From an uncultured Candidatus Saccharibacteria bacterium (GTDB taxonomy: Bacteria > Patescibacteriota > Minisyncoccia > Phycocordibacterales > UBA6899), in assembly GCA_964469335.1 (NCBI GenBank), contig CAYXYK010000001.1, forward strand, positions 235,976-299,975: a stretch of DNA of 64,000 nt. Direction: 5' to 3'. The position numbers were made by a program, and so were the translations under genes. Every line of letters starts with the position of its first letter. The stretch's first letter is position 1. Positions 1-64,000 of the stretch are shown piece after piece. The notes beneath the pieces were generated by a model. That model was given only the letters and a program-made list of their open reading frames with translations. It was not told the DNA's origin and did not search any database.

Positions 1-179
1 GCGGGGTACTTGGTCTCGTTGCGTTTGCCGCTGCTGCACCTGCGCATGCAGGTGGTCATGATGCGATCAAGGAATTCGGCAATAATCTTGGTCGTGAGAT
101 CCGAGTACAGATTGGCGAGGCAGGAAGAGACTCTGGGGCAGTCATCGGTGGAGCAGCTCGTGTCGGAATTGACCGTGCA

Positions 180-608
180 GTGAATGCTACGACCGCAGAA
201 GTCTTGCGACGCATGGGAGTCCCAGTCGCACAGACACCCGAAGAGGTAGTTGTCGTCCCGCGCAGTATTCCGGGTGGTGGTTATGGGGTCTACGGTCCTG
301 GGCAGCTCCCTCCGCCCCCAGGAGTGTATGGTGGCTATCCACGTGGGAATGAGGGGAGCGACATCCGTTATGTACGAAGCCAGGAGGTCGGCAATCTTCA
401 GCAGCAACTCGAAGCTCAGAAGGGAATCGCTGCGCAGGCGTATGGCGAAATGATGATGCATAAGGCGAACTATGAGCGAACCGGCAGCAAGGGAGAGTCT
501 GACATGTATTACCTCAAAATGAATGAATACAACCGTGAAATGATCAATATTAACAATACACAGCGTGCACTCAATGTTGCGATCCAAAACATGAGACAAG
601 GGAGATAG
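180..608 (+). CDS. hypothetical protein with Gly/Pro/Tyr-rich low-complexity segment (GTG start; reading frame may extend upstream)
   Basis: ORF track; translation MNATTAEV begins at GTG; segment GGGYGVYGPGQLPPPPGVYGGYPRG; terminator hairpin follows at 631-660. Confidence 0.4.
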   Translation: MNATTAEVLRRMGVPVAQTPEEVVVVPRSIPGGGYGVYGPGQLPPPPGVYGGYPRGNEGSDIRYVRSQEVGNLQQQLEAQKGIAAQAYGEMMMHKANYERTGSKGESDMYYLKMNEYNREMININNTQRALNVAIQNMRQGR

Positions 609-630
609 TTCACGTTTCACGAGATATCAA

Positions 631-660
631 AACATTCCCGGACGGGAATGTTTTGTTTTT
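631..660 (+). terminator. rho-independent terminator (AACATTCCCG-GAC-GGGAATGTT + TTGTTTTT)
   Basis: perfect 9-10 bp stem followed by T-run read directly from sequence. Confidence 0.6.
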
Positions 661-698
661 GGCGAATGTGTGCTTGAATGGCTGAGCAGTCGGGAAAC

Positions 699-769
699 CG
701 GGGTGTAGTATAATGGTAGTATATATGCTTTGGGAGCATAAGGTCAGAGTTCGATTCTCTGCACCCCGA
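699..769 (+). tRNA. tRNA-Pro (anticodon UGG)
   Basis: manual cloverleaf: acceptor CGGGGTG/CACCCCG, T-arm CAGAG-TTCGATT-CTCTG, anticodon stem TATGC/GCATA with loop TTTGGGA (U33, anticodon TGG, G37); 71 nt, no encoded CCA. Confidence 0.85.
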
Positions 770-782
770 CAAATAACAACAA

Positions 783-804
783 AACCCCGAAAGGGGTTTT
801 GTTG
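783..804 (+). terminator. rho-independent terminator after tRNA-Pro (CCCC-GAAA-GGGG + TTTTGTTG)
   Basis: GC stem plus T-run seen in sequence. Confidence 0.6.
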
Positions 805-1004
805 TATGTCGTCGGGGGGAGAAAGTGCCTTGCGGCACTTTCGTCAGAGAATCGAAACCCTTCTCCGCTATTTGTGAAGAATTATTATTCTGAACAAATC
901 GGAAAGGGGTACTGCGGCTGTAGGCCGAGATTCTCTGCTTTTTTAAAAAATTATTGCTTCTCCGCATTTCCTCTTCTCCATTTCCCATATACTATATATA
1001 GAGT

Positions 1005-1616
1005 ATGGAATCCGACCCCACTATCGATACACCATCACCTGATGTACACGATCTGTTCGCTCAGGAACAAAAAGAGGATGCGCATGAGTTATTTCTCTTC
1101 GAGATAGATAATGAGCTTTATGCTGTATCAGTAGAAGATGTCGATCAGGTCATGAAGATCCCTCCGGTGACAAGTGTGCCAAATGCCCCGGATTCTATCC
1201 TCGGAATATTCCATCTTCGCGGGAAAGTGATCGTCGCCATCGACCTTCTGCGTCGCATGCATATCAAGCGGCAATCTTCGTTCGTGCCGCTCTACCTCTT
1301 CGTTTCCCATAAGCAGAAGAACTATTTCGCTGTTCTTGTTGACCGGGTATTCAGTGTGATCAAAGTTCCCAAAAGCATGATCACTCCGCTTTCCCCAGTC
1401 ATCGCGTCAAAGATCAGCGCAGAATATGTTCGCGGCATGTTCATGTACAAGGAACCCATAAAGACACAAAAACGTCCTGACAATTTCATGATTGAGCCAA
1501 AGAAGGAAGGAGAAGTAGTTTCCGTCGAGGAGCCGCCTCGCCCTGCGCTTTGGCTCAATATCCCACTCCTGCTTGACCAACAGGAGATCCTGAAGACCGA
1601 GGGTGTACCCGATTGA
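1005..1616 (+). CDS. cheW: CheW-like chemotaxis coupling protein
   Basis: ELFLFEIDNELYAVSVEDVDQVMKIPPVTSVPNAPDSILGIFHLRGKVIVAIDL matches the CheW-like domain pattern; first gene of che cluster. Confidence 0.85.
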   Translation: MESDPTIDTPSPDVHDLFAQEQKEDAHELFLFEIDNELYAVSVEDVDQVMKIPPVTSVPNAPDSILGIFHLRGKVIVAIDLLRRMHIKRQSSFVPLYLFVSHKQKNYFAVLVDRVFSVIKVPKSMITPLSPVIASKISAEYVRGMFMYKEPIKTQKRPDNFMIEPKKEGEVVSVEEPPRPALWLNIPLLLDQQEILKTEGVPD

Positions 1617-1651
1617 GTGCATTCGACAAATTTTCGGATATGGTACAATAA

Positions 1652-2032
1652 TTGAATCAAATTTCGTATAAGCATATGGACAAAAAAATTCTCATTGTTG
1701 ATGATTCCGCATTCATGCGCAAGGTACTAAGGGACATCTTTGAAAGTGCGGGGTATACCCACTTCATCGAAGCGGCGAACGGGCGCGAGGCGATCGAGAA
1801 ATGGCGCGGAGAGCAACCGGACTTCATTTTTCTTGATGTGATCATGCCGGAGATGAACGGAATCGATGTGCTCCGTGAGATAGGGAAAGAAGCAAAGATC
1901 ATCGTTGTCTCAGCTGTCGGGCAGGACGAAATGATCCAAGAAGCAAAATCACTTGGGGCACTCGACTATGTGGTCAAGCCGTTCGATCGCGATCTCGTTC
2001 TTGAGAAAGCGCAAAAGTATATTCCGAAGTAA
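1652..2032 (+). CDS. cheY: CheY-like single-domain response regulator (alternative start at 1676, MDKKILIVDD)
   Basis: KILIVDDSAFMRK ... FIFLDVIMPEMNGIDVL ... DYVVKPF: receiver-domain acidic pocket, phospho-Asp and K motifs. Confidence 0.85.
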   Translation: MNQISYKHMDKKILIVDDSAFMRKVLRDIFESAGYTHFIEAANGREAIEKWRGEQPDFIFLDVIMPEMNGIDVLREIGKEAKIIVVSAVGQDEMIQEAKSLGALDYVVKPFDRDLVLEKAQKYIPK

Positions 2033-2049
2033 TCCCGCTGAGGAGACGT

Positions 2050-3129
2050 ATGAATACCAGTAGTGATGCAAAGATCCGCGTGCTTGTTGCGGACGATTCT
2101 TTTTTCATTCGTCGATACCTCAGTGAATTATTTGAGCGCTCTTCGGATATAGAGGTAGTCGGCATGGCAAGTGATGGCGAGGAAGTTGTCACACTCGCAC
2201 GAACCCTGAAACCTGATGTGATCACGATGGACTTCCACATGCCGAAGAAGAACGGGATCGAAGCCACCGCGGAGATCATGCTCGGGGAGCGTCCGCTTCC
2301 AGCCATCGTCATGCTCTCAGCGTTCGACGGTAAAGACGGCGAGAAGGTGAAGCGGTCCCTTCTTGCTTCTGGGGCAGAAGTGCTCATGAAACCGTCTGGT
2401 GAGATATCCCTAGATATCGAACGGGCAGCTCAGGACATACTGACCCGTGTCAGGCAGGTCGGAACAGTCGAGCTGCGAATGAAAGAACTCTATCATCGGA
2501 TGCATGGTGCGCACATGAGAATACCGGACACATTTGGTGTCCACCGAGGGAGAGAGCCGATCGTACTCGTGCTCGGTGCCTCGACTGGCGGACCTCCGCT
2601 CATCGAACATCTTTTGTCGCTGATCGATCCATACTCGGGAGTCGCGGTCATTATCGTGCAGCATATGTCGCATTATTTCACCGAACTGTTCGCCGAACGA
2701 CTTGATCGCGTCACAAATTTCAACGTGCGCGAGGCAGTCGATGGAGACATCCCTTCGGCAGGTGTGGCGCTTGTTGTTCCTGGGGGGATGTATCTTGAAC
2801 AGGGAGTAGGTGATGAGGGGGAGATACTTCCGGGTTTTCTGGTGAAAAAAAGCGATGGTCCTCATGAAACGGAGATAGACAAGACCATGGAGGCAGTTGC
2901 TTCGATGGCAGGTAATCGTGTTTGCGGAGTACTCCTGTCGGGAATGGGTGCCGACGGTGCAAATGGGATGAGAAGCATTAAAGAGCATGGTGGAAGTACC
3001 GTGGTGCAAGATCCAGAAGATGCGGCAGTCTCATCCATGCCGAAAAGCGCGGTGAATGCCGCGGTCGCCGATGTCGTTCTGACTGCGGACATGATACCCG
3101 AATATATCAAGACGCTCATCGGCAAGTAG
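2050..3129 (+). CDS. cheB: CheB protein-glutamate methylesterase (REC + methylesterase)
   Basis: N-terminal receiver (VLVADDSFFIRR...ITMDFHMPKKNG) then methylesterase motifs IVLVLGASTGGPPLI and SMP. Confidence 0.9.
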   Translation: MNTSSDAKIRVLVADDSFFIRRYLSELFERSSDIEVVGMASDGEEVVTLARTLKPDVITMDFHMPKKNGIEATAEIMLGERPLPAIVMLSAFDGKDGEKVKRSLLASGAEVLMKPSGEISLDIERAAQDILTRVRQVGTVELRMKELYHRMHGAHMRIPDTFGVHRGREPIVLVLGASTGGPPLIEHLLSLIDPYSGVAVIIVQHMSHYFTELFAERLDRVTNFNVREAVDGDIPSAGVALVVPGGMYLEQGVGDEGEILPGFLVKKSDGPHETEIDKTMEAVASMAGNRVCGVLLSGMGADGANGMRSIKEHGGSTVVQDPEDAAVSSMPKSAVNAAVADVVLTADMIPEYIKTLIGK

Positions 3130-3159
3130 TCACCCTCTGCATCGTGATACAATGAATTC

Positions 3160-4848
3160 GTGGTACTCGGTAATAATAAATTCAAGGACCTTTTTTGTGA
3201 GGAAGCAACGGACCAACTCACCACTCTCTCCGGTGAACTTTTGAATATTGAAAAAGACCCAACAAATATCGAGCGATATGCGACGCTCATGCGTGCAGCA
3301 CACACAGTGAAAGGCGCAGCGGCGACGATGGGATATACCGGAATGGCGAAACTCGCACATGCACTCGAAGACGTCTTCCATCTTGGAGAACGAAAGGCAA
3401 TAGTACTCGATGCTGAAGCGGTGAGCGTCTCACTGTCTGCGATCGACACGATGCGCGCCTCGCTTGCAGAGATCAAAGAACATGACAAGGAGATCGACGT
3501 TGAGCAAGTCATTCAGAATTTACTCGCACTTACTTCAAGGGAGCAATCGGCATCTTCTGCTATCGCAGAGAATGCTCCTGTTCATCCCACTCCGGTGCCA
3601 GCGCAGGCTTTTGCGTCCGCACTTCCATCAAGTGTGCGTGTGGATGTCGAACGACTGGACGCACTGATGGGACTTTTTGAAGAAATGCTCATGCTACGAC
3701 TCAAGCTCGATTCTCTGCTTGAGCCGGCGATCGGGATCACCAAAACTATCACCGATCACCAAGTAAAGGATCGACTCTATTTTCTAAAAGAGTTCGAGAC
3801 CATCTTTGCGCAACTCGCACGGCTGCTCTCAGAGACGCAGGGTCAATTGCTCACGATACGACTGGTGCAAGTCGAGATGATTTTTTCTCAGTTCCCACGT
3901 ATGGTACGTGATCTTTCATTGCGTGAAGGTAAACAGGTCGAGTTTCGCATGGAGGGAGGAGATGTAGAGCTTGATCGCACAGTGCTCAGTGGACTTGGAG
4001 GAGCACTCGCGCATCTCCTCCGGAATGCAGTCGACCATGGGATAGATAAGTCGGGCACGATAGTTCTTTCCGCAAAACACATGAACGATCGTGTCCATGT
4101 GTCAGTAGTCGATAATGGAGTCGGGATCGACTATGATCGCGTCAAGCAAGTCGCCATCGAGCGGGGCATCATCGCTGAAGATGCGGCAACACACCTGCGT
4201 AAGCAGGAGATCACTGAATTACTCTTTCACCCGAATATGTCCACCAATACCGAAGTGACAGATATTTCCGGGAGAGGGGTCGGGCTTTCAGCGGTGCATT
4301 CATTCGTCAAAGAAGTCGGAGGACACATTTCAGTCATTTCACCTGTATCGGACGGAAGGGGGACGAAGTTTCTGCTCGATCTTCCCATCTCACTTGCAAC
4401 GGTCCAAGTCCTTCTGGTCGAATCAAGTCGCTTTACCTTCGCGCTTCCATTCAGCGCTGTCGTTCGTACCCTGACATTCTCCCGAAGTGACATAAGGGAG
4501 TCCGCGCATCAGGAGATGGTCACCGTGGACGGTAAACTCGTACCAATACTCTATCTTAACAAGCTTCTCGACATCACGTTCGGTGACATGTTCTTCGCAG
4601 GAAAGAAAGTCGGTGATGAGGTACTGGCGGTCTTGCTTGAGATCGAAGGAGAGCGTATCTTGGTCGCGATAGATAGCTGCCTCGGAGAGCAGGAACTCTT
4701 GATCAAATCACTCCCCCCTGTTCTTCGCAACATACGTGGATTCTCAGGGTCAGCGCTTCTCCCTGACGGTCGTACCATCTTATTACTCGACGCGCACGGT
4801 TTACTCCTCGAAGCACTTGGCGATATACTGGGTACTCATAACACTTGA
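3160..4848 (+). CDS. cheA: CheA histidine kinase (HPt-dimerisation-HATPase-CheW-like; appears to lack a P2 domain)
   Basis: HPt motif RAAHTVKGAAATMGY; P3 VRVDVERLDALMGLFEE; N-box HLLRNAVDHG; G-boxes VVDNGVGID and GRGVGLSAV; C-terminal CheW-like region. Confidence 0.9.
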   Translation: MVLGNNKFKDLFCEEATDQLTTLSGELLNIEKDPTNIERYATLMRAAHTVKGAAATMGYTGMAKLAHALEDVFHLGERKAIVLDAEAVSVSLSAIDTMRASLAEIKEHDKEIDVEQVIQNLLALTSREQSASSAIAENAPVHPTPVPAQAFASALPSSVRVDVERLDALMGLFEEMLMLRLKLDSLLEPAIGITKTITDHQVKDRLYFLKEFETIFAQLARLLSETQGQLLTIRLVQVEMIFSQFPRMVRDLSLREGKQVEFRMEGGDVELDRTVLSGLGGALAHLLRNAVDHGIDKSGTIVLSAKHMNDRVHVSVVDNGVGIDYDRVKQVAIERGIIAEDAATHLRKQEITELLFHPNMSTNTEVTDISGRGVGLSAVHSFVKEVGGHISVISPVSDGRGTKFLLDLPISLATVQVLLVESSRFTFALPFSAVVRTLTFSRSDIRESAHQEMVTVDGKLVPILYLNKLLDITFGDMFFAGKKVGDEVLAVLLEIEGERILVAIDSCLGEQELLIKSLPPVLRNIRGFSGSALLPDGRTILLLDAHGLLLEALGDILGTHNT

Positions 4849-4849
4849 T

Positions 4850-5512
4850 ATGTCACACGCATTTCATCTCACACGCGAAGACGAAGACCAACTGAAAGAA
4901 CTTTTGAACATCGAGGTATCCCATGCTTCAACTACACTTTCAAAAATGGTAGGAAAGTCAGTCACAATCAGTGTTCCCAATCTTGACGTAAAGAATGCCC
5001 GCTCTCTCACTGTGAAGGTGAAGGATCCAAACGCCATTACGGTTGCTGTGCTCCTGCGTCTTTCAGGAATACTCGAGGGATATGTACTGCTCTATTTCCC
5101 ATACTCCGCATCGCTCCGTCTCTTGCAGACGCTTTCCGGGAAAAAAGTGACCGATCTCCGGGCGCTCGACAAGTACGACCGCTCGATCTTTCAGGAGGTC
5201 GGCAACGTACTGACCGGCGGAATGCTCAAAGGACTTTCTCAGTTTCTTCATATCGAACTGATGCAGTCAGTACCTGACGTCGTCATCGATATGGGCGGGG
5301 CGATGTTCAATTCCATCTCGGCGGCGATGATCCATCAGCACAATGAATTCCTCGCACTCGATGTCGCCATCTGTGTCGATGCCGAACCAGGATCGTTCTC
5401 TTGCAAAGACGGGCAGGAGGCGGTCGGCAATATGTATCTTTTTCTCGGACCGGAGGCGGCGGATACGATCCTTAAGCTTACTAACGCGATGATCAGTCCG
5501 AGCCATGAGTAA
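4850..5512 (+). CDS. cheC: CheC-family CheY-P phosphatase
   Basis: both CheC signature sites D/S-x3-E-x2-N-x22-P present exactly (DQLKELLN...22 aa...P and SIFQEVGN...22 aa...P); start ATG 4850 immediately after cheA stop. Confidence 0.85.
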   Translation: MSHAFHLTREDEDQLKELLNIEVSHASTTLSKMVGKSVTISVPNLDVKNARSLTVKVKDPNAITVAVLLRLSGILEGYVLLYFPYSASLRLLQTLSGKKVTDLRALDKYDRSIFQEVGNVLTGGMLKGLSQFLHIELMQSVPDVVIDMGGAMFNSISAAMIHQHNEFLALDVAICVDAEPGSFSCKDGQEAVGNMYLFLGPEAADTILKLTNAMISPSHE

Positions 5513-5996
5513 GCAAGTCGATATCCATATCGCTGAATTGTTCGCTGCGAACGAGGAGTTCGTGATCACTACCAGTGGTGTCGGTTCTTGTGTCGTCATC
5601 GTGCTTTACGATCGACTAATGCGTATCGGAGGGATGGCACATGCGATACTCCCAAGAAGGCGAACGACAGAAGATGTGAATCTCTTTCATCGGGACGAAA
5701 GCGGGAAGGTGTTCGTGAAGTATGTCGATCAGGCGATCGAGACACTCGTTGACGAGATTAAGGCACTCGGCGGGAATCCCGAACATTTGGTCGCAAAACT
5801 TGTCGGCGGTGCGCATATGTTCGTGCTTCTTGAGGGCGACCAGCATGGCATCGGTTTTGAGAACACCGTCAGCGCCCGCGAGACACTCGCGCGTTTCAAT
5901 ATTCCTGTCGAAACTGAGGTCGTCGGTGGAACGGTCGGGCGGAATGTCCGTTTTGACATATCGACCGGAATCGTCGAGATCACCACGAAAGTGTAA
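5505..5996 (+). CDS. cheD: CheD chemoreceptor glutamine deamidase
   Basis: VGSCVVIVLYD ... GGMAHAILP matches conserved CheD Cys/His region; overlaps cheC by 8 bp. Confidence 0.85.
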   Translation: MSKQVDIHIAELFAANEEFVITTSGVGSCVVIVLYDRLMRIGGMAHAILPRRRTTEDVNLFHRDESGKVFVKYVDQAIETLVDEIKALGGNPEHLVAKLVGGAHMFVLLEGDQHGIGFENTVSARETLARFNIPVETEVVGGTVGRNVRFDISTGIVEITTKV

Positions 5997-6036
5997 GTGA
6001 CTTGTGGAATATCCAAGTTCAAAATAGACTGGTGAC

Positions 6037-6540
6037 ATGAGATCACCGGTCTTTTCATTCATCGCACTCGCGCTCCTTGTCGTAGTTTTGGTAATGAAAA
6101 GTGATCTGCTTTCACGGGAAACATTTGCACGTGAGTATCGAGAGAAGTTTCACGTAGAACCACACGTTTCGCCCGATGGTATATTCCATCTGACATTATG
6201 CGAGTTCAAACCAGCAATGAACGTGAATGCATGGGCACCGAATCATACCCGTACGTTCCGCGCACTGCTCGCAAAAGATGAAGCGACGAACGAACAGTCG
6301 ATCTTTATTGAGCAGGCACGACCGAGAATGTGCTATAAGCTCGAAGGCAAGACGGTTCTGCAAAACATCGATCGAGTATACTGGCTTTCAGCGACCACGC
6401 TCGGGTTCGTCGTAGGTAATTCAACGGGAAGCGGAACAGAGTACTTCATCGACATAAGGACACTCTCATCGACCCATCATCCGGAACATGAAGGAAGTGA
6501 GATGAGAAAATTCGGGATCGAGAATAAGTTGATCGATTGA
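6037..6540 (+). CDS. hypothetical protein with N-terminal signal/TM segment
   Basis: ORF track; hydrophobic N-terminus SFIALALLVVVLV; no recognisable family. Confidence 0.5.
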   Translation: MRSPVFSFIALALLVVVLVMKSDLLSRETFAREYREKFHVEPHVSPDGIFHLTLCEFKPAMNVNAWAPNHTRTFRALLAKDEATNEQSIFIEQARPRMCYKLEGKTVLQNIDRVYWLSATTLGFVVGNSTGSGTEYFIDIRTLSSTHHPEHEGSEMRKFGIENKLID

Positions 6541-7208
6541 AAATGAAACGGAATGAGACAATAACTGAGAAACGCGAACGAGTACGTCGCGCAACGAGAA
6601 TACTCCATGAACTCAAGCGACTCTTTCCGTCTGCGGGGATGATGCTCGCATGCACGAATGATTGGGAATTGATGGTAGCAGTGCAACTCTCCGCGCAGTG
6701 TACCGACAAAAAGGTGAATCAAGTAACGCCGGCGTTATTCGCACGTTACCCATCGCTCGATGACTATGCTTCGGCAGACCCTCAAGAGTTTGAACAACTA
6801 ATCTACCAGACTGGATTCTTTCGCGCTAAAACTAAGAACATCCTTGCTGCGGCAAAGATGGTGAAACGTGAGTTCCACGGGATCCTTCCGAGGACCATGA
6901 AGGAGATGCTCACTATCCCAGGAGTCGGCCGCAAGACCGCGAGTGTCGTGCTCGGAAATGCCTACGGAGTCGCAGAAGGCATCGCGGTAGACACCCATGT
7001 GAAACGCTTGTCACAAGTATTCGGGCTCACGGATGAGACAGACGTCGCGAAGATCGAGCGTGACCTGATGGAGCTCATTCCGAAGAACGAATGGTTTCAC
7101 GCTACCTACTTGTTCATTGAGTATGGTAGAAAGTTTTGTCCGGCACGGAAACATGATACGAAAACATGCCCTTTAGGACATGTTTCGATGTTACACACTG
7201 CCGAATAA
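6537..7208 (+). CDS. nth: endonuclease III (HhH-GPD base-excision DNA glycosylase)
   Basis: HhH motif LTIPGVGRKTASVVL, catalytic region, C-terminal Cys residues; overlaps previous ORF by 4 bp. Confidence 0.85.
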   Translation: MKMKRNETITEKRERVRRATRILHELKRLFPSAGMMLACTNDWELMVAVQLSAQCTDKKVNQVTPALFARYPSLDDYASADPQEFEQLIYQTGFFRAKTKNILAAAKMVKREFHGILPRTMKEMLTIPGVGRKTASVVLGNAYGVAEGIAVDTHVKRLSQVFGLTDETDVAKIERDLMELIPKNEWFHATYLFIEYGRKFCPARKHDTKTCPLGHVSMLHTAE

Positions 7209-7312
7209 CATCACAGATCGCTGAGAAACCTATATTTCTCCGTTCCACACGCCAAAGTATGTCCTCGCTGCGTTCCGGTGTTATTCGTGGTCTGTGTTAC
7301 ACGAGTCAATAA

Positions 7313-8026
7313 TCATTTCTTGGAAAGAATGCTCTTGATGACCTCCTCAGTCTCTTTCGGGTTGGCGACAGATCTGGTCGGTACCACACCGATCACCGTT
7401 TCGTCATTCCCGTTCGGGAACAGTGCGTCGCCGACATAAAGACAATCACTCTTCTTCCACTTCATCTTCTTGTAGAGTGCTTCAACGTTCCTACCCTTGT
7501 TGTATCCTTTGATGAAGAAATCAAGGCAGGTCGTACCACCTATCTTCACTTCGACGTTCTTGCTCTTGAATGGGAATTTCTTAAGTATCGTGAGACGCTT
7601 CTTCTGATCGGGGTCGCACTTTTCTTTTTTGCTGATATCTTCCGAGTGACCGATCAGAGAGTACGAGATCTGGCAGCCGCGATCCTGCACCAGATCAAGT
7701 TTGTCCTTGTATCGAAACAAGCCCTTCTTGATGATCATGTTTGCGTACGCGAGTACCTCGAGTTTCTGGGTCCAGTCCATGGTGTTCTCCCAAAGTGTCT
7801 CACCTTCGCGATTCACACACATATTTCCGTTCTGCCCCATCACCCAATATTTACCAGCCATACTTTCGCCGAGTTGGACCCCGATCTGTTTGGTGTTGGC
7901 CCCAGAAACGACGAGTACTTCATGCTTCCTGGAAAGTTCTTTGAGGAGTTTCGACATCTCAGGGGTCACTCTCGAGCGGCTGCGGGTGAGGGTATTGTCG
8001 AGGTCGAAGAAAATATATTTAGGCAT
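7313..8026 (-). CDS. HAD-superfamily hydrolase (PMM/Cof-like)
   Basis: N-terminal FFDLDNTLT HAD motif I, later VGDA motif. Confidence 0.7.
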   Translation of the reverse strand: MPKYIFFDLDNTLTRSRSRVTPEMSKLLKELSRKHEVLVVSGANTKQIGVQLGESMAGKYWVMGQNGNMCVNREGETLWENTMDWTQKLEVLAYANMIIKKGLFRYKDKLDLVQDRGCQISYSLIGHSEDISKKEKCDPDQKKRLTILKKFPFKSKNVEVKIGGTTCLDFFIKGYNKGRNVEALYKKMKWKKSDCLYVGDALFPNGNDETVIGVVPTRSVANPKETEEVIKSILSKK

Positions 8027-8150
8027 CGAGGTCTATGGTGAGTGGTTAACGTATGCACATAGTATACCGCCCCGCATGTGTGCCGCAAAACTCAAGCAAG
8101 TTTGCTTCATGTCGGTCTATTTGCTAGGATACGAATCACGTGCGAAATAT

Positions 8151-8221
8151 GCGGGTATGGTTTAGTGGTAGAATGTCTGCCTTCCAAGCAGAAGACGGGA
8201 GTTCGATTCTCCCTACCCGCA
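8151..8221 (+). tRNA. tRNA-Gly (anticodon UCC)
   Basis: acceptor GCGGGTA/TACCCGC, T-arm GGGAG-TTCGATT-CTCCC, anticodon loop CTTCCAA (TCC); 71 nt. Confidence 0.9.
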
Positions 8222-8292
8222 CAGATTCAGAAATCAAAAGTCCTTACTGAGAAGTAAGGACTTTTGATTTCGTGCGGGTAGGGAGAATCGAA
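8202..8292. repeat. composite palindrome: 21-bp inverted duplicate of the tRNA-Gly 3' end flanking a 19-bp-stem terminator hairpin
   Basis: 8272-8292 GTGCGGGTAGGGAGAATCGAA is the exact reverse complement of 8202-8222; inner IR 8230-8248/8253-8271. Confidence 0.75.
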
Positions 8293-8404
8293 AGACGGAG
8301 CGGATGCCGAGCCAGCAGGCGAGGCCGCGAGTCGGGGTCGCAAGAATTTGTGAGTGGCGACGAACAAATTACTTGTGACCGATTCTCTGTGATACGATTA
8401 AATT

Positions 8405-8932
8405 ATGATATTTCTGGAAATGATAAACCCACGCTGGTCCAACCCCGAAAACGGAGGAGTAGAAGATCAATGTGTTCACGGCGAAATATTATTTCAAATC
8501 AACAATACAACTTTTGCTAACTTACAAGATGGTGAGCTGTCGCCTGTAACTGCTGCCTTGTATCTGATGCGTTCAATAGAACGCGAACACACACTAACCG
8601 ATTCAATAACTTCAGGTTCAAAAGTAAATATATTTCCGCACTGTGGCTTCACAGTCTGGGTTCAAGATAATAAACTTCTGATTATGGGGTGCGATAATGG
8701 AGTGAATTTTGAGATAAAACATCTCAACGGAGTAGTTGTTGTTGTTGATAAAAACGGAACAATAAAAACTATTTCTGAAAGTGAATGGAAGTACGCAGTG
8801 AGAAAATTTGCTGAACAAATTTCAAAGTTCTATGAAACAGAAAGTCCGAAAGAATATATTGAGGACACGACTGACCGTGAAGGCTGGGAAATGTTCTGGA
8901 AAGAATTTCATGAGCGCTTGAGTAGGATATAA
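8405..8932 (+). CDS. hypothetical protein encoded in a block that looks markedly AT-rich by eye
   Basis: ORF track; local base composition appears much more AT-rich than flanks (not computed); no family recognised. Confidence 0.45.
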   Translation: MIFLEMINPRWSNPENGGVEDQCVHGEILFQINNTTFANLQDGELSPVTAALYLMRSIEREHTLTDSITSGSKVNIFPHCGFTVWVQDNKLLIMGCDNGVNFEIKHLNGVVVVVDKNGTIKTISESEWKYAVRKFAEQISKFYETESPKEYIEDTTDREGWEMFWKEFHERLSRI

Positions 8933-8969
8933 CATATGTAAACCCTACTTTACATGCTATAATGCAGAT

Positions 8970-9497
8970 ATGACCCACTCCCACACCCTCCGCATTCTTC
9001 TTTCTGTACTGGTCGTCGCATTCGTCGTCTATCACTACTACCCACAGTTGCTTCAGAAGCCCGAACCGAACGCCGTCATGTTTTCCGTTACCGCTTCTTC
9101 CAGTCTTTCCGCAAGATCCAAACTCTCACCCGAAGCATATCGGGTCATGTATCAGTCCGGCACCGAGCGACCCTACACCAGTCTTTTACTAGAAGAGCAT
9201 CGCGGGGGGACGTATGTCAGTGCAGACACTGGACGACCACTTTTCCGTTCAGAAGATAAATTCGACTCCGGCACCGGTTGGCCATCGTTCGTGAAGCCGA
9301 TCACTCCAGATGCAGTCGTATACAATGTCGATGACACGCTGGGCGAAACTCGAACCGAGGTGCTCACTGGTGACACCCATGCGCACCTCGGACATGTGTT
9401 CGATGACGGCCCAAAAGATAGGGGAGGCAAGCGTTACTGCATGAACGGAGTTGCTCTCCGCTTCATCCCAGATTCTGCAACTACTACGACTCCATAA
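8970..9497 (+). CDS. msrB: peptide methionine sulfoxide reductase MsrB with N-terminal TM segment
   Basis: GTGWPSF ... RTEV ... HLGHVFDDGP ... RYCMN SelR/MsrB motifs; TATAAT box ends 6 nt before the ATG. Confidence 0.85.
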   Translation: MTHSHTLRILLSVLVVAFVVYHYYPQLLQKPEPNAVMFSVTASSSLSARSKLSPEAYRVMYQSGTERPYTSLLLEEHRGGTYVSADTGRPLFRSEDKFDSGTGWPSFVKPITPDAVVYNVDDTLGETRTEVLTGDTHAHLGHVFDDGPKDRGGKRYCMNGVALRFIPDSATTTTP

Positions 9498-9534
9498 GGC
9501 GAAGATAATACTCGCAGATGCACGGCGCGGGAAT

Positions 9535-9575
9535 GCGACTCGGTCAACGTACTCGAAGTACGTTGACCGAGTCGC
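9535..9575. repeat. perfect 18-bp inverted repeat with 5-nt loop (GCGACTCGGTCAACGTAC-TCGAA-GTACGTTGACCGAGTCGC)
   Basis: read directly; no T-run follows. Confidence 0.7.
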
Positions 9576-9620
9576 AAGGGTCCCGCAACAAAGCAGATGT
9601 GAGTATTTTGTTTGCCGAGA

Positions 9621-9654
9621 ACACAAAAACCACCCGAGGGTGGCTTTTGTGTTG
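9621..9654. terminator. bidirectional terminator between msrB (+) and hup (-)
   Basis: ACACAAAAACCACCC-GAG-GGTGGCTTTTGTGT hairpin flanked by A/T runs. Confidence 0.6.
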
Positions 9655-9673
9655 TATGTTTGTGAACCTCTGA

Positions 9674-9946
9674 CTATTTGACCGCGTCCTTGAGCGCTTT
9701 TGCAGCTCTGAACTTCGGAACGCGCATCGCTGCGACTTTGATGCTTTCGCCCGTGCGCGGATTGCGTGCGGTGCGTGCAGCGCGAGTCTTCACTGAGAAG
9801 ATGCCGAGACCTGCGATCGATACCTCGTCGCCCTTCTTGAGGCCGCCGGTGATAGATTCGATCATTGTCTCAACAGCCTGCTCTGCTGCGACTTTCGTGC
9901 CGCCGAGCTTCTCGTGGACTGCTTCTACAATTGACTGCTTGTTCAT
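9674..9946 (-). CDS. hup: HU-family DNA-binding protein
   Basis: 90 aa; MNKQSIVEAV...RNPRTGESIKV...KFRAAKALKDAV is a classical HU pattern. Confidence 0.9.
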   Translation of the reverse strand: MNKQSIVEAVHEKLGGTKVAAEQAVETMIESITGGLKKGDEVSIAGLGIFSVKTRAARTARNPRTGESIKVAAMRVPKFRAAKALKDAVK

Positions 9947-10144
9947 CGTATTAAGCAGATAGCTAATAAACTAGCCTGGTTAATCGCGAGCTACCGCGAA
10001 TAACTCTGCATGCAGAGGATTTAACCTCTCAAATCATTATATAGGATGGTCTTTTTCGCGCAACAGAGCCATATTTTCAGATTAGGAATCGCATCGCTTG
10101 TCAAAATAGACTTACACGATGCGTAGAGTCGGTGAACGAGAAGC

Positions 10145-10178
10145 AACAAAATACCGCTCTATTGAGCGGTATTTTGTT
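10145..10178 (-). terminator. terminator downstream of rny
   Basis: AATACCGCTC-TATT-GAGCGGTATT flanked by T/A runs. Confidence 0.6.
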
Positions 10179-10197
10179 GCAATTGGCAAAATATCCT

Positions 10198-11775
10198 TTA
10201 TCTTGCGTATTCGATGCAGCGAGTTTCGCGAATGACTGTGATCTTGATCTCGCCTGGGTATTTCAGCTCTTGTTCCACTTGGATGGCAATATCACGTGCG
10301 AGTGCCTGAGCCTCGATGTCGTTCATCGCTTGTGGAGTGACGAATACACGCACTTCACGTCCGGCTGCAAGCGCGTACGCTTTCTCGACCCCTGGTTTAT
10401 TTGTCGCGATCTTCTCAAGATCCTCGAGCTTCTTGATGTAGTTCTCGACCGATTCACGACGTGCACCCGGGCGTCCTCCTGAGATGGCATCTGCAGTCTG
10501 CACGATGATCGACTCGATCGTTTCGTACGGGTATTCCTCGTGGTGTGATTGCATCGCCTTTACGATGCGCTCGTCCGCACCGAATTTCTGCAGGATCTTG
10601 CGACCGATCTCAACATGGGTACCTTGCACCTCGTGGTCGAGTGCTTTGCCGATGTCATGGAGCAGTGCACCGGCTTTCGCGATCTGCACGTCCGCGCCGA
10701 GCTCTTCGGCAAGCATTCCTGCGATGTGACCCATCTCGATCGAGTGTTGGAGCACATTCTGTCCATAGCTGGTGCGGAAGTAGAGGCGTCCGAGGATGGA
10801 GATGATCTTCGGGTCGAGATTGAACACCCCACATTCGTACACTGCTTGCTCGCCCTTCTCCTTGATGATCTTGTTGATGTCACCCTTTGCCTTGTCGACC
10901 ATCTCCTCGATCTTCGAGGGCTGGATGCGTCCGTCGAGGATAAGGTTCTCGAGTGCGACCCTTGCGATCTGTCTGCGAACCGGGTCAAATGCCGAAATGA
11001 CGATCGTTCCCGGGGTGTCATCGACGATGAGTTCAACCCCTGCAATGCGCTCGAAAGTCCTTATATTCCGGCCTTCTTTACCGATGATCTTTCCTTTGAT
11101 CTCGTCATTCGGAATTACGACCGAGGTGGTCATGATGTCTCCTGCGGTCGACGCAGCGAGTCGCTGGATCGAAGTGGAGAGAATGTCTTTTGCCCGTCGA
11201 TCGAGCCGCTCGATGCCTTCGCGCTCGAGTTTTTGGAGTCTCACGCGGAAATCATCCTCGAAGCGCTCCTCGATCTTCTTTATCAGTGAGTTCTTCGCTT
11301 CTTCTTCGGTAAGGTGAGCGACGCGTTCGAGTTCAGATTCGACGGCTTTCTTTCGTTCCTCGATCTCGCTTTTGATGGCTTTCACTTCCTCTGCCTTGTT
11401 CTTGAACGACTGGAGTTCAGCTTCGATATCGAGCTGTTTCTTGTCGAGCATTTCTTCCTTACGAACAAGCCGTTCTTCGCTTTTTTTCCATTCGCGTTCC
11501 TTCTCTTTCTCGGCGGCACGGACCTGCTCCATCTGTCGCTCTACCTTCTTCTCTGATTCCTGGAGTATTTTCTGCGCGTCTTCCTTCGCAGTGAGCAGCA
11601 TCTGCTTCACTTCGATCTCTACTGAACCTTTCTTTCCTGCGCTCATTCCCCAGCGGAGTACATATCCGAGGATGATGCCGAAGATACCGCTCGCGGCTCC
11701 ATAGTAGACCATCTTGATGATGGAAATACCGCCGACAACTTCTGTATCGAGCATATGAATGTGATGATAGAACAC
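10198..11775 (-). CDS. rny: ribonuclease Y (TM-coiled coil-KH-HD)
   Basis: N-terminal TM, long EK-rich coiled coil, KH motif IIGKEGRNIR, HD domain HSIEMGHIAGMLAEELG...LLHDIGK. Confidence 0.9.
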   Translation of the reverse strand: MFYHHIHMLDTEVVGGISIIKMVYYGAASGIFGIILGYVLRWGMSAGKKGSVEIEVKQMLLTAKEDAQKILQESEKKVERQMEQVRAAEKEKEREWKKSEERLVRKEEMLDKKQLDIEAELQSFKNKAEEVKAIKSEIEERKKAVESELERVAHLTEEEAKNSLIKKIEERFEDDFRVRLQKLEREGIERLDRRAKDILSTSIQRLAASTAGDIMTTSVVIPNDEIKGKIIGKEGRNIRTFERIAGVELIVDDTPGTIVISAFDPVRRQIARVALENLILDGRIQPSKIEEMVDKAKGDINKIIKEKGEQAVYECGVFNLDPKIISILGRLYFRTSYGQNVLQHSIEMGHIAGMLAEELGADVQIAKAGALLHDIGKALDHEVQGTHVEIGRKILQKFGADERIVKAMQSHHEEYPYETIESIIVQTADAISGGRPGARRESVENYIKKLEDLEKIATNKPGVEKAYALAAGREVRVFVTPQAMNDIEAQALARDIAIQVEQELKYPGEIKITVIRETRCIEYAR

Positions 11776-12005
11776 ACAACCCTTTTGCGTTCTTGTTTGC
11801 GACCGAAGGTGGAGTAGTTACGACAGAAGAAGCACAGATACAGTCATCGCATATTGCCCAGGGAGTTCTTGTCGCATACCAAAAGAAAAAGAGGTGTGTT
11901 CGTGTTGTGAATAATGTCGAAAATCAAGCAATCGGCAAGGTCGTTTCTGGATAATGCCGATATTCACAATGTAGCAGATGGTGTTCGGGGTGTCTAATAA
12001 GAAAC

Positions 12006-12031
12006 AAAAAACCGGGGTACCCCGGTTTTTT
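12006..12031 (-). terminator. terminator downstream of clpP (AAAAAACCGGGGTACCCCGGTTTTTT)
   Basis: perfect palindrome with flanking A/T runs. Confidence 0.65.
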
Positions 12032-12043
12032 GTGGTTTTTCGC

Positions 12044-12643
12044 TCAGCGGTTCTTCGGCTTCATGACCTCGTCGATCAAGCCGTATTTCTTGGCCTCATC
12101 GGCGGTCATGTAATTGTCACGGTCAGAGTCTTTTTCGACCTGTTCTACGGGTTTGCCGCTATTCTTTGACAATATCTTGTTTAAGTTTTCTTTTGTGCGG
12201 AGGATGTGCTTTGCAGAGATCGCGATGTCCGAGGCTTGGCCTTCTGCGCCTCCCATCACCTGGTGGATCATGACCTCTGCATTGGGGAGAGCGAAGCGTT
12301 TTCCTTTTGCGCCCGAAGAGAGCAGGACCGCTGCCATGCTTGCCGCCATACCGACGCAGATAGTGACCACATCCGGTTTGATGTGGTTCATCGTGTCGTA
12401 GATCGCAAGACCCGCAGAAACTGAACCCCCCGGTGAGTGGATATAGAGCTTGATATCTTTTTTCGGATCTTCAGATTCGAGGAAAAGGAGTTGAGCGATG
12501 ACAATATTGGCGGTGTCATCATCGATCGCTCCGGAGAGGAAAACGATGCGCTCTTTGAGAAGCCGCGAGTAAATATCATAGGCGCGCTCGCCCATTGAGG
12601 TTTTTTCGATGACGGTGGGAATGAGAAAGCTCATAGATAGCAT
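12044..12643 (-). CDS. clpP: ATP-dependent Clp protease proteolytic subunit
   Basis: [12 protein letters not shown]...IHSPGGSV...[14 protein letters not shown]...MIHQ: ClpP Ser/His/Asp catalytic context. Confidence 0.95.
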
Positions 12644-12702
12644 TGATCTTACTCTGTTAATGTTCGGAGTGTAGCAAGGTGAGGGGTTTTTGACAACAAA
12701 AC

Positions 12703-12731
12703 AAAAAAACCTCCATCATGGAGGTTTTTTT
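12703..12731 (-). terminator. terminator downstream of tig
   Basis: AAAAAAACCTCCATCATGGAGGTTTTTTT. Confidence 0.65.
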
Positions 12732-12741
12732 GGTTTTGCCG

Positions 12742-13791
12742 CTACTCTGCCGACTCAAGGAATTTGAACACCTTTTCATTGGTAAGCAGCATCTCGATAT
12801 AACTGTTGATGCGGTCTTCGCTTGCATCAGGATATTGTTCTCGAAGTACCTTTCCTTCTTTTTCGATCTCCTCTTTTGCGGGGTGCAGCTTCTCTACTTC
12901 TGCGATCTTCGATGCGATAAGTTGGACCTTAGCCCGTTTTTCGGCGTCAGGCTTCCATTCTGCATGCATCTCTTCTTTCGTTTTGCCGGTCGCTTTGATG
13001 TAGGCATCCAGAGTGAGCCCCATGCGTTCGACTTCATGGCTGAATTCATCCTCCATGCGGTGGATCTCCTGCTCAATGATGATCTCTGGAAGTTCGATCG
13101 TGCTCTCTTTGACCAACTCCTCCATGATGCTGATGCGAACCTTGTCGCGCGCATCGCGTTCCTTCTGTGATCTGATGTCTGATTCGAGTTTCGCTTCGAA
13201 GTCAGTGACATTCGAATAGTCCCCGAGCGTTTTGACGAACTCGTCATCCAAAGGGGGAAGCTCCGCTTTCTCGTCGAATTCCTTACCGTCTCGGGTCGCC
13301 TCGTTCTGCGCGCGCATCCGTTTCACTTGCGCGACGGTCTTCTCAACATCTTCTTTCGATACGGTGACCTCCTCTTTGTTCTTTGCCAGTTTTGCCGAGA
13401 TCTTCTTGTAGTCTCCGAGTTTCACCTCGGGAAATACGGCGGTCGTCAGCGTGAATTCAAGCGGGTTGCCGAGTGCGATCTTCGTGATCTTCACTTCGGG
13501 CCTGCCGAGCGCGTCGATCTTCTCGCCGATGATGATGTCGGCGTACGCTCGGCTGATTGCAAGTTCAGCCATCTCTTCGAGAATGTTCGCTTCACCGACA
13601 CGAGCCGCAAGCATTTTTTCGGGGACATGTCCCTTGCGAAAACCTGGGAGTTCTATGTCTTTGCCGATACGTTTGAGTGCCTCGCCCCTGTTTCCCTCGA
13701 ATATTTCCGCAGGTATCGAAGCGGTAATTTCCATTTTCGATCCTGGGAGTTTTTTTGTTGTTACCCCGTAGTTTGTGGTTGTTTTTTCCAT
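12742..13791 (-). CDS. tig: trigger factor (short form, 349 aa)
   Basis: N-terminal ribosome-binding domain signature GFRKGHVP; overall trigger-factor layout; shorter than the usual ~430 aa. Confidence 0.85.
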   Translation of the reverse strand: MEKTTTNYGVTTKKLPGSKMEITASIPAEIFEGNRGEALKRIGKDIELPGFRKGHVPEKMLAARVGEANILEEMAELAISRAYADIIIGEKIDALGRPEVKITKIALGNPLEFTLTTAVFPEVKLGDYKKISAKLAKNKEEVTVSKEDVEKTVAQVKRMRAQNEATRDGKEFDEKAELPPLDDEFVKTLGDYSNVTDFEAKLESDIRSQKERDARDKVRISIMEELVKESTIELPEIIIEQEIHRMEDEFSHEVERMGLTLDAYIKATGKTKEEMHAEWKPDAEKRAKVQLIASKIAEVEKLHPAKEEIEKEGKVLREQYPDASEDRINSYIEMLLTNEKVFKFLESAE

Positions 13792-13952
13792 AGTGAACCC
13801 AGCACCACTTTCTTACTTTTACCAAAACGTGAAAGTGGTGCTGGGTGAATACGGGCATAGTAGCGTGGAACAAACACCAAAGCAAGTCCTTACGAAATCC
13901 GTTCGCAAAAAAACAGCGACCCGTCTTCGGTCACTGTTTTTTGTGAGCGGGT

Positions 13953-14294
13953 CTATATTTGATCGATCGCGTCGAGCGAATCAAGGTTGGTTGCCTTCAA
14001 GTCGGCTTCGATGTCCGCGACTGAGTCCGACGTTCCTTGTGTCGAGAGTGCCGCCGCCGCAGCATCCTCGCTGCTCGTCGCCACCGGTATGTTCTTCTGC
14101 TGTGTCATGTCAGGGGTTTCCGATTTGCTCGGCAGCAGCTCTCCGGTCATCGTTCCTCCCTGTATGACATACCACCCAAGTCCCGCAAGGATGATGATGA
14201 AGGCCCCGACCCCAACGAACATGGAAAGATTGCTTTTTTCAGGGCTTGCGGCAGGGAAGCCGTCATGTTGAGGAGCACTCTGTTCTTGGTCCAT
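13953..14294 (-). CDS. hypothetical small membrane protein
   Basis: ORF track (start trimmed to MDQEQSAP); one TM helix; terminator hairpin 13893-13940 downstream. Confidence 0.45.
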   Translation of the reverse strand: MDQEQSAPQHDGFPAASPEKSNLSMFVGVGAFIIILAGLGWYVIQGGTMTGELLPSKSETPDMTQQKNIPVATSSEDAAAAALSTQGTSDSVADIEADLKATNLDSLDAIDQI

Positions 14295-14324
14295 AGATAT
14301 GTTGTGAATTAGTATCAATAATGA

Positions 14325-15308
14325 TTAGCGTTCGTCATTTGGTCGACCGGTAGTGGTTGTTGGCATCCTTCCTTCCTTTGCACGTAACACTTCCGGTATT
14401 TTCAGTGTGCCGGTGGCCATGGTCGAAGTCGCGCGGTCGTCATTGTCGTTATGTTTCCCCGAGAGGAGTGGTATCACGTCATTCAGCGATTTGGTTGCTA
14501 CGAGGATGGCCTGTCGTGCTTTCTCAAGCGCATCCTTTGCCGGCTTTTTCTCTTCTTCAGATGGGGAAGTCGAAGTGCCGTTGCTGAGGTTCGCTGCTGT
14601 GAGTTTGACCGCCGCTTCGGCATCAGCGACTGATTTTGTTGCTAATGCTATTTTCGATCGAGCGGTCATGAGCGATGCTTCTGCCGCACTAGTGTCCAAT
14701 CCGCTTGACCGCAACTTTGAGATACGCGAGTCGATCCTGTCTGCGAGTTTCGTAAAACGCTCAATTGCCGCATGCATGCGCTTCAAGATCATTTCTCCCG
14801 CATGTTTGAACACCTCTCCGCGATGTTCGCCCATGCGTTCGCGGATCTCTCCGAGCTTGCTCTCACGCACCCTCATGCAATCGGTGGTGCTCCCGACACT
14901 TACACAATCTCTCGGTGTCCCTGTGCCCATGATTCGCCCGCGCTGGCGAGTATCATCAGTCGTAGAGCCATCCGTCATCCGTCTCTCTTCACCGTTCCTT
15001 TTTTCGATCAGCTTATCCAGTTCGGGCGGAAGCGGCCGCGTGTCGCTTGCCATCATTCTGCCACCTTTCATTCCTTCGCCCCCGAGCTCTTTTCCTGTCG
15101 TCGTTCCGAAGCTGCCACGAAGTATTCCAGAACGCTGAGCAGGTTGACCCCCTTTTCCGATTGGGGGCTTCGGAGCGGTCACTGTTGTCACTTGAGGAGG
15201 CGGTTCATTGCCAGTCACCGTAGTTGATTCTTCGGCAAATACCGAAAACGGGAAAAGCAGAAAAAGCGTCGCGAGAACAAGTAAATAAGGCTGTCGTAAT
15301 TGATTCAT
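14325..15308 (-). CDS. hypothetical secreted protein (signal peptide, Gly/Thr-rich then helical region)
   Basis: start trimmed to MNQLRQPYLLVLATLFLLFPFSVFA signal peptide; no family recognised. Confidence 0.5.
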   Translation of the reverse strand: MNQLRQPYLLVLATLFLLFPFSVFAEESTTVTGNEPPPQVTTVTAPKPPIGKGGQPAQRSGILRGSFGTTTGKELGGEGMKGGRMMASDTRPLPPELDKLIEKRNGEERRMTDGSTTDDTRQRGRIMGTGTPRDCVSVGSTTDCMRVRESKLGEIRERMGEHRGEVFKHAGEMILKRMHAAIERFTKLADRIDSRISKLRSSGLDTSAAEASLMTARSKIALATKSVADAEAAVKLTAANLSNGTSTSPSEEEKKPAKDALEKARQAILVATKSLNDVIPLLSGKHNDNDDRATSTMATGTLKIPEVLRAKEGRMPTTTTGRPNDER

Positions 15309-15410
15309 AGATACATGCATGTGGTTATTGTGTAACACTTCAATCAGTATAGCAAAACCCGCACATAGTGTGCGGGTGAATTGCTTGTCGTATTGTGAGG
15401 ATCGAAAAAA

Positions 15411-15938
15411 TTATTTCTTCGGGTACGCCTTTTGGTACTGATCAATCGATTTCTCGACATCTTTGTTGGCCTCGTTGCGATCCCTCCATGCACCCACCTC
15501 GACTTTTTTCTTCTGAAGATCTTTGTAGACGGTGAAAAAGTGTTTAATCTCTTCAAGGAAGTGCGGCTCAAGGTCGCTGATGTCCTTGGTATTCTTCCAG
15601 CGCGGGTCGGCGGTCGGCACCGCAAGGACCTTTGCGTCACCTTCGCCTCCGTCGACCATGTCGAGTACTCCGATGGGACGGGCTTCTACCAAGCACCCCG
15701 GTACGAGCGGTTCTGCTCCGAGGACGAGGACATCAAGCGGATCTCCGTCATCCCAAAGTGTTTGTGGGACGAAGCCGTAGTTCGCAGGGTAGTGCATCGG
15801 CGAGTAGAGCACTCGGTCGTATTTTATCAGCCCGGTGTCTTTGTCGAGTTCGTATTTCACGCGTGAGAGCATCGGTATCTCGATGATCACATTAAGTCCG
15901 TCTTTGTCCCCATAGGGGATGTCATGCCATAAATTCAT
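15411..15938 (-). CDS. ppa: inorganic pyrophosphatase (family I)
   Basis: DGDPLDVLVL and other PPase family I motifs. Confidence 0.9.
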   Translation of the reverse strand: MNLWHDIPYGDKDGLNVIIEIPMLSRVKYELDKDTGLIKYDRVLYSPMHYPANYGFVPQTLWDDGDPLDVLVLGAEPLVPGCLVEARPIGVLDMVDGGEGDAKVLAVPTADPRWKNTKDISDLEPHFLEEIKHFFTVYKDLQKKKVEVGAWRDRNEANKDVEKSIDQYQKAYPKK

Positions 15939-15974
15939 AGTGATATTGATGAATTATTATGATGATAATCGTTC

Positions 15975-17318
15975 CTACTTCTCTTCACTGTTGGTGTTCT
16001 CAGCGACGACTTCTTTGTCCTCACTGATCTCCTCCTCAGGAGTGACAGTCTCCTCGTTCGGTTCTCCGATTGACTCTGAGGCGATGAACTCCTCGACTTC
16101 TTCCTCCGGGGTGCCCTCAAGTTCGACTTTCTTGGTCGGCTCCGCGGTGAATTCTTCACCTTCACCGGACTTGATGTCGATACGGTAGCCTGAGAGTTTC
16201 GCGGCAAGGCGGACATTTTGCCCCCCTCGACCGATCGCAAGCGAAAGCTGATCAGGCATGACTTCGATGGTCGCCTGCCGCTCTTCGGCGTTGAGGATGA
16301 CACTCTTCACCTTTGCCGGGGAGAGTGCATCGGCGATGAACTTTTCTGCATCAGGAGACCACTCAATGACGTCGATCTTCTCACCCCCGAGTTCTGAGAT
16401 GACAGTCGCAACACGAACTCCTCGCTGTCCGACACATGAGCCGACCGGGTCGACATGTTCATCGTTCGAATGTACCGCGATCTTAGTACGTGAGCCAGCT
16501 TCGCGCGCGATCTCCTTGAGTTCGACGATGCCGCTTGCTACCTCCGGTGCCTCAAGGGCGAACAGTGCGCGAACGAAGTTCGGATGAGCACGGGAGAGGC
16601 GTAGATTGATGCCACGAGGGGATTCCTCGACCGAATAGAGATAACTACGGATACGCTCGCCGGTGCGGTAACGCTCCCCCGGAATCTGATCCTCATAACC
16701 GAGCAGTCCGGTAGCGCGACCGAGGTCGACGAAGATATTCCCGCGTTCAATGCGCTGAATGACTCCGGTGACGATCTCCTCTCCACGCTCCGCGAACTCG
16801 TCCAAGACAGAAGACTTCTCTGCTTCTCGGATCTTCTGGATAATCACTTGCTTTGCGGTCTGTGCTGCAATGCGACCGTAATCATCTTTTGCATCGAGTG
16901 CGAACACGAGTTCCTCCCCGAGTTCTGCTCCACCCTTGATGAGACGAGCGTCTTCGATCATGATGTGATGCTCAGAATTGTAGCGAACACGTGTATCTAT
17001 ATCACCTTCACCCTCTGCTCCGACGATTGCCTCAGGCACAGCTACGAACGGTTTCACTGGTGCATCATCTTCTTCCTCCTCTCCTTCGATCGGCTGGCGT
17101 ACCATCGTGTCGTCCACGACGATCTTCACCTGCACGAAGTCAGTTTTGCCACTGTCCATGTCCAATTTTGCTCGGACGATCTGGCCTTTCTTCCCATAAT
17201 CTTTCTTGTATGCCGCAGCAAGCGCCGCCTCGATTGCATCGATGATCTTTTCCTTCGAGATCCCGCGTTCTGCCTCGAGCTGCTCTAAGGCAGACTTCAT
17301 TGTTTTTAAATCTAACAT
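15975..17318 (-). CDS. nusA: transcription termination/antitermination factor NusA with acidic C-terminal tail
   Basis: S1 and KH domains (GIVELKEIAREAGSRTKIAV, GSCVGQRGVRV, AIGRGGQNVRLA). Confidence 0.9.
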   Translation of the reverse strand: MLDLKTMKSALEQLEAERGISKEKIIDAIEAALAAAYKKDYGKKGQIVRAKLDMDSGKTDFVQVKIVVDDTMVRQPIEGEEEEDDAPVKPFVAVPEAIVGAEGEGDIDTRVRYNSEHHIMIEDARLIKGGAELGEELVFALDAKDDYGRIAAQTAKQVIIQKIREAEKSSVLDEFAERGEEIVTGVIQRIERGNIFVDLGRATGLLGYEDQIPGERYRTGERIRSYLYSVEESPRGINLRLSRAHPNFVRALFALEAPEVASGIVELKEIAREAGSRTKIAVHSNDEHVDPVGSCVGQRGVRVATVISELGGEKIDVIEWSPDAEKFIADALSPAKVKSVILNAEERQATIEVMPDQLSLAIGRGGQNVRLAAKLSGYRIDIKSGEGEEFTAEPTKKVELEGTPEEEVEEFIASESIGEPNEETVTPEEEISEDKEVVAENTNSEEK

Positions 17319-17545
17319 GGTGTTGGGAGCCGTCTTGCGGCTTACTAGTGATTAAGTTCCTCCAAATAAAATGATAACCAAGAAAAAACGAAACAGGGTA
17401 CCATCGAAGGTAACCTGTTTGTATGTGTAAATGGTAGCAAGGAACACCGGAGGAGTCAATGTGTGCGATCTCCGCACAAGAGGTAGGTGCCGCCACTCTT
17501 TTATATAGTCGAGAAAACACATATAATAGAGCGAGTTCACCCAAT

Positions 17546-19297
17546 ATGCTCATACAGGAAAGCAAACTCAAGAAATTCATACTTGATTCGGGGCTCGCCT
17601 CTCGTGCTGAGGTCGCAGCAGCTGAAAAAGATGCCGAAAAAGAAGGCGGAGATCTTGGGAGTATCCTCGTGAAACAGGGAAAGGTATCTGCAGACGATTT
17701 CCGTCGCGTGCAGGCATATATCCTCGGCATCCCCTTCGTGGACCTGAAGGGACAAAAAATCGATTTCAGCGTCCTTTCGCTCATCCCGGAGCCGATTGCC
17801 CGTAAGCATAATATCGTTGCGTTCCGCAAGACCGACTCGGGTCTTGAGGTGGCGATGCTCGACGTCGATGACCTCGAGGCAATCGACTTCGTTCGCAAGA
17901 AGGTGGGTCTTCGTATTCTCACGCGTTTGACCGACCAGGAGTCGGTCAAAGGTGCACTGCTCCAGTATCAGAAGTCACTGAAGGCGGAATTCGGTGACAT
18001 CATCCAAGAGGAAGCGAAGACGATCCAGATGCTCAAGGATGATGATGACAATCCTGCTTCCGAGAAAGACCTGAAGAAACTTGCCGAGGATCTCCCTGTG
18101 GTTCGCATTGTCGATACTCTTCTCAACCATGCGATCATACAGAACGCGTCCGATATCCATGTGGAGCCGATGGAAAATCAGCTGCTCGTCCGCTATCGTA
18201 TCGACGGTATCCTTCACGACGCTATGGTGTTGCCGAAGGACTCCGCTCCCGGCATCACCGCACGTATCAAAGTGCTTTCGAACCTGAAGCTCGACGAAAA
18301 ACGTTTGCCACAGGATGGTCGTTTCAAGATCCAGCTCAATAACGAAAAGGTCTCCTTCCGTGTCTCGACTCTTCCGACCCATCATGGCGAGAAGACGGTC
18401 ATGCGTCTCCTCCGTGAATCATCCGGCGGTTTCTCGCTCGAGTCACTCGGATTCCACGGACAGGGACTCGAGGCACTCCACAAGTCGATGCAGCAACATG
18501 TCGGTATGATACTCGTCACCGGACCGACTGGGTCTGGTAAGACCACAACGCTCTATACGCTACTCGATATTTTAAACACTCCCGACGTGAACATTTCGAC
18601 GATCGAAGACCCAGTCGAATATCAGATGCCACGTATCAACCAGACTCAAGTGAAGCCGGAAATAGGACTGACGTTCGCTATGGGGCTCCGTGCACTTCTG
18701 CGTCAGGATCCCGATGTCATCATGGTGGGAGAGATCCGCGATGGTGAAACAGCTTCGCTCGGTATCAATGCCGCCCTCACTGGGCACCTCGTGCTTTCAA
18801 CACTACATACGAATTCCGCATCTGGAACTCTTCCTCGCTTCGTCGACATGGGTGCGGAGCCATTCCTAATTATCTCAACGGTGAATGTCATCATCGCACA
18901 ACGCCTCGTGCGCAAGCTTTGTGCAACGAAAGAAAAATACAATCTGACAAAACCTGAGATTGAGGCCCTTGGCGAAAAAGCGAACCTCGACCGCATCCTC
19001 GCCGCACTCAAGGAAGAGGGAATAGTCGGGAAAGAAGCGACTTGGGAAACATTACCTTTCTATAAACCAAAGTCGTCTCCTGAATGCGAGGAAGGATACA
19101 AGGGACGTGTCAGTATCCACGAGGTACTCCGCATGTCACCCGCGATCCGCGAGCTTGCGGTCATCAATGCATCTGCTGAGAAAATCGAAGCACAGGCACG
19201 CAAAGAGGGAATGCTCACCATGCTCGAAGACGGAATCTTCCAGGCCGCACAAGGCCTCACTTCCATCGAAGAAGTCTTCCGTGTGGTGAGCGAATAA
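17546..19297 (+). CDS. pilB: type IV pilus assembly ATPase PilB/GspE family
   Basis: Walker A GPTGSGKTTTLY, Asp/His boxes; start trimmed to MLIQESKLKKF (ORF track begins upstream at 17459). Confidence 0.9.
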   Translation: MLIQESKLKKFILDSGLASRAEVAAAEKDAEKEGGDLGSILVKQGKVSADDFRRVQAYILGIPFVDLKGQKIDFSVLSLIPEPIARKHNIVAFRKTDSGLEVAMLDVDDLEAIDFVRKKVGLRILTRLTDQESVKGALLQYQKSLKAEFGDIIQEEAKTIQMLKDDDDNPASEKDLKKLAEDLPVVRIVDTLLNHAIIQNASDIHVEPMENQLLVRYRIDGILHDAMVLPKDSAPGITARIKVLSNLKLDEKRLPQDGRFKIQLNNEKVSFRVSTLPTHHGEKTVMRLLRESSGGFSLESLGFHGQGLEALHKSMQQHVGMILVTGPTGSGKTTTLYTLLDILNTPDVNISTIEDPVEYQMPRINQTQVKPEIGLTFAMGLRALLRQDPDVIMVGEIRDGETASLGINAALTGHLVLSTLHTNSASGTLPRFVDMGAEPFLIISTVNVIIAQRLVRKLCATKEKYNLTKPEIEALGEKANLDRILAALKEEGIVGKEATWETLPFYKPKSSPECEEGYKGRVSIHEVLRMSPAIRELAVINASAEKIEAQARKEGMLTMLEDGIFQAAQGLTSIEEVFRVVSE

Positions 19298-19342
19298 TAA
19301 GGATTACATTAATTCCACTTTCTCTATATAATAGAGTGAGTT

Positions 19343-20560
19343 ATGCCGAAGTACACATATAAGGCGCAATTGATGGCGACCGGAGCTGAAGTGGAAGGAA
19401 CAGCTGAAGCTGCGGATAAGTTCGAGCTCGCCAAGAATATGAAAGCGGAAGGGAAGCTTCTTCTTACCGCGATGGAACTTTCCGAGAAGTCTTTCAATAT
19501 GGATAAGATCAATGCGTTCCTTTCACGCATCGATCTTCGCGAAAAAATAGTGTTTGCAAGGAACCTCGCAACAATGATCCAGGCGGGACTCCCGCTCTCT
19601 CGAGCATTGGCGATCTTTCTCAAGCAGACGCAGAACCCGAAGTTCCGTGAAGTGTTGCGATCATTGATCGACGATATCAATAAAGGGACCGCACTTTCCG
19701 ATGCGATGGATAAGTATCCGAAAGTATTCGAGCCGGTATTCGTTTCAATGGTCCGTGCAGGAGAAGAGTCCGGCGGTTTGGTCGAAGCACTCAACGTGGT
19801 CGGAGGCCAGATGGAGAAGACGTACACCATCAAGAAAAAAGTGAAAGGCGCGATGATGTACCCTGCGATGGTGCTCTTGGTGATGGCTGTCGTCGGTGTA
19901 CTAATGATGATCTACGTCGTCCCTGGTCTCGCTGCTTCATTTAAGGAGGCAGGGGCAGAATTGCCGCCGCTTACCAAAGTTGTCATCGGTATCAGTGATT
20001 TTCTCCAGAATGATAGTCTACTCTCACTCCTTGTCGTTGGCGTTCTCGGAGGCTCATTCTGGTGGTTCAAGAGCACTCCGGTCGGAGAGCGGTCGACCAC
20101 TTGGGTGATGATGCGCTCTCCCATATTCGGCAAACTAATGAAGGAATTCAATTCAGCACTCGTCACCCGCACGCTTTCCTCACTTATCTCCGCGGGTGTC
20201 GATATCGTTCACGCGCTCGATATCACTCAAGATGTGGTCGGGAATCTTTTCTACAAACTCACTCTTGAACAGGCGAAAGAGAATGTGCAAAAAGGTGTTC
20301 CGCTCTCGAAGGTATTCACGGAAAACCCGGATATCTACCCTGTGATGGTAGGAGACATGATGGAAGTCGGCGAAGAGACTGGACAACTTTCGACCATGCT
20401 GCTCAAGATCGCGACTTTCTATGAGCAGGAGGTTGATCAGGCGACCGAAGATATGTCGAAGTTGATCGAGCCGCTCCTGATGGCGGTGATCGCGGTGTTC
20501 GTGGGTATATTTGCTGTTGCGATGATCACGCCGATGTATTCCCTCATGCAGAGTATCTGA
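19343..20560 (+). CDS. pilC: type IV pilus inner-membrane platform protein PilC (GspF family)
   Basis: two T2SS-F repeats, polytopic membrane protein immediately after pilB. Confidence 0.9.
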   Translation: MPKYTYKAQLMATGAEVEGTAEAADKFELAKNMKAEGKLLLTAMELSEKSFNMDKINAFLSRIDLREKIVFARNLATMIQAGLPLSRALAIFLKQTQNPKFREVLRSLIDDINKGTALSDAMDKYPKVFEPVFVSMVRAGEESGGLVEALNVVGGQMEKTYTIKKKVKGAMMYPAMVLLVMAVVGVLMMIYVVPGLAASFKEAGAELPPLTKVVIGISDFLQNDSLLSLLVVGVLGGSFWWFKSTPVGERSTTWVMMRSPIFGKLMKEFNSALVTRTLSSLISAGVDIVHALDITQDVVGNLFYKLTLEQAKENVQKGVPLSKVFTENPDIYPVMVGDMMEVGEETGQLSTMLLKIATFYEQEVDQATEDMSKLIEPLLMAVIAVFVGIFAVAMITPMYSLMQSI

Positions 20561-20591
20561 TCCATTTTTGACGCGCTACACGTCTTTCCTT

Positions 20592-20660
20592 CGGCGGATC
20601 GAGTCACCGTAGCAGACTACGCATCCTCGATATCACCTTAGTTCAAGACTTCGTACCCCA
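20592..20660. repeat. intergenic element, copy A of a repeated ~60-nt motif in the pilus locus (core CGTAGCAGAC-ACG-ATC-TCGA)
   Basis: TCACCGTAGCAGACTACGCATCCTCGATAT...TTCAAGACTTCG aligns with copy at 24716-24795. Confidence 0.45.
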
Positions 20661-20690
20661 TGCAAAAATGAACCAGAAGAAAAGATAACA

Positions 20691-22490
20691 ATGGAAATAT
20701 TTTTTGATAAAAATAGGAAACGAGGACTCTCATACATCGAGACGGTGATCTCGATAGCCATCTTTGCCGCCGTTGCAACGATGCTCTACTCGACTTATGA
20801 ACGAGTGTTTGTCACCGCCCGCGCGGCACAAGCTCGTGTCAATGCCATTGCGCTCGCAGATGAGCAGTTTGAAGTCGCACGAAACCTTCCATTCGGAAAA
20901 GTAGGGACGGTCGGGGGAATTCCGGCAGGAGTGATGAAACAAGTGCAGACACTTACTCGTGCAGGGATGACCTACATCGCAACCACGACTGTACGCAATA
21001 TCGATCAGCCTTTCGATGGCACTGCTGGCGGCGCTCCGAACGATCTTTCTCCTGCCGACAATAAGTTGATCGAGATCGATATCACCTGTATCACTTGTGT
21101 AAATTTTCGCCCCCTTGTCCTAACGAGTTGGATCGGGCCAAAAGATCTTGAGGGATCTTCAACGAACGGCTCGCTCTTTGTGCAAGCGATCGACTCGAAC
21201 GGACTCGCAATCTCCGGCGTCAATGTCAATATCGTTGCGACCAGCACGATTCCTCCGGTAAGTATCAGTGACGTGACGGCAACCTCGGGACTTCTCCAAC
21301 TCGTTGACGCTCCGCCGGCGAATGAGGGTTATCAGATCAGTGTTTCAAAGCCCGGATATTCGAGTGAGCAGACCTATGCCAAGACCTCGACGACGACGAA
21401 CCCAGTCAAGCCGAACGCGACGATCGTTGCACAGACCGTGACGCAGCTTACATTCGCCATCGATCGTACGTCGACATTGAATTTCTCAAGTGTTTCCCCG
21501 TCATGCGGAATCGTTCCCAATGTAAATCTCCATATGAACGGAACGAAGATCATCTCTACTTCACCTGACGTACTAAAATATGACCAGTGGATGAAAACGA
21601 ACGGCGGAGGGCAACTCACGCTGAATGATATTGAATGGGATTCATATACGCTCGCCGCAACAAGCTCCACATATGAGCTCGCTGGTGTAATGCCACTGCA
21701 GCCATTCACTATTGCGCCAGGCTCAACACAGAACATCCAGCTTGTGATGATGCCGAAAGATCCGCCGAGTGTACTCGTTACCGTGAAGGATGCCGGCACT
21801 GGACTACCTGTTACAGGGGCGACGGTAACACTCGACCTCAGTGGGGCATCAACGACCATGACGACAGGTCGAGGGTTCATGAGCCAAACCGATTGGTCCG
21901 GTGGAGGAGGACAAAGTGATTTTGCTGTTTCGAATCAGTATTCGACCGATGATGGAAATATTGATGCGATCACAGTGCCCGGACAGGTCACTCTCCTCAA
22001 TGCGCTAGGCGTATATCAACCAAGCGGAGTGCTTTATTCATCGACATTCGATACCGGTTCGGCAAGTAATTTCTACCAATTCCTCTTTCAGCCGACGAAT
22101 CAACCAACCGCTGTAGGTGATAGCCCCGTCGAGTTCCAACTTGCGAGCGGCAATAGTACAAGCTCTTGGACCTATCTTGGTCCTGACGGGACCGCAGCAA
22201 CGTACTACAACGCGACAACGACTGATATTTCGGCAACGAACAATGGGAATCGTTATCTTCGTTACAAGCTGTTTCTCTCGACTGCCTCTTCGTCATACTC
22301 ACCAAGTGTCTCGGATATCCAATTTACCTTCACCTCATCTTGTGTTCCTCCTGGACAAGTGCTCTTCCAGAACCTTTCTGTTGGGACTTATGATATTTCA
22401 GTGTCGAAAGCTGGTTATACAACAGCAAACGATACTGTCACTGTCACTGCAGGCTCATGGCAGGAGAAGCAGATAAGTATCGGACCGTAA
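20691..22490 (+). CDS. large pilin-like protein (prepilin-type N-terminus, 599 aa)
   Basis: N-terminus KRGLSYIETVISIAIFAAVA resembles class III (prepilin) signal; long Thr/Ser-rich beta-type body. Confidence 0.6.
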   Translation: MEIFFDKNRKRGLSYIETVISIAIFAAVATMLYSTYERVFVTARAAQARVNAIALADEQFEVARNLPFGKVGTVGGIPAGVMKQVQTLTRAGMTYIATTTVRNIDQPFDGTAGGAPNDLSPADNKLIEIDITCITCVNFRPLVLTSWIGPKDLEGSSTNGSLFVQAIDSNGLAISGVNVNIVATSTIPPVSISDVTATSGLLQLVDAPPANEGYQISVSKPGYSSEQTYAKTSTTTNPVKPNATIVAQTVTQLTFAIDRTSTLNFSSVSPSCGIVPNVNLHMNGTKIISTSPDVLKYDQWMKTNGGGQLTLNDIEWDSYTLAATSSTYELAGVMPLQPFTIAPGSTQNIQLVMMPKDPPSVLVTVKDAGTGLPVTGATVTLDLSGASTTMTTGRGFMSQTDWSGGGGQSDFAVSNQYSTDDGNIDAITVPGQVTLLNALGVYQPSGVLYSSTFDTGSASNFYQFLFQPTNQPTAVGDSPVEFQLASGNSTSSWTYLGPDGTAATYYNATTTDISATNNGNRYLRYKLFLSTASSSYSPSVSDIQFTFTSSCVPPGQVLFQNLSVGTYDISVSKAGYTTANDTVTVTAGSWQEKQISIGP

Positions 22491-22525
22491 TGCGAAAGCG
22501 ACGAGAATAGCGTAAAATAAGGAAG

Positions 22526-23155
22526 ATGTCGTTTACACATGCGAATGTTCGTTCACGAGGCTTCACAATCATTGAGGCAGTGGTGTCCATGGCGATCCTC
22601 TTGATGATCGGTATAGGAATTATTGCCTTTGAGCGCAGTGTGCTTACGAATACCAAAGTGATGCAAGCGCAATTGACTGCGCAGCAACAGATCAGAAAGA
22701 CACTCGCAGGATTTGTCGCCGATGTGCGCTCGGCAACACAGTCTTCCGGCGGTGCATATGCGATCGATACTGCAGCGACCTCGACACTCATCTTCTATGC
22801 GAATATCGACAGTGATGCGTCAATTGAGCGCATACGATACTTCATTGCGACAGGGACACTCCGTCGTGCAACATTAAAGCCAACGGGAACTGTTTACAAC
22901 TCGGCAAACGAAAAAATCTCGACGATCGTGAAGGATTTTGCAAATCCCACTTCTACCCCTGTTTTCACATATTATGACACCGGTTATGACGGGTTCACTT
23001 CTTCGTCGACCGACCCTCTTCCTGTGCCAATCAACATACCTTCGATCAGGATGATCAAGATGTCACTTGTGGTGAACCCGAATGGGGTACGCGCACCCGT
23101 GATGCAGACATATGTCACTCAGGTGTCCCTTCGTAACTTGAAAGACAATCTATAG
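22526..23155 (+). CDS. minor pilin / pseudopilin (prepilin-type N-terminal cleavage/methylation domain)
   Basis: RGFTIIEAVVSMAILLMIGIG N-terminus. Confidence 0.65.
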   Translation: MSFTHANVRSRGFTIIEAVVSMAILLMIGIGIIAFERSVLTNTKVMQAQLTAQQQIRKTLAGFVADVRSATQSSGGAYAIDTAATSTLIFYANIDSDASIERIRYFIATGTLRRATLKPTGTVYNSANEKISTIVKDFANPTSTPVFTYYDTGYDGFTSSSTDPLPVPINIPSIRMIKMSLVVNPNGVRAPVMQTYVTQVSLRNLKDNL

Positions 23156-23210
23156 AAATACCTCCCTTCAATAATGTTCGGAGACGGAGTACAATTAAAC
23201 TGCGTTCGCA

Positions 23211-24689
23211 ATGAAAAATTTCATTCATAAAAGTGCAAGTAAGGGGAGCATCCTCATTCAGGTCATCGCATTCATGACCATCGGCATCATCATCCTCTCT
23301 GGGTTCATCGGTTGGGGGGTCATGTCTGTTCGCACCGCCCGTCACACAGAATATCGTGACCAGGCCATCCAGATCGCAGAAGCGGGCATCGACTATTATC
23401 GATGGCATCTTGCGCATGTTCCGACCGATTTTCAAGATGGCACTGCAACATCCGGTCCGTATGTGCATCAATACTATGACAAACAAGGCAACCCACTCGG
23501 TTCTTTCACTCTTTCGATCACACCTCCACCGGTAGGGTCGACACTAGTTACCGTTAGATCAACGGGAAGAGTGTTAAGTGACCCATCGATAGTCCGCACC
23601 ATCCAAAGCAGATTTGCAAAACCATCACTTGCAAAATACGCGGTTGTCGCGAATTCATTCATGAATTTCGGTCCAGGCACAGAAATATTCGGACCGATAC
23701 ATTCGAATGGCGGGATCCGTTTCGACGGGTTGGCGCACAATATCGTCACGAGTGCGCTGACGAGTTTTAATGATCCTACTCACGGAGGAGGAAACGAGCA
23801 TGGAGTCCATACCCATGATGCGCCGACGGACCCGCTACCCCCCGCTGCGGTTCCTTCGCGCATCGACGTTTTTCAGGTAGGGCGTACATTCCCGGTCCCC
23901 GCGGTTGATTTCGCCGGACTCACCGCTAACCTCGCGCAAATCAAAGCGGACGCACAGGCGAGTGGTGTCTATTATGCTGCATCCGGCGGCCAGGGATACC
24001 ATATCACTCTCAAAACTACTGGGAAGTTCGACATAAAACGAGTGAATTCCTTGTTTCCTGCCCCTGGGGGGTGCACCAATGCCCAAGCTGAGGCGAACTG
24101 GGGAACATGGAGCATCAACACCGCTGGTGGAAGTGAAACGGTGATTGCGAGCAATGTCGATTTTCCAACGAATGGTCTTCTCTTCGTGGAAGATAACCTG
24201 TGGATCGACGGACAGATAAACGGTGCTCGCCTCACTGTGGCAGCGGCGACATTTCCCGATGCAGCGGCGACAAGAAAGAACATCATCGTAAACAGTAATC
24301 TGCTGTATACCAATTATGATGGAACCGATGTGCTTTCGCTCATGGCGCAGAATGACATCATCGTCGGGCTTAAGAGCGCGGATACGCTTGAGATAGACGG
24401 AGCGCTCATCGCTCAAAATGGTCGTACAGGAAGAAACTATTATGCGTCTGCGTGTAGTGCAACGGAGTATAGACGAAGCCAGATCACGCTCTACGGAATG
24501 GTAGGCACCTACCAACAATATGGGTTTGCCTGGTCAGGTGCGAGCTTTGGTTGTCCCGACGGTTCGACTCGTTCGAGTGGGTACTGTACCCGTAACATCA
24601 CCTATGATGCCAATATGCTCTACGGTCCTCCGCCCTCTTTCCCGCTGACTACTTCTCAGTATCAGATCGTCTCTTGGGACGAAATATAG
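23211..24689 (+). CDS. pilus-associated protein (PilX-like N-terminal hydrophobic segment)
   Basis: KGSILIQVIAFMTIGIIILSGF N-terminus; position in pilus operon. Confidence 0.5.
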   Translation: MKNFIHKSASKGSILIQVIAFMTIGIIILSGFIGWGVMSVRTARHTEYRDQAIQIAEAGIDYYRWHLAHVPTDFQDGTATSGPYVHQYYDKQGNPLGSFTLSITPPPVGSTLVTVRSTGRVLSDPSIVRTIQSRFAKPSLAKYAVVANSFMNFGPGTEIFGPIHSNGGIRFDGLAHNIVTSALTSFNDPTHGGGNEHGVHTHDAPTDPLPPAAVPSRIDVFQVGRTFPVPAVDFAGLTANLAQIKADAQASGVYYAASGGQGYHITLKTTGKFDIKRVNSLFPAPGGCTNAQAEANWGTWSINTAGGSETVIASNVDFPTNGLLFVEDNLWIDGQINGARLTVAAATFPDAAATRKNIIVNSNLLYTNYDGTDVLSLMAQNDIIVGLKSADTLEIDGALIAQNGRTGRNYYASACSATEYRRSQITLYGMVGTYQQYGFAWSGASFGCPDGSTRSSGYCTRNITYDANMLYGPPPSFPLTTSQYQIVSWDEI

Positions 24690-24715
24690 TCGTTTCGCAA
24701 ATTTTGTCCGCTCGG

Positions 24716-24795
24716 CTCGACTTTCTTTCGACAAGTTCGGTCAACGTAGCAGACAACGTATCTCGAACATTGTCTCAGTCCAACACTTCGCATCG
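24716..24795. repeat. intergenic element, copy B of repeated motif in pilus locus
   Basis: TCAACGTAGCAGACAACGTATCTCGAACAT...TCCAACACTTCG; ~75% identical to copy A. Confidence 0.45.
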
Positions 24796-24867
24796 TGCTA
24801 AAACTTGCGAAACTCGATAAAACTGTGACTAGCGGGTAGTGTCGAGCGACTGATATACTATTCAGAT

Positions 24868-25632
24868 ATGAAACTTATCGTAGGGAATTGGAAGATGTAT
24901 CCGAAGACGCTCATCGAAGCGAAAGAGATATTCGCAGGAGAAAAGAAAGTAGCGCGGACGATGAACAAGGCAAAGACGGTCATCTGCCCGCCCCATTTGT
25001 TTGTTGCGACCCTTGCGCAATCGACTCTCGGTACGAAGGGTCTCTCGATTGGAGCTCAGAATATCTTCCATGAAGACGAAGGAGCACGTACAGGAGAGAC
25101 GTCACCAGTGCAAGTTGCTTCGGTCGGGGCGACTTATGTCATCCTTGGGCATTCGGAGCGGCGTGCGCTCGGCGAAACCGATCAGCTAATTGCTCAAAAA
25201 GCAGTTGCAGCGAACAAGGCGAAGCTCACTGTTATCCTTTGTGTCGGTGAGCGGTCTCGTGATGATGCAGGCTCCTATTTTAATGAAGTGCGGCAGCAAC
25301 TTCGTGAGTCACTTTCGGGATTTCCCAAAGACGGATCGAAGCGCCTCGTGATCGCGTACGAGCCGATCTGGGCGATCGGTGCCAAAGCTGTACGCCCTGC
25401 TACACCGGATGATTTTCATGAGATGAGTATCCTCATCAAGCGGCATCTTGTTGATCAGTTCGGAAAGATCGCTGGATTTCGCGTTCCCATCCTTTATGGC
25501 GGCTCTGTTGATGAGAAAAATGCCGAAGGTTTCTTGAAGCAAGGTGGTGCAGACGGACTTCTGGTCGGACGAGTGAGTCTCGACCCGGTACGTTTTGGTG
25601 AGATCATGAAGTTAGCAGATAAGATCAAATAA
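24868..25632 (+). CDS. tpiA: triosephosphate isomerase
   Basis: IVGNWKM, AYEPIWAIG, ILYGGSV motifs. Confidence 0.9.
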   Translation: MKLIVGNWKMYPKTLIEAKEIFAGEKKVARTMNKAKTVICPPHLFVATLAQSTLGTKGLSIGAQNIFHEDEGARTGETSPVQVASVGATYVILGHSERRALGETDQLIAQKAVAANKAKLTVILCVGERSRDDAGSYFNEVRQQLRESLSGFPKDGSKRLVIAYEPIWAIGAKAVRPATPDDFHEMSILIKRHLVDQFGKIAGFRVPILYGGSVDEKNAEGFLKQGGADGLLVGRVSLDPVRFGEIMKLADKIK

Positions 25633-25633
25633 T

Positions 25634-26773
25634 ATGTTCAATCTTCCGCTCATTACCGATCATCGCGAGACGTTCGCGGGGAAACGTGTTTTACTCCGCC
25701 TTGATCTGAATGTCCCGATGGAGGGAGGTGAGATCCGTGATGATTATCGTCTCAAGGAGTCGCTTCCGACCATCAATTTCTTGCGCGAAGCCGGAGCACG
25801 GATCGTGATCATCGCGCACATCGGCAAAGGGAAACCAGAGGACACGTTGCTCCCGCTCTCGAAGTATCTTGAAAAACTCTACCCCACTGTTACGTTCCTT
25901 CCTCGCCTACAGAGCATCGAGAATGTCGGTATCACCGAAGCGATGGTACAAGGAGACATCATCCTCCTCGAGAATCTTCGTCATGATAAAGGTGAAGAGG
26001 AGAACGACCCGGAGTTCTCTCGGTACCTCGCATCTCTCGGTGATGTGTACGTGAATGATGCTTTCTCGGTTTCCCATCGAGCGCATGCATCAGTCGTCGG
26101 TGTCGTTTCGCTACTCCCACACTATGCCGGCATCCGCCTCGCACAGGAGGTCGATCGGCTTGCCCTCGCGTTCAATCCCGAACACCCGTTCCTGTTCATC
26201 CTCGGAGGGTCAAAGATCTCGACCAAGATGCCGCTCCTTAAGAAGTTTCTCGATATCGCCGACAACATTTTCGTCGGAGGTGCGATCGTGAACAACTTTT
26301 TCAAAGTAGCGGGTCACGAGATTGGCACTTCGATTTACGACAAAGATGAACTTGGAGGTCTTACGGAGTACATGAATCATCCCAAACTCATCATTCCGAA
26401 AGATGTTGTGGTGAAGAATGCATCCGGATCGGAGACTCGTGCGATTGAGAACGTCAATGCGAACGATATGATCGTCGATGTCGGCGCCGAAACCATCAAA
26501 CATCTCGAAGGGGTGATCGGAGGGGCACAGCTTATCGTCTGGAACGGTCCGCTCGGATTCTATGAAGAGGGATTCACTGAGGGAACGAGAGAGCTTCTTG
26601 ATCTGATTGCGGGAAGCCGAGCGACATCAATCATCGGAGGCGGGGACACGGTCGCCTTGATCAACGAGATGGGTGCGATCGGGAAATTCTCATTCGTTTC
26701 CACGGGTGGCGGGGCGATGCTCGACTTCTTGGCCAATGAAACTCTCCCCGGTATCGAAGCGCTCCAGAAATAA
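25634..26773 (+). CDS. pgk: phosphoglycerate kinase
   Basis: RVLLRLDLNVP N-terminal motif and C-terminal GGGA region; starts 2 bp after tpiA stop. Confidence 0.95.
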   Translation: MFNLPLITDHRETFAGKRVLLRLDLNVPMEGGEIRDDYRLKESLPTINFLREAGARIVIIAHIGKGKPEDTLLPLSKYLEKLYPTVTFLPRLQSIENVGITEAMVQGDIILLENLRHDKGEEENDPEFSRYLASLGDVYVNDAFSVSHRAHASVVGVVSLLPHYAGIRLAQEVDRLALAFNPEHPFLFILGGSKISTKMPLLKKFLDIADNIFVGGAIVNNFFKVAGHEIGTSIYDKDELGGLTEYMNHPKLIIPKDVVVKNASGSETRAIENVNANDMIVDVGAETIKHLEGVIGGAQLIVWNGPLGFYEEGFTEGTRELLDLIAGSRATSIIGGGDTVALINEMGAIGKFSFVSTGGGAMLDFLANETLPGIEALQK

Positions 26774-26820
26774 TGACAAATAAAAATACCCCGGTCGGGG
26801 TATTTTTATTTGTCATTATT
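26768..26820. terminator. long perfect palindrome (24-bp arms) acting as bidirectional terminator between pgk and HIT gene
   Basis: AATAATGACAAATAAAAATACCCC-GGTC-GGGGTATTTTTATTTGTCATTATT. Confidence 0.65.
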
Positions 26821-27229
26821 TGAATTCCTGTCCGATGATGTCACGGATGGTGCCTATTTCACCGTCTTGATATGGGTTGCCATGCCATTGCCCGTGCCCG
26901 TCGTCTGACCAGCGCGGGATGATGTGGACGTGGAGATGATCGACGATCTGCCCCGCAGCTGATCCATTGTTGATCCCAATATTGATACCTTCAGCGCCGA
27001 CAGCAGTCTTGATCTTTGCGGCAAGCATTTGCACCGCTCTCATGACATGCTCGAAATCCGCCGGTGGTGTGTCGTGGATGTTCGTGTAATGTTTCTTGGG
27101 AACGACCAGAGTATGCCCACGGTTGATCGGATGGATATCAAGTAGGGCAAGGGTGTTCTCGTCCTCATAGACCTTTTCGATCGGGAGCTTCCCTTGTATG
27201 AGTTTGCAGAATAGACAATCGTTTTCCAT
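26816..27229 (-). CDS. HIT-family (histidine triad) protein
   Basis: DHLHVHIIPR histidine triad; start trimmed to MENDCLFCKLIQG. Confidence 0.85.
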   Translation of the reverse strand: MENDCLFCKLIQGKLPIEKVYEDENTLALLDIHPINRGHTLVVPKKHYTNIHDTPPADFEHVMRAVQMLAAKIKTAVGAEGINIGINNGSAAGQIVDHLHVHIIPRWSDDGHGQWHGNPYQDGEIGTIRDIIGQEFK

Positions 27230-27233
27230 GTTT

Positions 27234-27608
27234 TTATAAGCTGAATGATGATTTGTGTTTATCGATCTTGAGGTATTTCTCGAGTACGGTGTGGATATGT
27301 GTGATCTGTGCCGATGTGTATTTCGTTCCCTTACCATTCGCCGCATCTTTCTCTATTTCGGCAGCTTCCGCTGCGTTCACTTGTGCCCATCCGTATTTCA
27401 TATCTTGCGCATTGTCAGCATCCATACTCATGGTGAGATCTTCAATGATCTCGTCAACCTGCCGCTCAGAAAGTTTTTCGTCTCCGTGTCCGAACGGTGC
27501 GCTCATCAGTTCACCGCGGATGAATGTGAGTTCTTCTTTGGTGATTCCCGCAGGTCGTGATGGTCCAAATAGTGACATAAAAGTAGCAATATAGGGTAAT
27601 GGATTCAT
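27234..27608 (-). CDS. hypothetical protein
   Basis: ORF track; divergent from recJ; no family recognised. Confidence 0.45.
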   Translation of the reverse strand: MNPLPYIATFMSLFGPSRPAGITKEELTFIRGELMSAPFGHGDEKLSERQVDEIIEDLTMSMDADNAQDMKYGWAQVNAAEAAEIEKDAANGKGTKYTSAQITHIHTVLEKYLKIDKHKSSFSL

Positions 27609-27613
27609 TATAA

Positions 27614-29317
27614 ATGGCAGCGCGGGAATGTGGTAGTATGTCTCCTATGTCTTCCCTCCACCCGCTTACAGAAAAACTACTGGCCCGGAGGTCCGTCACA
27701 TCCGCCAGTGATGTCGAACGTTTCCTTAACCCTGATTATGATCGGGATACCAATGACCCGTACCTCATTCTAGGTATGGGACGGGCTGTTGAGCGCATCT
27801 TCCAAGCGTTCCGAGGAGGGCAGCGAATCGTCATTTACGGTGATTATGATTGTGACGGGATCCCCGGTTCGGTCATCCTCCATGACCTGTTCGAAAAGAT
27901 CGGAGTGGCGGATTTCCAGAATTATATTCCGCACCGGCATCTTGAAGGATACGGCCTCAACGGCGAGGCGATCGCTCGATTCGCAAAAGAAGGAGTCGAC
28001 CTCATCATCACGGTCGATTGCGGTATTACTGACATCGAAGAAGTGGCGATGGCGCAGTCGCTCGGTATGGATGTGATCGTGACCGACCATCATCTTCCAG
28101 GAGCCGTGCTCCCCCCCGCACATACGATCCTGAATTCGAAACAGGAAGGCGATACGTACCCGGACAATATGCTCTGTGGTGCCGGTGTCGCATTCAAGCT
28201 CGCGCAGGCGATCCTCATCGAAGGAAGACGTACCGGAAAGATGGATGACATCCCGCTCGGTTGGGAGAAGTGGCTCCTCGATATGGCCGGACTCTCGACC
28301 ATCGCCGATATGGTACCGCTGGTGAAGGAGAATCGTGCGCTTGCATATTTCGGGCTCAAGGTACTCAAGAAATCACCGCGACCGGGACTGATCGCGCTCC
28401 TACGCGATGCCAATGTCGACCAGCGATTTCTCACGGAAGAAGATGTCGGCTTCACCATCGGCCCGCGCGTCAATGCGGCATCACGTATGGATGTGCCGAT
28501 GCGTGCATTCGAACTGCTCTCGACCCGAGACATCCCGACCGCGATGGCGCGTGCACAGCATCTCTCTACGCTCAATATGGAACGGAAAGGTGAGGTGGCG
28601 CGCATGACCAAAGAGGCGAAACGTCTGGTGGAAGGAAGGGAAATGAGAAGCGTGATCGTGGTCGGAAGTCCAAAGTGGCGTGTCGGTGTTGCTGGTATCG
28701 TTGCCAACAAACTCGCTGAAGACTATGACCGCCCGGCATTCGTGTGGGGCAAAGAAGGCGCGCATATCATCAAAGGATCGTGCCGCTCGGATGGTAGAGT
28801 GAATATCGTTGAATTGATGCGCGCGGTACGGGAGGGGGTGTTCCTTGATAAAGGAGGTCATGAATTCTCCGGGGGTTTCTCGGTTGGAGAAGATGCGGTG
28901 CATTTTCTCGAGTCGGCACTCTGTGACGCACATGCATCCTTTGAGGTCAAAGAGAAAAAACAAAAAGGATTCGAGCCTGAGGCAACCCTCTCGATCGATG
29001 ATGTCAACGAGGAAACATTCGCAGCGATCGATCGGCTCGCACCTTTCGGTGAGGGGAATCCGAAGCCGCTTTTCCGCTTCGACAGAACTACGATCGTGAA
29101 GTGCGAGCAGTTCGGAAAAAGTCGCGAACATCTCAAGCTCACCATGAAGAACTCTCGAGGTGGAGCAGTCACTGCGATCGGTTTTTTCATGAGTCCAAAT
29201 AATTTCCCGAACGCCGAGGTAACGACCGGAGGAAGGATAGATCTCATTGCCACATTCGAGAAGTCCTATTTTCGCAGTACCCCGGAGCTTCGGCTGCGTA
29301 TTATTTCCGCAGAATAG
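27614..29317 (+). CDS. recJ: single-stranded-DNA-specific exonuclease RecJ
   Basis: DHH family motifs (IYGDYDCDGIPG, VIVTDHH) and DHHA1 region. Confidence 0.85.
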   Translation: MAARECGSMSPMSSLHPLTEKLLARRSVTSASDVERFLNPDYDRDTNDPYLILGMGRAVERIFQAFRGGQRIVIYGDYDCDGIPGSVILHDLFEKIGVADFQNYIPHRHLEGYGLNGEAIARFAKEGVDLIITVDCGITDIEEVAMAQSLGMDVIVTDHHLPGAVLPPAHTILNSKQEGDTYPDNMLCGAGVAFKLAQAILIEGRRTGKMDDIPLGWEKWLLDMAGLSTIADMVPLVKENRALAYFGLKVLKKSPRPGLIALLRDANVDQRFLTEEDVGFTIGPRVNAASRMDVPMRAFELLSTRDIPTAMARAQHLSTLNMERKGEVARMTKEAKRLVEGREMRSVIVVGSPKWRVGVAGIVANKLAEDYDRPAFVWGKEGAHIIKGSCRSDGRVNIVELMRAVREGVFLDKGGHEFSGGFSVGEDAVHFLESALCDAHASFEVKEKKQKGFEPEATLSIDDVNEETFAAIDRLAPFGEGNPKPLFRFDRTTIVKCEQFGKSREHLKLTMKNSRGGAVTAIGFFMSPNNFPNAEVTTGGRIDLIATFEKSYFRSTPELRLRIISAE

Positions 29318-29335
29318 TCGTGCTATAGTTTCACT

Positions 29336-30079
29336 ATGAACCCAATCGATTTCGAAGGACACCTTTTGTTCGCCGACGGCAGTTCCCTTGGTAACCCTGG
29401 ACCCGGTGGGTGGGGTTCCGTCCTTGTCCTCGACAAGAAAAGAGTCATCGAGCTCGGGGGAGGTGCAACACATACGACAAACAACAAGATGGAGCTGACC
29501 GCAGTTCTCGAAGCACTCGATCGGATCAAAGATGAATCCGGTGACCTGATCATATTCACTGATTCGAGATATGTTGAGAACGGCGCAACGAAGTGGATCC
29601 ACGGTTGGAAGCAGAAAGGATGGATCACCGCCACGAAAACTCCCGTTGAGAATCGCGAATTGTGGGAGCGTCTCCATGCACTCCTCGAAGACAGAAAAAA
29701 GTTCGGCAATATCACTTGGCAACATGTGCCTGGGCATTCCGGGGTAGCGGGCAATGAACGTTGCGATGAGATCGCGACCGGTTATGCCCGCGAAGATGAA
29801 CCCGGGCTCTTTGAGGGGGAAATGGGTGACTACGCTATCGATATCCTCAATATCTCCATCGATGAAGAAAAAGAACAGGCGCGGAGTGACTCGAAGTCCC
29901 GCTCCAAGGCCAGGGCGTACTCATATCTCTCCCTTGTGGGCGGTGTGGCAAAACGGCACATGACTTGGGCCGACTGCGAAAAACGCGTGAAAGGTAAATC
30001 CGGCGTGAAATACAAGAAAGCACTGTCGCCGGAGGATGAACGACATATCCTTGCACTGTGGGGAGTAACTATCTCCTAG
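29336..30079 (+). CDS. rnhA: ribonuclease HI with ~90-aa C-terminal extension
   Basis: DGSSLGNPGPGGWG ... TNNKMELTAV ... TDS ... carboxylate tetrad context; extra basic C-terminal region. Confidence 0.8.
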   Translation: MNPIDFEGHLLFADGSSLGNPGPGGWGSVLVLDKKRVIELGGGATHTTNNKMELTAVLEALDRIKDESGDLIIFTDSRYVENGATKWIHGWKQKGWITATKTPVENRELWERLHALLEDRKKFGNITWQHVPGHSGVAGNERCDEIATGYAREDEPGLFEGEMGDYAIDILNISIDEEKEQARSDSKSRSKARAYSYLSLVGGVAKRHMTWADCEKRVKGKSGVKYKKALSPEDERHILALWGVTIS

Positions 30080-30121
30080 TTAGGCTTTTCTTTTCCAATT
30101 ACTTCAGCTAGGATTGCGCGC

Positions 30122-31654
30122 ATGAAGCGCCTGCTGCGCATCTTGCCCCCGTTCCTTCTCTCGTTCCTCTCGGGAGTATTCGTCGCCTCCATCGATACCC
30201 CTCCGCTCTGGTTCCTTGTGTTTCTTTCCGCATTCTCGTTCATTTTCTTGATCATGTTCTTATACAAGAGGAACAGGATGCTCCCCGCACTGCTTTTCAT
30301 AAGTCTTGGTTTGATCATCGGTATCGAGCGTTATGCGATATGGGAACTTACTGCTGCTGACCCAGTAATTCTTGACGAGATAGGTACTGTGGTCAGTCTC
30401 GAAGGTGTTGTTGTTGCCGAGCCCGACGTGCGTGAAGATAAAACGCATCTCGCTGTTGCGATCACCGTTCTTGACCATGAGGGGAGAAAGACACCCGTTC
30501 AAGGCAAAGCACTCATTATCGTGAACAGATTCCCAGAGTATCACTACGGTGACATGCTCAAGATCGACGGCAAACTCACGGTTCCGCAAATGCTCACCGA
30601 AGATGACGGGCGCACGTTCGACTATCCGAAGTATCTCCGCTCGAAAGGGATCCGATTTCAAATGCTTTTCCCGAAGCTCTCGCTCGTTCGTGAAGGAGAA
30701 GGGAATGCACTCGTAGGAAGATTATACGGTATCAAGGAGCAATTCGAGCATGCACTCACTTCTGCGCTGCCCGCTCCAGAAAGTGCGCTTCTTTCTGGAC
30801 TTTTACTCGGCGGGAAACAGTCACTCGGCAGTGTGTGGCTCGAGCGCTTCCGTGTCGCCGGAGTCATTCATATCATCGTGCTGTCCGGCTACAATATGAC
30901 CATCGTAGCGGAGTGGTTAGTCGTGATGTTCCGCTCCCTTGGATTCTACGGAAGTCTCAGTGTCGGCTCAATTGGCATCATCCTCTTCGCACTCATGACT
31001 GGGGGAGGTGCTACTGTACTGCGTGCAGCGATCATGGCGCTCATCGTACTCCTCGCGAAGGCAACAGGGCGGAATTACGACATGTCTCGGGCGCTCTTGG
31101 TCGCTGCTGCACTCATGGTGGCGCAAAATCCAAGCATTCTCCTGCATGATCCGTCGTTCCAATTATCGTTCCTTGCTTCGATCGGACTGATCTACGTTTC
31201 TCCGATTATAGAAAAAAGAACGAAGTTGTTCCACTCCTTTCCGATGTTACGTGAAGTGTTCGTTTCCACCCTCGCGACACAGGTTGTCGTCTTGCCGCTG
31301 CTCCTCTTTCAAACCGGGATGCTCTCACTCGTCGCTCTTCCCGCGAACCTCATCGTACTACCGCTCATACCGATCACGATGTTCACCGGTTTCATTGCAG
31401 GTGTCACCGCGCTGGTTTCGCCGACTGTCGGAATATTCGTCGCACTTCCAGCAGAGGCGTTACTTGCATGGATACTGCTCGTTGCAGAGTATGCAGAGCG
31501 GATTCCGTTTGCCGCGATACGTTTCAGTAGTATTCCGGCATACATGGTATGTTTCGCCTACATCATCATGTTCATGTTCGTTCACTATGAGGATCGCATC
31601 ACCCCAAGGATCATTCGTCTTTGGCGAGCTCGGAAAGCACCGCCTTCGAATTGA
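30122..31654 (+). CDS. comEC: ComEC/Rec2 competence channel protein, N-terminal plus Competence domain only
   Basis: polytopic membrane protein; LSGLLLGGKQSLGSVWLERFRVAGVIHIIVLSGYNMTIVAEW competence-domain signature. Confidence 0.8.
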   Translation: MKRLLRILPPFLLSFLSGVFVASIDTPPLWFLVFLSAFSFIFLIMFLYKRNRMLPALLFISLGLIIGIERYAIWELTAADPVILDEIGTVVSLEGVVVAEPDVREDKTHLAVAITVLDHEGRKTPVQGKALIIVNRFPEYHYGDMLKIDGKLTVPQMLTEDDGRTFDYPKYLRSKGIRFQMLFPKLSLVREGEGNALVGRLYGIKEQFEHALTSALPAPESALLSGLLLGGKQSLGSVWLERFRVAGVIHIIVLSGYNMTIVAEWLVVMFRSLGFYGSLSVGSIGIILFALMTGGGATVLRAAIMALIVLLAKATGRNYDMSRALLVAAALMVAQNPSILLHDPSFQLSFLASIGLIYVSPIIEKRTKLFHSFPMLREVFVSTLATQVVVLPLLLFQTGMLSLVALPANLIVLPLIPITMFTGFIAGVTALVSPTVGIFVALPAEALLAWILLVAEYAERIPFAAIRFSSIPAYMVCFAYIIMFMFVHYEDRITPRIIRLWRARKAPPSN

Positions 31655-32207
31655 GCATCCGATAGAAAAGGTAGACGATCACTGCCGCGACGACGACAAG
31701 TATGGTTCCATACGATTTCCATACTTCCGTGTTCTTTCCGAAATAGTATCCGATCGCGATGAAGATAAGCGACCAGAGCCATGAGGAGATGAACATCAGT
31801 ATTGCAAAGACTCCGCGATGCGTCTTGCCCATGGCGGCGGGTATGGGGATGAAGACCTTTATCGCAGGAAGAAGTTTCCCGACGAACAAGAACCAAAGTC
31901 CTCGCTTTTTGAATACGATCTCGACTTTCCTGATATCTCGCTCTTTGAACATCTGGAAACGAGTGAGATAGTGCACCCCGTGTCTGCGTACTACTTCGTA
32001 GAGGATGATGTTGCCGATCATGTTGCCCGCCGCACCGACAAGTGATGCCGGAAAGAAATAAAGCGTGCCTGTCGATATGAAGTACCCGACGATGATGTAG
32101 AGAAACTGGCTCGAAGGGAAAGAGACGGAGCCGTTCGCGATCATCAGTGCAAAGATGCCAAGATAGCTGGTGGTGATGATGATCGCTTCGTAATCCATTA
32201 CCGCTGA
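31611..32207 (-). CDS. DedA/VTT-family membrane protein, encoded antisense between the two ComEC parts
   Basis: start trimmed to MDYEAIIITTSYLGIFAL; DedA-like G-rich TM pattern; 3' end overlaps comEC 3' end by ~44 bp. Confidence 0.7.
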   Translation of the reverse strand, partial: SAVMDYEAIIITTSYLGIFALMIANGSVSFPSSQFLYIIVGYFISTGTLYFFPASLVGAAGNMIGNIILYEVVRRHGVHYLTRFQMFKERDIRKVEIVFKKRGLWFLFVGKLLPAIKVFIPIPAAMGKTHRGVFAILMFISSWLWSLIFIAIGYYFGKNTEVWKSYGTILVVVAAVIVYLFYRMLNSKAVLSELAKDE

Positions 32208-32267
32208 GTATACCGCATTTGTGTCCAGTGTTCCCGTCTTGCAAACTTTCCTTCGAAGGAATAGTTT

Positions 32268-33149
32268 TTGGGGATGTGGCGTCACATCGTCAATTGGCTG
32301 AAACAACACCCGCTGTTCACTTTGATCTCCGCCCTTTTTCTTCTCGACGGGCTATTGTTCTATGCCTACCTCTGCCATCGCGAACATGGTCTCATCGTTG
32401 CGTTTCTTGATATCGGGCAAGGCGATGCGGTATTTGTGGAAGCGCCAAACGGGAACCAGCTACTCTATGATGCCGGACCACCTTCCGGTGCTGTGCTTTC
32501 TACACTCTCAGACGTGATGCCTTTCTATGATCGCTCGATAGATGTCGCGGTTCTCTCACATCCCGATATGGATCATATCGGCGGCTTTGCGGATGTTTTC
32601 ACGAGATATGATGTCGATGTCCTTCTCGAGTCCGGTGCGAGTTCCACCAACGGAGTCTTTGATGTAGTTGAAGAGAGAATAGTTACGCATCATATTCCTC
32701 GCTTCATTGCGAAGCGAGGAATGATCATCGACCTAGGTGATGGCGTCTTCGCTGACATCCTTTATCCAGATCGTGATACGACGGGTATGGAGACAAATAG
32801 CGCATCCATTGTCATGCGTCTTCGGTATGGAAGCACTTCGTTCCTCTTCTCTGGAGATCTTCCACAACCCGAAGAAGACCATCTCGTGTCGCTCGACGGG
32901 AGGTCACTGCGTTCAGAGATATTGAAGCTCGGACATCATGGGTCACGTACGTCGAGCTCCGGACGCTGGCTTCGGGCAGTTTCTCCGAGTGTCGCGATCG
33001 CTTCTGCGGGGAAAGACAATCGATACGGACATCCGCACAAGGAAGTCACGGATACGCTGTCGTCGCTAGGGGTACCCCTTCTTATCACGTGGCAGGAAGG
33101 AACGATCGTGTTCACGAGCGACGGACGAACCGTCACTCGGACGGATTGA
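32268..33149 (+). CDS. ComEC metallo-beta-lactamase domain as separate ORF with its own TM helix
   Basis: VAFLDIGQGDAVFVEAPNGNQLLYDAGP ... HPDMDHIGG ... LKLGHHGS MBL motifs. Confidence 0.8.
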   Translation: MGMWRHIVNWLKQHPLFTLISALFLLDGLLFYAYLCHREHGLIVAFLDIGQGDAVFVEAPNGNQLLYDAGPPSGAVLSTLSDVMPFYDRSIDVAVLSHPDMDHIGGFADVFTRYDVDVLLESGASSTNGVFDVVEERIVTHHIPRFIAKRGMIIDLGDGVFADILYPDRDTTGMETNSASIVMRLRYGSTSFLFSGDLPQPEEDHLVSLDGRSLRSEILKLGHHGSRTSSSGRWLRAVSPSVAIASAGKDNRYGHPHKEVTDTLSSLGVPLLITWQEGTIVFTSDGRTVTRTD

Positions 33150-33227
33150 AATCCTTGACTTGGGTGGAAATGAGCACAAAATGAAATAGGAGCAGTTCTC
33201 TTCCAATACGCTCAATAAGGAGTATTC

Positions 33228-33746
33228 GTGAATAATCAAAATCCCCATCACTCCATGATCGGCGAAGAAGAAGCGGCCAATCTCTGCACTCAGCGCATGC
33301 TTGCCGCGCGCTACCCGGCACATATGCCGGTCAATTTCAGCGAGATTCTCGCCGCAACACTCGCTGACGCGTTTCACATTCCGTGTCCAGTGTTCTTCCT
33401 TGAAGATGAAGCACGACAATGCGTGAAGGATGCACCACTCCGGCGCTCTCTTCTCGAGAGGATCGCTCATCGATTCCCGGATCCGCCGATCGTGTATCTT
33501 TATCTGTTGGGTCAATACGATGCACGAGGTACCCCAACCCAGAAGACCGCGTTCCTCGTCATGCTCGTCGAAAGTGTCCGCAAACGCAGCAACGTCCTTG
33601 CGCTCTGCCGTCGTTCGACCGTGCGCAGTAGCATGCTCGAACTGGAAATGATCTGCGAAGGGAAGACCCCGCTTCGCGTCCTTGGTCCGTCGGAGTGTTC
33701 CGGTCGTGTCGACCACAGAGGTCATCGGACGATCAGTGTCTATTAA
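33228..33746 (+). CDS. hypothetical protein
   Basis: ORF track; terminator 33752-33779 (AAACCCGCAGTATTGCGGGCTTCTTTTT) follows. Confidence 0.45.
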   Translation: MNNQNPHHSMIGEEEAANLCTQRMLAARYPAHMPVNFSEILAATLADAFHIPCPVFFLEDEARQCVKDAPLRRSLLERIAHRFPDPPIVYLYLLGQYDARGTPTQKTAFLVMLVESVRKRSNVLALCRRSTVRSSMLELEMICEGKTPLRVLGPSECSGRVDHRGHRTISVY

Positions 33747-33875
33747 TCAAGAAACCCGCAGTATTGCGGGCTTCTTTTTGTGCTAGCTGTAAATGAATGA
33801 GTAGAGGGTAACATGTCTGATCTATTCTCTCGGGCGAATGCAGCAAGGAAAGGTGCCACGCAAATAACTTGTTAC

Positions 33876-33911
33876 AAAACAAGCAGTACGATTTTCGTAC
33901 TGCTTGTTTTC
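33876..33911. terminator. bidirectional terminator downstream of rpmB (13-bp stem)
   Basis: AACAAGCAGTACG-ATTTT-CGTACTGCTTGTT flanked by A and T runs. Confidence 0.65.
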
Positions 33912-33927
33912 ATTTGCGCGGTGTCGA

Positions 33928-34149
33928 TTATTTCTTCACGATCTCAAGATGCTTGTTGCCCTTGATGCAGCGTGTGCAGATCTTGATGCGTCCGCCTCCC
34001 GAAGTCTTCGGGAGTGTGACCCACTGGAGATTCGGGTACTTGCGCGTATCGCCCGACGGATTGAACTTGGTCGCACGGATACGGTTCGAATAGCCGCCAG
34101 CCATGCGGGTTCCTTTTGAGCAGATGATGCAGATATTTGTAGTTGCCAT
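33928..34149 (-). CDS. rpmB: 50S ribosomal protein L28
   Basis: 73 aa MATTNICIICSKGTRMAGGYSNRIRATKFNPSGDTRKYPNLQWV...; start trimmed from the longer ORF. Confidence 0.85.
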   Translation of the reverse strand: MATTNICIICSKGTRMAGGYSNRIRATKFNPSGDTRKYPNLQWVTLPKTSGGGRIKICTRCIKGNKHLEIVKK

Positions 34150-34225
34150 ATACGTTTTTGATCTTTGAAGAGGGGATACCTCATTTGGGATTGGTGCCTC
34201 GCATGCTATCATGGGTGTCACGAGT

Positions 34226-34852
34226 ATGCAAGAAGTAGACCTTATACAAACCATCTTTGCCGTTGCCGTACTGGTATTCTCAGTTGTCGCGCATGAGGTA
34301 TCTCATGGCTATATGGCGCAGTATTTAGGTGATCCGACCGCGCGTTTTGCGGGCAGACTTACCATGAATCCTTTGAAACACATCGATCCGATCGGTTCTT
34401 TTCTGGTTCCGTTCATCACTTCACTTGCTCCCGGAGGATTCATGTTCGGTTGGGCGAAACCCGTTCCATATAATCCCTATAATTTAAGAGACCAAAAATG
34501 GGGTGAAGCGAAGGTTGCCTTGGCAGGACCCCTCACGAATCTTGCATTGGCACTTGTTTTTGCCCTTATTCTTCGATTCGGAACTGCATTTTTCACAGAC
34601 CCAATGCAAAGCCTCATGCATTTAATAGTGCTAATTAACATTATTCTGGCAGTTTTTAATCTGGTACCGATTCCTCCACTGGACGGATCGAAAGTACTCC
34701 TGACTGCCTTGCCGCTGCGATATCGCTATATTGGGGACTATCTTGAGCGGTATTCACTACTTCTTATCCTAGTTTTTGCCTTTTTCCTATGGGGGTACTT
34801 CCTCCCGCTCGTCAGTTTCCTGTACGCACTCATGGTCGGTGTGCCTCTCTAA
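34226..34852 (+). CDS. site-2 protease family (peptidase M50) membrane metalloprotease
   Basis: HEVSHG zinc motif and NLVPIPPLDG; multi-TM. Confidence 0.75.
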   Translation: MQEVDLIQTIFAVAVLVFSVVAHEVSHGYMAQYLGDPTARFAGRLTMNPLKHIDPIGSFLVPFITSLAPGGFMFGWAKPVPYNPYNLRDQKWGEAKVALAGPLTNLALALVFALILRFGTAFFTDPMQSLMHLIVLINIILAVFNLVPIPPLDGSKVLLTALPLRYRYIGDYLERYSLLLILVFAFFLWGYFLPLVSFLYALMVGVPL

Positions 34853-35010
34853 GGCGTCAGATTGCATTTTTCCGCACAGTGTATTAGAGTACTCGTACCC
34901 GTTGCTGATTTTCACTTTAAGGTGTGTACCCGCAAGGAGGGAGTGTGCATGGCTGCACTACTCCCGCCTTGAGGCGAGAAACAGCGACGGGTACAAGATT
35001 TAAAATTCTT

Positions 35011-35424
35011 ATGCCAACAATCAATCAATTAGTAAAAAATAACCGCAAGATCGTTCGCCGTAAATCAAAAGCGGTTGCGATGCTCCGCGGTTTCAATTCG
35101 ATCCAGAATCGTCCGAACTTCTACAACTCCCCGTTCAAGCGCGGTGTGTGTACGAAGGTGACGACCATGACTCCTCGCAAGCCGAACTCTGCTATTCGTA
35201 AGGTTGCACGTGTGCGCCTCACTAACGGCATGGAAATCACTGCGTATATCCCAGGAGAGACACACAAGCTCCAGGAACACTCCGTGGTCATCGTTCGCGG
35301 TGGTCGCGTGAAAGACGTCGGACTCCGCTATACCATCGTTCGTGGTCGCCTCGATGCCGCAGGTGTCGAGAAGCGCCGCCAGGGTCGTTCGCTTTACGGT
35401 GCAAAGCGCCCTGAGAAGAAATAA
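35011..35424 (+). CDS. rpsL: 30S ribosomal protein S12
   Basis: MPTINQLV ... PKKPNSALRKV pattern; start trimmed to ATG 35011. Confidence 0.95.
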
Positions 35425-35510
35425 TCTTCTTATAAGTTTTCAAGTCATTACAGAATTAAGATTGTTCCGGAGTACCGTGACTTGCGGGAAAGACCGGGCA
35501 AACAATAACT

Positions 35511-35981
35511 ATGCGCAGACCAGTAAAAAACAGAAATATCCGAAAGCCTGACCTTGTCTACAAGTCGCTCGATGTCTCGACGCTTGTGAACTACATCATG
35601 CTCTCAGGAAAGAAGTCGATCGCCGAAGCTGTCGTCTACGACGCCTTTGAAGAGATCAAGAAGACCATGAAGGTCGAAGATCCTTTAGAAGTGTACAAGA
35701 ATGCACTTCGCAACGCCGGACCTCTTATGGAGATCCGCTCCCGCCGTGTCGGTGGCGCGAACTATCAGGTTCCGCGTGAGGTTCGCCCTGAGCGCCGTGT
35801 CTTCCTCGCACTTCGTTGGATCATCGATGCTGCCCGCTCGAAGAAGGGAGCCCCGATGGCAACCAAGCTCGCTAACGAGATCATTGCCGCTTCGAAGAAC
35901 GAAGGTGAGGCGATCAAGAAGCGCGAGAACGTGCATAAGATGGCTGAAGCGAACAAGGCATTTGCCCACTTCGCCTGGTAA
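35511..35981 (+). CDS. rpsG: 30S ribosomal protein S7
   Basis: 156 aa with typical S7 sequence following rpsL. Confidence 0.95.
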   Translation: MRRPVKNRNIRKPDLVYKSLDVSTLVNYIMLSGKKSIAEAVVYDAFEEIKKTMKVEDPLEVYKNALRNAGPLMEIRSRRVGGANYQVPREVRPERRVFLALRWIIDAARSKKGAPMATKLANEIIAASKNEGEAIKKRENVHKMAEANKAFAHFAW

Positions 35982-36151
35982 TATCAAATATTCCCACCAA
36001 AGAACGGCCCCAGGCCGTTTTTTGTTGCCTTATCTTGCTATTTGAAGGCGATTTCGATATAGTATGCCTAACTCAAAGCCGTTGTAGGCTTCTTTTTTTA
36101 CTCATGGAACGAGCGAAAAAGAGGGGAGTTTAGTCACTAATTATTTTTTGT

Positions 36152-38296
36152 ATGGAGAGAGATTACCCGTTGGTAAAAGTTCGTAATTTCGGAATCATCG
36201 CGCATATCGATGCAGGTAAGACCACCACATCGGAGCGTGTGTTGTTCTATACTGGTGTGTCACACAAGATCGGTGAGGTGCACGAAGGAGACACTGTCAT
36301 GGATTGGATGGAACAGGAGCGTGAGCGTGGCATCACCATCACCTCGGCGGCAACCACCTGCTTCTGGACCCCGACCTATGCGCCAGGAGATGCTGACAAG
36401 AAAGTGCGCTTCAATCTCATCGACACCCCGGGGCACATCGACTTCACCATCGAGGTGAAGCGCTCACTCCGCGTCCTCGACGGTGCGGTCGTCGTGTTCG
36501 ACGGAGTCGCCGGTGTCGAACCGCAGTCAGAGACCAACTGGCGCTATGCCGATGAAGGTAAAGTGCCTCGTATCTGTTTCATCAACAAGCTCGATCGTAC
36601 CGGAGCTTCGTTCGAGCGCTCGTTCCAGAGTATCCTTGATCGTTTGACCAAGAATGCGGTTCGCATGCAGATCCCCGTCGGAGAGGAAGATCAGTTCGCG
36701 GGCGTGATCGATCTTCTCACCATGAAGTACGTCACCTTCGAAGGTGAGATGGGTAACAAGATCGTACAGAGCGAGATCCCAGCAGAACATCTCGAGGATG
36801 CCAAGAAATACCGCGGCATGATGATCGAAGCGATCGTCGAGAATGACGAGACCCTGATGAACGAATATCTCGAAGGCAAGGAACCTTCTATCGATGACCT
36901 CAAGAAAGTGTTGCGCAAGGCGACCATTGAGAACAAGATCGTCCCTGTGTTCACAGGTTCTGCGCTCAAGAACAAAGGTGTTCAGCTCGTTCTCGACGCA
37001 GTTGTCGACTATCTTCCGAGTCCGATGGATATTCCTCCGACCAAGGGTCATGACCCGAAGACCGGTGAGGAGATCTTCCGTAAAGCCGACGACACTGAGC
37101 CTTTCTCCGCACTCGCATTCAAGATCGCGACCGATCCGTATGTCGGACAGCTCGCATTCTTCCGTGTCTATTCAGGAACGCTCGAATCAGGCTCGTATGT
37201 GTACAATGCGACAAAGGGAAAGAAGGAACGCATCTCGCGCATCCTGCGTATGCACGCCAATGAGCGCGAAGAGGTGAAGAAAGTATTCGCAGGAGAGATC
37301 GCTGCTGCAGTCGGACTCAAGGATACACTCACGTCAGATTCGCTCTGTTCTGAAGATTCGCCGATCATCCTTGAGCGTATCGTCATTCCTGAGCCGGTCA
37401 TTTCGATGCGCATCGAACCGAAAACCAAGCAGGACCAGGAGAAGATGGGTATCGCACTTTCGCGCCTCTCCGCAGAGGATCCTACTTTCCGTGTTACCTC
37501 GGACCCTGAGACGATGGAGACCATCATCTGGGGAATGGGTGAACTCCACCTCGAGATCATCGTGGATCGTATGAAACGCGAGTTCAATGTCGAAGCAACG
37601 ACCGGTAAACCGCAGGTCGCATATCGTGAGACCATTCAAGGCGAGGCGGAGGCTGAATGCAAATACATCAAGCAGTCCGGTGGTCGTGGTCAATACGGTC
37701 ACGTCAAGATCAAGCTCAAGCCGATGGACCTCACTGTCAAGGAAGAAGATCTTCCGAAGAATGCAAAGCGCTCGCCTGGATTCGAGTTCATCAACTCGAT
37801 CAAGGGAGGTATCATTCCTCAGGAATACATCTCTCCGATCGAAAAGGGCATCAAGGAAGGAATGGAGCGCGGTGTCGTCGCTGGTTACTCACTCGTGAAC
37901 GTCTCGGTCGAACTCTATGACGGTTCGTTCCACGAAGTCGACTCTTCTGAAATCGCCTTCAAGATCGCAGGATCAATGGCACTTCAGGATGGCGCAAAGC
38001 GTGCGCGTCCGACCCTTCTCGAGCCGGTCATGCTCGTCGAGATCGTCTTCCCAGACAAGTTCATGGGTGACGTCACTGGCTCGGTCGCATCGCGCCGTGG
38101 ACAGGTCAACTCGATGGAGGACCGCGGTATGCTCAAGGTCGCAAGTGCGATGATCCCCTTGGCCGAGATGTTCGGCTACGCGACCACTCTTCGCTCGATG
38201 ACCGAAGGACGCGGTACCTTCACCATGACTCCCGCTGAATATGTCGCCGTTCCTTCGAATGTCGCACAGCAGGTGATCGAGGCAAGAGGGAAGTAA
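36152..38296 (+). CDS. fusA: elongation factor G
   Basis: [13 protein letters not shown]1 motif, DTPGHIDF, full 714-aa EF-G layout. Confidence 0.95.
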
Positions 38297-38312
38297 TTCA
38301 TCATTTCAAACA

Positions 38313-38338
38313 AAAAAGCGCCAGATGGCGCTTTTTTG
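38313..38338. terminator. bidirectional terminator after fusA (AAAAAAGCGCCAGATGGCGCTTTTTT)
   Basis: palindrome with A/T flanks; tuf does not follow directly. Confidence 0.65.
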
Positions 38339-38346
38339 TTGTTTTA

Positions 38347-39246
38347 TCAGAAGTTTAAGAATACTCCTTTTGACTTCGTATACCCGCCCGAGAGCATGCT
38401 TGGGGTAGAGTGGGCGGTGCCGATTCTACCCTCTCTATCAATGACGATTACCCCGCCGAGACCCTTCACTTTCTTCACAAAGAATTCGATGCCGTGTTTC
38501 GCTGCTTCATCAGCACCCACGCTCTTGTATCGGATGATCTCCGCAATGGTCTTCGCGAGTGAGGTGCGGATCATTTGCTCACCGAATCCGGTGGTAGAGA
38601 CCGCACAGGTCTCGTTCTCGGCATACACACCAGCACCCACGATCGGTGTGTCACCGACCCGTCCGTACTTTTTGTTCACGATACCACCGGTCGATGTTGC
38701 TGCTGCGAGATTTCCGTTTACATCGATCGCTACCGCACCGACCGTGCCGAGCTTCTTCTCGACTGAACTATGATCGAGTACGACACGTGAACTCTTTTTT
38801 GCCTCTTCGAACTGTGATTGACGTCGCGGGGTGATAAAGTATTCGTTCGGTTCCATTTTAGTGTCGACGCTCGTTGCGAACTCCATCGCACCCTCTCCGA
38901 TCAAGAGTACATGCTCGGTTTCCTCCATCACCTTTCTTGCGAGCCATATCGGGTTCCGCACTGAGGTGATCGCCGCAACTGCCCCCGCACGCATGTCTCT
39001 GCCGTCCATGATCGCCGCATCCATTTCGATGCCGCCCTTACTGTTGAGTACCGAGCCTCGTCCTGCATTGTAGTGCTCGTCGTCTTCGAGCAGCATGACG
39101 CATGCTTCGACGACGTCGAGCGCACCGCCACCTTCTTCGAGTAGTTTCCTACCATGTTCGATGACGTGGTTCATTCCCTCACGATAGACTTCGGGTGCTT
39201 CGATCGCTCCGGCACCTCCGTGGATAAGTAATGCGATAGTGTTCAT
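38347..39246 (-). CDS. isoaspartyl peptidase / L-asparaginase (Ntn hydrolase, plant-type)
   Basis: GTVGAVAID autoproteolytic Thr context, HGGAG N-terminus; start trimmed to MNTIALLIHGGAG. Confidence 0.8.
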   Translation of the reverse strand: MNTIALLIHGGAGAIEAPEVYREGMNHVIEHGRKLLEEGGGALDVVEACVMLLEDDEHYNAGRGSVLNSKGGIEMDAAIMDGRDMRAGAVAAITSVRNPIWLARKVMEETEHVLLIGEGAMEFATSVDTKMEPNEYFITPRRQSQFEEAKKSSRVVLDHSSVEKKLGTVGAVAIDVNGNLAAATSTGGIVNKKYGRVGDTPIVGAGVYAENETCAVSTTGFGEQMIRTSLAKTIAEIIRYKSVGADEAAKHGIEFFVKKVKGLGGVIVIDREGRIGTAHSTPSMLSGGYTKSKGVFLNF

Positions 39247-39311
39247 TTTTCTACTATACAAAGAAAAAGGGCGGGCGTCATGCGACGCTCGCCCTTCGAA
39301 GTCAATCAATT

Positions 39312-40338
39312 TCAGACATAGACCAGCCCATTAAGGACGTCACCCGCCCCATGGATTTTCAGCGAAGTCCGTCCGGCGACAAACCCTCCTCGCAGCTTGT
39401 ATTTGCGCTCGTCCGGGGAGTAGGTTGCGTAGAGTCTCCAGATCCAGTTGTGCCCGGCGAATCGGTCCGGTGCCGCGAAATTCTGGACGATGTACGGTTC
39501 ACCAGAGGCATGTGCAACGTTGAGTGCACGCTCCATCCGGAGTCGAGAGAGAGCTTCCTCTTTGAACAGCGGATTCGGGGTCCAGAAGCTTGTGTTGCGA
39601 GTACCCCAGCCTTCTTTCGGCTTCAGGACGAATCCGTTCGGAAAGTCGATGAAGACCTGATGGGAATTGAGGAACTCCGGATGCGCGTAGTGCGAAAGTG
39701 GTGCTGCAGCAACCTGCGTTCCCAGTTTCCGTACCAGGTAACCCTTGTGTCCCCCGCCATGCTGATGGAGGAGGAGGCATTGTGGAAGAAGGGATGTTAT
39801 GAGTTCGAGGTCCTCTTGTCCCGCACGTAGCCACAGTGGCTCATTCCCCGGTTTTTCTGTCGCAAGGTCGGCGATCTCGCGGATGGAGATACCCCCCTCT
39901 GCTCTGAGTGCCTCCATGAAGATGCGAAGGTCCTCGCGCTGTGAGCTCCGCGAAGGCGCAACGCCCCACGCGAGCCGGGTGACATCGAGCGATCGCAGTG
40001 TCCGCGCGATTTCCTTCACGATTGGCAGTCCGAAGCGGTGGGCGATACCGAACCCGGCCGGGTTCGATTCCAGTTCATAGATCCCGCGGCAGTCAGGTGC
40101 CATGTCGAGTCGGACCACTGGGGAAGGGATTCCCCACTTTGTGAGCGAGTAGTTGAGGAGGGGAGCGTAGTCAGATCGGTACAGCTTTGACGCGATCCGC
40201 TCGAGCGCTGACATCTCGTTCTCGGTCCATTCGATGGTTTTGTCGTTCAGACGGATCGAGAGCGGGATTGAATTCACGCTCCAGTCGTCTCCGAATTGAT
40301 GCGTCTCGACCGCCAGGCTCGTTCTATTGTGAGTCATT
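39312..40338 (-). CDS. hypothetical protein (possible ATP-grasp-like ligase fold, very tentative)
   Basis: start trimmed to MTHNRTSL; segments IYELESNPAGFG and VLKPKEGWGTRN loosely resemble ATP-grasp motifs; terminator 39255-39295 downstream. Confidence 0.5.
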
Positions 40339-40857
40339 GGTTGCTCTCCATATAAAGTGAAAGGACAACAAAGGGCACTTTGCCGCTTTGCCAGGGGAAA
40401 CATTTCCTGGGATTTGTCGGACATTCTCTCCGACAAATCCCAATAAACATTCACCGGAAACAAAAACACACCGGGCTGCGGTGGTTCATTTTCTTTCTTC
40501 CGTTCTATCGATCTCGATTATCTGGAAGCAACCATCCGCGCCCTTATTGAAGGGATAATAAAGATAATAAACATCGCCCAGCTCTTTATTACGCTTTTGC
40601 GTTGCATATATCCAAACTAGCAAAGATGGATATTGTCGTCAAACTGAATTCCTTGACACTATCCTCGCGGTCATTACACTGAATATATATGCAGAATATG
40701 AACGGACTTCTCCTTCAGCTCGCACTCCTTCTTAGGTCTCCTTTGAGGGCTGATGTGTGTTGAAGAAGAAATCCGTATTCTCCACCACAAACCAGTCCTC
40801 AAAGGACTGGTTTGTTCTTTCCAGGTGTTCATTGTTCAACTCACGAGGAGTAGTCCC

Positions 40858-41176
40858 CATGCTCGATACTGCTACCCAAGAAACCCCGGCATCCGTCAGC
40901 GACGATGAGGCAGCGAAGATCGCCAAACTCTTTGATCAGTGGAAAGCAGGACGCTCAAGAGCCCGTGCGAAGCGGTTCCGACCGGTCGGACTCCTGACTT
41001 CGGGAAGGTTCGTCTTCCTACATCTCGAGCGCATGAAGCGCGGCGTTGCCATTCCCAAACTCGTGGCACAGGCTGAGCTGCACATCGTCACGTTCCGTGA
41101 CCCTGCGAATAAGTCGGCGATCAGCACTGCGATCAACTCTGCACGCAGCGTTGCCTATGAAAAGTTGCGCACCTGA
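40858..41176 (+). CDS. hypothetical protein
   Basis: start trimmed to MLDTATQETP; upstream 12-bp-stem hairpin + T-run at ~40797-40830. Confidence 0.4.
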
Positions 41177-41277
41177 CCCCTCCGGACGTTCTCCACTCGG
41201 CCCCATGCACTGCATGGGGCTTTCCTTTTTCCGTTATGCACAGTTCCACTTCTCCCGATGTTTGTTATAGTCAAAAC

Positions 41278-42084
41278 ATGTGCAGATTACTCATGGCCTA
41301 TATTCCTGACAGTGATACCGATAGGGCTGAAGTGCTGCGTGCTTTTCTCCGTCTCGCGCGTGACGGGCAAGTCCCGCTCAGCGGACAGAAGAAGGGGCAC
41401 CATGACGGGTGGGGACTTTCTCTGTATGCGAGGGGCGGATTACTGCGTCATTTCCGCTCGAAGGCATGTGGAGCCGAAGACCCTCAGCGTGAGAATGAAT
41501 TCTTCCAGGTCTCAGTGCATAAGCCTGATACCATGCTTGCGCATATCCGCATACAGACGGTCGGAGAGCCATCGGAGAAGAACAGTCATCCGTTTGTTTC
41601 GGGGCGATTCAGCTTCATCCACAACGGTACACTTGGGAGTACAGATCAACTCATTTTCGATCCTGTGCGTGGGCAAGTGTTCGGCGAGACCGACTCGGAG
41701 TATTATTTCCACCTGATCATCCGCGACCTAGACGCGTCAGAAGAACACGATAAAGAAAAAGTCTCGGACGCGATCATCCGTACAGTACATGCGCTCCGGA
41801 TCGATACTGCGCATGAAGGAGGGCATTTCACCTCAGCGTCATCGATCCTCACTGACGGCAGGTATGCCTACGTACTGCGTGAGTTCGACGAACAGCATCC
41901 CTTCGTACAAAAGAACAATTCTGCCGGGTATTACACGCTCTATCTCGGACAAGGTCCCCGCGATGAACGGATCGTCTGCTCGGAAGAGCTGCATATTCCC
42001 GAAGTGAAATGGGAGCTCCTCCCGAATCATAGTTTGACCGTGGTGGACCTTGCGACCGGAGCATTCGAAACCAAGCCGGTTTGA
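41278..42084 (+). CDS. class II (Ntn, Cys-1) glutamine amidotransferase-like stand-alone protein (YafJ/EgtC-like)
   Basis: translation begins MCRLLMAYIP (Cys immediately after Met) and has a GWG motif further in; start ATG 41278 then TGC. Confidence 0.7.
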   Translation: MCRLLMAYIPDSDTDRAEVLRAFLRLARDGQVPLSGQKKGHHDGWGLSLYARGGLLRHFRSKACGAEDPQRENEFFQVSVHKPDTMLAHIRIQTVGEPSEKNSHPFVSGRFSFIHNGTLGSTDQLIFDPVRGQVFGETDSEYYFHLIIRDLDASEEHDKEKVSDAIIRTVHALRIDTAHEGGHFTSASSILTDGRYAYVLREFDEQHPFVQKNNSAGYYTLYLGQGPRDERIVCSEELHIPEVKWELLPNHSLTVVDLATGAFETKPV

Positions 42085-42115
42085 CCGATTCTCCGCTCTC
42101 GCTATACTGAACGCT

Positions 42116-42358
42116 ATGAATCCTGAACAAACACCAAAGACAGCGGATCAGCTCCTTGCCGAGCGAGATAATATCGTAAGTGCCATCGAAGAGAAAAGAA
42201 AAGGCAGACAGGCGATGCTCGACGCGAACATGGAAGTCGAACCCGAAGAAGACGATATGGATATGCAGGACCTCCTTGCGAACCTTGCTGAGATAAATGT
42301 CGCTCTTGCAGAGCTCTCAGGTAATCAGGACGATCAGCCTCGCTTGGACGGAATATAA
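42116..42358 (+). CDS. small acidic hypothetical protein (~80 aa)
   Basis: start trimmed to MNPEQTPK; very acidic (EVEPEEDDMDMQDLL). Confidence 0.4.
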   Translation: MNPEQTPKTADQLLAERDNIVSAIEEKRKGRQAMLDANMEVEPEEDDMDMQDLLANLAEINVALAELSGNQDDQPRLDGI

Positions 42359-42405
42359 ACAGTCAGCACAAGGCGCCCTCATGGCGCTTTTGTTATACTA
42401 CAAGA

Positions 42406-42888
42406 ATGTACGATGACTATGACGAAGAAGAAGGTGAGATAGGCCTCGACCAGGAAGCGGTCGCTTATGAAACAAAAGGCAAGGAAGACCGCGCCTTTGT
42501 CGACCAGCAGTCAAAAGAATATGACGAGCAAAAAAGACGCCAGCGTGACGAGATCACGAAACTGAAGAATACTCGTCTTGCTGCGCAGTCCAAGCTCTCC
42601 CACAAGGAACGTGAGCTCGCTGCGCTCGAATTGGTGCTACGTAAGGATGAGTACCTCGAGACGCGTGAGCGGGTAAAGAGTGAGCATGAGACGGCGATGC
42701 ACGAAGAAGCGTTCACTCGTGAGGAGAAAGCAGATGTCGAAGTCGAAGAGATATCGCGAGTTTCGGACAAACAAGCTCGGGAGATCGAACATGAGGCGCT
42801 AAAAAAGGAATGTGCGGTACTTAAGGCACACGTCGACGAGATCTCTCGCCAGATATCGCTTTTAGAGTACGCGCTAATACGTTCATAA
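42406..42888 (+). CDS. coiled-coil protein (charged, heptad-like)
   Basis: ORF track; long K/E/R-rich helical sequence. Confidence 0.5.
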   Translation: MYDDYDEEEGEIGLDQEAVAYETKGKEDRAFVDQQSKEYDEQKRRQRDEITKLKNTRLAAQSKLSHKERELAALELVLRKDEYLETRERVKSEHETAMHEEAFTREEKADVEVEEISRVSDKQAREIEHEALKKECAVLKAHVDEISRQISLLEYALIRS

Positions 42889-42930
42889 CGTCAGCGAAAG
42901 AGATTTCTCGATTATCATCACATCATCACC

Positions 42931-43617
42931 ATGCCACCGGAACAAACAGGAAACAGCAGAGAAGCAGCGATCCGTGCTCAGCAGCAGGCTGCTGCGGACC
43001 GCATCCATCAGCAACAACTCAAAGAGCAATTAGAAAATCGTCTACGCATCAGAAAAGGCTCGAAACTCGACAAAGAGCGACTCATCCATGATATCGATCG
43101 CGATGTCGTCTCACTCGGGAGCGAGCTGCACCATATCGATATGGAGGAAAAGCGACTCACGGAGGAGGTGCGCAAGATGACTCAAGAGATCAAACAGGAG
43201 ACAGGAGAGAAAAAAAATCTCGACATGGGACTCCGTGATACGTCCCAGTCACTCTCCCGCAAGGAGGAAGAGATGCGACGGCTTGATCGGGAGATCGAGG
43301 GTCTCAAACATCAGATCGAGGAAAAACAACGGGAGATCGCGGCGATAAAGGAAGAGACTCGTCATCTCGCTCGTGATAAAGAGGAATTCCGCCGAGGAGG
43401 TGAACTCGAACATTTCACCGTGAAGAGTGAAGAAGGAAGGCTACATGAAGTACAGGTGAAACTGCAACTTTTGACCCAGGAAAAACTGCGCAAAGAGAAC
43501 GAACTCAAGCGCAAGGAAGATCAGCAAAAAGTGATCCACCGTGAGATCAATTTCATGGACCAGGAGATCTCCCAGCTTGAGGTCGAACTCCAGCGCGTGC
43601 GCCGCCCTGGGGCTTAG
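42931..43617 (+). CDS. coiled-coil protein
   Basis: ORF track; repetitive E/K/R/Q heptads; terminator hairpin 43758-43786 downstream. Confidence 0.5.
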   Translation: MPPEQTGNSREAAIRAQQQAAADRIHQQQLKEQLENRLRIRKGSKLDKERLIHDIDRDVVSLGSELHHIDMEEKRLTEEVRKMTQEIKQETGEKKNLDMGLRDTSQSLSRKEEEMRRLDREIEGLKHQIEEKQREIAAIKEETRHLARDKEEFRRGGELEHFTVKSEEGRLHEVQVKLQLLTQEKLRKENELKRKEDQQKVIHREINFMDQEISQLEVELQRVRRPGA

Positions 43618-43816
43618 TCTTGCAAAATATTCCCGCTTTGTTAGACTCAAAATGTACATGACAACGAGAAATACATTTTTTACGTTCTATTTCTTTACAA
43701 CTCCCGCTCGGGGGCTGATCTGTGCTTAAGAATAGACCGTTCATTCTCAAGTAGATATCAACCCCCGAAAGGGGGTTGGGTGTTTTTCATGAAGTTCTTT
43801 CAACAATCGGAGGTAT

Positions 43817-44167
43817 GTGATGAAGACAGAAATCGATACGAAGCACTACACGGAGCAGCTCTCGATCGCACAGATGGCCGACACGGAAGGCCAGTGGGCA
43901 GTGCAGCGTTTCCTTGGGCACGATTTCGTTGCGATGAGGGCAGCCCCGCAGGGTCGGGGAGGCTATCTCGTCGAAGGACTCGACGGGCGTAGCTATCAGA
44001 AGTTTCGTATGACGAAACAGCTGGGCGCTTACATCGCGTCATTTGCCGTCGAACAAGAAGCAGGCGATTACATCCGCACGGTCGCACCGCTCGTGAGCGA
44101 TCGCAAGACGCTGGTGTTCGTTCCGGTCGACGGCGGCCAGATCCGCGTCTACCACTATCACGAATGA
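43817..44167 (+). CDS. hypothetical protein
   Basis: ORF track; terminator CACCCCG-CTTTGT-CGGGGTG + T-run at 44176-44205. Confidence 0.45.
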   Translation: MMKTEIDTKHYTEQLSIAQMADTEGQWAVQRFLGHDFVAMRAAPQGRGGYLVEGLDGRSYQKFRMTKQLGAYIASFAVEQEAGDYIRTVAPLVSDRKTLVFVPVDGGQIRVYHYHE

Positions 44168-44249
44168 ATGTTCACCCCGCTTTGTCGGGGTGTTCTTTTT
44201 TATAAAAAAAAGAGGCCCCGCAGGGCACTCCGTGGCTCAGTTGAGCCGT

Positions 44250-44526
44250 CTAGCGAATCGAACGACGGTATTCCGAGCCGCCGGGCATGTGGGCAACGAT
44301 CGACTGGTACGCGTCCCAGAAGGCTTTGAGCACCATTTCGGGTGCGAGCATGCAGAACGCGACCACAAGGAAAGAGAGCGGCAACGCGTAGATCACATGT
44401 TCGTGGTTGAGCACGAAGAAGCCGAGAAAGATCATCAGGCAGGTGATCACGCAGCCGGTCCACTTGGCCTCGGACATTCGCCGCCGCAACGCCTCTTCAG
44501 GGCTATCCGTCGATTGTTTTGTACGC
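44250..44526 (-). CDS. small hypothetical membrane protein
   Basis: start trimmed to MRTKQST; two hydrophobic helices. Confidence 0.35.
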
Positions 44527-44933
44527 ATCAAAGAACTCCAAAAGTGAGGAAGTTTCCATAATGCTACTATTCCCACAATTAATCAAGAAAATAGCTTAAC
44601 AAAGCCATAATAGAACAATGCAATCAATTAATGTCAAATATTTGGGAGATTATAGGGCTAATTTTGAGTAGAAAGTTCTTTGCTTCACAATATGCTGTGG
44701 AAAAGCCTGTGGATAGACTGTGAGTAAAGGACATCTGGGAATACCCTAAAACATTGACGGTTAAGCCATATCTGGTATTCTTTCATGACGTTGCATTTTG
44801 TGAGTTTTTTAACCGTTTTGGGCTCGCCCATGCGGATGGAGGAAAACAAACGATACGCACGTGGAGTAATGTAATGAGCCCTTCGCCCATTACCTCTTAT
44901 TTTTTGTCGGTTTAATAAAATAATTTAAAAACT

Positions 44934-46133
44934 ATGGCAGAAGCTCAAGTTTTTGATCGTTCAAAGCCGCATGTGAACGTCGGTACCATTGGTCACGTTG
45001 ACCACGGGAAGACCACGCTCACCGCTGCGATCTTACACGTGCTCCACATGGCTGGTAACAATGTGAAGATGAAGGGTGTCAATGAAATCGACTCCGCTCC
45101 TGAGGAGCGCGAGCGCGGTATCACCATCGCTCTCTCTCACAATGAGTACGAGACCAAGACTCGTCACTACGCGCACATCGATGCGCCTGGTCACGCAGAC
45201 TATATTAAGAACATGATCACCGGTGCCGCTCAGATGGACGGTGCGATCATCGTTGTAGCCGCAACTGACGGTGTGATGCCGCAGACTCGCGAGCACATCC
45301 TTCTTGCAAAGCAGGTCGGTGTTCCCAAGATCATCGTGTTCCTCAACAAGGTAGACATGGTCGATGACCAGGACCTCGTTGAGCTCGTTGAAGAGGAAGT
45401 TCGTGAACTCCTCACCAAGCAGGGTTTTGACGGTAAGAACTGCCCGGTCATCCGCGGTTCGGGCCTCAAGGCACTCGAGTCGACTTCGATCGAAGACCCG
45501 TATGCAAAGAAGGTCCTCGAGCTCGCAGACGCACTCGACACCTACATTCCTGTTCCTGTTCGCGATACAGACAAGCCGTTCCTTATGCCGGTCGAGGATA
45601 TCTTCTCGATTGAAGGACGCGGTACTGTCGCGACCGGACGCATCGAGCGCGGTGTATGTAAGGTTGGTCAGGAAGTCGAGATCGTCGGTTTCACAAAGAC
45701 CGCGAAGACTACCATCACCGGCATCGAAATGTTTAACAAGTCACTCCAGGAGGGTATGGCAGGAGACAACGCAGGTATTCTTCTCCGCGGTACCAAGAAG
45801 GAAGACATTACTCGCGGACAGGTGCTCGCAGCAACCGGATCGGTTACTCCGCACACTGACTTCGAGGCTGAGGTCTATATTCTCTCGAAAGAGGAAGGAG
45901 GCCGCCACACACCGTTCTTCTCAGGCTACAAACCGCAATTCTACATCCGCACTACTGACGTCACCGGTGAGGTTACGCTCAAGGAGGGTGTTGAGATGGT
46001 CATGCCGGGTGATACTGTTACCTTCAAGGTAAAGCTCATCGCTCCGGTCGCGCTTGAGGATGCAACCCGCTTCGCGATCCGCGAAGGAGGTCGCACTGTC
46101 GGTGCAGGTGTCGTTACCAAGATCGTCGCCTAG
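44934..46133 (+). CDS. tuf: elongation factor Tu
   Basis: [26 protein letters not shown] motifs; 399 aa. Confidence 0.97.
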
Positions 46134-46166
46134 TCGCGCGTCCCATTCTTAGAGAACATTGAAGTT

Positions 46167-46526
46167 ATGACCACTACTCCGGAACAGAAAAAGACAACCA
46201 AAGCAGTAAAGGCTGATGGTATCCAGAAGCTCCGCATTCGTGTACGCGCTTATGAGTACAAGATCCTCGACGCATCAGTGCGTCAGATCATGGACACTGC
46301 GCTCCGCTATGATGCGAAAGTCCTTGGACCGATTCCTCTGCCCACGCAGATCACCAAATATACAGTGAACCGCTCGACCTTCATCTACAAGGATGCACGC
46401 GAGCAGTTCGAAATGCGTATTCACAAGCGCCTTATCGATATCGTAAGCCCCACGCCGAAGATCATCGAAGCGCTCACGAACCTTACTCTACCTAGTGGAG
46501 TAAATATCGACGTGAAAATGATGTAA
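46167..46526 (+). CDS. rpsJ: 30S ribosomal protein S10 (with short N-terminal extension)
   Basis: IRIRVRAYEYKILD ... S10 core. Confidence 0.9.
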   Translation: MTTTPEQKKTTKAVKADGIQKLRIRVRAYEYKILDASVRQIMDTALRYDAKVLGPIPLPTQITKYTVNRSTFIYKDAREQFEMRIHKRLIDIVSPTPKIIEALTNLTLPSGVNIDVKMM

Positions 46527-46671
46527 TCGCACACGCGATACATCACCACAAGTTCTCTTTACGTTTTTGCACCATAGGCTACTCATTCCGCAAGATGAGT
46601 GGGCCTTATGTGCATGATGTAGACACTTCATTCCGGAGTGTGTGCGTGACTATCCCAACCCAAACCCAACC

Positions 46672-47292
46672 ATGAAATTCCTATTAGCAACCAAGCAGGA
46701 GATGACGCAGTACTTCGCCGAAGACGGCAAGTGCATCGCGGCAACTCTTCTCTCTGCAGGCCCGATCACCGTGACCGCCCTCCGAACAAAGGAGAAGGAT
46801 GGTTACGAGGCTGTTCAGGTCGGCTTCGGCACTCAACTTCCGAAGCGCGTCAACAAGGCGCAGCAGGGTGCACTCAAGGAGCTCGGTTCCTTCCGCTACA
46901 TGCGCGAATACCGCCCGAAGAGTGGCGCAGTCGACATCAAAGTCGGCGACAAAGTGACCGTCGAGGCATTCGCCCCCGGCGAAGACATCACCGTGACCGG
47001 CACCTCAAAGGGTAAAGGTTTCCAGGGTGTCGTGAAGCGTCACGGTTTCCACGGCGGACCTCGTTCACACGGTCAGAAGCATTCTGAGCGTGAACCAGGA
47101 TCCATCGGTGCGACCGGACCTCAGCGCGTCATCCCCGGTACTCGCATGGCAGGGCGCATGGGCTCCGACACCATTACGGTGAAGGGACTCAAAGTGCTCG
47201 CCGTCGATACTACAAACAATCTTCTTCTCGTGTCGGGAGCGATCCCGGGTCGTCGCGGGACATTGATCGAGATCAAGGCAACTAACGCATAA
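46672..47292 (+). CDS. rplC: 50S ribosomal protein L3
   Basis: start trimmed to MKFLLATKQEMTQ; GKGFQGVVKRHGF motif. Confidence 0.9.
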   Translation: MKFLLATKQEMTQYFAEDGKCIAATLLSAGPITVTALRTKEKDGYEAVQVGFGTQLPKRVNKAQQGALKELGSFRYMREYRPKSGAVDIKVGDKVTVEAFAPGEDITVTGTSKGKGFQGVVKRHGFHGGPRSHGQKHSEREPGSIGATGPQRVIPGTRMAGRMGSDTITVKGLKVLAVDTTNNLLLVSGAIPGRRGTLIEIKATNA

Positions 47293-47296
47293 TTGT

Positions 47297-48016
47297 ATGA
47301 CAACGAAAACTACAACCGCTAAGAAGCCTGTGAATCTTGAAGCAACTGTCTACACGACGGAAGGCAAGAAGTCAGGCTCAGTGACACTTTCAGAGAAAGT
47401 ATTCGGAGCAAAATGGAATGCAGATCTCGTTCACCAGGTGGTGGTCGCGATGCAAGCCAATGCGCGTCAGCCGATCGCGCACACCAAGGACCGTTCAGAG
47501 GTCCGCGGAGGTGGACGCAAACCTTGGGCACAGAAGGGAACCGGCCGTGCTCGTCACGGATCAAGCCGCTCGCCGATCTGGCGTCACGGTGGTATCACCC
47601 ATGGCCCTCGCAACGATCGTGATTTCTCTCAAAAACTCAACCGCAAGCAGAAGGTCGCCGCGCTCTACACCGTACTTTCCAAGAAGTGGAAGGAAGGCGA
47701 GATCCTCTTTGTCTCATCGGTCGCTCTCAAGGCTCCGAAGACCAAAGATGCGCGCACCATGCTCACGAACCTCGGTTCGATCGGTGGATTCGAGAAGCTC
47801 GCAGATCGCCGCAACAATGCAATGTACATGATCCTTCCTTCGGCAGATGCCAATGTGAAGAAGTCATTCCAGAACATGGGAAATGTACTCGTCGGAACAC
47901 TCAGCACACTCAATCCGGTCGATGTGCTGTCATACAAGTATCTCGTTCTTGCTGCTCCTGAGGAGGCCGTGAAGGCACTCGAAGCGAAGAGCGCGAAGAA
48001 AGAAGTCACCGCATAA
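47297..48016 (+). CDS. rplD: 50S ribosomal protein L4
   Basis: GGGRKPWAQKGTGRARHGS motif. Confidence 0.9.
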   Translation: MTTKTTTAKKPVNLEATVYTTEGKKSGSVTLSEKVFGAKWNADLVHQVVVAMQANARQPIAHTKDRSEVRGGGRKPWAQKGTGRARHGSSRSPIWRHGGITHGPRNDRDFSQKLNRKQKVAALYTVLSKKWKEGEILFVSSVALKAPKTKDARTMLTNLGSIGGFEKLADRRNNAMYMILPSADANVKKSFQNMGNVLVGTLSTLNPVDVLSYKYLVLAAPEEAVKALEAKSAKKEVTA

Positions 48017-48020
48017 TCCT

Positions 48021-48428
48021 ATGGCTATATTCAAGAAGACCACTGCGAAAGCAGCGTCAAAACCAAAGACAGAGAAAGTAGCGAAGGATGTCGTGGTCGC
48101 TGAGGTAGTAAAGGAAGTAAAAATCTCGAAGGCAGGCAAAGGCCTCCTCCTCGAGCAGGTGCTCCTCAATCCTCATGTCACCGAGAAGGCGTCAGACCTC
48201 TCCGAAAAGGGAGTATACGCATTCAACGTCAATCTTCGTGCCAACAAGGACCAGGTTACCCGCGCCGTGAAGCACTTTTTCAAAGTGACTCCGGTGAAGG
48301 TCGCCATGATCGTCAACAAGCCGAAGTACTCGCGCAACCCGCGTACCAACCGCGTACAGGTCAAGAAGGCCGCAATCAAGAAGGCACTTGTATACCTTAA
48401 GAAGGGCGATAAGATCGAGTTCGTGTAA
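48021..48428 (+). CDS. rplW: 50S ribosomal protein L23 with ~40-aa Lys/Ala-rich N-terminal extension
   Basis: core LLNPHVTEKASDLSEKGVYAFNV. Confidence 0.9.
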   Translation: MAIFKKTTAKAASKPKTEKVAKDVVVAEVVKEVKISKAGKGLLLEQVLLNPHVTEKASDLSEKGVYAFNVNLRANKDQVTRAVKHFFKVTPVKVAMIVNKPKYSRNPRTNRVQVKKAAIKKALVYLKKGDKIEFV

Positions 48429-48440
48429 ACGAAAAAACAT

Positions 48441-49286
48441 ATGAAATCATTCAAACCGTTAACTCCGTCACTGCGCAACACGATCCTCACACCCTACAAG
48501 CAGCTCCTCTCCGGTGACTCGAAAAAGAAGCCGAAGAATCTGATGAAGGGTCGCTCGTCGACCGGTGGCCGCAACAACCAGGGACGCATCACCATGCGTC
48601 ACATGGGAGGCGGCAACAAGAAAGCACTCCGCGTCGTCGACTTCAAGTTCGACAAGCGCGATGTGCCGGGAACTGTAGAGGCTGTCCAGTATGACCCCTT
48701 GCGCACCGCATTCGTCGCCCTCGTCGTCTACAAGGATGGAGAGCGCCGCTATATGGTCGCACAGAAGGGCATGAAGGCAGGCGACACATTTATCGTCTCT
48801 GAGAAGGCAACCCTTGATAAGTTCAACCGCACACAACTCAAGAAGATTCCGGTCGGTACATTCGTATCGAACGTCGAGGTCCAACCTGAGGGAGGTGCGA
48901 AGCTCGCTCGTGCGGCAGGAAACTTCATCGAAGTGATCGCCAACGACTTGGGTTACTCATTCCTCAAGATGCCGTCGTCAGAGGTCCGCAAGGTCTCCGA
49001 GAACTGCTGGGCAACCATCGGTGAGGTCTCGAACGATCAGCACAAGCTCCGCAACGAAGGTAAGGCAGGCCGCAACCGCTGGAAGGGCATCCGCCCGCAT
49101 GTCCGCGGTTCTGCGATGAACCCTGTAGATCACCCGCACGGAGGTGGTGAAGGTCGCATGGGACGTGGTCTACGCCGCGCCAAGACTAAGTGGGGTAAAC
49201 CTTCAGGCAAGGGCCAGAAGACCCGCTCGCCGAAGAAGTACTCGAACGTACACATTGTGTCGCGTCGCAAGGTCGGGAAGAAGTAA
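48441..49286 (+). CDS. rplB: 50S ribosomal protein L2
   Basis: GGGNKKALRVVDFKFDK, HPHGGGEG motifs; the usual rpsS-rplV-rpsC continuation is absent downstream. Confidence 0.95.
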   Translation: MKSFKPLTPSLRNTILTPYKQLLSGDSKKKPKNLMKGRSSTGGRNNQGRITMRHMGGGNKKALRVVDFKFDKRDVPGTVEAVQYDPLRTAFVALVVYKDGERRYMVAQKGMKAGDTFIVSEKATLDKFNRTQLKKIPVGTFVSNVEVQPEGGAKLARAAGNFIEVIANDLGYSFLKMPSSEVRKVSENCWATIGEVSNDQHKLRNEGKAGRNRWKGIRPHVRGSAMNPVDHPHGGGEGRMGRGLRRAKTKWGKPSGKGQKTRSPKKYSNVHIVSRRKVGKK

Positions 49287-49297
49287 ATTTTCTTACC

Positions 49298-49330
49298 AAA
49301 CAAAAACCGCTGAAAAGCGGTTTTTGTTTT
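49298..49330. terminator. bidirectional terminator directly after rplB
   Basis: AAACAAAAACCGCTGAAAAGCGGTTTTTGTTTT. Confidence 0.65.
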
Positions 49331-49345
49331 GCCGAGAAAAGAAAT

Positions 49346-49981
49346 TTACAACTGCTTCAAGATGAGTGCTTTGAGGGATTCGGGGGAGAGGTCGGAGTGG
49401 GTGATGCGGAGGAGGGGGAAGTGGGCGGAGAGTAGAATGCGTTCGACTTCCTCGTCGCGCTCTGTGCGGTCTTCGCGCTCATGAGTTGCGTCGTCGAGTT
49501 CGATCACAAGTTTCGGATTGACCCAGACTTTGTCGCAGAGGAGGAAGTCGACAGACTTCTGATTGATATGGCGCATCGCAGCATTCCAGTTTTGACCTTT
49601 GATTTTCCAGTCGATGAAGGTGCTGATGTGCACTTGCGGGAAAATGTAATATTGGTCTCCGGCCGCTTGGTTGAGCGCGTTGAATGCATCATGCTCCGCT
49701 TTCGTCATCACGAACTGCTTAGTCTCGTAGGAGTAGAGTGATTTCGCCATCTCTCCGCTGCTGTCGGCATAATTCCAGGCGCCCCAGATGAATTCGATCA
49801 GTGGAACGATAATGACGGTAAAGAAATTGCGTTTGCCGTTCCACAGAGTCTTATAATGCAGATATTTCTTGCGCAGGATCAAGAATAATACCGTTCCGAT
49901 GATCAAGAAGAACGCAAGAGCGCCGAGTAGCACCAGTCCGACGATCTCTAGCGCAGTTGTGACGGCATGTGATATGTCCAT
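49346..49981 (-). CDS. membrane-anchored protein with DUF559/DUF2726-like PD-(D/E)xK (Vsr-fold) nuclease-like domain
   Basis: N-terminal TM (LEIVGLVLLGALAFFLIIGTVLFLIL); motif SVDFLLCDKVWVNPKLVIELDDATHERED resembles the D...(I/V)E(L/V)DG..H signature of these families. Confidence 0.55.
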   Translation of the reverse strand: MDISHAVTTALEIVGLVLLGALAFFLIIGTVLFLILRKKYLHYKTLWNGKRNFFTVIIVPLIEFIWGAWNYADSSGEMAKSLYSYETKQFVMTKAEHDAFNALNQAAGDQYYIFPQVHISTFIDWKIKGQNWNAAMRHINQKSVDFLLCDKVWVNPKLVIELDDATHEREDRTERDEEVERILLSAHFPLLRITHSDLSPESLKALILKQL

Positions 49982-50075
49982 ACGTGAAGCATAGCAAAGG
50001 CGGGGGTTTGTACAAATGTTCGAACCGTTTCAAGGGAACGGTTCGAACGCCGGGTTACTATGCTATGCTTACTCC

Positions 50076-50384
50076 ATGACACACGAAGGGAATGAGGGAG
50101 TTCCGACTGGGAAAGAGGAGGTGATCGAGGCGCTCTTGCGTGACCCAGAGAACCTTGCTCCACTCCATGAGTACATGGCGGCACGAGAGGCTGCGTGCAG
50201 GAATGGGGCGGATAATCTCCGGCTCACGCTTGATCTCCTTGATATCTATATTGCAGGAGGTGAAGCGTTCCGTGATGCGGCATGGGAGACACTTGATGCG
50301 GCGTTCGATCAGGCAGAAGGCGAAGCCGATGACACAATTATGGCTGAGCTCCGCTTGCGACAGGCGAAATTGCAGGGTGAATAA
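50076..50384 (+). CDS. small acidic hypothetical protein
   Basis: ORF track (start uncertain: 50016 or 50076). Confidence 0.35.
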   Translation: MTHEGNEGVPTGKEEVIEALLRDPENLAPLHEYMAAREAACRNGADNLRLTLDLLDIYIAGGEAFRDAAWETLDAAFDQAEGEADDTIMAELRLRQAKLQGE

Positions 50385-50417
50385 AAACGCACCCCGCGAC
50401 GCGATGCGTGCGGGGTG
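50384..50417 (-). terminator. palindromic terminator, copy 1 of a repeated element (AAAACGCACCCCGCGACGCGATGCGTGCGGGGTG)
   Basis: hairpin + T-run on minus strand, follows 3' end of gene 50430-50792. Confidence 0.6.
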
Positions 50418-50429
50418 ATGTTGTGAAAG

Positions 50430-50792
50430 TCAGCCGAAGGTGACCTGAAAGCGGAACTCCACTTGCGAGTTGCGGACATCCGCCTTGATGGTGACGATGT
50501 CTGCCCATGCCTTCGCGAGTCCGTCGACCATGCTCCGCACCTTGCGACCGGAGGTGAGGCCGTACTCGCCGAGCGAGTAGGTACCGATGTGGCGTCCGTA
50601 AGTGAACAAGTTGTCAATCAAGTCGACATGTTCGAAGAACTCGTTCCAGTCCGGCGGAGCAGCTGCCCTGAGTTCAGCCTTGCGGGGAGCATCGTTCTTG
50701 GCAATTGATGCCAGTTCTTGTTGGAATCGCTCGAGCGAACCTGCGCGGCCGCAGATCGATGCGGCGATGCAGCCGCGGTAGAGGTGGGTCAT
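50430..50792 (-). CDS. hypothetical protein (120 aa)
   Basis: start trimmed to MTHLYRG preceded by AAGGAG RBS; no family recognised. Confidence 0.45.
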   Translation of the reverse strand: MTHLYRGCIAASICGRAGSLERFQQELASIAKNDAPRKAELRAAAPPDWNEFFEHVDLIDNLFTYGRHIGTYSLGEYGLTSGRKVRSMVDGLAKAWADIVTIKADVRNSQVEFRFQVTFG

Positions 50793-50814
50793 TGCTTCTC
50801 CTTGAATTTGAAGA

Positions 50815-51270
50815 TCAGGGTGAGGCCCGCTTGCGAGGACGGACGTTGGGAGCGTTCTCGCCGCAATAGACCTCCGTTGCCGATCCTTCGCGCTTTGCGA
50901 ACAGTTCGAAGAACAGGATGTCCTGACCGTTGTCGCCGATGGTGACGGTGACGCGGTAGCCGGTCCAGCCATGCTTTTCGACGCCGATGATGTCAGCAAA
51001 AAGTGCCATCAGCTGTGCGTCGTTGTTCCTCTCGTTTCGCACCCAGTCGGTGAGATGGCGGTCGCCGTCCTCGCCGGTGTGTTGCATGAGGATGCTGCGC
51101 CACTGGTCGAGGTCGTGGTCCATCGCGCGGTCGCTGTAGCGCGAGGCGCGTCCCTCATCGTCTTCGTAGTCGAGAGGGAACTGGAACTGCCGAAGCAGCA
51201 TGTGGTTGGCATCCCCACGCGAGCCGAGGCGGCTGAAGTCGTGGGGTTCTGCGGGGTACATTCGTGCCAT
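50815..51270 (-). CDS. hypothetical protein (151 aa)
   Basis: ORF track; stop lies 22 bp upstream of next gene start; no family recognised. Confidence 0.45.
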   Translation of the reverse strand: MARMYPAEPHDFSRLGSRGDANHMLLRQFQFPLDYEDDEGRASRYSDRAMDHDLDQWRSILMQHTGEDGDRHLTDWVRNERNNDAQLMALFADIIGVEKHGWTGYRVTVTIGDNGQDILFFELFAKREGSATEVYCGENAPNVRPRKRASP

Positions 51271-51361
51271 GTCGGGCCTCCGTTGTCGGTTGTTTCCGTT
51301 TTGTATTCTGCCTTAACTTTTGGTTTTGTCAATACCATATTGTGCCAGTATACGTTCACAG

Positions 51362-51398
51362 AAAAAACGCACCCCGCGACGCGTATGCGTGCGGGGTG
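51362..51398 (-). terminator. palindromic terminator, copy 2 (AAAAACGCACCCCGCGACGCGTATGCGTGCGGGGTG)
   Basis: near-identical to copy 1; follows 3' end of gene 51404-51868. Confidence 0.6.
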
Positions 51399-51403
51399 TG
51401 GGT

Positions 51404-51868
51404 CTAGTGTCTCCAGTTGAGGACACGACCGCGGAAGGTATCCCTGGTCCTTCCGGTAAAGAGTTCGATGTGGCGGGAAGCGATGGTGAAGGTGAGTCCG
51501 AGTAGCGAGAAGCAGAGGACCGTGCGGTGGGTGATCCTGCCAAAATATGAGATCGTATGCCGCTCAGTGAAACCGAGTTGGTACATCGGTGCATATTCGA
51601 TCGCGACGCTCGTGAGGTCGACACGTGAGACGTGCTGAATAGCGATGACACCCTCGTGTTGTCGCCAGAGATTGAATTGCCCGACACGCACGACGGCATC
51701 GTCGAGCCATAGGTTCTCGAGTCGCCTTGCTTTTCTTCGTTCACGACGATATTTGCTGGCGACTTTTCTCCCGGCGAATGCGGCAATGATCTGCGCTCCT
51801 GCTTCGGTGTCCGCACCTTCGCTCTCGATCATGCGGACGACGGCACTATTCATCAGCATCAGGTTCAT
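51404..51868 (-). CDS. hypothetical protein (154 aa)
   Basis: ORF track; no family recognised. Confidence 0.4.
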   Translation of the reverse strand: MNLMLMNSAVVRMIESEGADTEAGAQIIAAFAGRKVASKYRRERRKARRLENLWLDDAVVRVGQFNLWRQHEGVIAIQHVSRVDLTSVAIEYAPMYQLGFTERHTISYFGRITHRTVLCFSLLGLTFTIASRHIELFTGRTRDTFRGRVLNWRH

Positions 51869-51986
51869 GGGAACTCCCTGTAAAGTTCAGCTGTGCTCAC
51901 CTTACCACCCATAAAAAGGTCCGCAACTCAGGTGACTCGCCATGTTGTGTACGGTATGCTAGCCTCAAGTCAGAAAGGAGCTCGGC

Positions 51987-52220
51987 ATGAAAATGGGATT
52001 ACACACCGAAAAGGGAAGATTCGTCTTCAGTGCAGGCAAGAGTCAAAATGTCGACGACGGCCTGCGAAGAATATCATCACCGAGTTCGATACTCGGTCTT
52101 GCGGTACTTGCGCAGCAGCACACTACCGCGCAGGAGTTCGTACTTTCGTCGGGGGAGAAGTTCGAGTGCCCGTCAAAAGAACATGTGCTCGCACTTGCCA
52201 TCCGCATGATCTATGCTTGA
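51987..52220 (+). CDS. small hypothetical protein (77 aa)
   Basis: AAGGAG 6 nt upstream of ATG 51987. Confidence 0.4.
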   Translation: MKMGLHTEKGRFVFSAGKSQNVDDGLRRISSPSSILGLAVLAQQHTTAQEFVLSSGEKFECPSKEHVLALAIRMIYA

Positions 52221-52279
52221 CGCAACCCACTGCAAGCATAGGATAGAAATGTTCCGTTCAACCACCGAAGGAGACCGAC

Positions 52280-52459
52280 ATGCCGCACGCAGTTGCCAGT
52301 GTGAAGGAAGAACGCCAGCTCGCGTTCGAGAGGGCGAAGGAGGGAATTGACCCCGCAATCGTCGATCGCATCATGAAGGGACTCCCGGTCCCAGGCGACT
52401 CGTCCGGCCGACTGCTCGTCCTGCGCCAAGCCTGGGCCGCATATCGCGACTGCCTGTAG
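52280..52459 (+). CDS. small hypothetical protein (59 aa, below ORF-track cutoff)
   Basis: manual translation MPHAVASVKEERQLAFERAKEGIDPAIVDRIMKGLPVPGDSSGRLLVLRQAWAAYRDCL; GGAG RBS; terminator CACCCGC...GCGGGTG + T8 at 52460-52505. Confidence 0.4.
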   Translation: MPHAVASVKEERQLAFERAKEGIDPAIVDRIMKGLPVPGDSSGRLLVLRQAWAAYRDCL

Positions 52460-52565
52460 TCGCTGCAGCACCCGCCTCCTCGAGAGAGCGGGTGTGTTTT
52501 TTTTGTATAGATAACAGCATGACCCCGTGTGGGGGCATGCTGTTATCTGCTCTTCACTATATTTC

Positions 52566-52754
52566 CTACGGACGCATGCTGTCGGTGAGTGCGCGGCGTC
52601 GCTCAGAGATCTCCTTAGCACGCTTCTTGAGCCTTTCCCCGTAACCGGTCGCTCTCCCCAGCTCTTTGTCCAAAAGGAGATACCTGTGTTCTTCGCTCAC
52701 TCGTTCGAAAGCGCCACCGTCTTCTGCATTACTTGTGATGATACTCTTTGTCAT
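52566..52754 (-). CDS. small charged protein, paralog 1 of a 3-member tandem family
   Basis: MTKSIITSNAEDGGAFERVSEEHRYLLLDKELGRATGYGERLKKRAKEISERRRALTDSMRP; conserved leader TATTATCATTCATACACCCACAGT directly precedes the ATG. Confidence 0.45.
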   Translation of the reverse strand: MTKSIITSNAEDGGAFERVSEEHRYLLLDKELGRATGYGERLKKRAKEISERRRALTDSMRP

Positions 52755-53020
52755 ACTGTGGGTGTATGAATGATAATATCGAGCATACAACAGTGATGAT
52801 GAAAAAATTGTGAAACGGTTCAGGCAAGTAGGCGTTTCGCGAGTGTTCGTGCGTCGCGTCCTTGCTTCGCTGCACTTTCTGCGCGTTCGGCTCGAGCATG
52901 TTCGTCCTTCTCAGATTGCTGTCTCTTCCCGATCGCTATTTGTGCTTCACGCTCTTCATGGTCATGTGTTTCCCGGAGCAATTGCTCAGATGTTTTTGTG
53001 GCAAGCATACTTGGGAGCTA

Positions 53021-53183
53021 GGGACGCAAACTCAGCGTCAATGCCTTCCGTCGGTGTTCTATCTCTTTTGCATGCTCCTTCATCTGTATCTGATAACTCT
53101 TGGTGAACTCAAGACTACGTTCAGATAGTCTCCGCATCTGTTCTCTCTGTTCTTCTCCCCCCGAACTCTTTTTTATATACATA
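53021..53183 (-). CDS. small charged protein, paralog 2 (54 aa, below ORF-track cutoff)
   Basis: manual translation MYIKKSSGGEEQREQMRRLSERSLEFTKSYQIQMKEHAKEIEHRRKALTLSLRP; same leader sequence upstream; C-terminus HAKEIEHRRKALTLSLRP parallels paralog 1. Confidence 0.4.
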
Positions 53184-53260
53184 CCTGTGGGTGTATGAAT
53201 GAATAATATCCGGACATGATACCGAAGCTTGGTGAAAGAAAAATGAAATGCACGCTGCGT

Positions 53261-53617
53261 TCACTTGGTGTGTCCTGCCGTACGCCGGTGTTCCAATTCC
53301 TTCTCATGTTCACTCACATGCATCTGGTGGGTCAGTTCCGCCTCTTCCGCACGTTCCTTATGTATCCGAGCGCTCTCTTTCAGTAGCTCGTCATGCTCTT
53401 TTTCGAATCCCTCATCCCGCTCCTCCTTAGCTCGGCTGGTCGCGCTTCTCTGCTCGCTGTCCGCTTCCGCTGTCCGCTCTTTCTTCTCCCGACCTTCGTT
53501 CTCTTTTGCTCTGCGACTATCTCCGCGTGCAACCTCTTCTTCTCGGGCAACTCGTGCGCGACTTTTCTCGGCGAGTAGCCGTTCTTCAGTCGCTCTTACT
53601 TCGGTTTTTGTAGACAT
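53261..53617 (-). CDS. charged K/E/R-rich protein, paralog 3 (118 aa)
   Basis: C-terminus EHEKELEHRRTAGHTK related to paralogs 1/2; upstream ATTATTCATATCC resembles the shared leader. Confidence 0.45.
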   Translation of the reverse strand: MSTKTEVRATEERLLAEKSRARVAREEEVARGDSRRAKENEGREKKERTAEADSEQRSATSRAKEERDEGFEKEHDELLKESARIHKERAEEAELTHQMHVSEHEKELEHRRTAGHTK

Positions 53618-53628
53618 GGATATGAATA

Positions 53629-53976
53629 ATGGATAATGACCCCATCATAGCGAGCCTGAGTGAGGAGAAAGTGAGTGAAGCTTCTTCATACCTTGTGCTT
53701 TCTGTCGCGAGGCGTAGCATGAGTGGGTCCTTCAAGGAGAAGACCATGTTGCTCTTTTCACGACTCATCGTGCATTTGCTCCCGGCTCCGAACATCATGA
53801 CCGCCCCGAATGCTCTATACCCTCGTCTCTACGACTCTTGCATGAGCGAAGTGGTGCGCTGGCACCGGTCGTGCCTCGCCCGCCTCATCTTCGAGTATCC
53901 GCTCGAGGAAGCCGACCGTGCGATTTCCGCGCATAGATTCCCGGATATGGAAGAGCGGCACCTCTCGCTCTCGTGA
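53629..53976 (+). CDS. hypothetical protein
   Basis: ORF track; terminator GCTCTTC-TC-GAAGAGC + T-run at 53985-54020. Confidence 0.4.
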   Translation: MDNDPIIASLSEEKVSEASSYLVLSVARRSMSGSFKEKTMLLFSRLIVHLLPAPNIMTAPNALYPRLYDSCMSEVVRWHRSCLARLIFEYPLEEADRAISAHRFPDMEERHLSLS

Positions 53977-54039
53977 ACCGAAATGACAAAGAGCTCTTCT
54001 CGAAGAGCCCTTTTTGTTTCATTCGTCTTATGAAGAGAT

Positions 54040-54072
54040 AAAACGAACCCCGCACTCATGTGGTGCGGGGTG
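54040..54072 (-). terminator. palindromic terminator, copy 3 (variant: AAAACGAACCCCGCACTCATGTGGTGCGGGGTG)
   Basis: same AAAACG-ACCCCGC...GCGGGGTG architecture; follows 3' end of gene 54085-54285. Confidence 0.55.
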
Positions 54073-54084
54073 TATGGCTCCAGA

Positions 54085-54285
54085 TCAGCCGATCTTGGTG
54101 CCTTCTGGGCTGTAGACGTGGGCGATGATGCCTTGGCTGAGGAGGTCCTTCGCGAGCGTACGAGCCGCTTCTTCCGTTTCTTTGGTGGGGACACAGAGTC
54201 TCCCTTCTCCGTCCTCATCCCTGTATGCGACAGAGAATTGTCCAGGATTGGTCACTGCATCTTTCGGGGGTTCGGTCCAAGCCAT
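54085..54285 (-). CDS. small hypothetical protein (66 aa)
   Basis: ORF track. Confidence 0.4.
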   Translation of the reverse strand: MAWTEPPKDAVTNPGQFSVAYRDEDGEGRLCVPTKETEEAARTLAKDLLSQGIIAHVYSPEGTKIG

Positions 54286-54447
54286 GCCGGGTTCTCCTTG
54301 TAAAATCCTTTTTCATTTTCTTCGAATTTCACTCCGTGTCAATGTGAAACTTCCCGCCGCGGCGTTACAGGGGAATCATTCTTGAGTTATTCCCTTCGTC
54401 ATGTTTGGATGTACAAGGATTATTCATGTTCACCTGAAGGGGAAATC

Positions 54448-54657
54448 ATGGGATATGATCTCAATCAGTCGTCGGTCCTGAGTCGTCGGCTGTCTCAAAA
54501 GTCGACCGTGCAGCGAGACATCAGTCCATATGACCTTTCTGCGGTCGCCGCTGCAGCTAGAGCACTTGCGGCGCGGCCCGATCCGCCGCCTCAGCTTGAG
54601 AGTCTCTATGATCTCGACACCATCGCCCGCATCGATCGCCATTTTGGTCGCCGCTAG
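54448..54657 (+). CDS. small hypothetical protein
   Basis: start trimmed to MGYDLNQ; terminator GGGAGC-ATCC-GCTCCC + T-run at 54650-54690. Confidence 0.35.
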   Translation: MGYDLNQSSVLSRRLSQKSTVQRDISPYDLSAVAAAARALAARPDPPPQLESLYDLDTIARIDRHFGRR

Positions 54658-54767
54658 AAAAGGGAGCATCCGCTCCCTTTATTTCTTGCACGAGTATTAT
54701 TGACATAAATCAATAATACCGTATAATATACAAAGCTGTATCCCTTGGATCCCTGAAAGGAATCACC

Positions 54768-55145
54768 ATGAAAGTCGTTCTTGTTGCTGAGGATCATCCG
54801 GTCGTCCGGGTCACCCTTGTCGCCCTGCTCGAGACATTCGGCATCTTTACGGTCGTTGCTGTCGAGAACGGTAAGAAAGCGTTGGAGTACCTCGAAACAC
54901 TCCCGCCGCATGTCACGAAGACCCTCCTCATCACCGACTGGGACATGCCGGAGATGACCGGCATCGAGCTGGTGCAGGCTATCCGTGCCGATGCTCGCCT
55001 CATGAGGACGCCGATCATCATGACCAGCAGCCGGACGCCGGAAGAGATCGCCTCTGCCCTTTCGCTAGGGGTGGATGCCTTCATCGACAAGCCTGCCCCG
55101 ACCGATCAGCTCGAAGACCTCGTTCATCGCTATCTCGATTCGTGA
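54768..55145 (+). CDS. orphan single-domain response regulator (receiver only)
   Basis: VLVAEDHPVVR ... LLITDWDMPEMTGIEL ... FIDKP; terminator CACGCGCCC-TCG-GGCGCGTG + T-run at 55153-55185. Confidence 0.8.
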   Translation: MKVVLVAEDHPVVRVTLVALLETFGIFTVVAVENGKKALEYLETLPPHVTKTLLITDWDMPEMTGIELVQAIRADARLMRTPIIMTSSRTPEEIASALSLGVDAFIDKPAPTDQLEDLVHRYLDS

Positions 55146-55243
55146 ATCTCTGACACGCGCCCTCGGGCGCGTGTTCCTTTTTATATTGACAGTACCCACC
55201 GAAAAGCACACTATAAAAATGGATCAATTACTTTGGAGGCTCT

Positions 55244-55609
55244 ATGAGCAATATCAGGATACTCATCGTCGACGATGACAAAGTGTTCCGCGATGCCGCT
55301 GCGAAGTGGCTCGCAAGAGAAGGCTTCGAAGACGTCAGCGTTCTTGGGAATGCGATATCCGCCCTCGAGCGTATCGCCGTCGATGGCGACTATGACCTCC
55401 TCATCACCGACTTCAACATGCCGGAGATGACCGGAGTGCAACTGATCGAACGAGTGCGCTCGCTCGGACGGATCGAACCTCCCAAGTTCATCGTAATGAG
55501 TGCCGGGAAGAATTCCGAGGTCGCACTTCGTGGCGGTGCAGATCGGTTCTTCTCCAAGCTGACACCACTCGACGAGCTGTCTATGGCAATCGCGGAGTTG
55601 TTCCCATGA
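55244..55609 (+). CDS. orphan single-domain response regulator (receiver only)
   Basis: ILIVDDDKVFRD ... LLITDFNMPEMTGVQL ... FFSKL; terminator at 55625-55665. Confidence 0.8.
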   Translation: MSNIRILIVDDDKVFRDAAAKWLAREGFEDVSVLGNAISALERIAVDGDYDLLITDFNMPEMTGVQLIERVRSLGRIEPPKFIVMSAGKNSEVALRGGADRFFSKLTPLDELSMAIAELFP

Positions 55610-55653
55610 TACTTGTCGGAAAAGTGAAAGGCCCCCTTCTCAGGAAGGGGGCC

Positions 55654-56016
55654 TCATTGTTTCTCCTTCGTGTCGAACAGAAGGATTTGTCGTTGTGAAG
55701 GTGGAGGATCGCCGTGCTCTTCGAGCAGCGCGTAGAGGTGTGAAAGGTGAGCGATGCGCGTGAGCGGGTCCAAGATGTAGAGACTTGAGAACCGGTCGTA
55801 GGCGCGAATACGGCGGAGGACGAGGGACCGCGCATGGCCGGAGTCACCAACCCCGAGGGTCGGGTTCGCTCTTCGCCAAGCAAGTAATTCATCGAAGCTC
55901 AGACACTCCTCATTGAAAACACTGTTCTCTCGGTAGCTCCGTTCAAACAGCAATGCTACGCCAACGAGCATCGAAAGTGAGATCAGGCTCTGTATCGCGA
56001 CTGCCGGATGATCCAT
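55654..56016 (-). CDS. small hypothetical membrane protein
   Basis: ORF track; one TM helix. Confidence 0.4.
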   Translation of the reverse strand: MDHPAVAIQSLISLSMLVGVALLFERSYRENSVFNEECLSFDELLAWRRANPTLGVGDSGHARSLVLRRIRAYDRFSSLYILDPLTRIAHLSHLYALLEEHGDPPPSQRQILLFDTKEKQ

Positions 56017-56091
56017 GGGCTTCTCCAGGTTGAGGGAAGGGCGTCTGCTTATAGTTATGCCAAATTAGGGTATTTTGGCAAGGGGACGAGT

Positions 56092-56919
56092 ATGTCACGC
56101 GGGAGAAACGAGAGTGTTACAATGATCGCAATGAAGAAAACACTCAGCATCGGCGTGGGACTCCTCACTCTTATTATTATTCTCCTTATTGGCAAATGGG
56201 CGATGATTGGTCGCGATGCCGTGAGTGTAACCCCCCCGACTCCTTTGCCTGAGTCATCGCTCGCTTCATACAAAAATGATACGTTCGGTGTTTCTTTCTC
56301 ATATCCGAAAGCGATCACTCCGGAGACAGAGTTCAAGTCGTTCTACCACCTCAGTTCCGACTGGCGTGTGGGCGAGTCAGATGACGTGAGCGGAACACCT
56401 CTCGTCGCGATCCCGCTCTATCGCATCGATAATGGGGGAGTATATAAGAGCTACCCGATGTATTACTCCGCCGAGCTCCGCGTGGGAGTAAGTACGAGTA
56501 GTGTTGCCCTTGCCGAGTGTCTCACTGGAGGAAAGGAAAACAATCTCGAGTTAGGTGAAGGTCCGACCACCACGGTGATCAATGGCATCGAGTGGAAGAA
56601 AGTCCCCGTCGGCTCTGGTGGTATGATGCAGTTTCTATACGGGAACAGTTATCGCTTGATTCGAGGTGACACATGTATCACCGTCGAGACACTCAAGACG
56701 GGAAGTAACTATCGTGACACACCTTCACCCGAAGATATCTCCGATGTCGATCTCGAGTCGCACTATACTGCCCTCGATACCATCCTTGCAACTCTGCACG
56801 TCGATTTCACCGGAGTGCACTGCGGAGGCAATATCCGCACTGCACCGACATGTCCAAACGGATATCATTGCCAGCTCGGGACAATCCCAGACGTTGGCGG
56901 TAGTTGTGTCGCCGACTGA
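56092..56919 (+). CDS. hypothetical secreted/membrane-anchored protein with Cys-rich C-terminus
   Basis: start chosen at MSRGRNE after GGGGA RBS (alternatives 56119/56128); TM/signal TLSIGVGLLTLIIILLIG; C-terminal CGGNIRTAPTCPNGYHCQLGTIPDVGGSC. Confidence 0.5.
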   Translation: MSRGRNESVTMIAMKKTLSIGVGLLTLIIILLIGKWAMIGRDAVSVTPPTPLPESSLASYKNDTFGVSFSYPKAITPETEFKSFYHLSSDWRVGESDDVSGTPLVAIPLYRIDNGGVYKSYPMYYSAELRVGVSTSSVALAECLTGGKENNLELGEGPTTTVINGIEWKKVPVGSGGMMQFLYGNSYRLIRGDTCITVETLKTGSNYRDTPSPEDISDVDLESHYTALDTILATLHVDFTGVHCGGNIRTAPTCPNGYHCQLGTIPDVGGSCVAD

Positions 56920-56928
56920 ACCAAGATC

Positions 56929-57138
56929 ATGAAACATTTGAATGAACAGACAGAAGCAATAGCTCGTTCGATCAGCGATGCATCGCAGATGAAAGGGATA
57001 CAGTGGAATCGCGTCACCTGGTATTCATGGTGGCTTGCTATCATTCTTTTTTGTGTGGTCATTCCCGCACTCTCGTTCTATATCGGTGTGCAGTATGAGA
57101 TCACCAAAGAAGCTGCCCGCGAAGCACATGTAAGGTAA
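56929..57138 (+). CDS. small membrane protein (69 aa)
   Basis: ORF track; WYSWWLAIILFCVVIPALSFYIG helix. Confidence 0.4.
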   Translation: MKHLNEQTEAIARSISDASQMKGIQWNRVTWYSWWLAIILFCVVIPALSFYIGVQYEITKEAAREAHVR

Positions 57139-57211
57139 CTTGCATGAACGTATTTCCCGAGTAGAGTATTGAAGGAATAATTTTGTACGTTCTCAATGAA
57201 GAGGAGCCACC

Positions 57212-57610
57212 ATGGAGAAACATTCTCAAGTGCTTTTGGTCACAAGGAACAGACATGCCCGCCAAGCACTGGCGAGAAGGGTGTCAGCGATCGGACATGA
57301 AGTCATCGACGTGCACAGTGCCGCCACCGCATTCGACCTGCTCGTCGGAAGAGCATGCAACCCCGTGAAACCGCAGTTCGCCCTCGTCATCGTCGAGCGG
57401 GATTCTGTCGAGATTCCCGCGATCAGTCTGGTCGACGAGATGCGTAGTGGGGATCGGACCAACGCCATCCCTGTTCTGATCGTCGCACAGCGATTGACCG
57501 ACAGTGATCAAGTGGCGGCACATCGACTCGGGCACTGCCGGGTCATCAAGCACAGCTCAGACGACCGGGTGCTCCGTGCCGGGATCGGTTCCCTCACCGG
57601 AGTGAGATGA
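57212..57610 (+). CDS. degenerate receiver-like domain protein (pseudo-receiver)
   Basis: GAGGAG RBS; receiver-like layout (VLLVTRNRHA ... ALVIVERDSV ... VLIVAQ) but the N-terminal acidic pair is replaced by TRN. Confidence 0.55.
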   Translation: MEKHSQVLLVTRNRHARQALARRVSAIGHEVIDVHSAATAFDLLVGRACNPVKPQFALVIVERDSVEIPAISLVDEMRSGDRTNAIPVLIVAQRLTDSDQVAAHRLGHCRVIKHSSDDRVLRAGIGSLTGVR

Positions 57611-57701
57611 ATGAATGGCCGCGTCTTTGGATGCGGTCATGTTTTTTATAAAAAAGAACCCCGAGCACATGATCGTGTCGGGGGGGGGTGAGAATCGGTA
57701 C

Positions 57702-57977
57702 TCATGCTGCCTCAGCGGTTGCGGGCAGGTGCTTCCTGCGGAGGTGCAGGTAGGTACGTGCCGGACATTTGCCACCCTCTCCGCATGGATGGCCACCCTG
57801 AGCGGAGAGCGAGAACTCGCGGATCGCTGCACTGCAGTCGCATTTGTCGTTCGCGACCAGAGGACAATCCTTGGCGTCGCTGTAGGGAGTTCCTCTCCCG
57901 GTATCCTCCATGAAGATCGAATAGAACGTTTCCCTTGTCACCGCCATGGGAGCAATATGTGTCGCTCGACGGGGCAT
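57702..57977 (-). CDS. small Cys-containing hypothetical protein
   Basis: AAGGAG RBS before ATG 57977; CPLVANDKCDC ... HPCGEGGKCP; terminator at 57650-57695; competing overlapping ORFs rejected. Confidence 0.35.
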   Translation of the reverse strand: MPRRATHIAPMAVTRETFYSIFMEDTGRGTPYSDAKDCPLVANDKCDCSAAIREFSLSAQGGHPCGEGGKCPARTYLHLRRKHLPATAEAA

Positions 57978-58124
57978 GATCATCTCCTTGAAATGAAAGG
58001 TACAGAAAAAAAGGCGCTACCAGCGGGTAGCGCCTTTCCAGGTTGAGACATGTGTCTTCACTGGGATTCATTCTCTTCCTTTCGCTGTGTTGTGTAAAGT
58101 GAGTAGTGTGGACAAGATGGTGGC

Positions 58125-58343
58125 TCAATGAGTGAGTTTTCCGGTGATGGCGGTCTGCTCTATGAGCTGGACTTCCTGTTCGGGTTGGATGACCACTTTC
58201 GTCGGACGGGAGATGATCTTTCCAGTGCTGTCACCTCCGCGCACCTCGTCCACTCTTCCTTCGAAGGTCTTCCGGAAGAGCGGCGAACGGCCAGGTGACA
58301 ACACCGCAAAGATGTCACCGGTGCTCAGGTCTTTGTATCGCAT
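58125..58343 (-). CDS. small hypothetical protein (72 aa)
   Basis: AAGGGAG RBS 6 nt before ATG 58343; terminator GGCGCTACC-AGC-GGGTAGCGCC at 58003-58040 downstream. Confidence 0.45.
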   Translation of the reverse strand: MRYKDLSTGDIFAVLSPGRSPLFRKTFEGRVDEVRGGDSTGKIISRPTKVVIQPEQEVQLIEQTAITGKLTH

Positions 58344-58468
58344 GGCACACTCCCTTAGGTTGGACTCGGCTCATCTTATTCAGAATGACGGGCTCGTCAA
58401 ATACCTGTTTCTTTTTGCTGATGTGCGGCGTTATAATTGCATACAACTTATTCCATTCATTTTCACCA

Positions 58469-59049
58469 TGAAAAAGACATTCATCGTCATCGCTATCATC
58501 CTTGTGCTCGCCCTCCTTCCGCTTCTCGGCACATATAATAGTATCGTCGCGCTGAATCAGGACACCGCGGCAAAATGGTCGCAAGTAGAGGGACAATACC
58601 AGCGTCGCATGGACCTCATTCCGAATTTGGTCGCTACCGTAAAGGGAGCTGCGAACTTCGAGCAGACGACACTTACTGCGGTGGTCGAGGCGCGTGCAAA
58701 AGCCACCCAAGTGACGGTCGATCCGAGCAAGCTCGACGCCGAAAGCATCGCAAAGTATCAGGCGGCACAGGGCGAACTTTCGAGTGCACTCGGAAAATTG
58801 CTGATGATCACCGAGAACTACCCGACGCTTACCGCGACCGAGAACTTCAAAGACCTGCAGTCGCAGATCGAAGGAACCGAGAACCGCATCGCGGTATCAC
58901 GAAAAGATTTCGGCGACTCGGTGCAAACCTATAACACGAAGGTTTCTCAGTTTCCGGGCAATATCGTCGCGAAACTTTTTGGCTTCGCCCCCAAGGCATA
59001 CTTTAAGGCAGACCAAAGCGCGGCAGCCGCTCCTTCTGTTGCATTCTAA
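58469..59049 (+). CDS. lemA: LemA-family membrane protein
   Basis: start trimmed to MKKTFIVIAIIL; LemA-like NSIVALNQDTAAKWSQVEGQYQRRMDLIPNLV region. Confidence 0.8.
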
Positions 59050-59061
59050 ATCGATCACGAT

Positions 59062-59943
59062 ATGAAGCGCATATTTCTTCTCGTTGCGCTTGGTCTCGTC
59101 TTCGTACCGGGGACGCTGTTCGCCTATACTTCCCCGGGTGCTCCAAGCGGATATGTGAATGATTTCGCTTCAGTCCTTACACAGGAAGAACGAACGACAC
59201 TCGAAGCAACGCTCAAAGATTTCCATCAAGAGTACGGTGGGGAAGTGGGCGTCGTCACCGTCCCAACACTCGGAGGTGATGCGATCGAGGATTATGCGAA
59301 TACATTATTCCGTGAATGGGGGATCGGACAGAAAGATAAGAACAACGGCGTATTGCTGGTCGTTGCGATTGAAGACAGGAGCCTACGCATCGAAGTTGGA
59401 TATGGGTACGAAGGCTCGCTCACTGATGCCCGCTCATCTGAGATCATCAGAAATGCGATTACTCCCTATTTCAAACAGAATGCATACGGGCTCGGCATCA
59501 TGACAGGAGTGAAGGACATCATCACGACGGTGACGACCGGAGAAGTCCCCGTCGAGCATCAAGATACTTCGGTCGGATTGCCTACCCAAGATACCCTCAC
59601 GACTTGGCTCTTTGTGCTCTTCGTCATATTTCCGTGGATCGCAAGCGTGTTCGGAAGAAGTAAATCGTGGTGGGCAGGCGGTATCGCCGGTGCCGCAGTC
59701 GGAAGCCTAGTCTCCGTTCTTTTTGGATTGGCATCGTGGGTGTATCCGGTCATCGTAGCTACGATCATCGGACTCATATTCGACCTGATCGTGTCGAGGG
59801 GGTACCGTAGCAGCGTCGCTTCAGGCTCCCGCCCACCATGGTGGACCGGGGGAGGCGGTTTTGGAGGAGGGAGTTCAAGTGGAGGGTTCGGAGGGTTTGG
59901 CGGAGGGTCGTCCGGTGGAGGTGGAGCGAGTGGACGTTGGTGA
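59062..59943 (+). CDS. TPM-domain (YgcG-like) protein with Gly-rich C-terminus
   Basis: signal peptide, TPM-like NGVLLVVAIEDRSLRIEVGYG region, TM, terminal GGGFGGGSSSGGFGGFGGG; usual LemA partner. Confidence 0.8.
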   Translation: MKRIFLLVALGLVFVPGTLFAYTSPGAPSGYVNDFASVLTQEERTTLEATLKDFHQEYGGEVGVVTVPTLGGDAIEDYANTLFREWGIGQKDKNNGVLLVVAIEDRSLRIEVGYGYEGSLTDARSSEIIRNAITPYFKQNAYGLGIMTGVKDIITTVTTGEVPVEHQDTSVGLPTQDTLTTWLFVLFVIFPWIASVFGRSKSWWAGGIAGAAVGSLVSVLFGLASWVYPVIVATIIGLIFDLIVSRGYRSSVASGSRPPWWTGGGGFGGGSSSGGFGGFGGGSSGGGGASGRW

Positions 59944-59944
59944 A

Positions 59945-60898
59945 CTATCCGATCAACACCGAGCGCATCGATATACTCCCGTGCGCAATGCCTTCGACCG
60001 GAAAGCTCGGTCCTTCGTCTTCTTCCTCTAGCCCTAATATATAGAGCAGCGGCCAGTAGTGGTCCGGCGTCGGGATCGAAAGCGCAGCAGCATGTCCGAG
60101 CCCTTCGTAGTTCAAGAGTGTGGTGTGGTCATGTTTCAATATCAGGTCCTTCGCAGCATTGTCGAAATCCGCTGCCCATGCGAATTCTCTCGCACCCTCA
60201 TTGAAATCGATCATGCTGAGGTTGTGCACGATATTGCCGCTCCCAAGGATCAGCACTCCGCGTCTCCGCAGTATCGCGAGTTCTTTCGCGAGTGCATAGT
60301 GCTCTTTGTGTGAACGGGTCATGTCGATACTCATTTGAAACACCGGTATTTCGGCGGCGGGGTACATCCGATGCAGCACTATCCATGTGCCATGGTCGAT
60401 ACCCCAATCGATGTCAGGGCGGACTACGGTGCCAGTGACCGCCTCGCGGGTAGCATTCGCATAGACGGGTGATCCCGGGCATGGATAGTTGAGATCGTAG
60501 AGCTGTTTCGGGAAGCCCCAGAAATCATGGATCGTGCGTGGGTGTTCGGCTATATGCACCTCTGTCCCGCGAGTGAGCCAATGTGCGGAGATCGACAGGA
60601 TTGCTACTGGCTTCGGTAGCGATTTCCCGAGGGTTTCCCATCCTAACGAAAAGGCGTTGTCTTCGATCCCGTTCATTGGAGAGCCATGCCCAACAAATAA
60701 AGCCGGCATACGCTTTGTTTTCGGGAGGTCACTCAGTTTTGCCAATAGTCCAAGGCCAGTCATCCGTCCATTGTCTCGCCCGATCGGACCAGAGTCAATT
60801 TTCGCCCCCATCCCCAAAGGGGTGGATAACCCCATATCGATGTGAGCTGTAGCGTATATAATGATAAGTACGAGTATTTCGCACCTTGCGCGCTGCAT
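59945..60898 (-). CDS. LigB-type extradiol ring-cleavage dioxygenase class III (YgiD-like) with N-terminal signal-like extension
   Basis: MPALFVGHGSPMN start of catalytic domain, HWLTRG, LILGSGNIVHNL motifs. Confidence 0.75.
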   Translation of the reverse strand: MQRARCEILVLIIIYATAHIDMGLSTPLGMGAKIDSGPIGRDNGRMTGLGLLAKLSDLPKTKRMPALFVGHGSPMNGIEDNAFSLGWETLGKSLPKPVAILSISAHWLTRGTEVHIAEHPRTIHDFWGFPKQLYDLNYPCPGSPVYANATREAVTGTVVRPDIDWGIDHGTWIVLHRMYPAAEIPVFQMSIDMTRSHKEHYALAKELAILRRRGVLILGSGNIVHNLSMIDFNEGAREFAWAADFDNAAKDLILKHDHTTLLNYEGLGHAAALSIPTPDHYWPLLYILGLEEEDEGPSFPVEGIAHGSISMRSVLIG

Positions 60899-61330
60899 GT
60901 GTTCTCATGTTTTGAGAAACGAACAGGACGTAGTGTGTGAAAAATTCCATTCCATGTGGTTCTCTCACACTACGTCCCTACAGTTCAAATGATGAAGTGA
61001 CGGAAAAAACGGCGCCGAGTCAGATGAATTGTGCATCTTTCGTATCAACACATGTCGAGCCATCCTTGTATCTACAGCAACAAGAGAGAAGGACGGTGAA
61101 GAGAAACGAGAGGGACAAATTCTTTGTGCAAGGTGTAAAAATGTAGAGAGCCCAAGCTGCAACGCGCCACGTTGTTTTCGGACAGAGAAGGTCCTGTAGA
61201 CCTCACCGCCCGGAATGCACGCTCATCGAAAGATGGCACCAAGCAAACAAAACACCGTACCCGGCAAGGTGCGGTGTTTTGATTTGCTGAAAAGGAAAGC
61301 GCGCACCAAGAGGTGCGCGCTTTGTTGCGA

Positions 61331-61693
61331 CTAGAGGAACATCCAGATGAACGAGAAGGCGATGACCGCATACAGCAACCACGATCGATCCTTGAGTGCT
61401 GTTGCCCAGGGTCTGTCGACCCAGCTGGTGACATCTTCCCAGACGAAGTAAATGATCAGGGCTGAAACGGCGCCGGAAGCGAACTTCCCGAGTAGCGGCA
61501 GTCCGAATACGAACAGCAGCTTACTGAGGGCAACAGTCGCAATCACTGCGATGAGTTGGTCGCGGATGATCGGGGGGCGGATTCCCCACGGCGGCTCACC
61601 GAGCTTTCCGTATCCGAAGTAGCTCGGTATCCACCAAGCGAGGACGATCAACAGCCCGTATCCGAACAAGATGCCGAGGATATGCATGAACAT
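61331..61693 (-). CDS. hypothetical multi-TM membrane protein
   Basis: ORF track; hairpin terminators at 61254-61325 downstream. Confidence 0.5.
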   Translation of the reverse strand: MFMHILGILFGYGLLIVLAWWIPSYFGYGKLGEPPWGIRPPIIRDQLIAVIATVALSKLLFVFGLPLLGKFASGAVSALIIYFVWEDVTSWVDRPWATALKDRSWLLYAVIAFSFIWMFL

Positions 61694-61755
61694 GAGAGGT
61701 CTCCTGTGAAGTCCAGCATAAAAATAGCAAGCAAGACTATTCTGTCAACACAAAG

Positions 61756-62808
61756 CTATTTGATCAGCATTCCGTCACCGAACGAGTAAAAACGGAAATT
61801 GTTCGCGATCGCGATCTCATAGAGATCAAGGATGCGGCGTTTCGCCCCCTTGTGCTCGAGGAAAGCATCAACGAGAAGCATCAGCGATGATTTTGGTACA
61901 TGGAAATTGGTTATGAGCGCGTCAGCTACCTTGAATCGATACGGAGGGAATATGAAGATATCCGTTCTGTCCTCGCGCGGAGTGATGAGCGCTTCACTAC
62001 TACGCACGCTTGCCGCAGATTCAAGCGTGCGTAGCGCGGTCGTACCTACGGGGATGATCGGCGTGTGCGCACGGTGAGCCGTGTCGATGATCTTCGCCGC
62101 TGTTTTGCCGATCATGTAGTATTCGGTGAAAAGTTTCTTTGATCGGATATTCGATTCGTCGATCGGGGCGAATGTTCCCGCTCCGACATGAAGAGTGACT
62201 TCGGTGCGACGGACTCCGCTGTGGTCGAGCTTCCGTAAGAGTCTGTTGGTGAAATGTAGACTTGCGGTCGGCGCCGCTACCGATGCCGGATGTTTTGCGA
62301 GCACGCTTTGATACTTCTCTCGGAGCGTCGGCTCTGAGAGCGGTGAGCGTTTGATGTACGGAGGGATCGGTGTGACTCCTTCCTTTGCGAGCAGTTCCCA
62401 CAGCTGGACCCTCTCTACGCTCGGCTTGAAAAAGAAGAATTGTTCATCTTGCCTGACTGTTTCGAGTAAAGCTCCTGATCGAAAATACAATTTTGCACCA
62501 ACAGTAAGTTTTCTGTCGACGATGCCCTTTACGAGGGTGTCTTCTGGTCGCAGCTCGTTCATTTGTAGGAATACCTGGATCTTCCCACCGCTCTCTTTGG
62601 TGAGCCATAAGCGCGCAGGCACGACCTTTGTGTCATTGAAGACCAAGGTGCTTTTCGGGGGTACGTGCCTGTCGAGATGAAGGAAGGTATCGAATTCCAC
62701 AGTATCCGTAGTAGTGTCATAGATGAACAATCTACTGCTGTCGCGTGGCGAAGCAGGTGTGGAAGCGATCAGTCTCTGGGGAAGTTGATAATCATACTGC
62801 TCGAGCAT
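61756..62808 (-). CDS. queA: S-adenosylmethionine:tRNA ribosyltransferase-isomerase
   Basis: N-terminus DYQLPQRLIASTPASPRDSSRLFIY and overall QueA layout. Confidence 0.9.
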   Translation of the reverse strand: MLEQYDYQLPQRLIASTPASPRDSSRLFIYDTTTDTVEFDTFLHLDRHVPPKSTLVFNDTKVVPARLWLTKESGGKIQVFLQMNELRPEDTLVKGIVDRKLTVGAKLYFRSGALLETVRQDEQFFFFKPSVERVQLWELLAKEGVTPIPPYIKRSPLSEPTLREKYQSVLAKHPASVAAPTASLHFTNRLLRKLDHSGVRRTEVTLHVGAGTFAPIDESNIRSKKLFTEYYMIGKTAAKIIDTAHRAHTPIIPVGTTALRTLESAASVRSSEALITPREDRTDIFIFPPYRFKVADALITNFHVPKSSLMLLVDAFLEHKGAKRRILDLYEIAIANNFRFYSFGDGMLIK

Positions 62809-62924
62809 GGAAATAATGTAGCAATTTATTCATTCTCTGCAATAGAACCACTTCGAGAACAGCTTTTACCTGAATATGCTGTCTAGGGATGGCTCTGCGT
62901 ACTGTGGTAGAATTTTGCCATTGT

Positions 62925-63932
62925 ATGAAACCCAGTTTTCCTATATTCGTAGTTTCGGTGCTACTTGGCATGCTGATCGGCGGCTCGGGTGTCTATATGG
63001 CGATGCAGGTTCCTCCCTCCGTGACTCTTAGCGGAGCGCTTCGTGAAGACATCACCAACTACCGCTTCATCGATCCGCTGCTTGCGTGTAATCCTCCTGA
63101 GGCGACCTCAGGTAGGTACAAGGAACTTGACGATAGCCTCCTCGACCTCGTCGCCAAGATAAAGGAAGAGGGAAGGGCGACGACTGTCTCGCTGTATTTC
63201 CAGGAGTATCCCAGTGGACGCTGGGTGGGAATCGACGAGAGTCATCAATACGATCCAGCCAGCTTGCTCAAGATCGTATTGATGATCGCTTATTTCAGAG
63301 ATGAAGAACTGCACCCGGGCTCACTGCAGAAGTCGTACACTTACTCCAAGGAATATGCCGATATCCATACACTCATACCATTCGATGTGGATTCAGCACT
63401 TATAGTAGGGAAGAAATATACAGCAGACGAATTGATCCGCTCGATGATCATCGAATCTGACAACGGTGCGAAAAATGTACTGTTAGACAATGTGAATCAG
63501 TCAACGATCGAAGCTGTTTACCGGGATCTTAAGATCCCCGCACCGTCCGCAGTGGTACCATATACGATTTCACCAAGACAGTACTCGCTTTTCTTCCGAA
63601 TTCTCTATAATGCGACGTATCTTAACCGCGCTTCGTCAGAAAAGGCAATAAGTATCCTGGCACAGGCGAAATACTCGGACGGTTTGGTTGCCGGACTACC
63701 AAAAAACGTTACAGTTGCTCATAAATTCGGTGAACACGTGAACGGAGATCCCACCAAAGGTATTGATTCGGTAGAACTCCACGATTGTGGGTTGGTTTAT
63801 GGTCCCAATCTGCCCTATTTCTTGTGTGTAATGACCACAGGGAAGAGCCTTACTGGCCTACAGTCAGCAATACAGGACATATCTCGTACTGTGTATACCG
63901 CGCTCGATACGAACATTTCCCCGCAGAACTAA
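62925..63932 (+). CDS. class A beta-lactamase-like serine hydrolase (membrane-anchored)
   Basis: SxxK (ASLLK), SDN (IIESDNGAKNVLLD) motifs, HKFG in place of KTG; start trimmed to MKPSFPIFVV TM. Confidence 0.7.
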   Translation: MKPSFPIFVVSVLLGMLIGGSGVYMAMQVPPSVTLSGALREDITNYRFIDPLLACNPPEATSGRYKELDDSLLDLVAKIKEEGRATTVSLYFQEYPSGRWVGIDESHQYDPASLLKIVLMIAYFRDEELHPGSLQKSYTYSKEYADIHTLIPFDVDSALIVGKKYTADELIRSMIIESDNGAKNVLLDNVNQSTIEAVYRDLKIPAPSAVVPYTISPRQYSLFFRILYNATYLNRASSEKAISILAQAKYSDGLVAGLPKNVTVAHKFGEHVNGDPTKGIDSVELHDCGLVYGPNLPYFLCVMTTGKSLTGLQSAIQDISRTVYTALDTNISPQN

Positions 63933-64000
63933 GTTTATCAACAGGTATTCCCCAGTCTTGTCCACAGTGACCATTTAGAGCCATAATTTGACTTTCTTGG

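What the first reader, a model, noticed from the sequence alone, without database searches (positions are those of the whole stretch)
1005..5996. Complete-looking CheW-CheY-CheB-CheA-CheC-CheD operon with no receptor or CheR, in a pilus-only context
Six chemosensory genes are tightly packed, with overlaps of 2-8 bp. Both CheC phosphatase signatures are present, and the CheA appears to lack a P2 domain.

The window contains no MCP, no CheR and no flagellar genes. It does contain a type IV pilus/ComEC locus.

The operon sits right after a tRNA-Pro and its terminator.

In small-genome pilus-bearing lineages chemosensory systems are unusual. A Che-like pathway here most plausibly controls type IV pili (twitching, attachment or DNA uptake) rather than flagella.
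Basis: partly seen in the sequence, partly recalled or inferred. Interest (0 to 1): 0.7.

Follow-up and report, generated by a model that had tools for sequence, protein, structure and literature searches.

The report
Receptor-less chemosensory operon in an ultra-small bacterium
An ultra-small (CPR, Lloydbacteria-type) bacterium, from a group usually described as lacking chemotaxis, carries an intact and strongly conserved six-gene chemosensory operon with no receptor gene beside it, and in related genomes the same operon sits directly next to a type IV pilus operon, so it most likely steers pili rather than flagella.

Summary
Window 1005-5996 encodes CheW, CheY, CheB, CheA, CheC and CheD, all with catalytic residues intact. 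CheA has no P2 domain. The 64 kb holds no MCP, CheR or flagellar gene. Only CheC and CheD overlap; the other genes are 1-59 nt apart.

The window comes from a Lloydbacteria-type Parcubacteria/CPR genome. The operon belongs to a clade of about 70 CheAs (49-100% identity) with conserved synteny, including the tRNA-Pro upstream of cheW. All six genes are under strong purifying selection (dN/dS 0-0.04).

By best family and structure matches and by gene content the system is F1-like, not the Pil-Chp (Tfp) class.

None of 17 loci of this clade (266 kb) has an MCP. All six fetched clusters of other CPR lineages have one next to cheW.

In three subclades the operon directly abuts a REC-PilB-PilC-...-PilM-pilin operon. 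In the window that operon is missing exactly between nth and a HAD gene. The window's own pil locus is a paralog (PilB 41%, PilC 29%).

Pilus control is therefore supported by comparison with relatives, not by this window's pil locus. Whether an MCP or CheR lies elsewhere in the genome could not be tested. I rate it a new variant of a known kind, of moderate to high interest.

The parts
3..608 (+). 3' part of a conserved, fast-evolving gene of unknown function. The full-length protein is about 340-385 aa, with a hydrophobic segment and a Q/R/E-rich coiled coil. It precedes tRNA-Pro and cheW throughout the clade. It is context only, not a receptor.
   Evidence: Frame-3 translation aligns with L003 6120-7256 and L008. 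hhalign against a CPR MCP profile gives probability 0.1%.
628..655 (+). Terminator-like hairpin with a T-run, closing the upstream gene.
699..770 (+). tRNA-Pro (TGG). It is conserved immediately upstream of cheW in nine loci of the clade.
776..805 (.). Perfect 13-bp stem hairpin just after tRNA-Pro. On the + strand it has no canonical U-tract.
1005..1616 (+). CheW, 203 aa. The CheW-like domain covers residues 29-146, with about 25 extra N-terminal and 55 extra C-terminal residues. The LRG motif is kept.
   Evidence: Pfam PF01584, E = 6e-23. dN/dS 0.036.
1676..2032 (+). CheY, 118 aa. D9, D10, D53, S79, Y98 and K101 are intact. It is the most conserved protein of the operon (74-100% identity within the clade).
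2050..3129 (+). CheB, with a REC domain and a methylesterase domain. The Ser-His-Asp motifs are present.
   Evidence: PF01339, E = 9e-50. Sequence. dN/dS 0.030.
3160..4848 (+). CheA, 562 aa, with domains P1 (His48), P3, P4 and P5. There is no P2 domain, and the P3 domain is divergent.
4850..5512 (+). CheC phosphatase, 220 aa, with both active-site motifs.
   Evidence: Pfam CheC and CheX hits. NCBIfam CheC_Thtogales, E = 1e-31. Motifs read from the sequence. dN/dS 0.013.
5505..5996 (+). CheD deamidase, 163 aa, with the Cys29 and His46 motifs present. It overlaps cheC by 8 bp.
   Evidence: PF03975, E = 6.5e-23. NCBIfam CheD_Thtga. dN/dS 0.027.
6026..6052 (+). Terminator-like hairpin with a T-run at the end of the che operon.
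6037..6540 (+). Membrane-anchored protein of unknown function. It is conserved in position but evolves fast. It overlaps the start of nth and is probably not part of the pathway.
   Evidence: No Pfam or NCBIfam hit. 26-35% identity to its positional counterparts. dN/dS 0.16.
6537..7208 (+). Endonuclease III (Nth). It is the conserved downstream neighbour of the operon.
7209..7312 (.). Junction between nth and the HAD gene. In L096 an 11.4-kb REC-PilB-PilC-pilin-...-PilM-pilin operon sits at this site; here it is absent.
7313..8026 (-). HAD/PMM-type hydrolase. It is the ortholog (66% identity) of the gene that follows the pilus operon in L096.
17459..24689 (+). Type IV pilus locus of the window: PilB (MshEN plus T2SSE), PilC and three pilin-like genes. 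It is a paralog of the che-linked pilus operon of relatives and remains a possible target.
54768..55609 (+). Two stand-alone REC proteins (54768-55145 and 55244-55609) with no cognate kinase in the window. They are candidate extra CheA targets, but they are not orthologs of the pilus-operon REC.

Best explanation
This is a functional, vertically inherited, F1-like chemosensory operon (CheW-CheY-CheB-CheA-CheC-CheD) of a Lloydbacteria-type CPR bacterium.

Proposed working:
- One or more receptors encoded elsewhere in the genome couple through CheW and the P5 domain to a P2-less CheA.
- CheA autophosphorylates on His48 and passes the phosphoryl group to CheY. Where the gene is present, it probably also passes it to the stand-alone REC that heads the mainstream Parcubacteria type IV pilus operon.
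- Phospho-CheY/REC modulates the pilus motor (PilB, PilC or PilM), and so pilus extension, attachment or twitching.
- CheC dephosphorylates CheY-P.
- CheD and CheB modify the receptor, and CheD also binds CheC, as in Bacillus and Thermotoga.

Shown here: gene identities, intact catalytic motifs, purifying selection, clade-wide synteny, and recurrent adjacency of che and pilus operons.

Inferred: the phosphotransfer partners, the pilus as output, and the existence of a receptor elsewhere.
For: - Domain and motif content is complete.
- dN/dS is 0.00-0.036 for all six genes against the closest relative L098. That is at or below the values for flanking nth (0.11) and the HAD gene (0.04).
- The operon is conserved in about 70 CheA lineages at 49-100% identity, with the same gene order and the same tRNA-Pro upstream.
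- Che-(Nth)-REC-PilB-PilC-...-PilM-pilin adjacency occurs in L005, L012 and L096. These fall in all three subclades of a CheA NJ tree, so the adjacency is probably ancestral.
- A more distant CPR cluster (L010) independently has PilC, PilB, PilT and a pilin 2.7 kb from cheD.
- The REC is an integral first gene of that pilus operon even where che is not nearby (L097).
- There are no flagellar genes in the window or in the relatives' loci that came with Pfam annotation. The literature reports that CPR lack flagella but have widespread T4P (PMC7137472, PMC7143001).
- Retention under selection of CheW, P5, CheB and CheD, which act on or through receptors, argues that a receptor exists.
Against: - No MCP or CheR occurs in the window or in 266 kb from 17 loci of the clade. 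All six other CPR clusters have an MCP next to cheW.
- CheB has been cleanly deleted in two clade members, L016 and L019. The receptor-modification branch may therefore be degenerating.
- In this window the che-linked REC-pilus operon is absent from its site, and no ortholog of that REC is present.
- The window's pil locus is a paralog and lies 11 kb away behind a block of opposite-strand housekeeping genes.
- Adjacency within one clade may partly reflect inherited synteny rather than selection.
- Five of the six other CPR clusters have no pilus genes within 10 kb.
- No PilT was seen in the window or in the che-linked operon.
- dS is about 1, close to saturation.
Confidence: 0.55

Rival explanations
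1. The Lloydbacteria-type pathway has no canonical MCP or CheR anywhere in the genome. CheA and CheW then take their input from an unrecognised partner, or CheA runs constitutively and is tuned by CheC and CheD. The output may still be pili.
For: - MCP is present in 0 of 17 clade loci and next to cheW in all six fetched clusters of other CPR lineages.
- No CheR is recorded in any Pfam-annotated CPR locus.
- CheB is lost in L016 and L019.
- The CheA P3 domain falls below the Pfam cutoff in this clade only.
- CheW is the least conserved che protein (40-69% identity) and carries extensions.
Against: - CheW, P5, CheB and CheD are under strong purifying selection, and CheB and CheD have no known substrate other than receptors.
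- MCP genes are often unlinked to che operons in other bacteria.
- The only positional candidate, the roughly 350-aa upstream protein, shows no MCP similarity. It is also cut off from the operon by terminator-like hairpins and a tRNA gene.
Confidence: 0.18
2. The operon is an alternative-cellular-function pathway unrelated to pili. It might control gene expression, cell-envelope or host-interaction factors through CheY or the orphan RECs.
For: - In the window and in several relatives (L001, L003, L006, L016, L019) no pilus gene is adjacent.
- Two orphan REC proteins lie elsewhere in the window.
- Five of the six other CPR clusters lack pilus neighbours.
Against: - Che-pilus adjacency recurs in three subclades plus L010.
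- CheY is a plain single-domain REC, as in motility systems. Its best family match is a chemotaxis CheY.
- No output-domain response regulator is encoded in or beside the operon.
Confidence: 0.2
3. It is a classical flagellar chemotaxis operon whose flagellar, MCP and CheR genes lie elsewhere in the genome.
For: The F1 class controls flagella in Firmicutes and Thermotogae (established knowledge). Only about 64 kb of the genome was seen.
Against: - No flagellar gene occurs in the window or in any Pfam-annotated locus of relatives.
- CPR and Patescibacteria are consistently reported to lack flagella (PMC7137472, PMC7143001, PMC11974145).
Confidence: 0.03
4. It is a decaying remnant, a recent horizontal acquisition at a tRNA gene, or a binning or assembly contaminant.
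For: The operon sits next to a tRNA gene. Che genes are atypical for CPR. The window has an odd ORFan region at 50-54.7 kb.
Against: - dN/dS is 0-0.04.
- The same tRNA-Pro-che-nth synteny, with flanking RNase Y and ClpP at 79-95% identity, is found in independent assemblies.
- GC content is uniform across che and its flanks.
Confidence: 0.02

Closest known systems
F1-class chemosensory systems (Bacillus subtilis and Thermotoga maritima flagellar systems; archaeal Che systems driving the archaellum)
   Same: - The gene set includes CheC and CheD together with CheB, CheW, CheY and CheA.
- Best NCBIfam matches are CheA_Halo, CheY_Halo, CheC_Thtogales and CheD_Thtga.
- The best solved-structure match is T. 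maritima CheA.
- The nearest non-CPR CheAs are archaeal (Methanoperedens, Syntrophoarchaeum).
- MCPs of sister CPR clusters have a cytoplasmic domain of about 305 residues, consistent with the long receptor class used by F1 systems.
   Different: - CheA has no P2 domain.
- No MCP or CheR is linked to the operon.
- There is no flagellum, archaellum or CheF.
- The genomic partner is a bacterial type IV pilus operon.
- The host is an ultra-small CPR bacterium.
Tfp-class systems (Pseudomonas Pil-Chp; cyanobacterial Tax/Pix)
   Same: The proposed logic is the same: a CheA-type kinase feeds single-domain REC proteins that act on the T4P motor. A REC gene sits at the head of the pilus operon, much as PilG and PilH do.
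   Different: - CheA is not of the ChpA type, which has multiple Hpt domains and a C-terminal REC.
- CheC and CheD are present, which is not typical of the Tfp class.
- No PilJ-type MCP, PilK (CheR) or PilI arrangement is present.
- By sequence the proteins are closest to F1 proteins.
Che clusters of other CPR lineages (Uhrbacteria GCA_043805995.1 and four unnamed assemblies: GCA_018816805.1, GCA_964624665.1, GCA_964345445.1, GCA_964643135.1)
   Same: Same gene order W-Y-B-A-C-D, a P2-less CheA, no CheR in the neighbourhood, and 33-40% CheA identity.
   Different: Those clusters always carry an MCP immediately next to cheW, and their CheA P3 domain is detected by Pfam. The Lloydbacteria-type clade has neither.

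Membership tests
Chemosensory (Che) pathway core | CheA with Hpt, dimerisation, HATPase and CheW-like domains and a phosphorylatable His | tested here: met
   Pfam, NCBIfam and PDB hits. His48 lies in RAAHTVKG, and the N, G1 and G2 boxes are present. P3 is weak (20.5 bits against a cutoff of 23) but aligns to T. maritima P3.
Chemosensory (Che) pathway core | CheW adaptor and CheY response regulator | tested here: met
Chemosensory (Che) pathway core | At least one MCP (PF00015) in the genome | not testable with these tools
   MCP is absent from the 64-kb window and from 266 kb of clade loci. No tool gave whole-genome access. Look-ups and collection scans were exhausted.
F1 class (classification of Wuichet and Zhulin) | CheC and CheD present alongside CheB | tested here: met
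F1 class (classification of Wuichet and Zhulin) | CheA groups with F1 CheAs | tested here: inconclusive
   Nearest-neighbour evidence only: CheA_Halo scores 328 bits against 224 for E. coli CheA, and the closest non-CPR hits are archaeal. Class-specific HMMs and a labelled phylogeny were not available.
F1 class (classification of Wuichet and Zhulin) | CheR methyltransferase and cognate long (44-heptad) MCPs | tested here: not met
   This applies to the locus and window only. No PF01739 or PF03705 family appears in any scanned ORF or annotated locus, and there is no MCP. The genome-wide state is unknown.
Tfp class (Pil-Chp / Tax) | ChpA-type CheA with several Hpt domains and a C-terminal receiver | tested here: not met
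   Single Hpt and no REC in CheA.
Tfp class (Pil-Chp / Tax) | Genomic linkage to T4P genes with PilG/PilH-like RECs | tested here: inconclusive
   Met in relatives L005, L012 and L096, and partly in L010. Not met in this window, where the linked operon is missing and the resident pil locus is a paralog.
Archaeal Che-archaellum coupling | CheF adaptor and archaellum (Arl/Fla) genes | tested here: not met
   No such Pfam families occur in the window or in the annotated loci.

The most novel reading that the evidence does not exclude
A whole clade of ultra-small CPR bacteria keeps an F1-derived CheA-CheW-CheY-CheC-CheD module under strong selection after losing canonical receptors and CheR. The module would take input from an unrecognised partner and drive type IV pili through a pilus-operon REC. 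That would be both a receptor-independent, or novel-receptor, chemosensory pathway and a second, independent origin of Che control over T4P, used for finding or attaching to hosts.
Probability: 0.15. Interest if true: 0.85.

Novelty: new variant of a known kind. Interest (0 to 1): 0.6.

Why it matters
CPR/Patescibacteria are portrayed as lacking chemotaxis and motility control. Their type IV pili are nevertheless central to episymbiosis and DNA uptake.

A conserved, selected Che pathway genomically tied to the mainstream Parcubacteria pilus operon would mean that some of these organisms can steer pilus activity in response to signals. One possible use is locating or engaging hosts.

It would also extend the F1 class, known to drive flagella and archaella, to bacterial T4P, independently of the Pil-Chp (Tfp) class.

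The consistent absence of a linked receptor, and the sporadic loss of CheB, give a natural test case for how far a chemosensory core can be reduced.

Tried and rejected
1. The roughly 350-aa gene upstream of the operon as a degenerate receptor. It occupies the slot that MCP holds in other CPR clusters. Rejected because hhalign against an MCP profile gives probability 0.1%, the family has no invariant column, and it is separated from che by hairpins and tRNA-Pro.

2. The 167-aa gene after cheD as a CheF-like adaptor. It has no family hit, has an N-terminal membrane anchor, evolves fast (dN/dS 0.16), and overlaps the nth start. It is probably unrelated.

3. tRNA-Pro adjacency as a sign of an integrated island. 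Rejected because the tRNA is conserved at this position across the clade.

4. The window's orphan RECs as orthologs of the pilus-operon REC. Rejected at 23% identity or less. NCBIfam gives that REC no specific family.

5. Search for a Lloydbacteria MCP using a profile of CPR MCPs. The nearest hits that could be placed (P0129, P0130, P0160) all belong to other CPR clusters with an MCP beside cheW. Cluster look-up of ten further hits gave no organism or accession.

6. The species-representative genome scan with CheA found only three clade members and not the source genome. The exact CheA sequence is held only on a 5-kb contig, so the source genome could not be walked.

7. Seven full-text literature searches found no description of a CPR Che-pilus link.

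8. P2-less CheA as a special feature. Rejected because more than half of all CheAs lack a detectable P2 (PMC10782961).


Full report
**1. What is at the coordinates**

ORF listing and Pfam/NCBIfam scans show six co-directional genes:

| Gene | Window coordinates | Notes |
|---|---|---|
| CheW | 1005-1616 | |
| CheY | 1676-2032 | the ORF runs from a TTG at 1652; orthologs start at the ATG |
| CheB | 2050-3129 | REC plus methylesterase |
| CheA | 3160-4848 | |
| CheC | 4850-5512 | the ORF extends upstream to 4736, but orthologs in L001 and L098 start 6-9 nt after the cheA stop |
| CheD | 5505-5996 | |

Reading the translations, the functional residues are intact:
- CheY: D9, D10, D53, S79, Y98, K101.
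- CheA: His48 in RAAHTVKG, plus the N, G1 and G2 boxes.
- CheB: the receiver Asp and the GASTGG, VQHM and GMGADG motifs.
- CheC: both [D/S]x3Ex2Nx22P sites.
- CheD: the GSC and MAH motifs.

In CheA, P1 ends near residue 105 and P3 begins at 157, by alignment to T. maritima CheA. The 50-residue linker cannot hold a P2 domain. This feature is ordinary, since more than half of all CheAs lack a detectable P2 (PMC10782961).

Only cheC and cheD overlap, by 8 bp.

Hairpins flank the unit at 628-655, 776-805 and 6026-6052. tRNA-Pro(TGG) lies at 699-770.

**2. What the window lacks**

Six-frame tblastn with the E. coli Tsr signalling domain and three CPR MCPs finds nothing in the window, while positive controls hit.

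Pfam scans of every substantial ORF find no MCPsignal, CheR, flagellar, PilT or PilM family. Rfam finds only the two tRNAs.

The window does hold:
- PilB (MshEN plus T2SSE), PilC and three pilin-like genes at 17459-24689.
- A split ComEC.
- Typical small-genome housekeeping genes: RNase Y, ClpP, trigger factor, NusA, EF-G, EF-Tu and the start of the S10 operon.

**3. Whose genome it is**

The CheA has about 70 close homologs at 49-100% identity. All are about 560 aa and lack P2. The named ones are Candidatus Lloydbacteria (Parcubacteria, CPR).

Below that there is a gap to 40% identity or less. There the hits are other Patescibacteria, followed by archaeal CheAs that do have P2.

Loci from independent assemblies share the window's synteny. 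The order is: [about 94 aa][about 350 aa] tRNA-Pro, cheWYBACD, [about 140-190 aa], nth. Flanking RNase Y and ClpP are 79-95% identical.

The operon is therefore native and old in this lineage. The tRNA junction is conserved synteny, not an integration scar.

**4. Is it functional?**

Against the closest relative (L098, CheA 94% identical), Nei-Gojobori dN/dS values are:

| Gene | dN/dS |
|---|---|
| CheW | 0.036 |
| CheY | 0.00 |
| CheB | 0.030 |
| CheA | 0.032 |
| CheC | 0.013 |
| CheD | 0.027 |
| Unknown 167-aa gene | 0.16 |
| nth | 0.11 |
| HAD gene | 0.04 |

dS is about 1, so the values are approximate. Even so, the contrast and the intact ORFs across a clade that has diverged to 50% identity exclude a decaying remnant.

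**5. Which kind of Che system**

Best NCBIfam matches are CheA_Halo (328 bits, against 224 for E. coli CheA), CheY_Halo, CheC_Thtogales and CheD_Thtga. The best solved structure is T. maritima CheA. The nearest non-CPR CheAs are archaeal.

Together with the CheC plus CheD plus CheB gene set, this is F1-like. It is not the Tfp (Pil-Chp) class, whose kinase has multiple Hpt domains and a C-terminal receiver. Formal class HMMs were not available, so F1 membership rests on nearest neighbours and gene content.

**6. The receptor problem**

Six che clusters from other CPR lineages were fetched: L010 (Uhrbacteria), L011, L013, L014, L020 and L095. All carry an MCP immediately next to cheW, and mostly in the same W-Y-B-A-C-D order. 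An Actinomycetota cluster (L009), used as the positive control, also has an adjacent MCP.

In contrast, none of 17 loci of the Lloydbacteria-type clade has an MCP. Including the window, these total 266 kb.

None of the CPR loci for which Pfam annotation was returned lists CheR.

Two clade members (L016 and L019) have cleanly lost cheB. Two outgroup clusters have a REC-less CheB.

I tested whether the gene occupying the MCP's slot is a degenerate receptor. It is not. This roughly 350-aa family has a hydrophobic segment and a coiled coil. It has no invariant column, it scores 0.1% probability against an MCP profile, and it is insulated from che by a terminator and a tRNA gene.

I could not access whole genomes, so whether an MCP or CheR lies elsewhere is untested. 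Strong selection on CheW, P5, CheB and CheD makes a distal receptor the more likely state. I estimate about 0.8 for a distal receptor against about 0.18 for a truly receptor-less or novel-receptor pathway.

**7. The pilus link**

- L005: cheD is followed directly by a stand-alone REC, PilB, PilC, pilins and PilM.
- L012 and L096: the order is cheD, unknown gene, nth, REC, PilB, PilC, pilin, a roughly 930-aa protein, PilM, pilin.

These three loci fall in all three subclades of a rough NJ tree of CheA. The adjacency is therefore most parsimoniously ancestral to the clade.

Independently, the Uhrbacteria cluster L010 has PilC, PilB, a PilT-like ATPase and a pilin 2.7 kb beyond cheD.

The REC is an integral first gene of that pilus operon even where che is not nearby (L097). 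Its PilB is the mainstream Parcubacteria PilB, with 50-60% identity in Wolfe-, Jorgensen-, Vogel- and Falkowbacteria.

In L096 the pilus operon is followed by a HAD hydrolase on the opposite strand. The window's HAD gene (7313-8026, minus strand) is its ortholog at 66% identity, and it lies only 104 nt after nth. So in the window's lineage the 11.4-kb REC-pilus operon is missing exactly at this junction.

By comparison, the che-linked operons of L005 and L012 are 75% (PilB) and 67% (PilC) identical to each other. The window's locus is therefore a paralogous system. No ortholog of the pilus-operon REC is in the window.

**8. Most likely mechanism**

The most likely mechanism is a canonical phosphorelay: receptor(s) elsewhere, then CheW and CheA, then CheY. 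Where it is present, the pilus-operon REC is probably a second target. CheC acts as the phosphatase, and CheD and CheB act as receptor-modifying and feedback elements, as in Bacillus and Thermotoga. The output is type IV pilus activity.

The pilus output is inferred from three things:
- recurrent gene neighbourhood;
- the absence of flagella in the window, in the annotated loci and in the CPR literature (PMC7137472, PMC7143001, PMC11974145);
- precedent, since single-domain REC proteins act on T4P motors in Pil-Chp and cyanobacterial systems (established knowledge).

The main caveats are these. Neighbourhood within one clade can be inherited rather than selected. Five of six outgroup clusters lack pilus neighbours. 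In this particular genome the linked operon is not in place.

**9. Novelty and verdict**

Full-text searches found no description of a CPR Che pathway tied to T4P. Reviews and surveys state that the group lacks chemotaxis.

The components are all known families, and the logic resembles Tfp-class systems. The system is nevertheless a distinct variant in four respects: an F1-like composition, a T4P partner, a CPR host, and clade-wide absence of a linked receptor and CheR.

- Observation: confirmed.
- Interpretation: partly supported.
- Novelty: new variant of a known kind.
- Interest: 0.6.

Noticed in passing
window 44934-54700: The ribosomal S10 operon (EF-Tu, S10, L3, L4, L23, L2) stops after rplB at 49286. 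S19, L22 and S3 do not follow. Instead there is an opposite-strand DUF2726 gene (49346-49981) and about 4.7 kb of small ORFan reading frames with raised GC (up to 0.59) and no Pfam or Rfam hit. This may be an insertion or an assembly join.
   Followed up: partly
window 30122-33149: ComEC is split. The DUF4131 and Competence domains (30122-31654) and the metallo-beta-lactamase domain (32268-33149) are separate ORFs. An opposite-strand VTT/DedA-family ORF (31611-32309) spans the gap.
   Followed up: no
window 54768-57610: Two stand-alone receiver proteins lie at 54768-55145 and 55244-55609, and a REC-sized ORF without a Pfam hit lies at 57212-57610. No histidine kinase other than CheA is in the window. 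They are possible additional CheA targets.
   Followed up: partly
L012 17732-19138: A diversity-generating-retroelement-like pair (bAvd accessory protein plus reverse transcriptase) is inserted between PilB and PilC of the che-linked pilus operon.
   Followed up: no
L016 1046-1617; L019 3346-3742; L011 9383-9994; L014 12942-13601: The adaptation branch varies among CPR che clusters. cheB is deleted outright in two Lloydbacteria-type loci. In two other CPR clusters CheB lacks its receiver domain.
   Followed up: partly
window 20691-22490: A 599-aa protein has a pilin-like N-terminus and a C-terminal CarboxypepD_reg/PEGA-like domain. The che-linked operons of relatives instead carry a roughly 930-aa protein at the equivalent place.
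   Followed up: no
L001 6204-7526; L003 5825-7256; L096 584-2209; window 3-608: A conserved pair of unknown genes always precedes tRNA-Pro and cheW in the clade. One is a well conserved 94-aa protein. The other is a very fast-evolving 340-385-aa protein with a hydrophobic segment ending in an A-x-A-G-G motif and a coiled-coil tail. Their function is unknown.
   Followed up: partly
L010 677-3454: In the Uhrbacteria cluster a hemerythrin gene sits just upstream of the dCache-MCP, and a PAS protein lies between the RECs and cheB. This hints at oxygen or redox input in that lineage.
   Followed up: no

Follow-up and report, generated by a model that had tools for sequence, protein, structure and literature searches.

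The window analysed here is a stretch of 64,000 nucleotides, one strand read 5′ to 3′, from an uncultured Candidatus Saccharibacteria bacterium (GCA_964469335.1 CAYXYK010000001.1:235976-299975); all features described below are on this plus strand. A tRNA-Gly(UCC) gene is found at positions 8151-8221/8222 (ARAGORN; Rfam RF00005, 75.2 bits), and CCA is not encoded in the gene. The final 21 nt of the gene (TTCGATTCTCCCTACCCGCAC, 8202-8222), termed arm A, extend from T54 in the T-loop through the 3′ T-stem strand, the 3′ acceptor strand and discriminator A73 to one base more. The exact reverse complement of this 21-mer recurs at 8272-8292 (arm A′), as the initial annotation of the sequence had noted. 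A search of the whole 64-kb window for a further copy of the 21-mer with up to three mismatches, which had been proposed as a way of finding a direct-repeat partner, revealed none, the chance expectation being 0.

The two arms are separated by a hairpin at 8230-8271, which has a perfect 19-bp stem (8230-8248/8253-8271), as first described, and a GAGA loop. The sequence AGATTCA (8223-8229) lies to the left of the stem only and forms a 7-nt unpaired asymmetry. When the tRNA-Gly gene and its downstream sequence are folded as one single strand, an approximately 40-bp composite hairpin is predicted (−85.3 kcal/mol, z = −10.7), in which the acceptor and T arms of the tRNA are opened. Hairpin homologues in many related loci have the canonical terminator form of A-tract, stem and U-tract, and the hairpin of the window occupies the place of the tRNA terminator hairpin of those loci. 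The initial annotation called the hairpin a terminator; the window copy is not of the canonical form, as it has no U-tail 3′ of the 19-bp stem, and a terminator scan gives 0 sites. Among the loci collected, the spacer between the arms is a hairpin nearly everywhere; the spacers of 34 loci have a mean folding energy of −18.3 kcal/mol, compared with −4.7 kcal/mol for shuffled sequences.

The inverted 21-mer is the 5′ arm of an approximately 110-nt non-coding structured module, 8272-8390, for which the end of the tRNA gene (arm A) is the source of the copied sequence. In order, the parts are a hairpin, an inverted copy of the final ~19-21 nt of the module's own tRNA, a core whose helices covary and, often only in part, that tRNA end again in direct orientation. 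Base pairing between the inverted and the direct copy gives helix P1, which encloses the core. In the window, a covariance model of the family (R1, described below) recognizes a class-A core at 8281-8389 with 93.4 bits (E 2e-24). P1 (8282-8289/8381-8388) joins the inner part of arm A′ to the remnant of the direct copy. It is followed by P2a (GAC 8294-8296/GTC 8331-8333) with a conserved GGA/GA internal loop, the P2b hairpin (8300-8328), a GG(GG) junction that starts at 8334, and the long P3 hairpin (about 8336-8379). The shortened direct copy at 8380-8389, which reads CGATTCTCTG compared with CGATTCTCCC in the tRNA, supplies the 3′ strand of P1. This remnant lacks the acceptor part and immediately precedes the leader of the open reading frame that comes next. 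The direct copies in two related contigs, L004 and L003, have the same shortened form, and the acceptor part is also missing from roughly half of the other copies. Thus, a full mimic of the tRNA end is not universally kept.

Between the tRNA-Gly gene and msrB, the sole gene is an open reading frame of 175 aa (8405-8932), which lies outside the module. It had been described as markedly AT-rich and foreign-looking, and the base composition bears this out: its GC content is 0.383 compared with 0.516 for the window, and no other stretch of 528 nt in the 64 kb has a lower value (0.22 percentile). Near homologues are limited to two among 5.8 billion proteins (84% and 55% identity), and both are encoded just upstream of msrB. 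The ORF is found at the same site in the three relatives that were compared (L004 and L002/L003), and a tRNA-Gly gene is upstream of it in L004 and L003, the only two whose contigs extend far enough to show it. The amino-acid identities of the ORF protein and of MsrB are similar, 84% vs 88% in one comparison and 55% vs 60% in the other. The divergence of the ORF therefore tracks that of MsrB, as is expected of a lineage-specific gene and not of a recent insertion bounded by the palindrome.

The term 'orphan', which had been applied to the ORF, is appropriate for close relatives only, as a profile search brings up 507 distant representative proteins at E<=1e-3 (276 at E<=1e-10). Most members of this protein family are single-domain proteins of about 175 aa. 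In an alignment of 60 sequences C23 and H25 never vary, and C80 and C96 are almost invariant. An AlphaFold model made with this alignment is of high confidence (pLDDT 94, pTM 0.90), and its matches to known folds are only weak. The protein matches no Pfam, NCBIfam or PHROG family, tblastn against phage and plasmid collections gives no match, and in PADLOC only a marginal match to LmuA (E 0.004) is found. Some distant relatives are fused to DUF3885, have a DUF4279 neighbour or are encoded near a phage-type integrase. These properties give a weak lead towards an immunity-like accessory protein. The ORF is a separate lineage-specific accessory gene of atypical composition, situated between the module and msrB.

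The 3′ ends of tRNA genes are classical integration sites, and the palindrome was at first viewed as a scar or att site, left where a foreign element carrying the AT-rich ORF had integrated. The ORF does have the most deviant composition in the window, and its distant relatives occur in variable contexts, one of them beside a phage-type integrase. However, there is no copy of the 21-mer beyond the ORF, and the remnant direct repeat at 8380-8389 is upstream of it, where it does not bound the ORF on its far side. No integrase is present, and the ORF is common to the three relatives with a divergence like that of MsrB. When the locus is examined as a genomic island, the atypical base composition is present, but the direct repeat at the far boundary and the integrase are absent, and variable presence among the three relatives is not seen. 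In addition, palindrome and module are found in many genomes without the ORF. The initial annotation had held that its reading would fail if relatives had the palindrome without inserted DNA and the ORF proved to be a conserved core gene; the first of these is what is observed, in L005, L006 and more than 30 metagenome loci. The origin of the palindrome as an att scar is thus very improbable.

The window unit is one member of a large family of modules located behind tRNA genes of CPR/Patescibacteria. Loci were collected by a scan for a tRNA-Gly 3′ end followed, after 25-55 nt, by its reverse complement, with variable positions set to N. The scan matched one 'Parcubacteria group' MAG and one Candidatus Saccharibacteria MAG, both of them species representatives, as well as 33 metagenome loci; none of the palindrome loci found by the scan carries the ORF. 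Conserved proteins of the window are approximately 70-78% identical to those of the 'Parcubacteria group' MAG, which would place the source among the CPR/Patescibacteria. It should be pointed out that the metagenome sample was chosen for tRNA-Gly loci with a complete inverted arm, and frequencies in it are therefore biased. In most loci, 75-200 nt of GC-rich sequence in which motifs recur separate the inverted arm from a full or partial direct copy of the tRNA 3′ end, and this copy often has another terminator hairpin after it.

The covariance model R1 was built from an alignment of 20 class-A units and searched over the CPR loci. It finds 38 copies at E<0.01, the window copy at 8281-8389 among them. 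All copies with enough upstream contig are situated 34-290 nt downstream of a tRNA gene and on the same strand. The tRNAs that precede them are not limited to glycine (UCC, GCC and CCC) but include Val, Pro, Arg, Phe and Glu. Inspection of the same contigs shows the same cores after tRNA-Phe, Val, Trp, Pro and Arg, with inverted and direct arms that match the tRNA in question, and one unit that is 3′ of a shortened tRNA-Leu copy matches the T-loop of that copy. Units are found in tandem in L003, L026, L043, L050 and L053, and after tRNA-Pro of L037.

A second member of the family is present in the window itself, 3′ of a tRNA-Pro gene (699-769). This unit (770-938) consists of a terminator hairpin at about 776-806, an inverted arm that is split by a small hairpin (808-819/820-844/845-856), a core of class C (857-927) and a direct-repeat remnant, GAGATTCTCTG, at 928-938. 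The small hairpin, which has the form 'AG-stem-YUGC-stem-CGU', interrupts the inverted arm at the same spot in many units. At least three types of core can be distinguished across the family. Class A, to which the Gly unit of the window belongs, has GAAAG, a 3-bp helix, the GGA/GA internal loop and a hairpin, and then, past a GGGG junction, a long variable hairpin. The class B core has two GGGG-rich hairpins, and the class C core has one long hairpin and one short hairpin, the latter with a UGUAA loop, with GUACUG between the two.

The modules match no catalogued RNA or mobile-element family. A search of Rfam 15 with the window and ten loci at permissive thresholds gave tRNAs as the only matches of note; the non-tRNA matches are miRNA precursors and a few unrelated families, all far below each gathering score, and are read as chance. 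BLAST of the segment 8223-8935 against phage and plasmid collections gave no match. The possibility of a phage attP for the 21-mer was pursued on viral contigs, where all 15 matches proved to be complete tRNA-Gly genes in phage tRNA arrays. Matches to a 16-mer of the core on viral contigs (43) are consistent with chance, and model R1 gives a single weak match there, in a coding region with no tRNA nearby. No description of tRNA-end repeats or modules in CPR was found in the part of the literature that was covered.

Another view of the palindrome is that a long terminator hairpin grew by neutral extension or by chance, or that a convergent tRNA-Gly pseudogene has left a relic. Template switching does extend and homogenize inverted repeats (PMC8604942, PMC13100816, PMC7202029), and loci that have an inverted repeat only do exist. 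However, the inner boundary of the inverted copy is fixed at T54, and the same conserved core comes next. An inverted copy of the tRNA end within 400 nt is found for 0 of 280 control tRNAs from phage tRNA arrays, as compared with 32 of 64 tRNAs in the CPR loci, which were selected for Gly. The core covaries, as detailed below, and the pseudogene can be set aside, in that the sequence past the inverted arm is not the complement of the tRNA body. An ordinary hairpin or relic is accordingly a highly unlikely explanation.

Compensatory changes in the core are extensive. In the 20-unit class-A alignment, standard pairs occupy 88.6% of cells, compared with 70.2% in shuffled alignments, and 84 cells are changed on both sides, compared with 24. 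The covariation score is 0.463, which was reached by 0 of 500 shuffles, vs 0.154 for shuffles; when the 3′ partner is slid by 1-3 columns, the score is 0.05-0.10. In class C, which includes the tRNA-Pro unit of the window, both sides are changed in 19 of 31 pairs. Several signals point to the tRNA-sense strand. This strand folds better than its complement in 20/20 units, with a mean gain of 9 kcal/mol, and it has 25 GU/UG pairs as against 13 AC/CA pairs. The loop motif GCGAAGC is found 16 times and its complement GCTTCGC once, GCGAAGC is 11-fold enriched over the rest of the loci, and CGAAG together with CGAAAG occur 59 times, compared with 13 for their complements.

The arms follow the tRNA beside which they reside. 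The 32 non-redundant palindromes fall into 10 alleles at the five positions that were set free in the search, and in 29 of the 32 loci all five are complementary between the arms. With arm pairings shuffled in 10,000 trials, the mean is 6.7 fully complementary loci and the maximum is 15. In L034, L042 and L046 the arms are unlike the resident tRNA, and another tRNA-Gly allele is carried there in arms or direct copies. In L052 it is the direct copy that differs from the resident tRNA. The tRNA-Trp of L052 has a G.U pair in its T-stem, and the arm sequence GAAGG is Watson-Crick complementary to the 3′ strand, whereas a copy of the tRNA 5′ strand would read GAGGG. As the arm complements the 3′ strand despite the G.U pair, it is a true reverse-complement copy.

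Comparison of the window with L004 shows a mosaic of identities. The module core is 96.9% identical, the 14-nt leader 100%, the hairpin 86% and the ORF 85%, and the msrB region is about 74% identical; the tRNA body, however, is only 66-74% identical, and its 5′ two-thirds 66-68%. The tRNA of L004 has another acceptor allele (...CCCGTCCCGCAC), and its inverted arm is changed alongside (GTGCGGGACGGGAGAATCGAA), such that the arms of the two loci differ at exactly those two positions where the tRNA does. Two base pairs of the hairpin have changed in a compensatory manner. The window tRNA-Gly shares 94% identity with the tRNA-Gly of L031, an unrelated metagenome locus, but only 73% with those of its closest relatives. 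The mosaic identity of the tRNA next to an orthologous hairpin and core indicates that the tRNA allele was exchanged. Since the inverted arm matches the exchanged allele, it appears to have been rewritten with one arm as template for the other, and not by independent mutation.

A precedent for such rewriting is found in quasipalindromes, where template switching rewrites one arm from the other and makes inverted repeats longer and more homogeneous (PMC7202029, PMC8604942, PMC13100816). The process would explain why arms change with the tRNA while hairpin and core stay orthologous. It is a mutational process, however, and leaves the conserved core and the T54 boundary unexplained.

More elaborate layouts and signs of turnover are also found. 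In L003, downstream of the tRNA and its own hairpin, there is a degenerate unit and then the 21-mer as a perfect direct copy; a second hairpin and an inverted copy split by a small hairpin come next, and after these the ORF. An inverted arm without a core is found in L038 and in L051. The related L043 has the core that is missing from L051, and the boundary is exactly at GAATCGAA. L043 also has a duplication of the first 66 nt of tRNA-Leu on either side of a module, with the breakpoint in the T-loop.

These observations raise the question of whether the modules are small non-autonomous mobile or recombining DNA elements that cross over at the tRNA T-loop, with the direct copies being att-like. 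The inverted copy and the core would then be features of single-stranded DNA or of recombination intermediates and the RNA fold would be incidental, although an RNA role would still be possible. The direct repeats run from the T-loop to the tRNA 3′ end, as they do at T-loop-type integrase sites. Williams is said to have described, in 2002, integrase sublocation classes with T-loop-type att sites of integrative elements in tRNA genes. The modules resemble these sites in that the block extends from the T-loop to just past the discriminator and the direct copies flank extra DNA, and they differ in having an inverted copy, in that the extra DNA is only 100-250 nt long, non-coding and structured, and in having no integrase. 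Their layout also follows many tRNAs and is common to relatives. The tandem arrays of units (L003, L026, L043, L050, L053 and L037-Pro), the core that is present in L043 and absent from L051 with its boundary at a defined sequence, and the duplication of tRNA-Leu with a T-loop breakpoint all speak for a DNA element. So do the other tRNA-Gly alleles carried in arms or direct copies (L034, L042, L046 and L052), and the mosaic identity of L004, with a core at 97% and a tRNA body at 66-68%. GCGAAGC is best known as a very stable DNA mini-hairpin, and its enrichment on one strand is compatible with this reading as well. A XerC/D-like recombinase gene is found 1-3.5 kb away in six loci.

On the other hand, no module has a recombinase or transposase adjacent to it, and the Xer-like genes have the appearance of ordinary synteny. 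Viral contigs, phage records and plasmids yielded nothing similar. The orientation relative to the tRNA is invariant, and an inverted copy of the core site is not produced by a classical integrase. Conservation extends to junction nucleotides, GNRA-type loops and G.U pairs, as is the case in functional RNAs. Against an RNA, tandem arrays, differences in presence or absence and the L043 breakpoint fit a recombining DNA element at least as well. Taken over all the evidence, we regard a DNA element as the main rival explanation of the family, possible but less likely. It and an RNA reading are not exclusive of each other.

Several known elements can be compared with the modules on this point. MITEs, REP/BIME and Correia elements are likewise short, intergenic and repeated within a genome, with inverted ends, stable folds and sometimes a tandem arrangement, but module ends copy the adjacent tRNA 3′ end, and position and orientation are fixed to tRNA genes. 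Integron attC sites and the attP hairpin of CTX phage are folded single-strand recombination sites. As in these, inverted target-like copies and a short spacer fold into a duplex that mimics the target, and arrays are possible; unlike them, the modules have no cassette ORFs and no attC or dif consensus. The primer-binding sites of retroviruses and LTR retrotransposons share the complementarity to the 3′-terminal ~18-21 nt of a tRNA. They differ in that arm A′ is not preceded by the complement of CCA, its 5′ neighbour sequence being ...GATTTC and not TGG, and no reverse transcriptase is encoded nearby.

The best explanation, in which we have about even confidence, is an RNA module in the sense of the tRNA, the arms of which are re-templated from that tRNA. 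The module would be transcribed in the tRNA sense, either by read-through of the hairpin or from a start of its own. The closing helix of the RNA would reproduce the acceptor/T-stem stack of the neighbouring tRNA, and the RNA might be handled by enzymes that recognize tRNA ends or enter into pairing in competition with the 3′ half of the tRNA itself. The arms would be kept identical to the resident tRNA by copying across the palindrome, through template switching or intra-palindrome conversion. The initial annotation had offered as its second choice an unusual tRNA-linked RNA that pairs with the tRNA 3′ half. This comes close to the data, but the regular partner of the inverted arm is the downstream direct copy.

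Predicted folds show both types of pairing. In the window, a long hairpin formed by the tRNA 3′ half and the inverted arm is better by 16 kcal/mol than the cloverleaf with a separate module. Where the direct repeat is complete, a domain-swapped tRNA has the lowest predicted energy (6-12 kcal/mol better): its 5′ strands of acceptor and T-stem are paired to the distal copy, and the inverted arm sequesters the proximal 3′ half. The fold adopted in vivo would probably depend on the co-transcriptional order of events and on termination at the hairpin. In many loci the upstream hairpin makes a good terminator, and transcription of the module may therefore be poor. The core-less inverted arms (L051, L038), the mismatched arms (L034, L042, L046) and the mismatched direct copy of L052 also argue against the RNA reading.

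Parallels to the proposed RNA module are provided by the tRNA-like domain of tmRNA, YrlA, viral tRNA-like structures and mascRNA, in which 5′/3′ end pairing closes the RNA. In modules with a full repeat, the closing helix is an acceptor plus T-stem with the same discriminator and trailer as the tRNA. An acceptor-like 7-bp helix with a free discriminator is found in L005, L006, L042 and L053, and not in the window copy. In contrast to the tRNA-like RNAs, the T-loop bases of the module are paired in P1, many copies have no acceptor part, and there is no Rfam match.

A bolder proposal, which we put forward only tentatively, is that the modules represent an undescribed class of tRNA-templated element in CPR, a structured RNA or RNA/DNA selfish element that attaches behind a tRNA gene and acquires both an inverted and a direct copy of the end of that tRNA. 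Its product might be a processed mimic of the tRNA acceptor arm, possibly CCA-tagged or chargeable, or else a long 'domain-swapped' tRNA whose cloverleaf is completed by the distal copy. If so, the elements would add a new layer to tRNA biology or a new, integrase-free mode of site-specific spread.

CPR genomes are among the smallest known. If the module is a real RNA, it would be a widespread, uncatalogued structured RNA that is tied both physically and informationally to individual tRNAs in these bacteria, and it would have a bearing on tRNA maturation, quality control or mimicry in bacteria whose machinery is pared down. Should it instead be a DNA element, targeting of tRNA genes and copying of their ends would take place without an adjacent integrase. 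Either reading explains why assemblies break at these tRNA genes, and with either one, tRNA-end repeats in these genomes should not be taken as boundaries of islands.

Other RNA classes were also considered. A paper on Patescibacteria tRNA introns, consulted for a link to group I introns, deals with anticodon-loop introns only and is silent on 3′ flanks. By eye, the conserved nucleotides and gene context do not fit hammerhead or other small ribozymes, k-turns or box C/D RNAs, and neither nucleotides nor context fit retron ncRNA, a primer-binding site, bridge RNA or omega-RNA. The GGA/GA internal loop resembles a k-turn, but loosely. Recurrent neighbours of the modules are YraN-like, CCA-adding enzyme, HU and Xer-like genes; they look like lineage synteny and not like a protein linked to the module. 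The HU gene comes after the palindrome unit in both L005 and L052.

Both tRNA genes of the window, tRNA-Pro and tRNA-Gly, are followed by a module, i.e. the structured non-coding unit that consists of an inverted tRNA 3′-end arm, a core and a direct copy of the tRNA end. The tRNA-Pro gene and its own module are at positions 699–938. The module has a canonical terminator hairpin (approximately 776–806), an inverted arm that copies the tRNA-Pro end and is split by a small hairpin (808–856), a core of class C (857–927) and a remnant of the direct repeat (928–938).

The tRNA-Gly gene (8151–8221) and the module 3′ of it differ in where they find high identity. The gene has 94% identity to tRNA-Gly of an unrelated metagenome locus, L031, but just 73% to tRNA-Gly of the closest relatives by protein (L004 and L003), whereas the module is 97% identical to that of L004. 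Judging from these sequence identities, the tRNA-Gly allele seems to have been swapped.

The motif GCGAAGC, which forms a very stable DNA mini-hairpin, is enriched 11-fold in the module regions of the CPR loci L022–L054, and is found there almost exclusively on the tRNA-sense strand. The sites are in hairpin loops, and also in a mini-hairpin inserted into the direct repeat of class-B units.

Ten loci (L024, L026, L029, L035, L037, L040, L042, L047, L053 and L054) share a conserved (G)ACTATATTTT(T)GTAGCGGG in the 3′ arm of the hairpin preceding the inverted arm; its TATATT box is approximately 7 nt 5′ of the first G of the inverted arm. As a candidate −10 element by sequence, the box could provide a separate start for the module. 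The window copy has no TATATT box.

In several loci, the next gene after the module encodes a small redox protein and is co-oriented with it: a glutaredoxin/NrdH-like gene is 3′ of the tRNA-Gly module in L042 and L047, and in the window lineage the gene encodes MsrB (8970–9497). This may be coincidence or may reflect a shared transcript. The msrB and HU genes of the window are convergent, and the DNA that separates them contains a perfect palindrome of 20 bp whose loop is 3 nt long (9534–9576) and a second hairpin of 16 bp (9620–9653); both are probably bidirectional terminators. Upstream of tRNA-Gly, the window has a HAD hydrolase gene; its counterpart in L003, the relative at 55% identity (2–481, minus strand), resembles, by eye only, an Xre/DUF2384-type antitoxin. 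If this is such an antitoxin in place of the hydrolase, both flanks of tRNA-Gly would be variable.

In L043 (1213–1531), the first 66 nt of tRNA-Leu are present in two copies, one on each side of a module; the upstream copy begins to diverge inside the T-loop and lacks the 3′ end. In the relatives L001, L002 and L004, the contigs, which were assembled from short reads, start at or within the tRNA-Gly palindrome; de Bruijn assembly seems to be interrupted at these modules.

Follow-up and report, generated by a model that had tools for sequence, protein, structure and literature searches.

In small, streamlined genomes, hypervariable or flexible regions occur at fixed sites without integrases, and it is there that lineage-specific orphans, gene turnover and inter-strain recombination tracts are concentrated. 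Ribosomal protein clusters may also be opened: once a few genes have invaded the boundary of a cluster, adjacency is under weaker selection and the flanks move apart; the insertions consist for the most part of ordinary cellular genes rather than mobile elements (PMC6735719). That study describes events in Gammaproteobacteria and Bacilli, most of them between operons and one within rpoBC. The locus considered here belongs to a Lloydbacteria-type member of Paceibacterota (Parcubacteria, candidate phyla radiation) and was found in a window (the whole stretch of DNA that was analysed) of 64,000 nt. It resembles those events in the invasion of a boundary, in relaxed adjacency and in the insertion of ordinary genes, but the break separates rplB from rpsS within the S10 operon, the spacer reaches ~15 kb, the split is common to the whole sampled clade, and rpsS has a dedicated predicted promoter and leader. 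With the flexible regions of streamlined genomes the spacer shares a fixed, orphan-rich site, gene gain and loss, strain recombination tracts and the lack of integrases; it differs in being flanked by the halves of a ribosomal protein operon and in a content that is mostly vertical within the genus rather than made of swapped cassettes. No description of an open rplB|rpsS split with its own rpsS promoter was found in the literature searched. The reading preferred here, with a probability of about 0.75, is that the S10 cluster is split clade-wide into two units, and that the spacer is an inherited, plastic inter-operon zone and not a mobile island or a recognisable multi-gene system.

The divided S10 cluster

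The features that delimit the spacer are as follows.

46167-49286, +: rpsJ (46167-46526), rplC (46642-47292), rplD (47297-48016), rplW (48021-48428) and rplB (48441-49286), predicted upstream transcription unit of the divided S10 cluster
49297-49334, either strand: bidirectional intrinsic terminator separating rplB (+) from the DUF2726 gene (-)
63987-64000, +: start of the rpsS promoter (-35 TTGACT), ended by the window edge

The five ribosomal proteins (S10, L3, L4, L23 and L2) all match their Pfam families far above the curated cut-offs, and the order given in the preliminary description, rpsJ to rplB and then unannotated small genes, proved mostly real. The strong terminator reported after rplB is palindromic, AAAACCGCUGAAAAGCGGUUUU followed by a U run (-22.4 kcal/mol, z -6.3). 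It is also correct that rpsS-rplV-rpsC is missing from the window, since tblastn for these genes and for rplP and rplN returned none in the 64,000 nt. The operon had, though, been called cut, and this does not hold: contig L091, which overlaps the window at 62639-64000 (1362 nt, 0 mismatches), continues into rpsS-rplV-rpsC-rplP-rpmC, with the start of rpsS at ~64135 in window coordinates, 135 nt past the window end. Because L091 places rpsS there, the interruption measures 14.85 kb, and the 9 kb flagged at first (here, the block) is the rplB-proximal part of a spacer that also holds lemA, TPM, ligB, queA and a beta-lactamase-like gene. The promoter start in the window matches L091 exactly; the complete promoter on that contig is TTGACT-N17-TAGTAT, with a leader of 118 nt. 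The S10 cluster is not truncated but consists of two separately transcribed units, as predicted from promoter and terminator sequences: rpsJ-rplB would stop at the strong bidirectional terminator, and rpsS-rplV-rpsC-rplP and the genes beyond would restart 14.85 kb downstream from their own predicted sigma70-type promoter and leader.

The junction was compared in 80 related Paceibacterota species, a sample that sets the only bounds on when and how the split arose. The distance from rplB to rpsS is 61-9471 nt in 51 of the 80 species (median 1172), with more than 400 nt in 42 of the 51, and at least 13 of the 80 have no rpsS within 10 kb of rplB; the rpsS-rplV, rplV-rpsC and rpsC-rplP distances are all 400 nt or less. 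Of 52 loci, 49 have the motif TTGACN-N16-19-TANNNT within 150 nt upstream of rpsS; among 1040 random 150-mers it occurs in 21. This predicted sigma70-type promoter usually stands 32-39 nt before the ATG and is followed by a hairpin, the stem of which varies by lineage. Terminator-like sites 3' of rplB were found in 53 of the 80 relatives and in 51 of 810 random pieces. Gap genes of other lineages include those for DAGK (dagK), DUF3298, Fpg (fpg), OMP decarboxylase (pyrF), an SBF transporter, superoxide dismutase (sodA), MgsA and a trypsin-like protease. A locus previously regarded as ultra-conserved is thus, at the rplB|rpsS junction, not at all conserved in this clade, and is open in the 80-species sample. 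The split, present in nearly all sampled relatives, would be older than the source lineage. Following the model of Brandis (PMC8046335), read-through may no longer be needed, so that adjacency would no longer be selected, and the junction would then take insertions and rearrangements, with a filling that differs lineage by lineage.

Gene content and inheritance of the spacer

The block comprises ~22 small genes, which encode a DUF2726 nuclease-fold protein, two CheY-type receivers, a degenerate receiver and a PsbP-like envelope protein, the rest being a copy-number-variable family of small basic proteins and genus-restricted orphans. Its features are listed below, where handles such as L128 (the sister species) denote related genomes and A to C the strain-variable patches discussed later.

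49346-49981, -: membrane-anchored DUF2726 protein (Vsr/DUF559-like, restriction-endonuclease fold); PF10881 E 4.9e-29; patch A
50016-50384, +: g2, acidic protein with a helical model, oriented divergently to the DUF2726 gene; dN/dS 0.09; patch A
50386-50417, either strand: repeated hairpin terminator, copy 1, serving g2 and g3; ~-21 to -24 kcal/mol either way
50430-50792, -: g3, 120-aa orphan; dN/dS 0.20-0.37; patch A
50815-51270, -: g4, 151-aa orphan; among 5.8 billion proteins, matched in its own species only
51366-51398: hairpin terminator, copy 2, after g5
51404-51868, -: g5, 154-aa orphan; dN/dS 0.17
51987-52220, +: g6; dN/dS 0.19
52280-52459, +: g7; dN/dS 0.15; homologs in L013, L025 and L134
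52566-53617, -: tandem paralogs g8, g10 and g11, with g9 among them; dN/dS 0.06-0.17; patch B
53629-53976, +: g12; dN/dS 0.25
54047-54071: hairpin, copy 3; -17.7 kcal/mol
54085-54285, -: g13; dN/dS 0.12
54382-54657, +: g14; in L128 no nucleotide match and 35% protein identity only
54768-55145, +: RR1, CheY-type single-domain receiver, own terminator; PF00072 E 1e-21; patch C
55244-55609, +: RR2, CheY-type single-domain receiver, own terminator; PF00072 E 4e-18
55654-56016, -: g17, 120 aa, N-terminal hydrophobic segment; dN/dS 0.11; kept in L128 and L131
56125-56919, +: g18, membrane-anchored, PsbP/Mog1/LpqN-like domain, Cys-rich C-terminus
56929-57138, +: g19, 69 aa; dN/dS 0.04; 76-88% identity in L023, L128 and L131
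57212-57610, +: RR3, degenerate receiver-like protein; dN/dS 0.12
57702-57983, -: g21; dN/dS 0.09; kept in L128, L131, L134 and L012
58125-58343, -: g22; dN/dS 0.18; kept in L128, L131 and L134

The accessory character seen in the preliminary description is well founded: a family match is lacking in ~19 of the 22 genes, genes turn over, and alleles are replaced at strain level in three patches. About a dozen of the genes are genus-restricted orphans. Searches of 5.8 and 1.84 billion proteins gave no relatives of g4 and g5, respectively, outside the genus-level lineage, g5 having one match (80% identity) among the 1.84 billion representatives. The six or more unknown minus-strand ORFs noted before amount to twelve genes of unknown function. 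The three tandem paralogs (52566-52790, 53018-53182 and 53261-53617), as had been noticed, form a family of small charged proteins with a common C-terminal tail of the type K(E/K)xAKEIxxRRxALxxxxRP; members are also present in L012, L131 and L134. The palindromic terminator does recur three times with a common stem, CCCCGCAC/GUGCGGGG, the first two copies being 97% identical over 36 nt and the third looser. Terminator-like hairpins after many of the ~22 genes suggest that these are mostly transcribed separately.

The spacer is probably inherited vertically and contains fast-evolving, lineage-specific genes. In L128, rplD to rplB, a 13.6-kb spacer and rpsS-rplV-rpsC lie on one contig, with the same genes in the same order between rplB and rpsS; L134 and L012 also span the gap, and nested subsets of the spacer genes occur in L131, L134 and L012, with nested synteny also in L013. 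Turnover between the sister species affects g4 (window 50804-51288 is missing in L128) and the beta-lactamase-like gene. For the tested gene calls that can be matched to L128 at nucleotide level, which excludes g4 and g14, dN/dS falls within 0.04-0.25 throughout. Seven overlapping alternative-frame ORFs of more than 100 aa were tested likewise: six have values of 0.87-2.75 or contain stop codons, and one, located opposite g11 (53265-53636), has 0.15.

Strain variation and the receivers

What is unusual here is a content mostly of genus-restricted orphans together with three patches as divergent between strains as between species. A 20-kb comparison of strains shows a background identity of 99.5-100%, against 78-94% or no homology in the patches, which all lie inside the block: DUF2726-g2-g3 (A), the small basic protein array (B) and RR1 (C). 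The fastest-evolving gene of the block, g3, has 81% nucleotide identity between strains that share 99.8% in the background. In L001 and L002, window 52180-53693 is replaced by ~385 bp with one copy of the small basic protein, so that copy number varies from three to one, and the RR1 allele of the window is closer to L128 (89.9%) than to L001 (88.4%). The patches show imported or long-maintained alleles; since they diverge as species do, parts of the block therefore exchange horizontally among close relatives. Diversifying or balancing selection, driven for instance by contact with phage or host, might maintain these alleles as distinct, and the spacer would then be important for its variability instead of being neutral filler. 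The confinement of all three patches to the block, their species-level divergence and the change in copy number agree with such a hot spot of conflict; dN/dS within the patches (0.09-0.37), however, indicates purifying and not positive selection, the strain sample consists of two haplotypes and one mosaic only, strains can be mixed in metagenome consensus sequences, and such recombination tracts also arise neutrally. This explanation is considered unlikely.

RR1 and RR2 match Response_reg, and CheY proteins are their best solved-structure matches, in agreement with the earlier report of three orphan receivers. For RR3 that report is not sustained, as this protein has no Pfam match, matches receiver structures weakly (E 0.01) and lacks the acidic pair; at DNA level it still matches the phospho-acceptor stretch of RR1/RR2 at 62%. 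Nor are the receivers clearly orphans. A cheW-cheB-cheA-cheC/X-cheD operon, including the CheC/X phosphatase, lies at 1005-5996 in the same window, and no cheY was found in it; by family resemblance and this missing cheY, RR1 and RR2 probably serve the cheA operon. As in chemosensory CheY, both are receiver-only proteins of ~120 aa with an acidic pocket, the phospho-acceptor Asp in DxxMPxM, and conserved Thr/Ser and Lys; unlike it, they are separated from the che operon by ~50 kb, each is followed by a terminator of its own, and RR1 differs between strains. Type IV pilus genes are present in the window, and no flagellar genes were seen there.

The receivers could also belong with g17, g18, g19, RR3, g21, g22, lemA and TPM to one signalling and envelope module. 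The run combines receivers with proteins that are membrane-anchored or of envelope type, purifying selection acts on all members, and the order is kept in L128 and L131 and reduced in L134 and L012, with g18 down to 47% identity. Several of these genes, though, have their own strong terminator and both strands are used; L134 and L012 lack g17, g19 and RR3, a sign of independent loss; the order is limited to one narrow lineage, in which synteny is expected from common ancestry alone; and the make-up matches no known system. Such a module is unlikely.

The DUF2726 gene and the distal spacer

DUF2726 belongs to the Vsr/DUF559/DUF2726 branch of PD-(D/E)xK nucleases (Steczkiewicz et al. 2012, PMC3424549), and in some cases neighbours mobile elements or carries fused abortive-infection N-terminal domains (PMC3424549, PMC3710099). 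The nuclease-fold protein with a membrane anchor was correctly recognised in the preliminary description: the PF10881 match is full-length and the D...IELDD..H motif is present, whereas an N-terminal hydrophobic anchor and a fixed site beside rplB in several species, with mobile elements absent nearby, set it apart. An acquired accessory island, the best candidate for an undescribed defence, toxin-immunity or signalling system, had been proposed; as weighed here, it would be a foreign block, recently inserted after rplB, with a defence or toxin-immunity system centred on the nuclease. Besides the affinities of the domain, a match to a phage family of unknown function (phrog_14167, the only PHROGs match in the block), the mostly orphan neighbours and the position in patch A, the most strain-variable one, would fit that proposal. 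It is largely refuted by synteny in relatives. The sister species keeps genes and order, and the DUF2726 gene (dN/dS 0.08) occupies the corresponding site, on the same strand, in five species that are more distant (L014, L018, L020, L022 and L026; 54-63% identity). No conserved multi-gene unit emerged around the nuclease: g2, with a helical, TPR-like predicted model that has no significant match in the PDB, has homologs in L013, L131 and L023 without DUF2726, and the two genes co-occur in no other species beyond the two closest genomes. Integrases and transposases are absent, as already reported, no flanking repeats were found around the block, PADLOC matched none of 10 block proteins tested, and all tested genes are under purifying selection. 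The block is GC-richer than the window (53.8 against 51.6%) but weakly so, ranking 20th of 220 with a standard deviation of 1.3% for windows of its size, and not richer, as had been thought, than the flanking ribosomal genes (53-55%). Its tetranucleotide composition is not an outlier, and its codon usage (r 0.84 with other core genes; random core subsets 0.93 +/- 0.02) deviates from the core as much as that of the ribosomal genes. Recent acquisition of an island is therefore very improbable, though some block genes, most of which lack detectable relatives beyond the genus, could conceivably be of distant foreign origin. A misjoin of rplB to unrelated sequence, for which the sole point is the unusual gene order, is refuted by 14 independently assembled contigs (JGI and Logan samples) and by the related species L128, L134 and L012, and is practically out of the question.

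The distal 5.7 kb of the inherited spacer form its more conserved backbone (lemA, TPM, ligB, a ~370-nt structured RNA and queA).

58360-59943, +: lemA and TPM-domain gene (PF04011, PF04536); inside the same spacer in L012, L013, L128, L131 and L134
59945-60898, -: LigB-family dioxygenase gene (PF02900); downstream of rplB in 11 related species
60920-61288, +: candidate structured RNA, ~370 nt, conserved, terminator at its end
61331-61693, -: membrane protein
61756-62808, -: queA; precedes rpsS in L024, L026 and L128
62889-63932, +: beta-lactamase-like gene (PF13354); absent from L128

The candidate RNA matched no Rfam family. It is 99% identical to its counterpart in L128, the flanking genes being 71-77% identical; nhmmer matched nine related loci and five metagenome loci, and compensatory changes are present in 23 of 52 predicted pairs, with a free-energy z of -4.8.

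The rplB|rpsS junction and its signals

The S10-spc-alpha cluster is treated as among the most stable bacterial gene arrangements, and its canonical S10 layout is contiguous, with rplB and rpsS adjacent and separated by tens of bases. The lineage of the window departs from this layout: as read from gene order and comparative sequence, its S10 operon is split, as it is throughout the clade, and the intervening DNA (the spacer) is a vertically inherited and fast-evolving home of lineage-specific genes. The order of the eleven S10 genes themselves is standard, with rpsJ-rplC-rplD-rplW-rplB in the window and rpsS-rplV-rpsC-rplP-rpmC on L091, a contig that overlaps the final 1362 nt of the window with 0 mismatches. 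L091 is the second public contig that encodes the 347-aa beta-lactamase-like protein of the window's end (62889-63932), and beyond the overlap it carries rpsS, rplV, rpsC, rplP, rpmC, and the start of one further unannotated gene. The start of rpsS would thus fall at about window coordinate 64135, which separates it from rplB by 14.85 kb; the 9 kb flagged in the preliminary description are the rplB-proximal part of this spacer, and the distal part runs through lemA, the gene of a TPM-domain protein, ligB, a non-coding but conserved stretch, and a membrane-protein gene to queA and the gene of the beta-lactamase-like protein (the bla-like gene). The operon had been described as cut after rplB with its rpsS-rplV-rpsC continuation missing from the window. 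The absence was borne out by tblastn, which detected none of rpsS, rplV, rpsC, rplP, and rplN within the window (best E 0.28), and the operon is indeed interrupted, with a terminator and unknown genes after rplB, but it is not cut off, since rpsS-rplV-rpsC-rplP are found on L091. Misassembly of the rplB junction is ruled out by the presence of the same junction in 14 independently assembled contigs. The genes and signals on either side of the spacer are as follows.

Features flanking the rplB-rpsS spacer
44934-46133: tuf, upstream of rpsJ (Pfam)
46167-46526: rpsJ (Pfam)
between rpsJ and rplB: rplC, rplD, and rplW (Pfam)
48441-49286: rplB (Pfam)
11 nt past the rplB stop: perfectly palindromic terminator AAAACCGCUGAAAAGCGGUUUU followed by a U run (-22.4 kcal/mol; z -6.3 against shuffles)
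63987-63992: -35 element of the predicted rpsS promoter of the window's lineage (TTGACT-N17-TAGTAT), the final element of the window; on L091 the promoter and leader are at 1350-1496

The junction was surveyed in one genome per species, and 80 relatives were returned (RplB 58-95% identical), labelled Lloydbacteria, Kaiserbacteria, Campbellbacteria, Nomurabacteria, Paceibacterota, Parcubacteria, and similar. In 51 of the 80, rpsS was located no more than 10 kb downstream of rplB (61-9471 nt, median 1172 nt), and in 42 of these 51 the gap exceeds 400 nt; at least 13 relatives have no rpsS inside that distance, including the Campbellbacteria represented by the complete chromosome CP011215. The rpsS-rplV, rplV-rpsC, and rpsC-rplP distances at the same loci serve as an internal control and are all 400 nt or less. 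All measurable gaps are at least 7 kb in relatives whose RplB is at least 78% identical to that of the window. The locus had been called ultra-conserved; across the sampled clade the junction is open. In other lineages the gap is filled by ordinary cellular genes, namely those for diacylglycerol kinase (11 loci), DUF3298 (10), Fpg glycosylase (8), and OMP decarboxylase (5), and also those for an SBF transporter, superoxide dismutase, MgsA, and a trypsin-like protease.

The sequence signals at the junction recur in the same survey. At 53 of 80 loci rplB is followed by a terminator-like hairpin and its T run, compared with 6% of controls, and a promoter of the form TTGACN-N16-19-TANNNT lies within 150 nt upstream of rpsS at 49 of 52 loci, compared with 2% of random 150-mers. 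At L040, a related locus, the gap is only about 80 nt, yet it holds both the promoter and a hairpin. A terminator after rplB and a promoter before rpsS argue against a single transcript from rpsJ to rpsQ, and the split cluster would thus be organized as two predicted transcription units. If nothing needs to be transcribed across the rplB|rpsS junction, the adjacency of the two genes would no longer be selected. The same mechanism has been proposed by Brandis for the inter-operon breaks of this cluster in Gammaproteobacteria and Bacilli (PMC8046335); the rplB|rpsS break differs in that it interrupts the S10 operon itself and is fixed throughout a clade. A literature search for this split in members of the candidate phyla radiation returned no description. 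A clade of this radiation with a split inside S10 and a putative dedicated rpsS promoter would be a counter-example to the stability of the cluster, and the gap contents, which differ by lineage, offer a natural test of whether co-transcription holds such clusters together. There is also a practical side, in that ribosomal-protein phylogenies often expect their marker genes on one scaffold, and assemblies would be expected to break at a variable spacer that is polymorphic between strains and reaches about 15 kb.

Descent of the spacer genes

The 9-kb block had been proposed to be an acquired accessory island and the best candidate for an undescribed defence, toxin-immunity, or signalling system. 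A search with g18 (56125-56919), its largest unknown protein, returned a six-member family, and the encoding loci led to three further species. One of these loci, L128 of a sister species, is a single 16.9-kb contig with 82-88% DNA identity to the window; after rplD-rplW-rplB it carries 13.6 kb with the spacer genes in unchanged order, and then rpsS-rplV-rpsC. It differs only in that g4 (window 50804-51288) and the bla-like gene (62844-63949) are missing and one extra small ORF is present. The related loci L131, L134, L012, and L013 hold nested subsets of the spacer genes. The finding of the block genes downstream of rplB in relatives, which had been named beforehand as evidence against import, argues that the block is inherited, not imported, and the shared gene set, order, and site in L128, with subsets in L131, L134, and L012, speak against the island proposal. 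The block had looked richer in GC than the flanking core genes; its GC content of 53.8% exceeds the 51.6% of the window by 1.6 sd (taken from windows of equal size) and is no higher than that of the adjacent ribosomal genes. Tetranucleotide composition is not an outlier, and the codon usage of the block correlates with that of other core genes at r 0.84, below the 0.93 +/- 0.02 of random core subsets and level with the ribosomal genes. No integrase, recombinase, or transposase family was found by Pfam among the block ORFs, as the preliminary description had said of integrases and transposases; no att-like or flanking repeat longer than 13 nt links the rplB junction with the rest of the spacer, and the only tRNAs of the window are at 699 and 8151. 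With respect to function, none of the 10 block proteins compared with PADLOC-DB 2.0 gave a match, Pfam placed no block ORF in a toxin or antitoxin family, and the DUF2726 protein was the sole match to PHROGs. The acquired-island or hidden-system interpretation is not supported, and for the flagged block the result is a deflationary one, with no hidden defence system. The bla-like gene is a different case: it sits just upstream of the predicted rpsS promoter, L012 and L013 keep only fragments or partial matches there, and on this distribution it was recently gained or lost at the spacer's distal edge.

The dN/dS ratios between the window and L128 are 0.04-0.25 for all genes of the source annotation that could be matched to L128 at the nucleotide level (no match exists for g4 and g14), for example 0.08 for the DUF2726 gene, 0.09 for g2, 0.17 for g5, 0.06 for g10, 0.12 for g18, and 0.12 for RR3, a receiver-like gene; the comparison of strains agrees. 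Six of seven tested overlapping ORFs in alternative frames, all longer than 100 aa, gave ratios of 0.87-2.75 or had frame-breaking indels or stops. The alternative-frame ORFs rejected by a dN/dS near or above 1, by frame-breaking indels, or by stops in relatives are 50430-50999 (an extension), 51313-51816, 51893-52246, 52211-52621, 52810-53106, 53829-54218, 55581-55892, 57615-58046, and 57712-58128. The seventh, frame 53265-53636 opposite g11, gave 0.15 without stops, so that this test does not separate it from a true gene, and g11 is preferred because its ratio in the same test is lower (0.07) and it has paralogs. Judged by these substitution patterns, the block ORFs are real genes, most of them orphans; about twenty genus-restricted orphan genes are shown to be genuine and under selection. 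For g4 no relative beyond its own species was found among 5.8 billion proteins, and a search of 1.84 billion representatives gave g5 a single relative, at 80% identity. Pfam gave nothing usable on the remaining small block ORFs at E up to 0.1. A weak Pfam match of g2 to CATRA-N (E 0.0017) is below the cut-off; the predicted structure of g2, a small bundle of helices resembling TPR folds, found nothing in the PDB at E below 0.75 and does not back a CATRA-N assignment. Upstream of tuf, at 42050-43617, lie three consecutive and highly charged coiled-coil-like ORFs (102, 160, and 228 aa) with no precomputed Pfam hit; synonymous changes dominate in them between strains, and they are probably real genes.

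Two repeated features of the preliminary description held: the tandem family consists of three small charged proteins that share a C-terminal tail, and the repeated palindromic terminator is present as three hairpins built on a common CCCCGCAC/GUGCGGGG stem, of which two share 97% identity over 36 nt. The segment 50804-51288, which encodes the orphan g4 (151 aa) and is missing in L128, lies between these two nearly identical hairpins. Between 46 and 64 kb, terminator-like hairpins occur at about twice the frequency of shuffled sequence (30 against 15.5 +/- 4.7); several spacer genes have a strong hairpin 3' of them, and neighbouring block genes are separated by a hairpin wherever one was mapped. 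This arrangement suggests that the small spacer genes are mostly transcribed separately.

The window strain was also compared over 20 kb with L001, another population of the same species. The background identity is 99.5-100%, and three diverged patches were found, all inside the block.

Strain-variable patches
48.75-50.95 kb: patch A; rplB 3' end, DUF2726 gene, g2, and g3; 78-94% identical to L001
52.18-53.69 kb: patch B; 1.5 kb with three basic-protein paralogs, replaced in L001 by 385 bp with one copy
54.75-55.5 kb: patch C; receiver gene RR1 and the start of receiver gene RR2; 82-87% identical to L001

In patches A and C the divergence between strains equals that from the sister species; RR1, for example, is 88.4% identical between the window and L001, 89.9% between the window and L128, and 83.6% between L001 and L128. 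For patch A, all other sampled populations have one common allele, and one contig is a mosaic. Within the patches dN/dS is 0.09-0.37. So these are old alleles at a few genes, either brought in by recombination or kept by selection. A broader proposal is that the spacer of Lloydbacteria-type Paceibacterota is a dedicated variable locus, where alleles older than the species (DUF2726-g2-g3, RR1, and the copy-variable basic-protein array) are kept for the phage or host interactions of an episymbiotic cell, along with a new and extremely conserved structured RNA and a new rpsS leader; in this full form we consider it unlikely.

Receivers, chemosensory genes, and the DUF2726 protein

The block had been credited with three orphan receiver proteins, which are listed here with the chemosensory and pilus genes of the window.

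Signalling and associated genes
1005-5996: cheW-cheB-cheA-cheC/X-cheD operon, with no cheY in its visible part
1005-1616: cheW, in the chemosensory operon
3160-4848: candidate cheA (Pfam)
17459-20560: type IV pilus genes (pilB-like ATPase, pilC-like platform)
49346-49981, minus strand: DUF2726/DUF559 protein, 211 aa, with N-terminal hydrophobic anchor (E 4.9e-29)
54768-55145: RR1, receiver (PF00072, 77.5 bits against a cut-off of 30.2)
55244-55609: RR2, receiver (PF00072, 65.9 bits against a cut-off of 30.2)
57212-57610: RR3, receiver-like ORF with no Pfam match; receiver structures matched at E 0.01 only

Two of the three stand as receivers, RR1 and RR2 being positive in Pfam and showing the conserved Asp, Thr/Ser, and Lys residues, but RR3 fails in Pfam, and the orphan status is weakened by the presence of a cheA operon without cheY in the same window. 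Among solved structures, RR1 and RR2 most closely match CheY proteins (E about 1e-16 to 1e-12), and these CheY-like genes lie about 50 kb from the che operon, inside the spacer. On the most economical reading, the window's cheA pathway would have RR1 and RR2 as its CheY proteins. A regular-expression search found no classical histidine-kinase boxes; CheA was detected by Pfam.

The membrane-anchored nuclease-fold protein of the preliminary description, of PD-(D/E)xK type and DUF559/DUF2726-like, was recovered with its hydrophobic N-terminal anchor and a DUF2726 (PF10881) match of 101.1 bits against a cut-off of 24.7, over profile positions 2-123 of 126. It recurs at 54-63% identity in five related loci: in L014, L018, L022, and L026 its gene lies directly after rplB on the opposite strand, and in L020 it is located further downstream.

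A candidate structured RNA and the rpsS leader

The conserved non-coding stretch of the spacer corresponds to a candidate structured RNA, which is found on the same strand in the spacer of nine related species and five metagenome contigs; a pattern scan of metagenome contigs gave 36 loci, with 5 true matches and the remainder attributable to chance.

Candidate RNA and its copies
60920-61288, plus strand: candidate structured RNA of about 370 nt inside the rplB-rpsS spacer, without a credible ORF
L012 9227-9593; L013 11262-11651; L016 16416-16788; L020 19204-19681; L024 15066-15436; L025 13956-14317; L026 17969-18347: copies in related loci

It is 99% identical between the window and L128, against 77% for the flanking ligB and 71% for the flanking membrane gene. 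The predicted fold has a z of -4.8, compensatory changes are present in 23 of 52 predicted pairs, two sets of complementary blocks are invariant (CAUCUUUCG with CGAAAGAUG and CUACAG with CUGUAG), and the 3' end is a terminator. A protein-coding reading is unlikely, since the indels of the alignment are not multiples of three. Among known RNAs, Rfam gave nothing for 60920-61288 at gathering thresholds and only terminator-like fragments in E-value mode, and tRNA and tmRNA models gave no match; RNase P RNA, tmRNA, 6S, and SRP RNA were rejected by ARAGORN and Rfam, sensitive mode included. On the loci sampled, the candidate RNA appears to be confined to the Lloydbacteria-type lineage. With the leader element described next, it emerges as a new target for study.

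At about 40 loci the predicted rpsS promoter ends 32-39 nt ahead of the ATG, and a 5-7 bp hairpin directly follows it. The position of the hairpin is kept and its stem is lineage-specific (CCCGC/GCGGG, GAGCUC/GAGCUC, GGCUC/GAGCU, UCGCGC/GCGCGG). In other Paceibacterota the leader is 32-39 nt long, with a short hairpin that varies in sequence by lineage; in the window's lineage (L091, L128, L134, L012, L024, and L026) it is 100-120 nt long and contains an invariant 27-nt element, TACGCCGTGGGAGGATCAGGGGCGTT, for which Rfam gave no match. The invariant hairpin (ACGCCGUGGGAGGAUCAGGGGCGU) can be written as ACGCC-GUGGGAGGAUCAGG-GGCGU, and its loop carries a Shine-Dalgarno-like GGAGGA about 75 nt ahead of the start codon. 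The rpsS leader of this lineage may be a regulatory one.

Follow-up and report, generated by a model that had tools for sequence, protein, structure and literature searches.

A small open reading frame that converges on the ribosomal protein gene rplB in an uncultured bacterium raises the question of what kind of protein it encodes, how it is maintained at this site and what it might do for the cell. The window analysed here is the whole 64,000-nucleotide stretch of DNA that contains the gene; positions given below refer to it unless a related contig, designated by an L number, is named. The original prediction described the product as a membrane-anchored nuclease-like protein, transcribed convergently with rplB and sharing its terminator, and proposed that it may be the effector of an island. 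The domain, the membrane anchor, the convergent layout and the shared terminator are all upheld by the present analysis, whilst the role as effector of an island is not. It is very probable that the gene at this locus is intact, is transcribed independently and encodes a small bitopic membrane protein, with a cytoplasm-facing DUF2726 domain of ~120 residues that belongs to the Vsr/DUF559 branch and has its candidate catalytic residues intact. The best explanation as a whole, which includes this gene identity, a variable genomic site and a role as a solo membrane-confined endonuclease, is adopted here tentatively. The features on which these statements draw are collected in Table 1.

Table 1. 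Features of the DUF2726 gene, its flanks and the promoter-like boxes of the window
Feature	Position	Strand	Evidence or remark
rplB, last gene of truncated S10 operon	48441..49286	+	ORFs; Pfam on identical genes in L001
Bidirectional intrinsic-terminator-like hairpin common to rplB and the DUF2726 gene	49297..49331	both	RNA folding
DUF2726 gene, 211-aa ORF	49346..49981	-	ORF list, ATG start
DUF2726 nuclease-like domain codons, residues 89-207	49361..49717	-	
Second hydrophobic helix codons, residues 53-71, FFTVIIVPLIEFIWGAWNY	49769..49825	-	Hessa +5.1 kcal/mol, Kyte-Doolittle <1.6
TM helix 1 codons, ~residues 13-36, membrane anchor	49874..49945	-	Kyte-Doolittle 2.91, Hessa -4.7 kcal/mol
Predicted promoter, extended -10 box TGCTATGCT, 6 nt ahead of the DUF2726 ATG	49988..49996	-	conserved in orthologues
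Perfect 12-bp inverted repeat GTTCGAACCGTT / AACGGTTCGAAC, 7-nt spacer, divergent intergenic region	50018..50048		
Small acidic protein, 102 aa, pI 4.3, divergently transcribed	50076..50384	+	TGCTATGCT box 6 nt before ATG
Box sites, examples among 18	3160, 8405, 8970, 15338(-), 24868, 29336, 41278, 42406, 49981(-), 50076, 56131, 62808(-)		

The exact sequence of the 211-aa protein has no record in the assembly index. In Pfam, its C-terminal region matches DUF2726 (PF10881) over model positions 2-123 of 126 (E=4.9e-29; 101.1 bits against a cut-off of 24.7), with DUF559 as a weaker overlapping match (E=8.5e-5; 22.8 bits against 20.6). The fold suggested beforehand, of DUF559/DUF2726/Vsr type, was thereby recovered, and Pfam gave no domains other than these two. 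The motif from which it had been recognised, VDFLLCDK...PKLVIELDDATHERED, corresponds to residues 144-171. An AF2 model of the protein (mean pLDDT 85.7) contains the α-β-β-β-α-β core that is characteristic of restriction-endonuclease-like proteins. The NCBIfam search yielded DDP3 alone, at a sub-threshold 15.8 bits against a cut-off of 140, a family on which the literature was of no help, and a search of the PDB with a sequence profile of the protein yielded no relative.

By 2012 at the latest, DUF2726 had been listed among the PD-(D/E)xK families of unknown function, in the clade 'VSR, DUF559, DUF2726' (Steczkiewicz et al. 2012, PMC3424549). The literature found on the family consists of annotations and surveys, with no experiment on any member. 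The family comprises 5160 clusters at 50% identity with E<=1e-3, or 1145 with E<=1e-10, and relatives are present in at least 549 species-representative genomes. Of the genomic relatives, the closest 80 come almost exclusively from Patescibacteria and, among the closest relatives, the dominant architecture is a single N-terminal TM helix followed by the domain, in a protein of 160-190 aa. By its profile match the 211-aa protein is a clear member of this known family, with which it shares the full-length domain, its length, the order of secondary structure elements and the D...ExDD..H...RD signature. It differs in belonging to a two-helix subfamily, of 205-217 aa, with a subfamily-specific extra helix; the basic linker and this second hydrophobic helix together account for ~45 extra residues. 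The subfamily forms a single cluster at 50% identity and has so far been encountered only downstream of rplB.

The original prediction had looked to an alignment to reveal a catalytic D/E/K triad. In the alignment made here, of 29 homologues (26-96% identity), E96, D145, E161, D163, H167 and D176 are invariant, as are K142, L162, D164, R172 and R175. The family signature is present in full, with an aspartate in β2, ExDD in β3, a histidine and then RD in the next helix. An E-D-x-H-D catalytic set has been described for Vsr and for the homing endonuclease I-Bth0305I (PMC3239194), and the order of the invariant residues appears to match it, including an extra acidic residue at the position of Vsr Phe62 and a 9-residue spacing from His to Asp. 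We infer this mapping from residue order, because an hhalign comparison of the family alignment with E. coli Vsr (its sequence checked against 1cw0) was not significant (probability 0.2) and leaves the mapping without its support. The residue conservation and the purifying selection described below make the protein a candidate Mg2+-dependent DNA endonuclease.

Among the closest known proteins are the DUF559 protein NGO0050 (PDB 3hrl), the homing endonuclease I-Bth0305I (3r3p; EDxHD type) and Vsr of E. coli (1cw0). Vsr is soluble and has Dcm as its partner, whereas the 211-aa protein is membrane-anchored, lacks the Zn site and the intercalating tryptophans of Vsr, has no methyltransferase among the adjacent ORFs scanned and gives no match to the Vsr HMM (PF03852) at E<=1 in Pfam. 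In contrast to I-Bth0305I, it has neither a NUMOD/HTH DNA-binding domain nor an intron context and carries a TM anchor instead; the context of its gene, unlike that of the EDxHD homing endonucleases, which reside in introns or inteins or stand free in phages, is chromosomal and collinear with L252. The RAP domain and FASTKD proteins, which are Vsr-like and bind RNA, are eukaryotic organellar proteins with helical repeat arrays. The 211-aa protein has no helical repeats, and the comparison gives a sequence identity of 11-13% and a large rmsd.

The N-terminal TM helix claimed for the protein is borne out by both hydrophobicity scales, the Hessa value being a sum over the segment, and the AF2 model places a helix at residues 3-47. 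The segment is preceded by an acidic tail of 12 residues and followed by a very basic linker, RKKYLHYKTLWNGKR, such that its N-terminal flank has no K/R and its C-terminal flank has five. This asymmetry is widespread in homologues with a predicted N-terminal TM segment: the N flank has 0-1 K/R in 61 of the 63 and two in the other 2, whilst the C flank has 3-7 in 54 and 0-2 in 9. Under the positive-inside rule, the bias places the nuclease domain in the cytoplasm. An N-out/C-in single-pass anchor with a cytoplasmic nuclease domain is therefore the topology predicted from this rule and the hydrophobicity scales.

The second hydrophobic helix was overlooked in the earlier description. A conserved Pro and Glu lie within it, and it is confined to the 205-217-aa subfamily; the 166-168-aa orthologues that lie downstream of rplB in L007, L009 and L011 are devoid of it. 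As its Hessa energy is about +5 kcal/mol and single-TM orthologues occupy the same genomic slot, this helix is probably interfacial or re-entrant rather than membrane-spanning. An extracytoplasmic, surface-nuclease topology, which the second helix had prompted, was dropped as the default for these same two reasons.

The gene appears to be expressed on its own. Among DUF2726 orthologues of 55-96% protein identity, the TGCTATGCT box is the sole conserved upstream element, and it is kept directly before the start codon in L001, L251, L004, L002, L247, L249 and L250. With a predicted -10 box so close to the ATG, the DUF2726 transcript would be of the leaderless type. The same box-to-start arrangement precedes at least 18 ORFs of the window, where the distance from an extended -10-like box (TGNTAnnnT) to the start codon is 6-8 nt, or at most 13 nt, which leaves no room for a Shine-Dalgarno sequence. 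The recurrence of the box before so many ORFs points to leaderless transcripts being common in this organism, with leaderless-type promoters apparently its norm.

At the other end of the gene, 59 nt separate the end of rplB from the DUF2726 stop codon. They include a hairpin, flanked by an A-run on one side and a T-run on the other, which folds with -24.2 kcal/mol on the forward strand (z=-6.4) and -23.8 kcal/mol on the reverse strand (z=-5.95); none of 200 shuffled spacers was as stable. In the close relatives L001 and L251 the hairpin persists, its loop altered and its stem longer by one C-G pair. A simple consensus terminator scanner did not list this hairpin. Its stability and its conservation agree with the convergent arrangement and common terminator first described. 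With a promoter of its own and a terminator shared with rplB, the gene is read as monocistronic and independently expressed.

The divergent intergenic region upstream contains the perfect inverted repeat of Table 1, which occurs nowhere else in the window (0 expected by chance). In L001 two of its positions are mismatched, and in L251 half of it is deleted; since it is not conserved in the latter, it was rejected as an operator and a regulatory role is doubtful. An Rfam scan of the window found two tRNAs alone, both far from the DUF2726 locus.

The DUF2726 gene is intact and functional, with a dN/dS of 0.08 against both the 96%-identical orthologue of L001 and the 93%-identical orthologue of L252, and is thus under selection. 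Between the window and L001, nucleotide identity is 99.3-100% in the ribosomal genes (dS 0-0.026), and tuf, rplD and rplB have a dS of 0.01-0.03; in the DUF2726 gene, identity falls to 91.8% and dS reaches 0.34. The transition is abrupt and coincides exactly with the rplB stop codon, where the mismatches per 100 nt rise from 0-1 to 10-14. In comparison with L252, the whole 49.3-60 kb stretch is collinear, and the dS of the DUF2726 gene is 0.47 against 0.21-0.26 for rplD and rplB, a difference of ~2-fold. Collinearity with L252 and ordinary divergence argue that the gene is not a recent acquisition. The same collinearity, coupled with the modest dS, indicates that the variable segment has been inherited within a species-level group, and the pattern of mismatches marks its edge at rplB as a recombination breakpoint.

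The far flank of the variable stretch is formed by LigB, QueA and a beta-lactamase-like gene (window 59945-63932), and the same flank is seen beyond the rplB-downstream region in relatives (L006 57-2196, L002 4565-5395). Because these genes recur at the far side, the variable segment can be bounded by rplB and queA, with a length of ~12.4 kb in the window and ~7.8 kb in L006. Within it, ~2.8 kb (51900-54700) lacks ORFs of convincing codon usage and gave no match in Pfam, PADLOC or Rfam; it is collinear with L252 at 75-90% nucleotide identity and may consist of very small genes, decayed genes or non-coding DNA. A 151-aa ORF at 50815-51270 on the reverse strand has reasonable codon usage and is absent from the otherwise collinear L252, which has a gap of ~400 nt there; the difference is a strain-specific indel within the variable stretch. 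A local variable patch also occurs in a ribosomal protein gene, rplC, where positions 46800-47000 differ from L001 by an 18-nt indel and nine clustered mismatches in an operon that is otherwise ~100% identical.

The site itself is unusual. The S10-type operon of the window, tuf-rpsJ-rplC-rplD-rplW-rplB (44934-49286), ends at rplB, and rpsS, rplV, rpsC and rplP are found nowhere in the 64-kb window; in L002 these four genes resume 10 kb past rplB. Linkage of the DUF2726 gene to rplB was found at 10 of 87 loci, all of which have an EF-Tu 91-100% identical to that of the window and one of which is titled Candidatus Lloydbacteria. The linkage is lineage-specific, and the lineage is that of Lloydbacteria-like Patescibacteria (CPR) with an S10 operon broken after rplB. 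The two-helix subfamily lies downstream of rplB in the window, L001, L251, L252, L002, L004-6, L247/248, L250 and L099, and this position holds for every two-helix context with a visible downstream flank within the lineage; the contig of L249 (P0013) ends 58 nt after the DUF2726 gene and is uninformative on the linkage.

When the search was anchored on rplB instead, 11 distinct contigs of the lineage were obtained, each with 2-8 kb of downstream sequence. The DUF2726 gene is present in two of them, and rpsS follows rplB in none. In L090, a cassette of a DnaG-type zinc-ribbon protein and a GH5 glycosidase occupies the place of the DUF2726 gene and adjoins the same PLD-domain block. The DUF2726 gene is accessory: it opens a strain-variable stretch whose start coincides exactly with the rplB terminator. 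On rplB-anchored contigs of related CPR lineages, the distance from rplB to rpsS varies between ~50 nt and more than 8 kb, and the cargo is heterogeneous, including Fpg, DAG kinase, SOD, a protease, transporters and beta-helix proteins. A specific defence hotspot between rplB and rpsS across the CPR was rejected as a generalisation, the cargo elsewhere being largely housekeeping. A second case of a ribosomal operon interrupted by cargo that includes the DUF2726 family was encountered in L063 (Yanofskybacteria), where an insertion of ~4.5 kb between rpsJ and rplC (7437-11929) carries a DUF2726 gene and several unannotated ORFs.

What such a protein would do at the membrane is suggested by analogy. 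SNIPE is an N-out, single-pass, membrane-bound anti-phage nuclease of the GIY-YIG type, with a cytoplasmic nuclease domain; it cleaves phage DNA during injection, cuts the host chromosome when deprived of its anchor and, in some homologues, has two TM segments (PMC13190303). The 211-aa protein resembles SNIPE in its predicted N-out orientation, its single strong TM helix, its cytoplasmic nuclease and its stand-alone gene. It differs in having a PD-(D/E)xK rather than a GIY-YIG fold, in the absence of a DUF4041 domain and in being much smaller. It is accordingly not a SNIPE homologue, and the resemblance would be one of functional analogy. Following this precedent, the protein would be a solo Mg2+-dependent DNA endonuclease confined to the cytoplasmic face of the membrane, where it would cut DNA that appears at the inner membrane face, whether injected phage, conjugative or transforming DNA. 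The tether would keep the nuclease off the bulk chromosome, a spatial self/non-self logic as in SNIPE.

Defence by confinement, for which SNIPE is the experimental precedent, is the most economical reading of the protein's function, and we regard it as possible, if some way short of probable. In support of this reading are the family and fold, the invariant residues, the dN/dS, the conserved promoter box, the predicted topology, the accessory site, the defence-type neighbours of relatives and the fusion of DUF2726 domains to AbiJ modules elsewhere. Against it stand the lack of a PADLOC match, the mostly ordinary neighbours, the lack of a recurrent partner, the evidence that the gene is not a recent acquisition and the absence of a sensor or extra DNA-binding domain comparable to the DUF4041 of SNIPE.

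A second model places the same enzyme in DNA uptake or nucleotide salvage. The CPR depend on imported nucleic acids, and a membrane nuclease could process transforming DNA for recycling. The size of the family (5160 clusters at E<=1e-3), the near-restriction of its 80 closest genomic relatives to Patescibacteria, the conserved membrane anchor and the strong sequence conservation (omega 0.08) would all suit such a role. However, the predicted topology puts the domain in the cytoplasm rather than on the cell surface, the 25 commonest neighbour families include no com or pil genes, and the gene is patchy in the lineage, with two of 11 contigs carrying it at the rplB site. Moreover, Vsr-type enzymes have duplex DNA substrates, whereas competence uptake delivers single strands. 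On this balance a function in uptake or salvage is considered unlikely.

A housekeeping function would make the protein either a membrane-associated repair or recombination nuclease or a RAP-like protein that binds or processes RNA. The most frequent single neighbour is RNase J (4-5 of 150), and in this lineage the gene stands beside ribosomal protein genes and is under strong purifying selection. Nevertheless, a single lineage accounts for all of its linkage to rplB (10 of 87 loci), and the gene is absent from most rplB-anchored contigs. The match to RAP is not specific because RAP domains share the Vsr-like fold, and the full acidic and histidine candidate catalytic set is retained. A Vsr-like repair role is disfavoured by the lack of a Vsr Pfam match and of a dcm partner among the adjacent ORFs scanned. 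A housekeeping enzyme of either kind is judged quite unlikely.

The remaining explanation with a history is that of the original prediction, in which the protein would be the effector of a multigene defence island or system, activated by a neighbouring sensor or regulator. Nuclease domains of the PD-(D/E)xK clan often serve as defence effectors, and fusions of DUF2726 to AbiJ N-terminal domains have been noted in other bacteria (PMC3710099). Yet the neighbourhood analysis that might have revealed such a system, carried out over 75 related loci, did not yield a conserved partner. The 150 immediate neighbours at these loci belong to 103 Pfam families with no recurrent member, the commonest being RNase J at 4-5 loci. 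Conflict-type neighbours comprise GmrSD (3), Eco57I/MmeI-type enzymes, SIR2 (2), HNH (2), serine recombinases (3) and RelA_SpoT (2), and ~1/10 of the neighbours elsewhere are restriction-modification, SIR2, GmrSD or recombinase genes. The GmrSD, type IIG restriction-modification, SIR2, HNH and recombinase genes lie beside the more distant homologues.

In the window itself, neither the 211-aa protein nor nine ORFs between 50.0 and 58.0 kb has a match in PADLOC (PADLOC-DB 2.0), and no recognisable defence genes were found by Pfam or PADLOC among the gene's own neighbours. Those with Pfam matches are two receiver-domain proteins/response regulators, LemA, a TPM phosphatase, LigB, QueA and the beta-lactamase-like protein. 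Closer to the proposal are three members of the lineage in which a single-gene defence candidate lies between the orthologue and rplB: an AbiJ-like gene in L250 (E=2.5e-9), PDC-S33 in L002 (E=6.8e-125) and a PD-T7-4-like DUF4145 in L004 (E=3.5e-7). These candidates differ from genome to genome, however, and each is a single-gene system.

The other neighbour that could serve such a system is the divergent gene for a small acidic protein, which adjoins the DUF2726 gene in the window, L001, L251, L252 and L004-6, has a dN/dS of 0.07 and gives a sub-threshold CATRA-N match alone in Pfam. It is missing beside the DUF2726 gene in L002, L247, L250, L099, L007 and L009, and in L011 it is found 6 kb away. 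It accompanies the DUF2726 gene in ~4/10 distinct contexts and has three database homologues, which argues against an obligate partnership; the proposal of an immunity or partner protein was rejected on these grounds. With no neighbour conserved across the lineage, no PADLOC match in the window, and a promoter and terminator of the gene's own, the role as effector of an island lacks support in the window, is weakly suggested by relatives and is, as a multigene system, very unlikely.

A phage origin was rejected, the relatives on viral contigs being distant ones only, of <=45% identity. The same observation weighs against a selfish or toxin-like element, that is, a free-standing homing-type endonuclease or toxin maintained at the rplB junction and driving recombination there: although I-Bth0305I, the closest structural relative that has been characterised, is a homing endonuclease, the recombination boundary at the gene's edge is sharp, a DUF2726 gene lies inside the rpsJ-rplC insertion of L063 and nuclease genes mark exchange boundaries in phages according to one report (PMC10055350), this is very unlikely in view of the TM anchor that replaces a sequence-specific DNA-binding module (with no NUMOD or HTH in Pfam), the stable collinearity with L252 and the lack of any intron, intein, recombinase or direct repeats flanking the gene in the window.

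The split of the S10 operon after rplB and the variable cargo between rplB and rpsS are amongst the more unusual facts of the locus, and the practical value of the DUF2726 gene is as a marker of the variable junction that splits this operon in a CPR lineage. The wider proposition that TM-anchored DUF2726 proteins form a large unrecognised class of single-gene immune nucleases, especially in Patescibacteria, with the rplB-rpsS junction as a preferred landing site, is doubtful at present; were it true, these proteins would distinguish self from non-self by membrane confinement, as SNIPE does, with a Vsr-type catalytic core. If the 211-aa protein does act as a membrane-confined endonuclease, a function would be assigned to a very common and so far uncharacterised protein, and tiny-genome bacteria with few recognised defence systems would possess a minimal immune nuclease of ~165-210 aa. 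The principle established for SNIPE would then reach a second nuclease fold.
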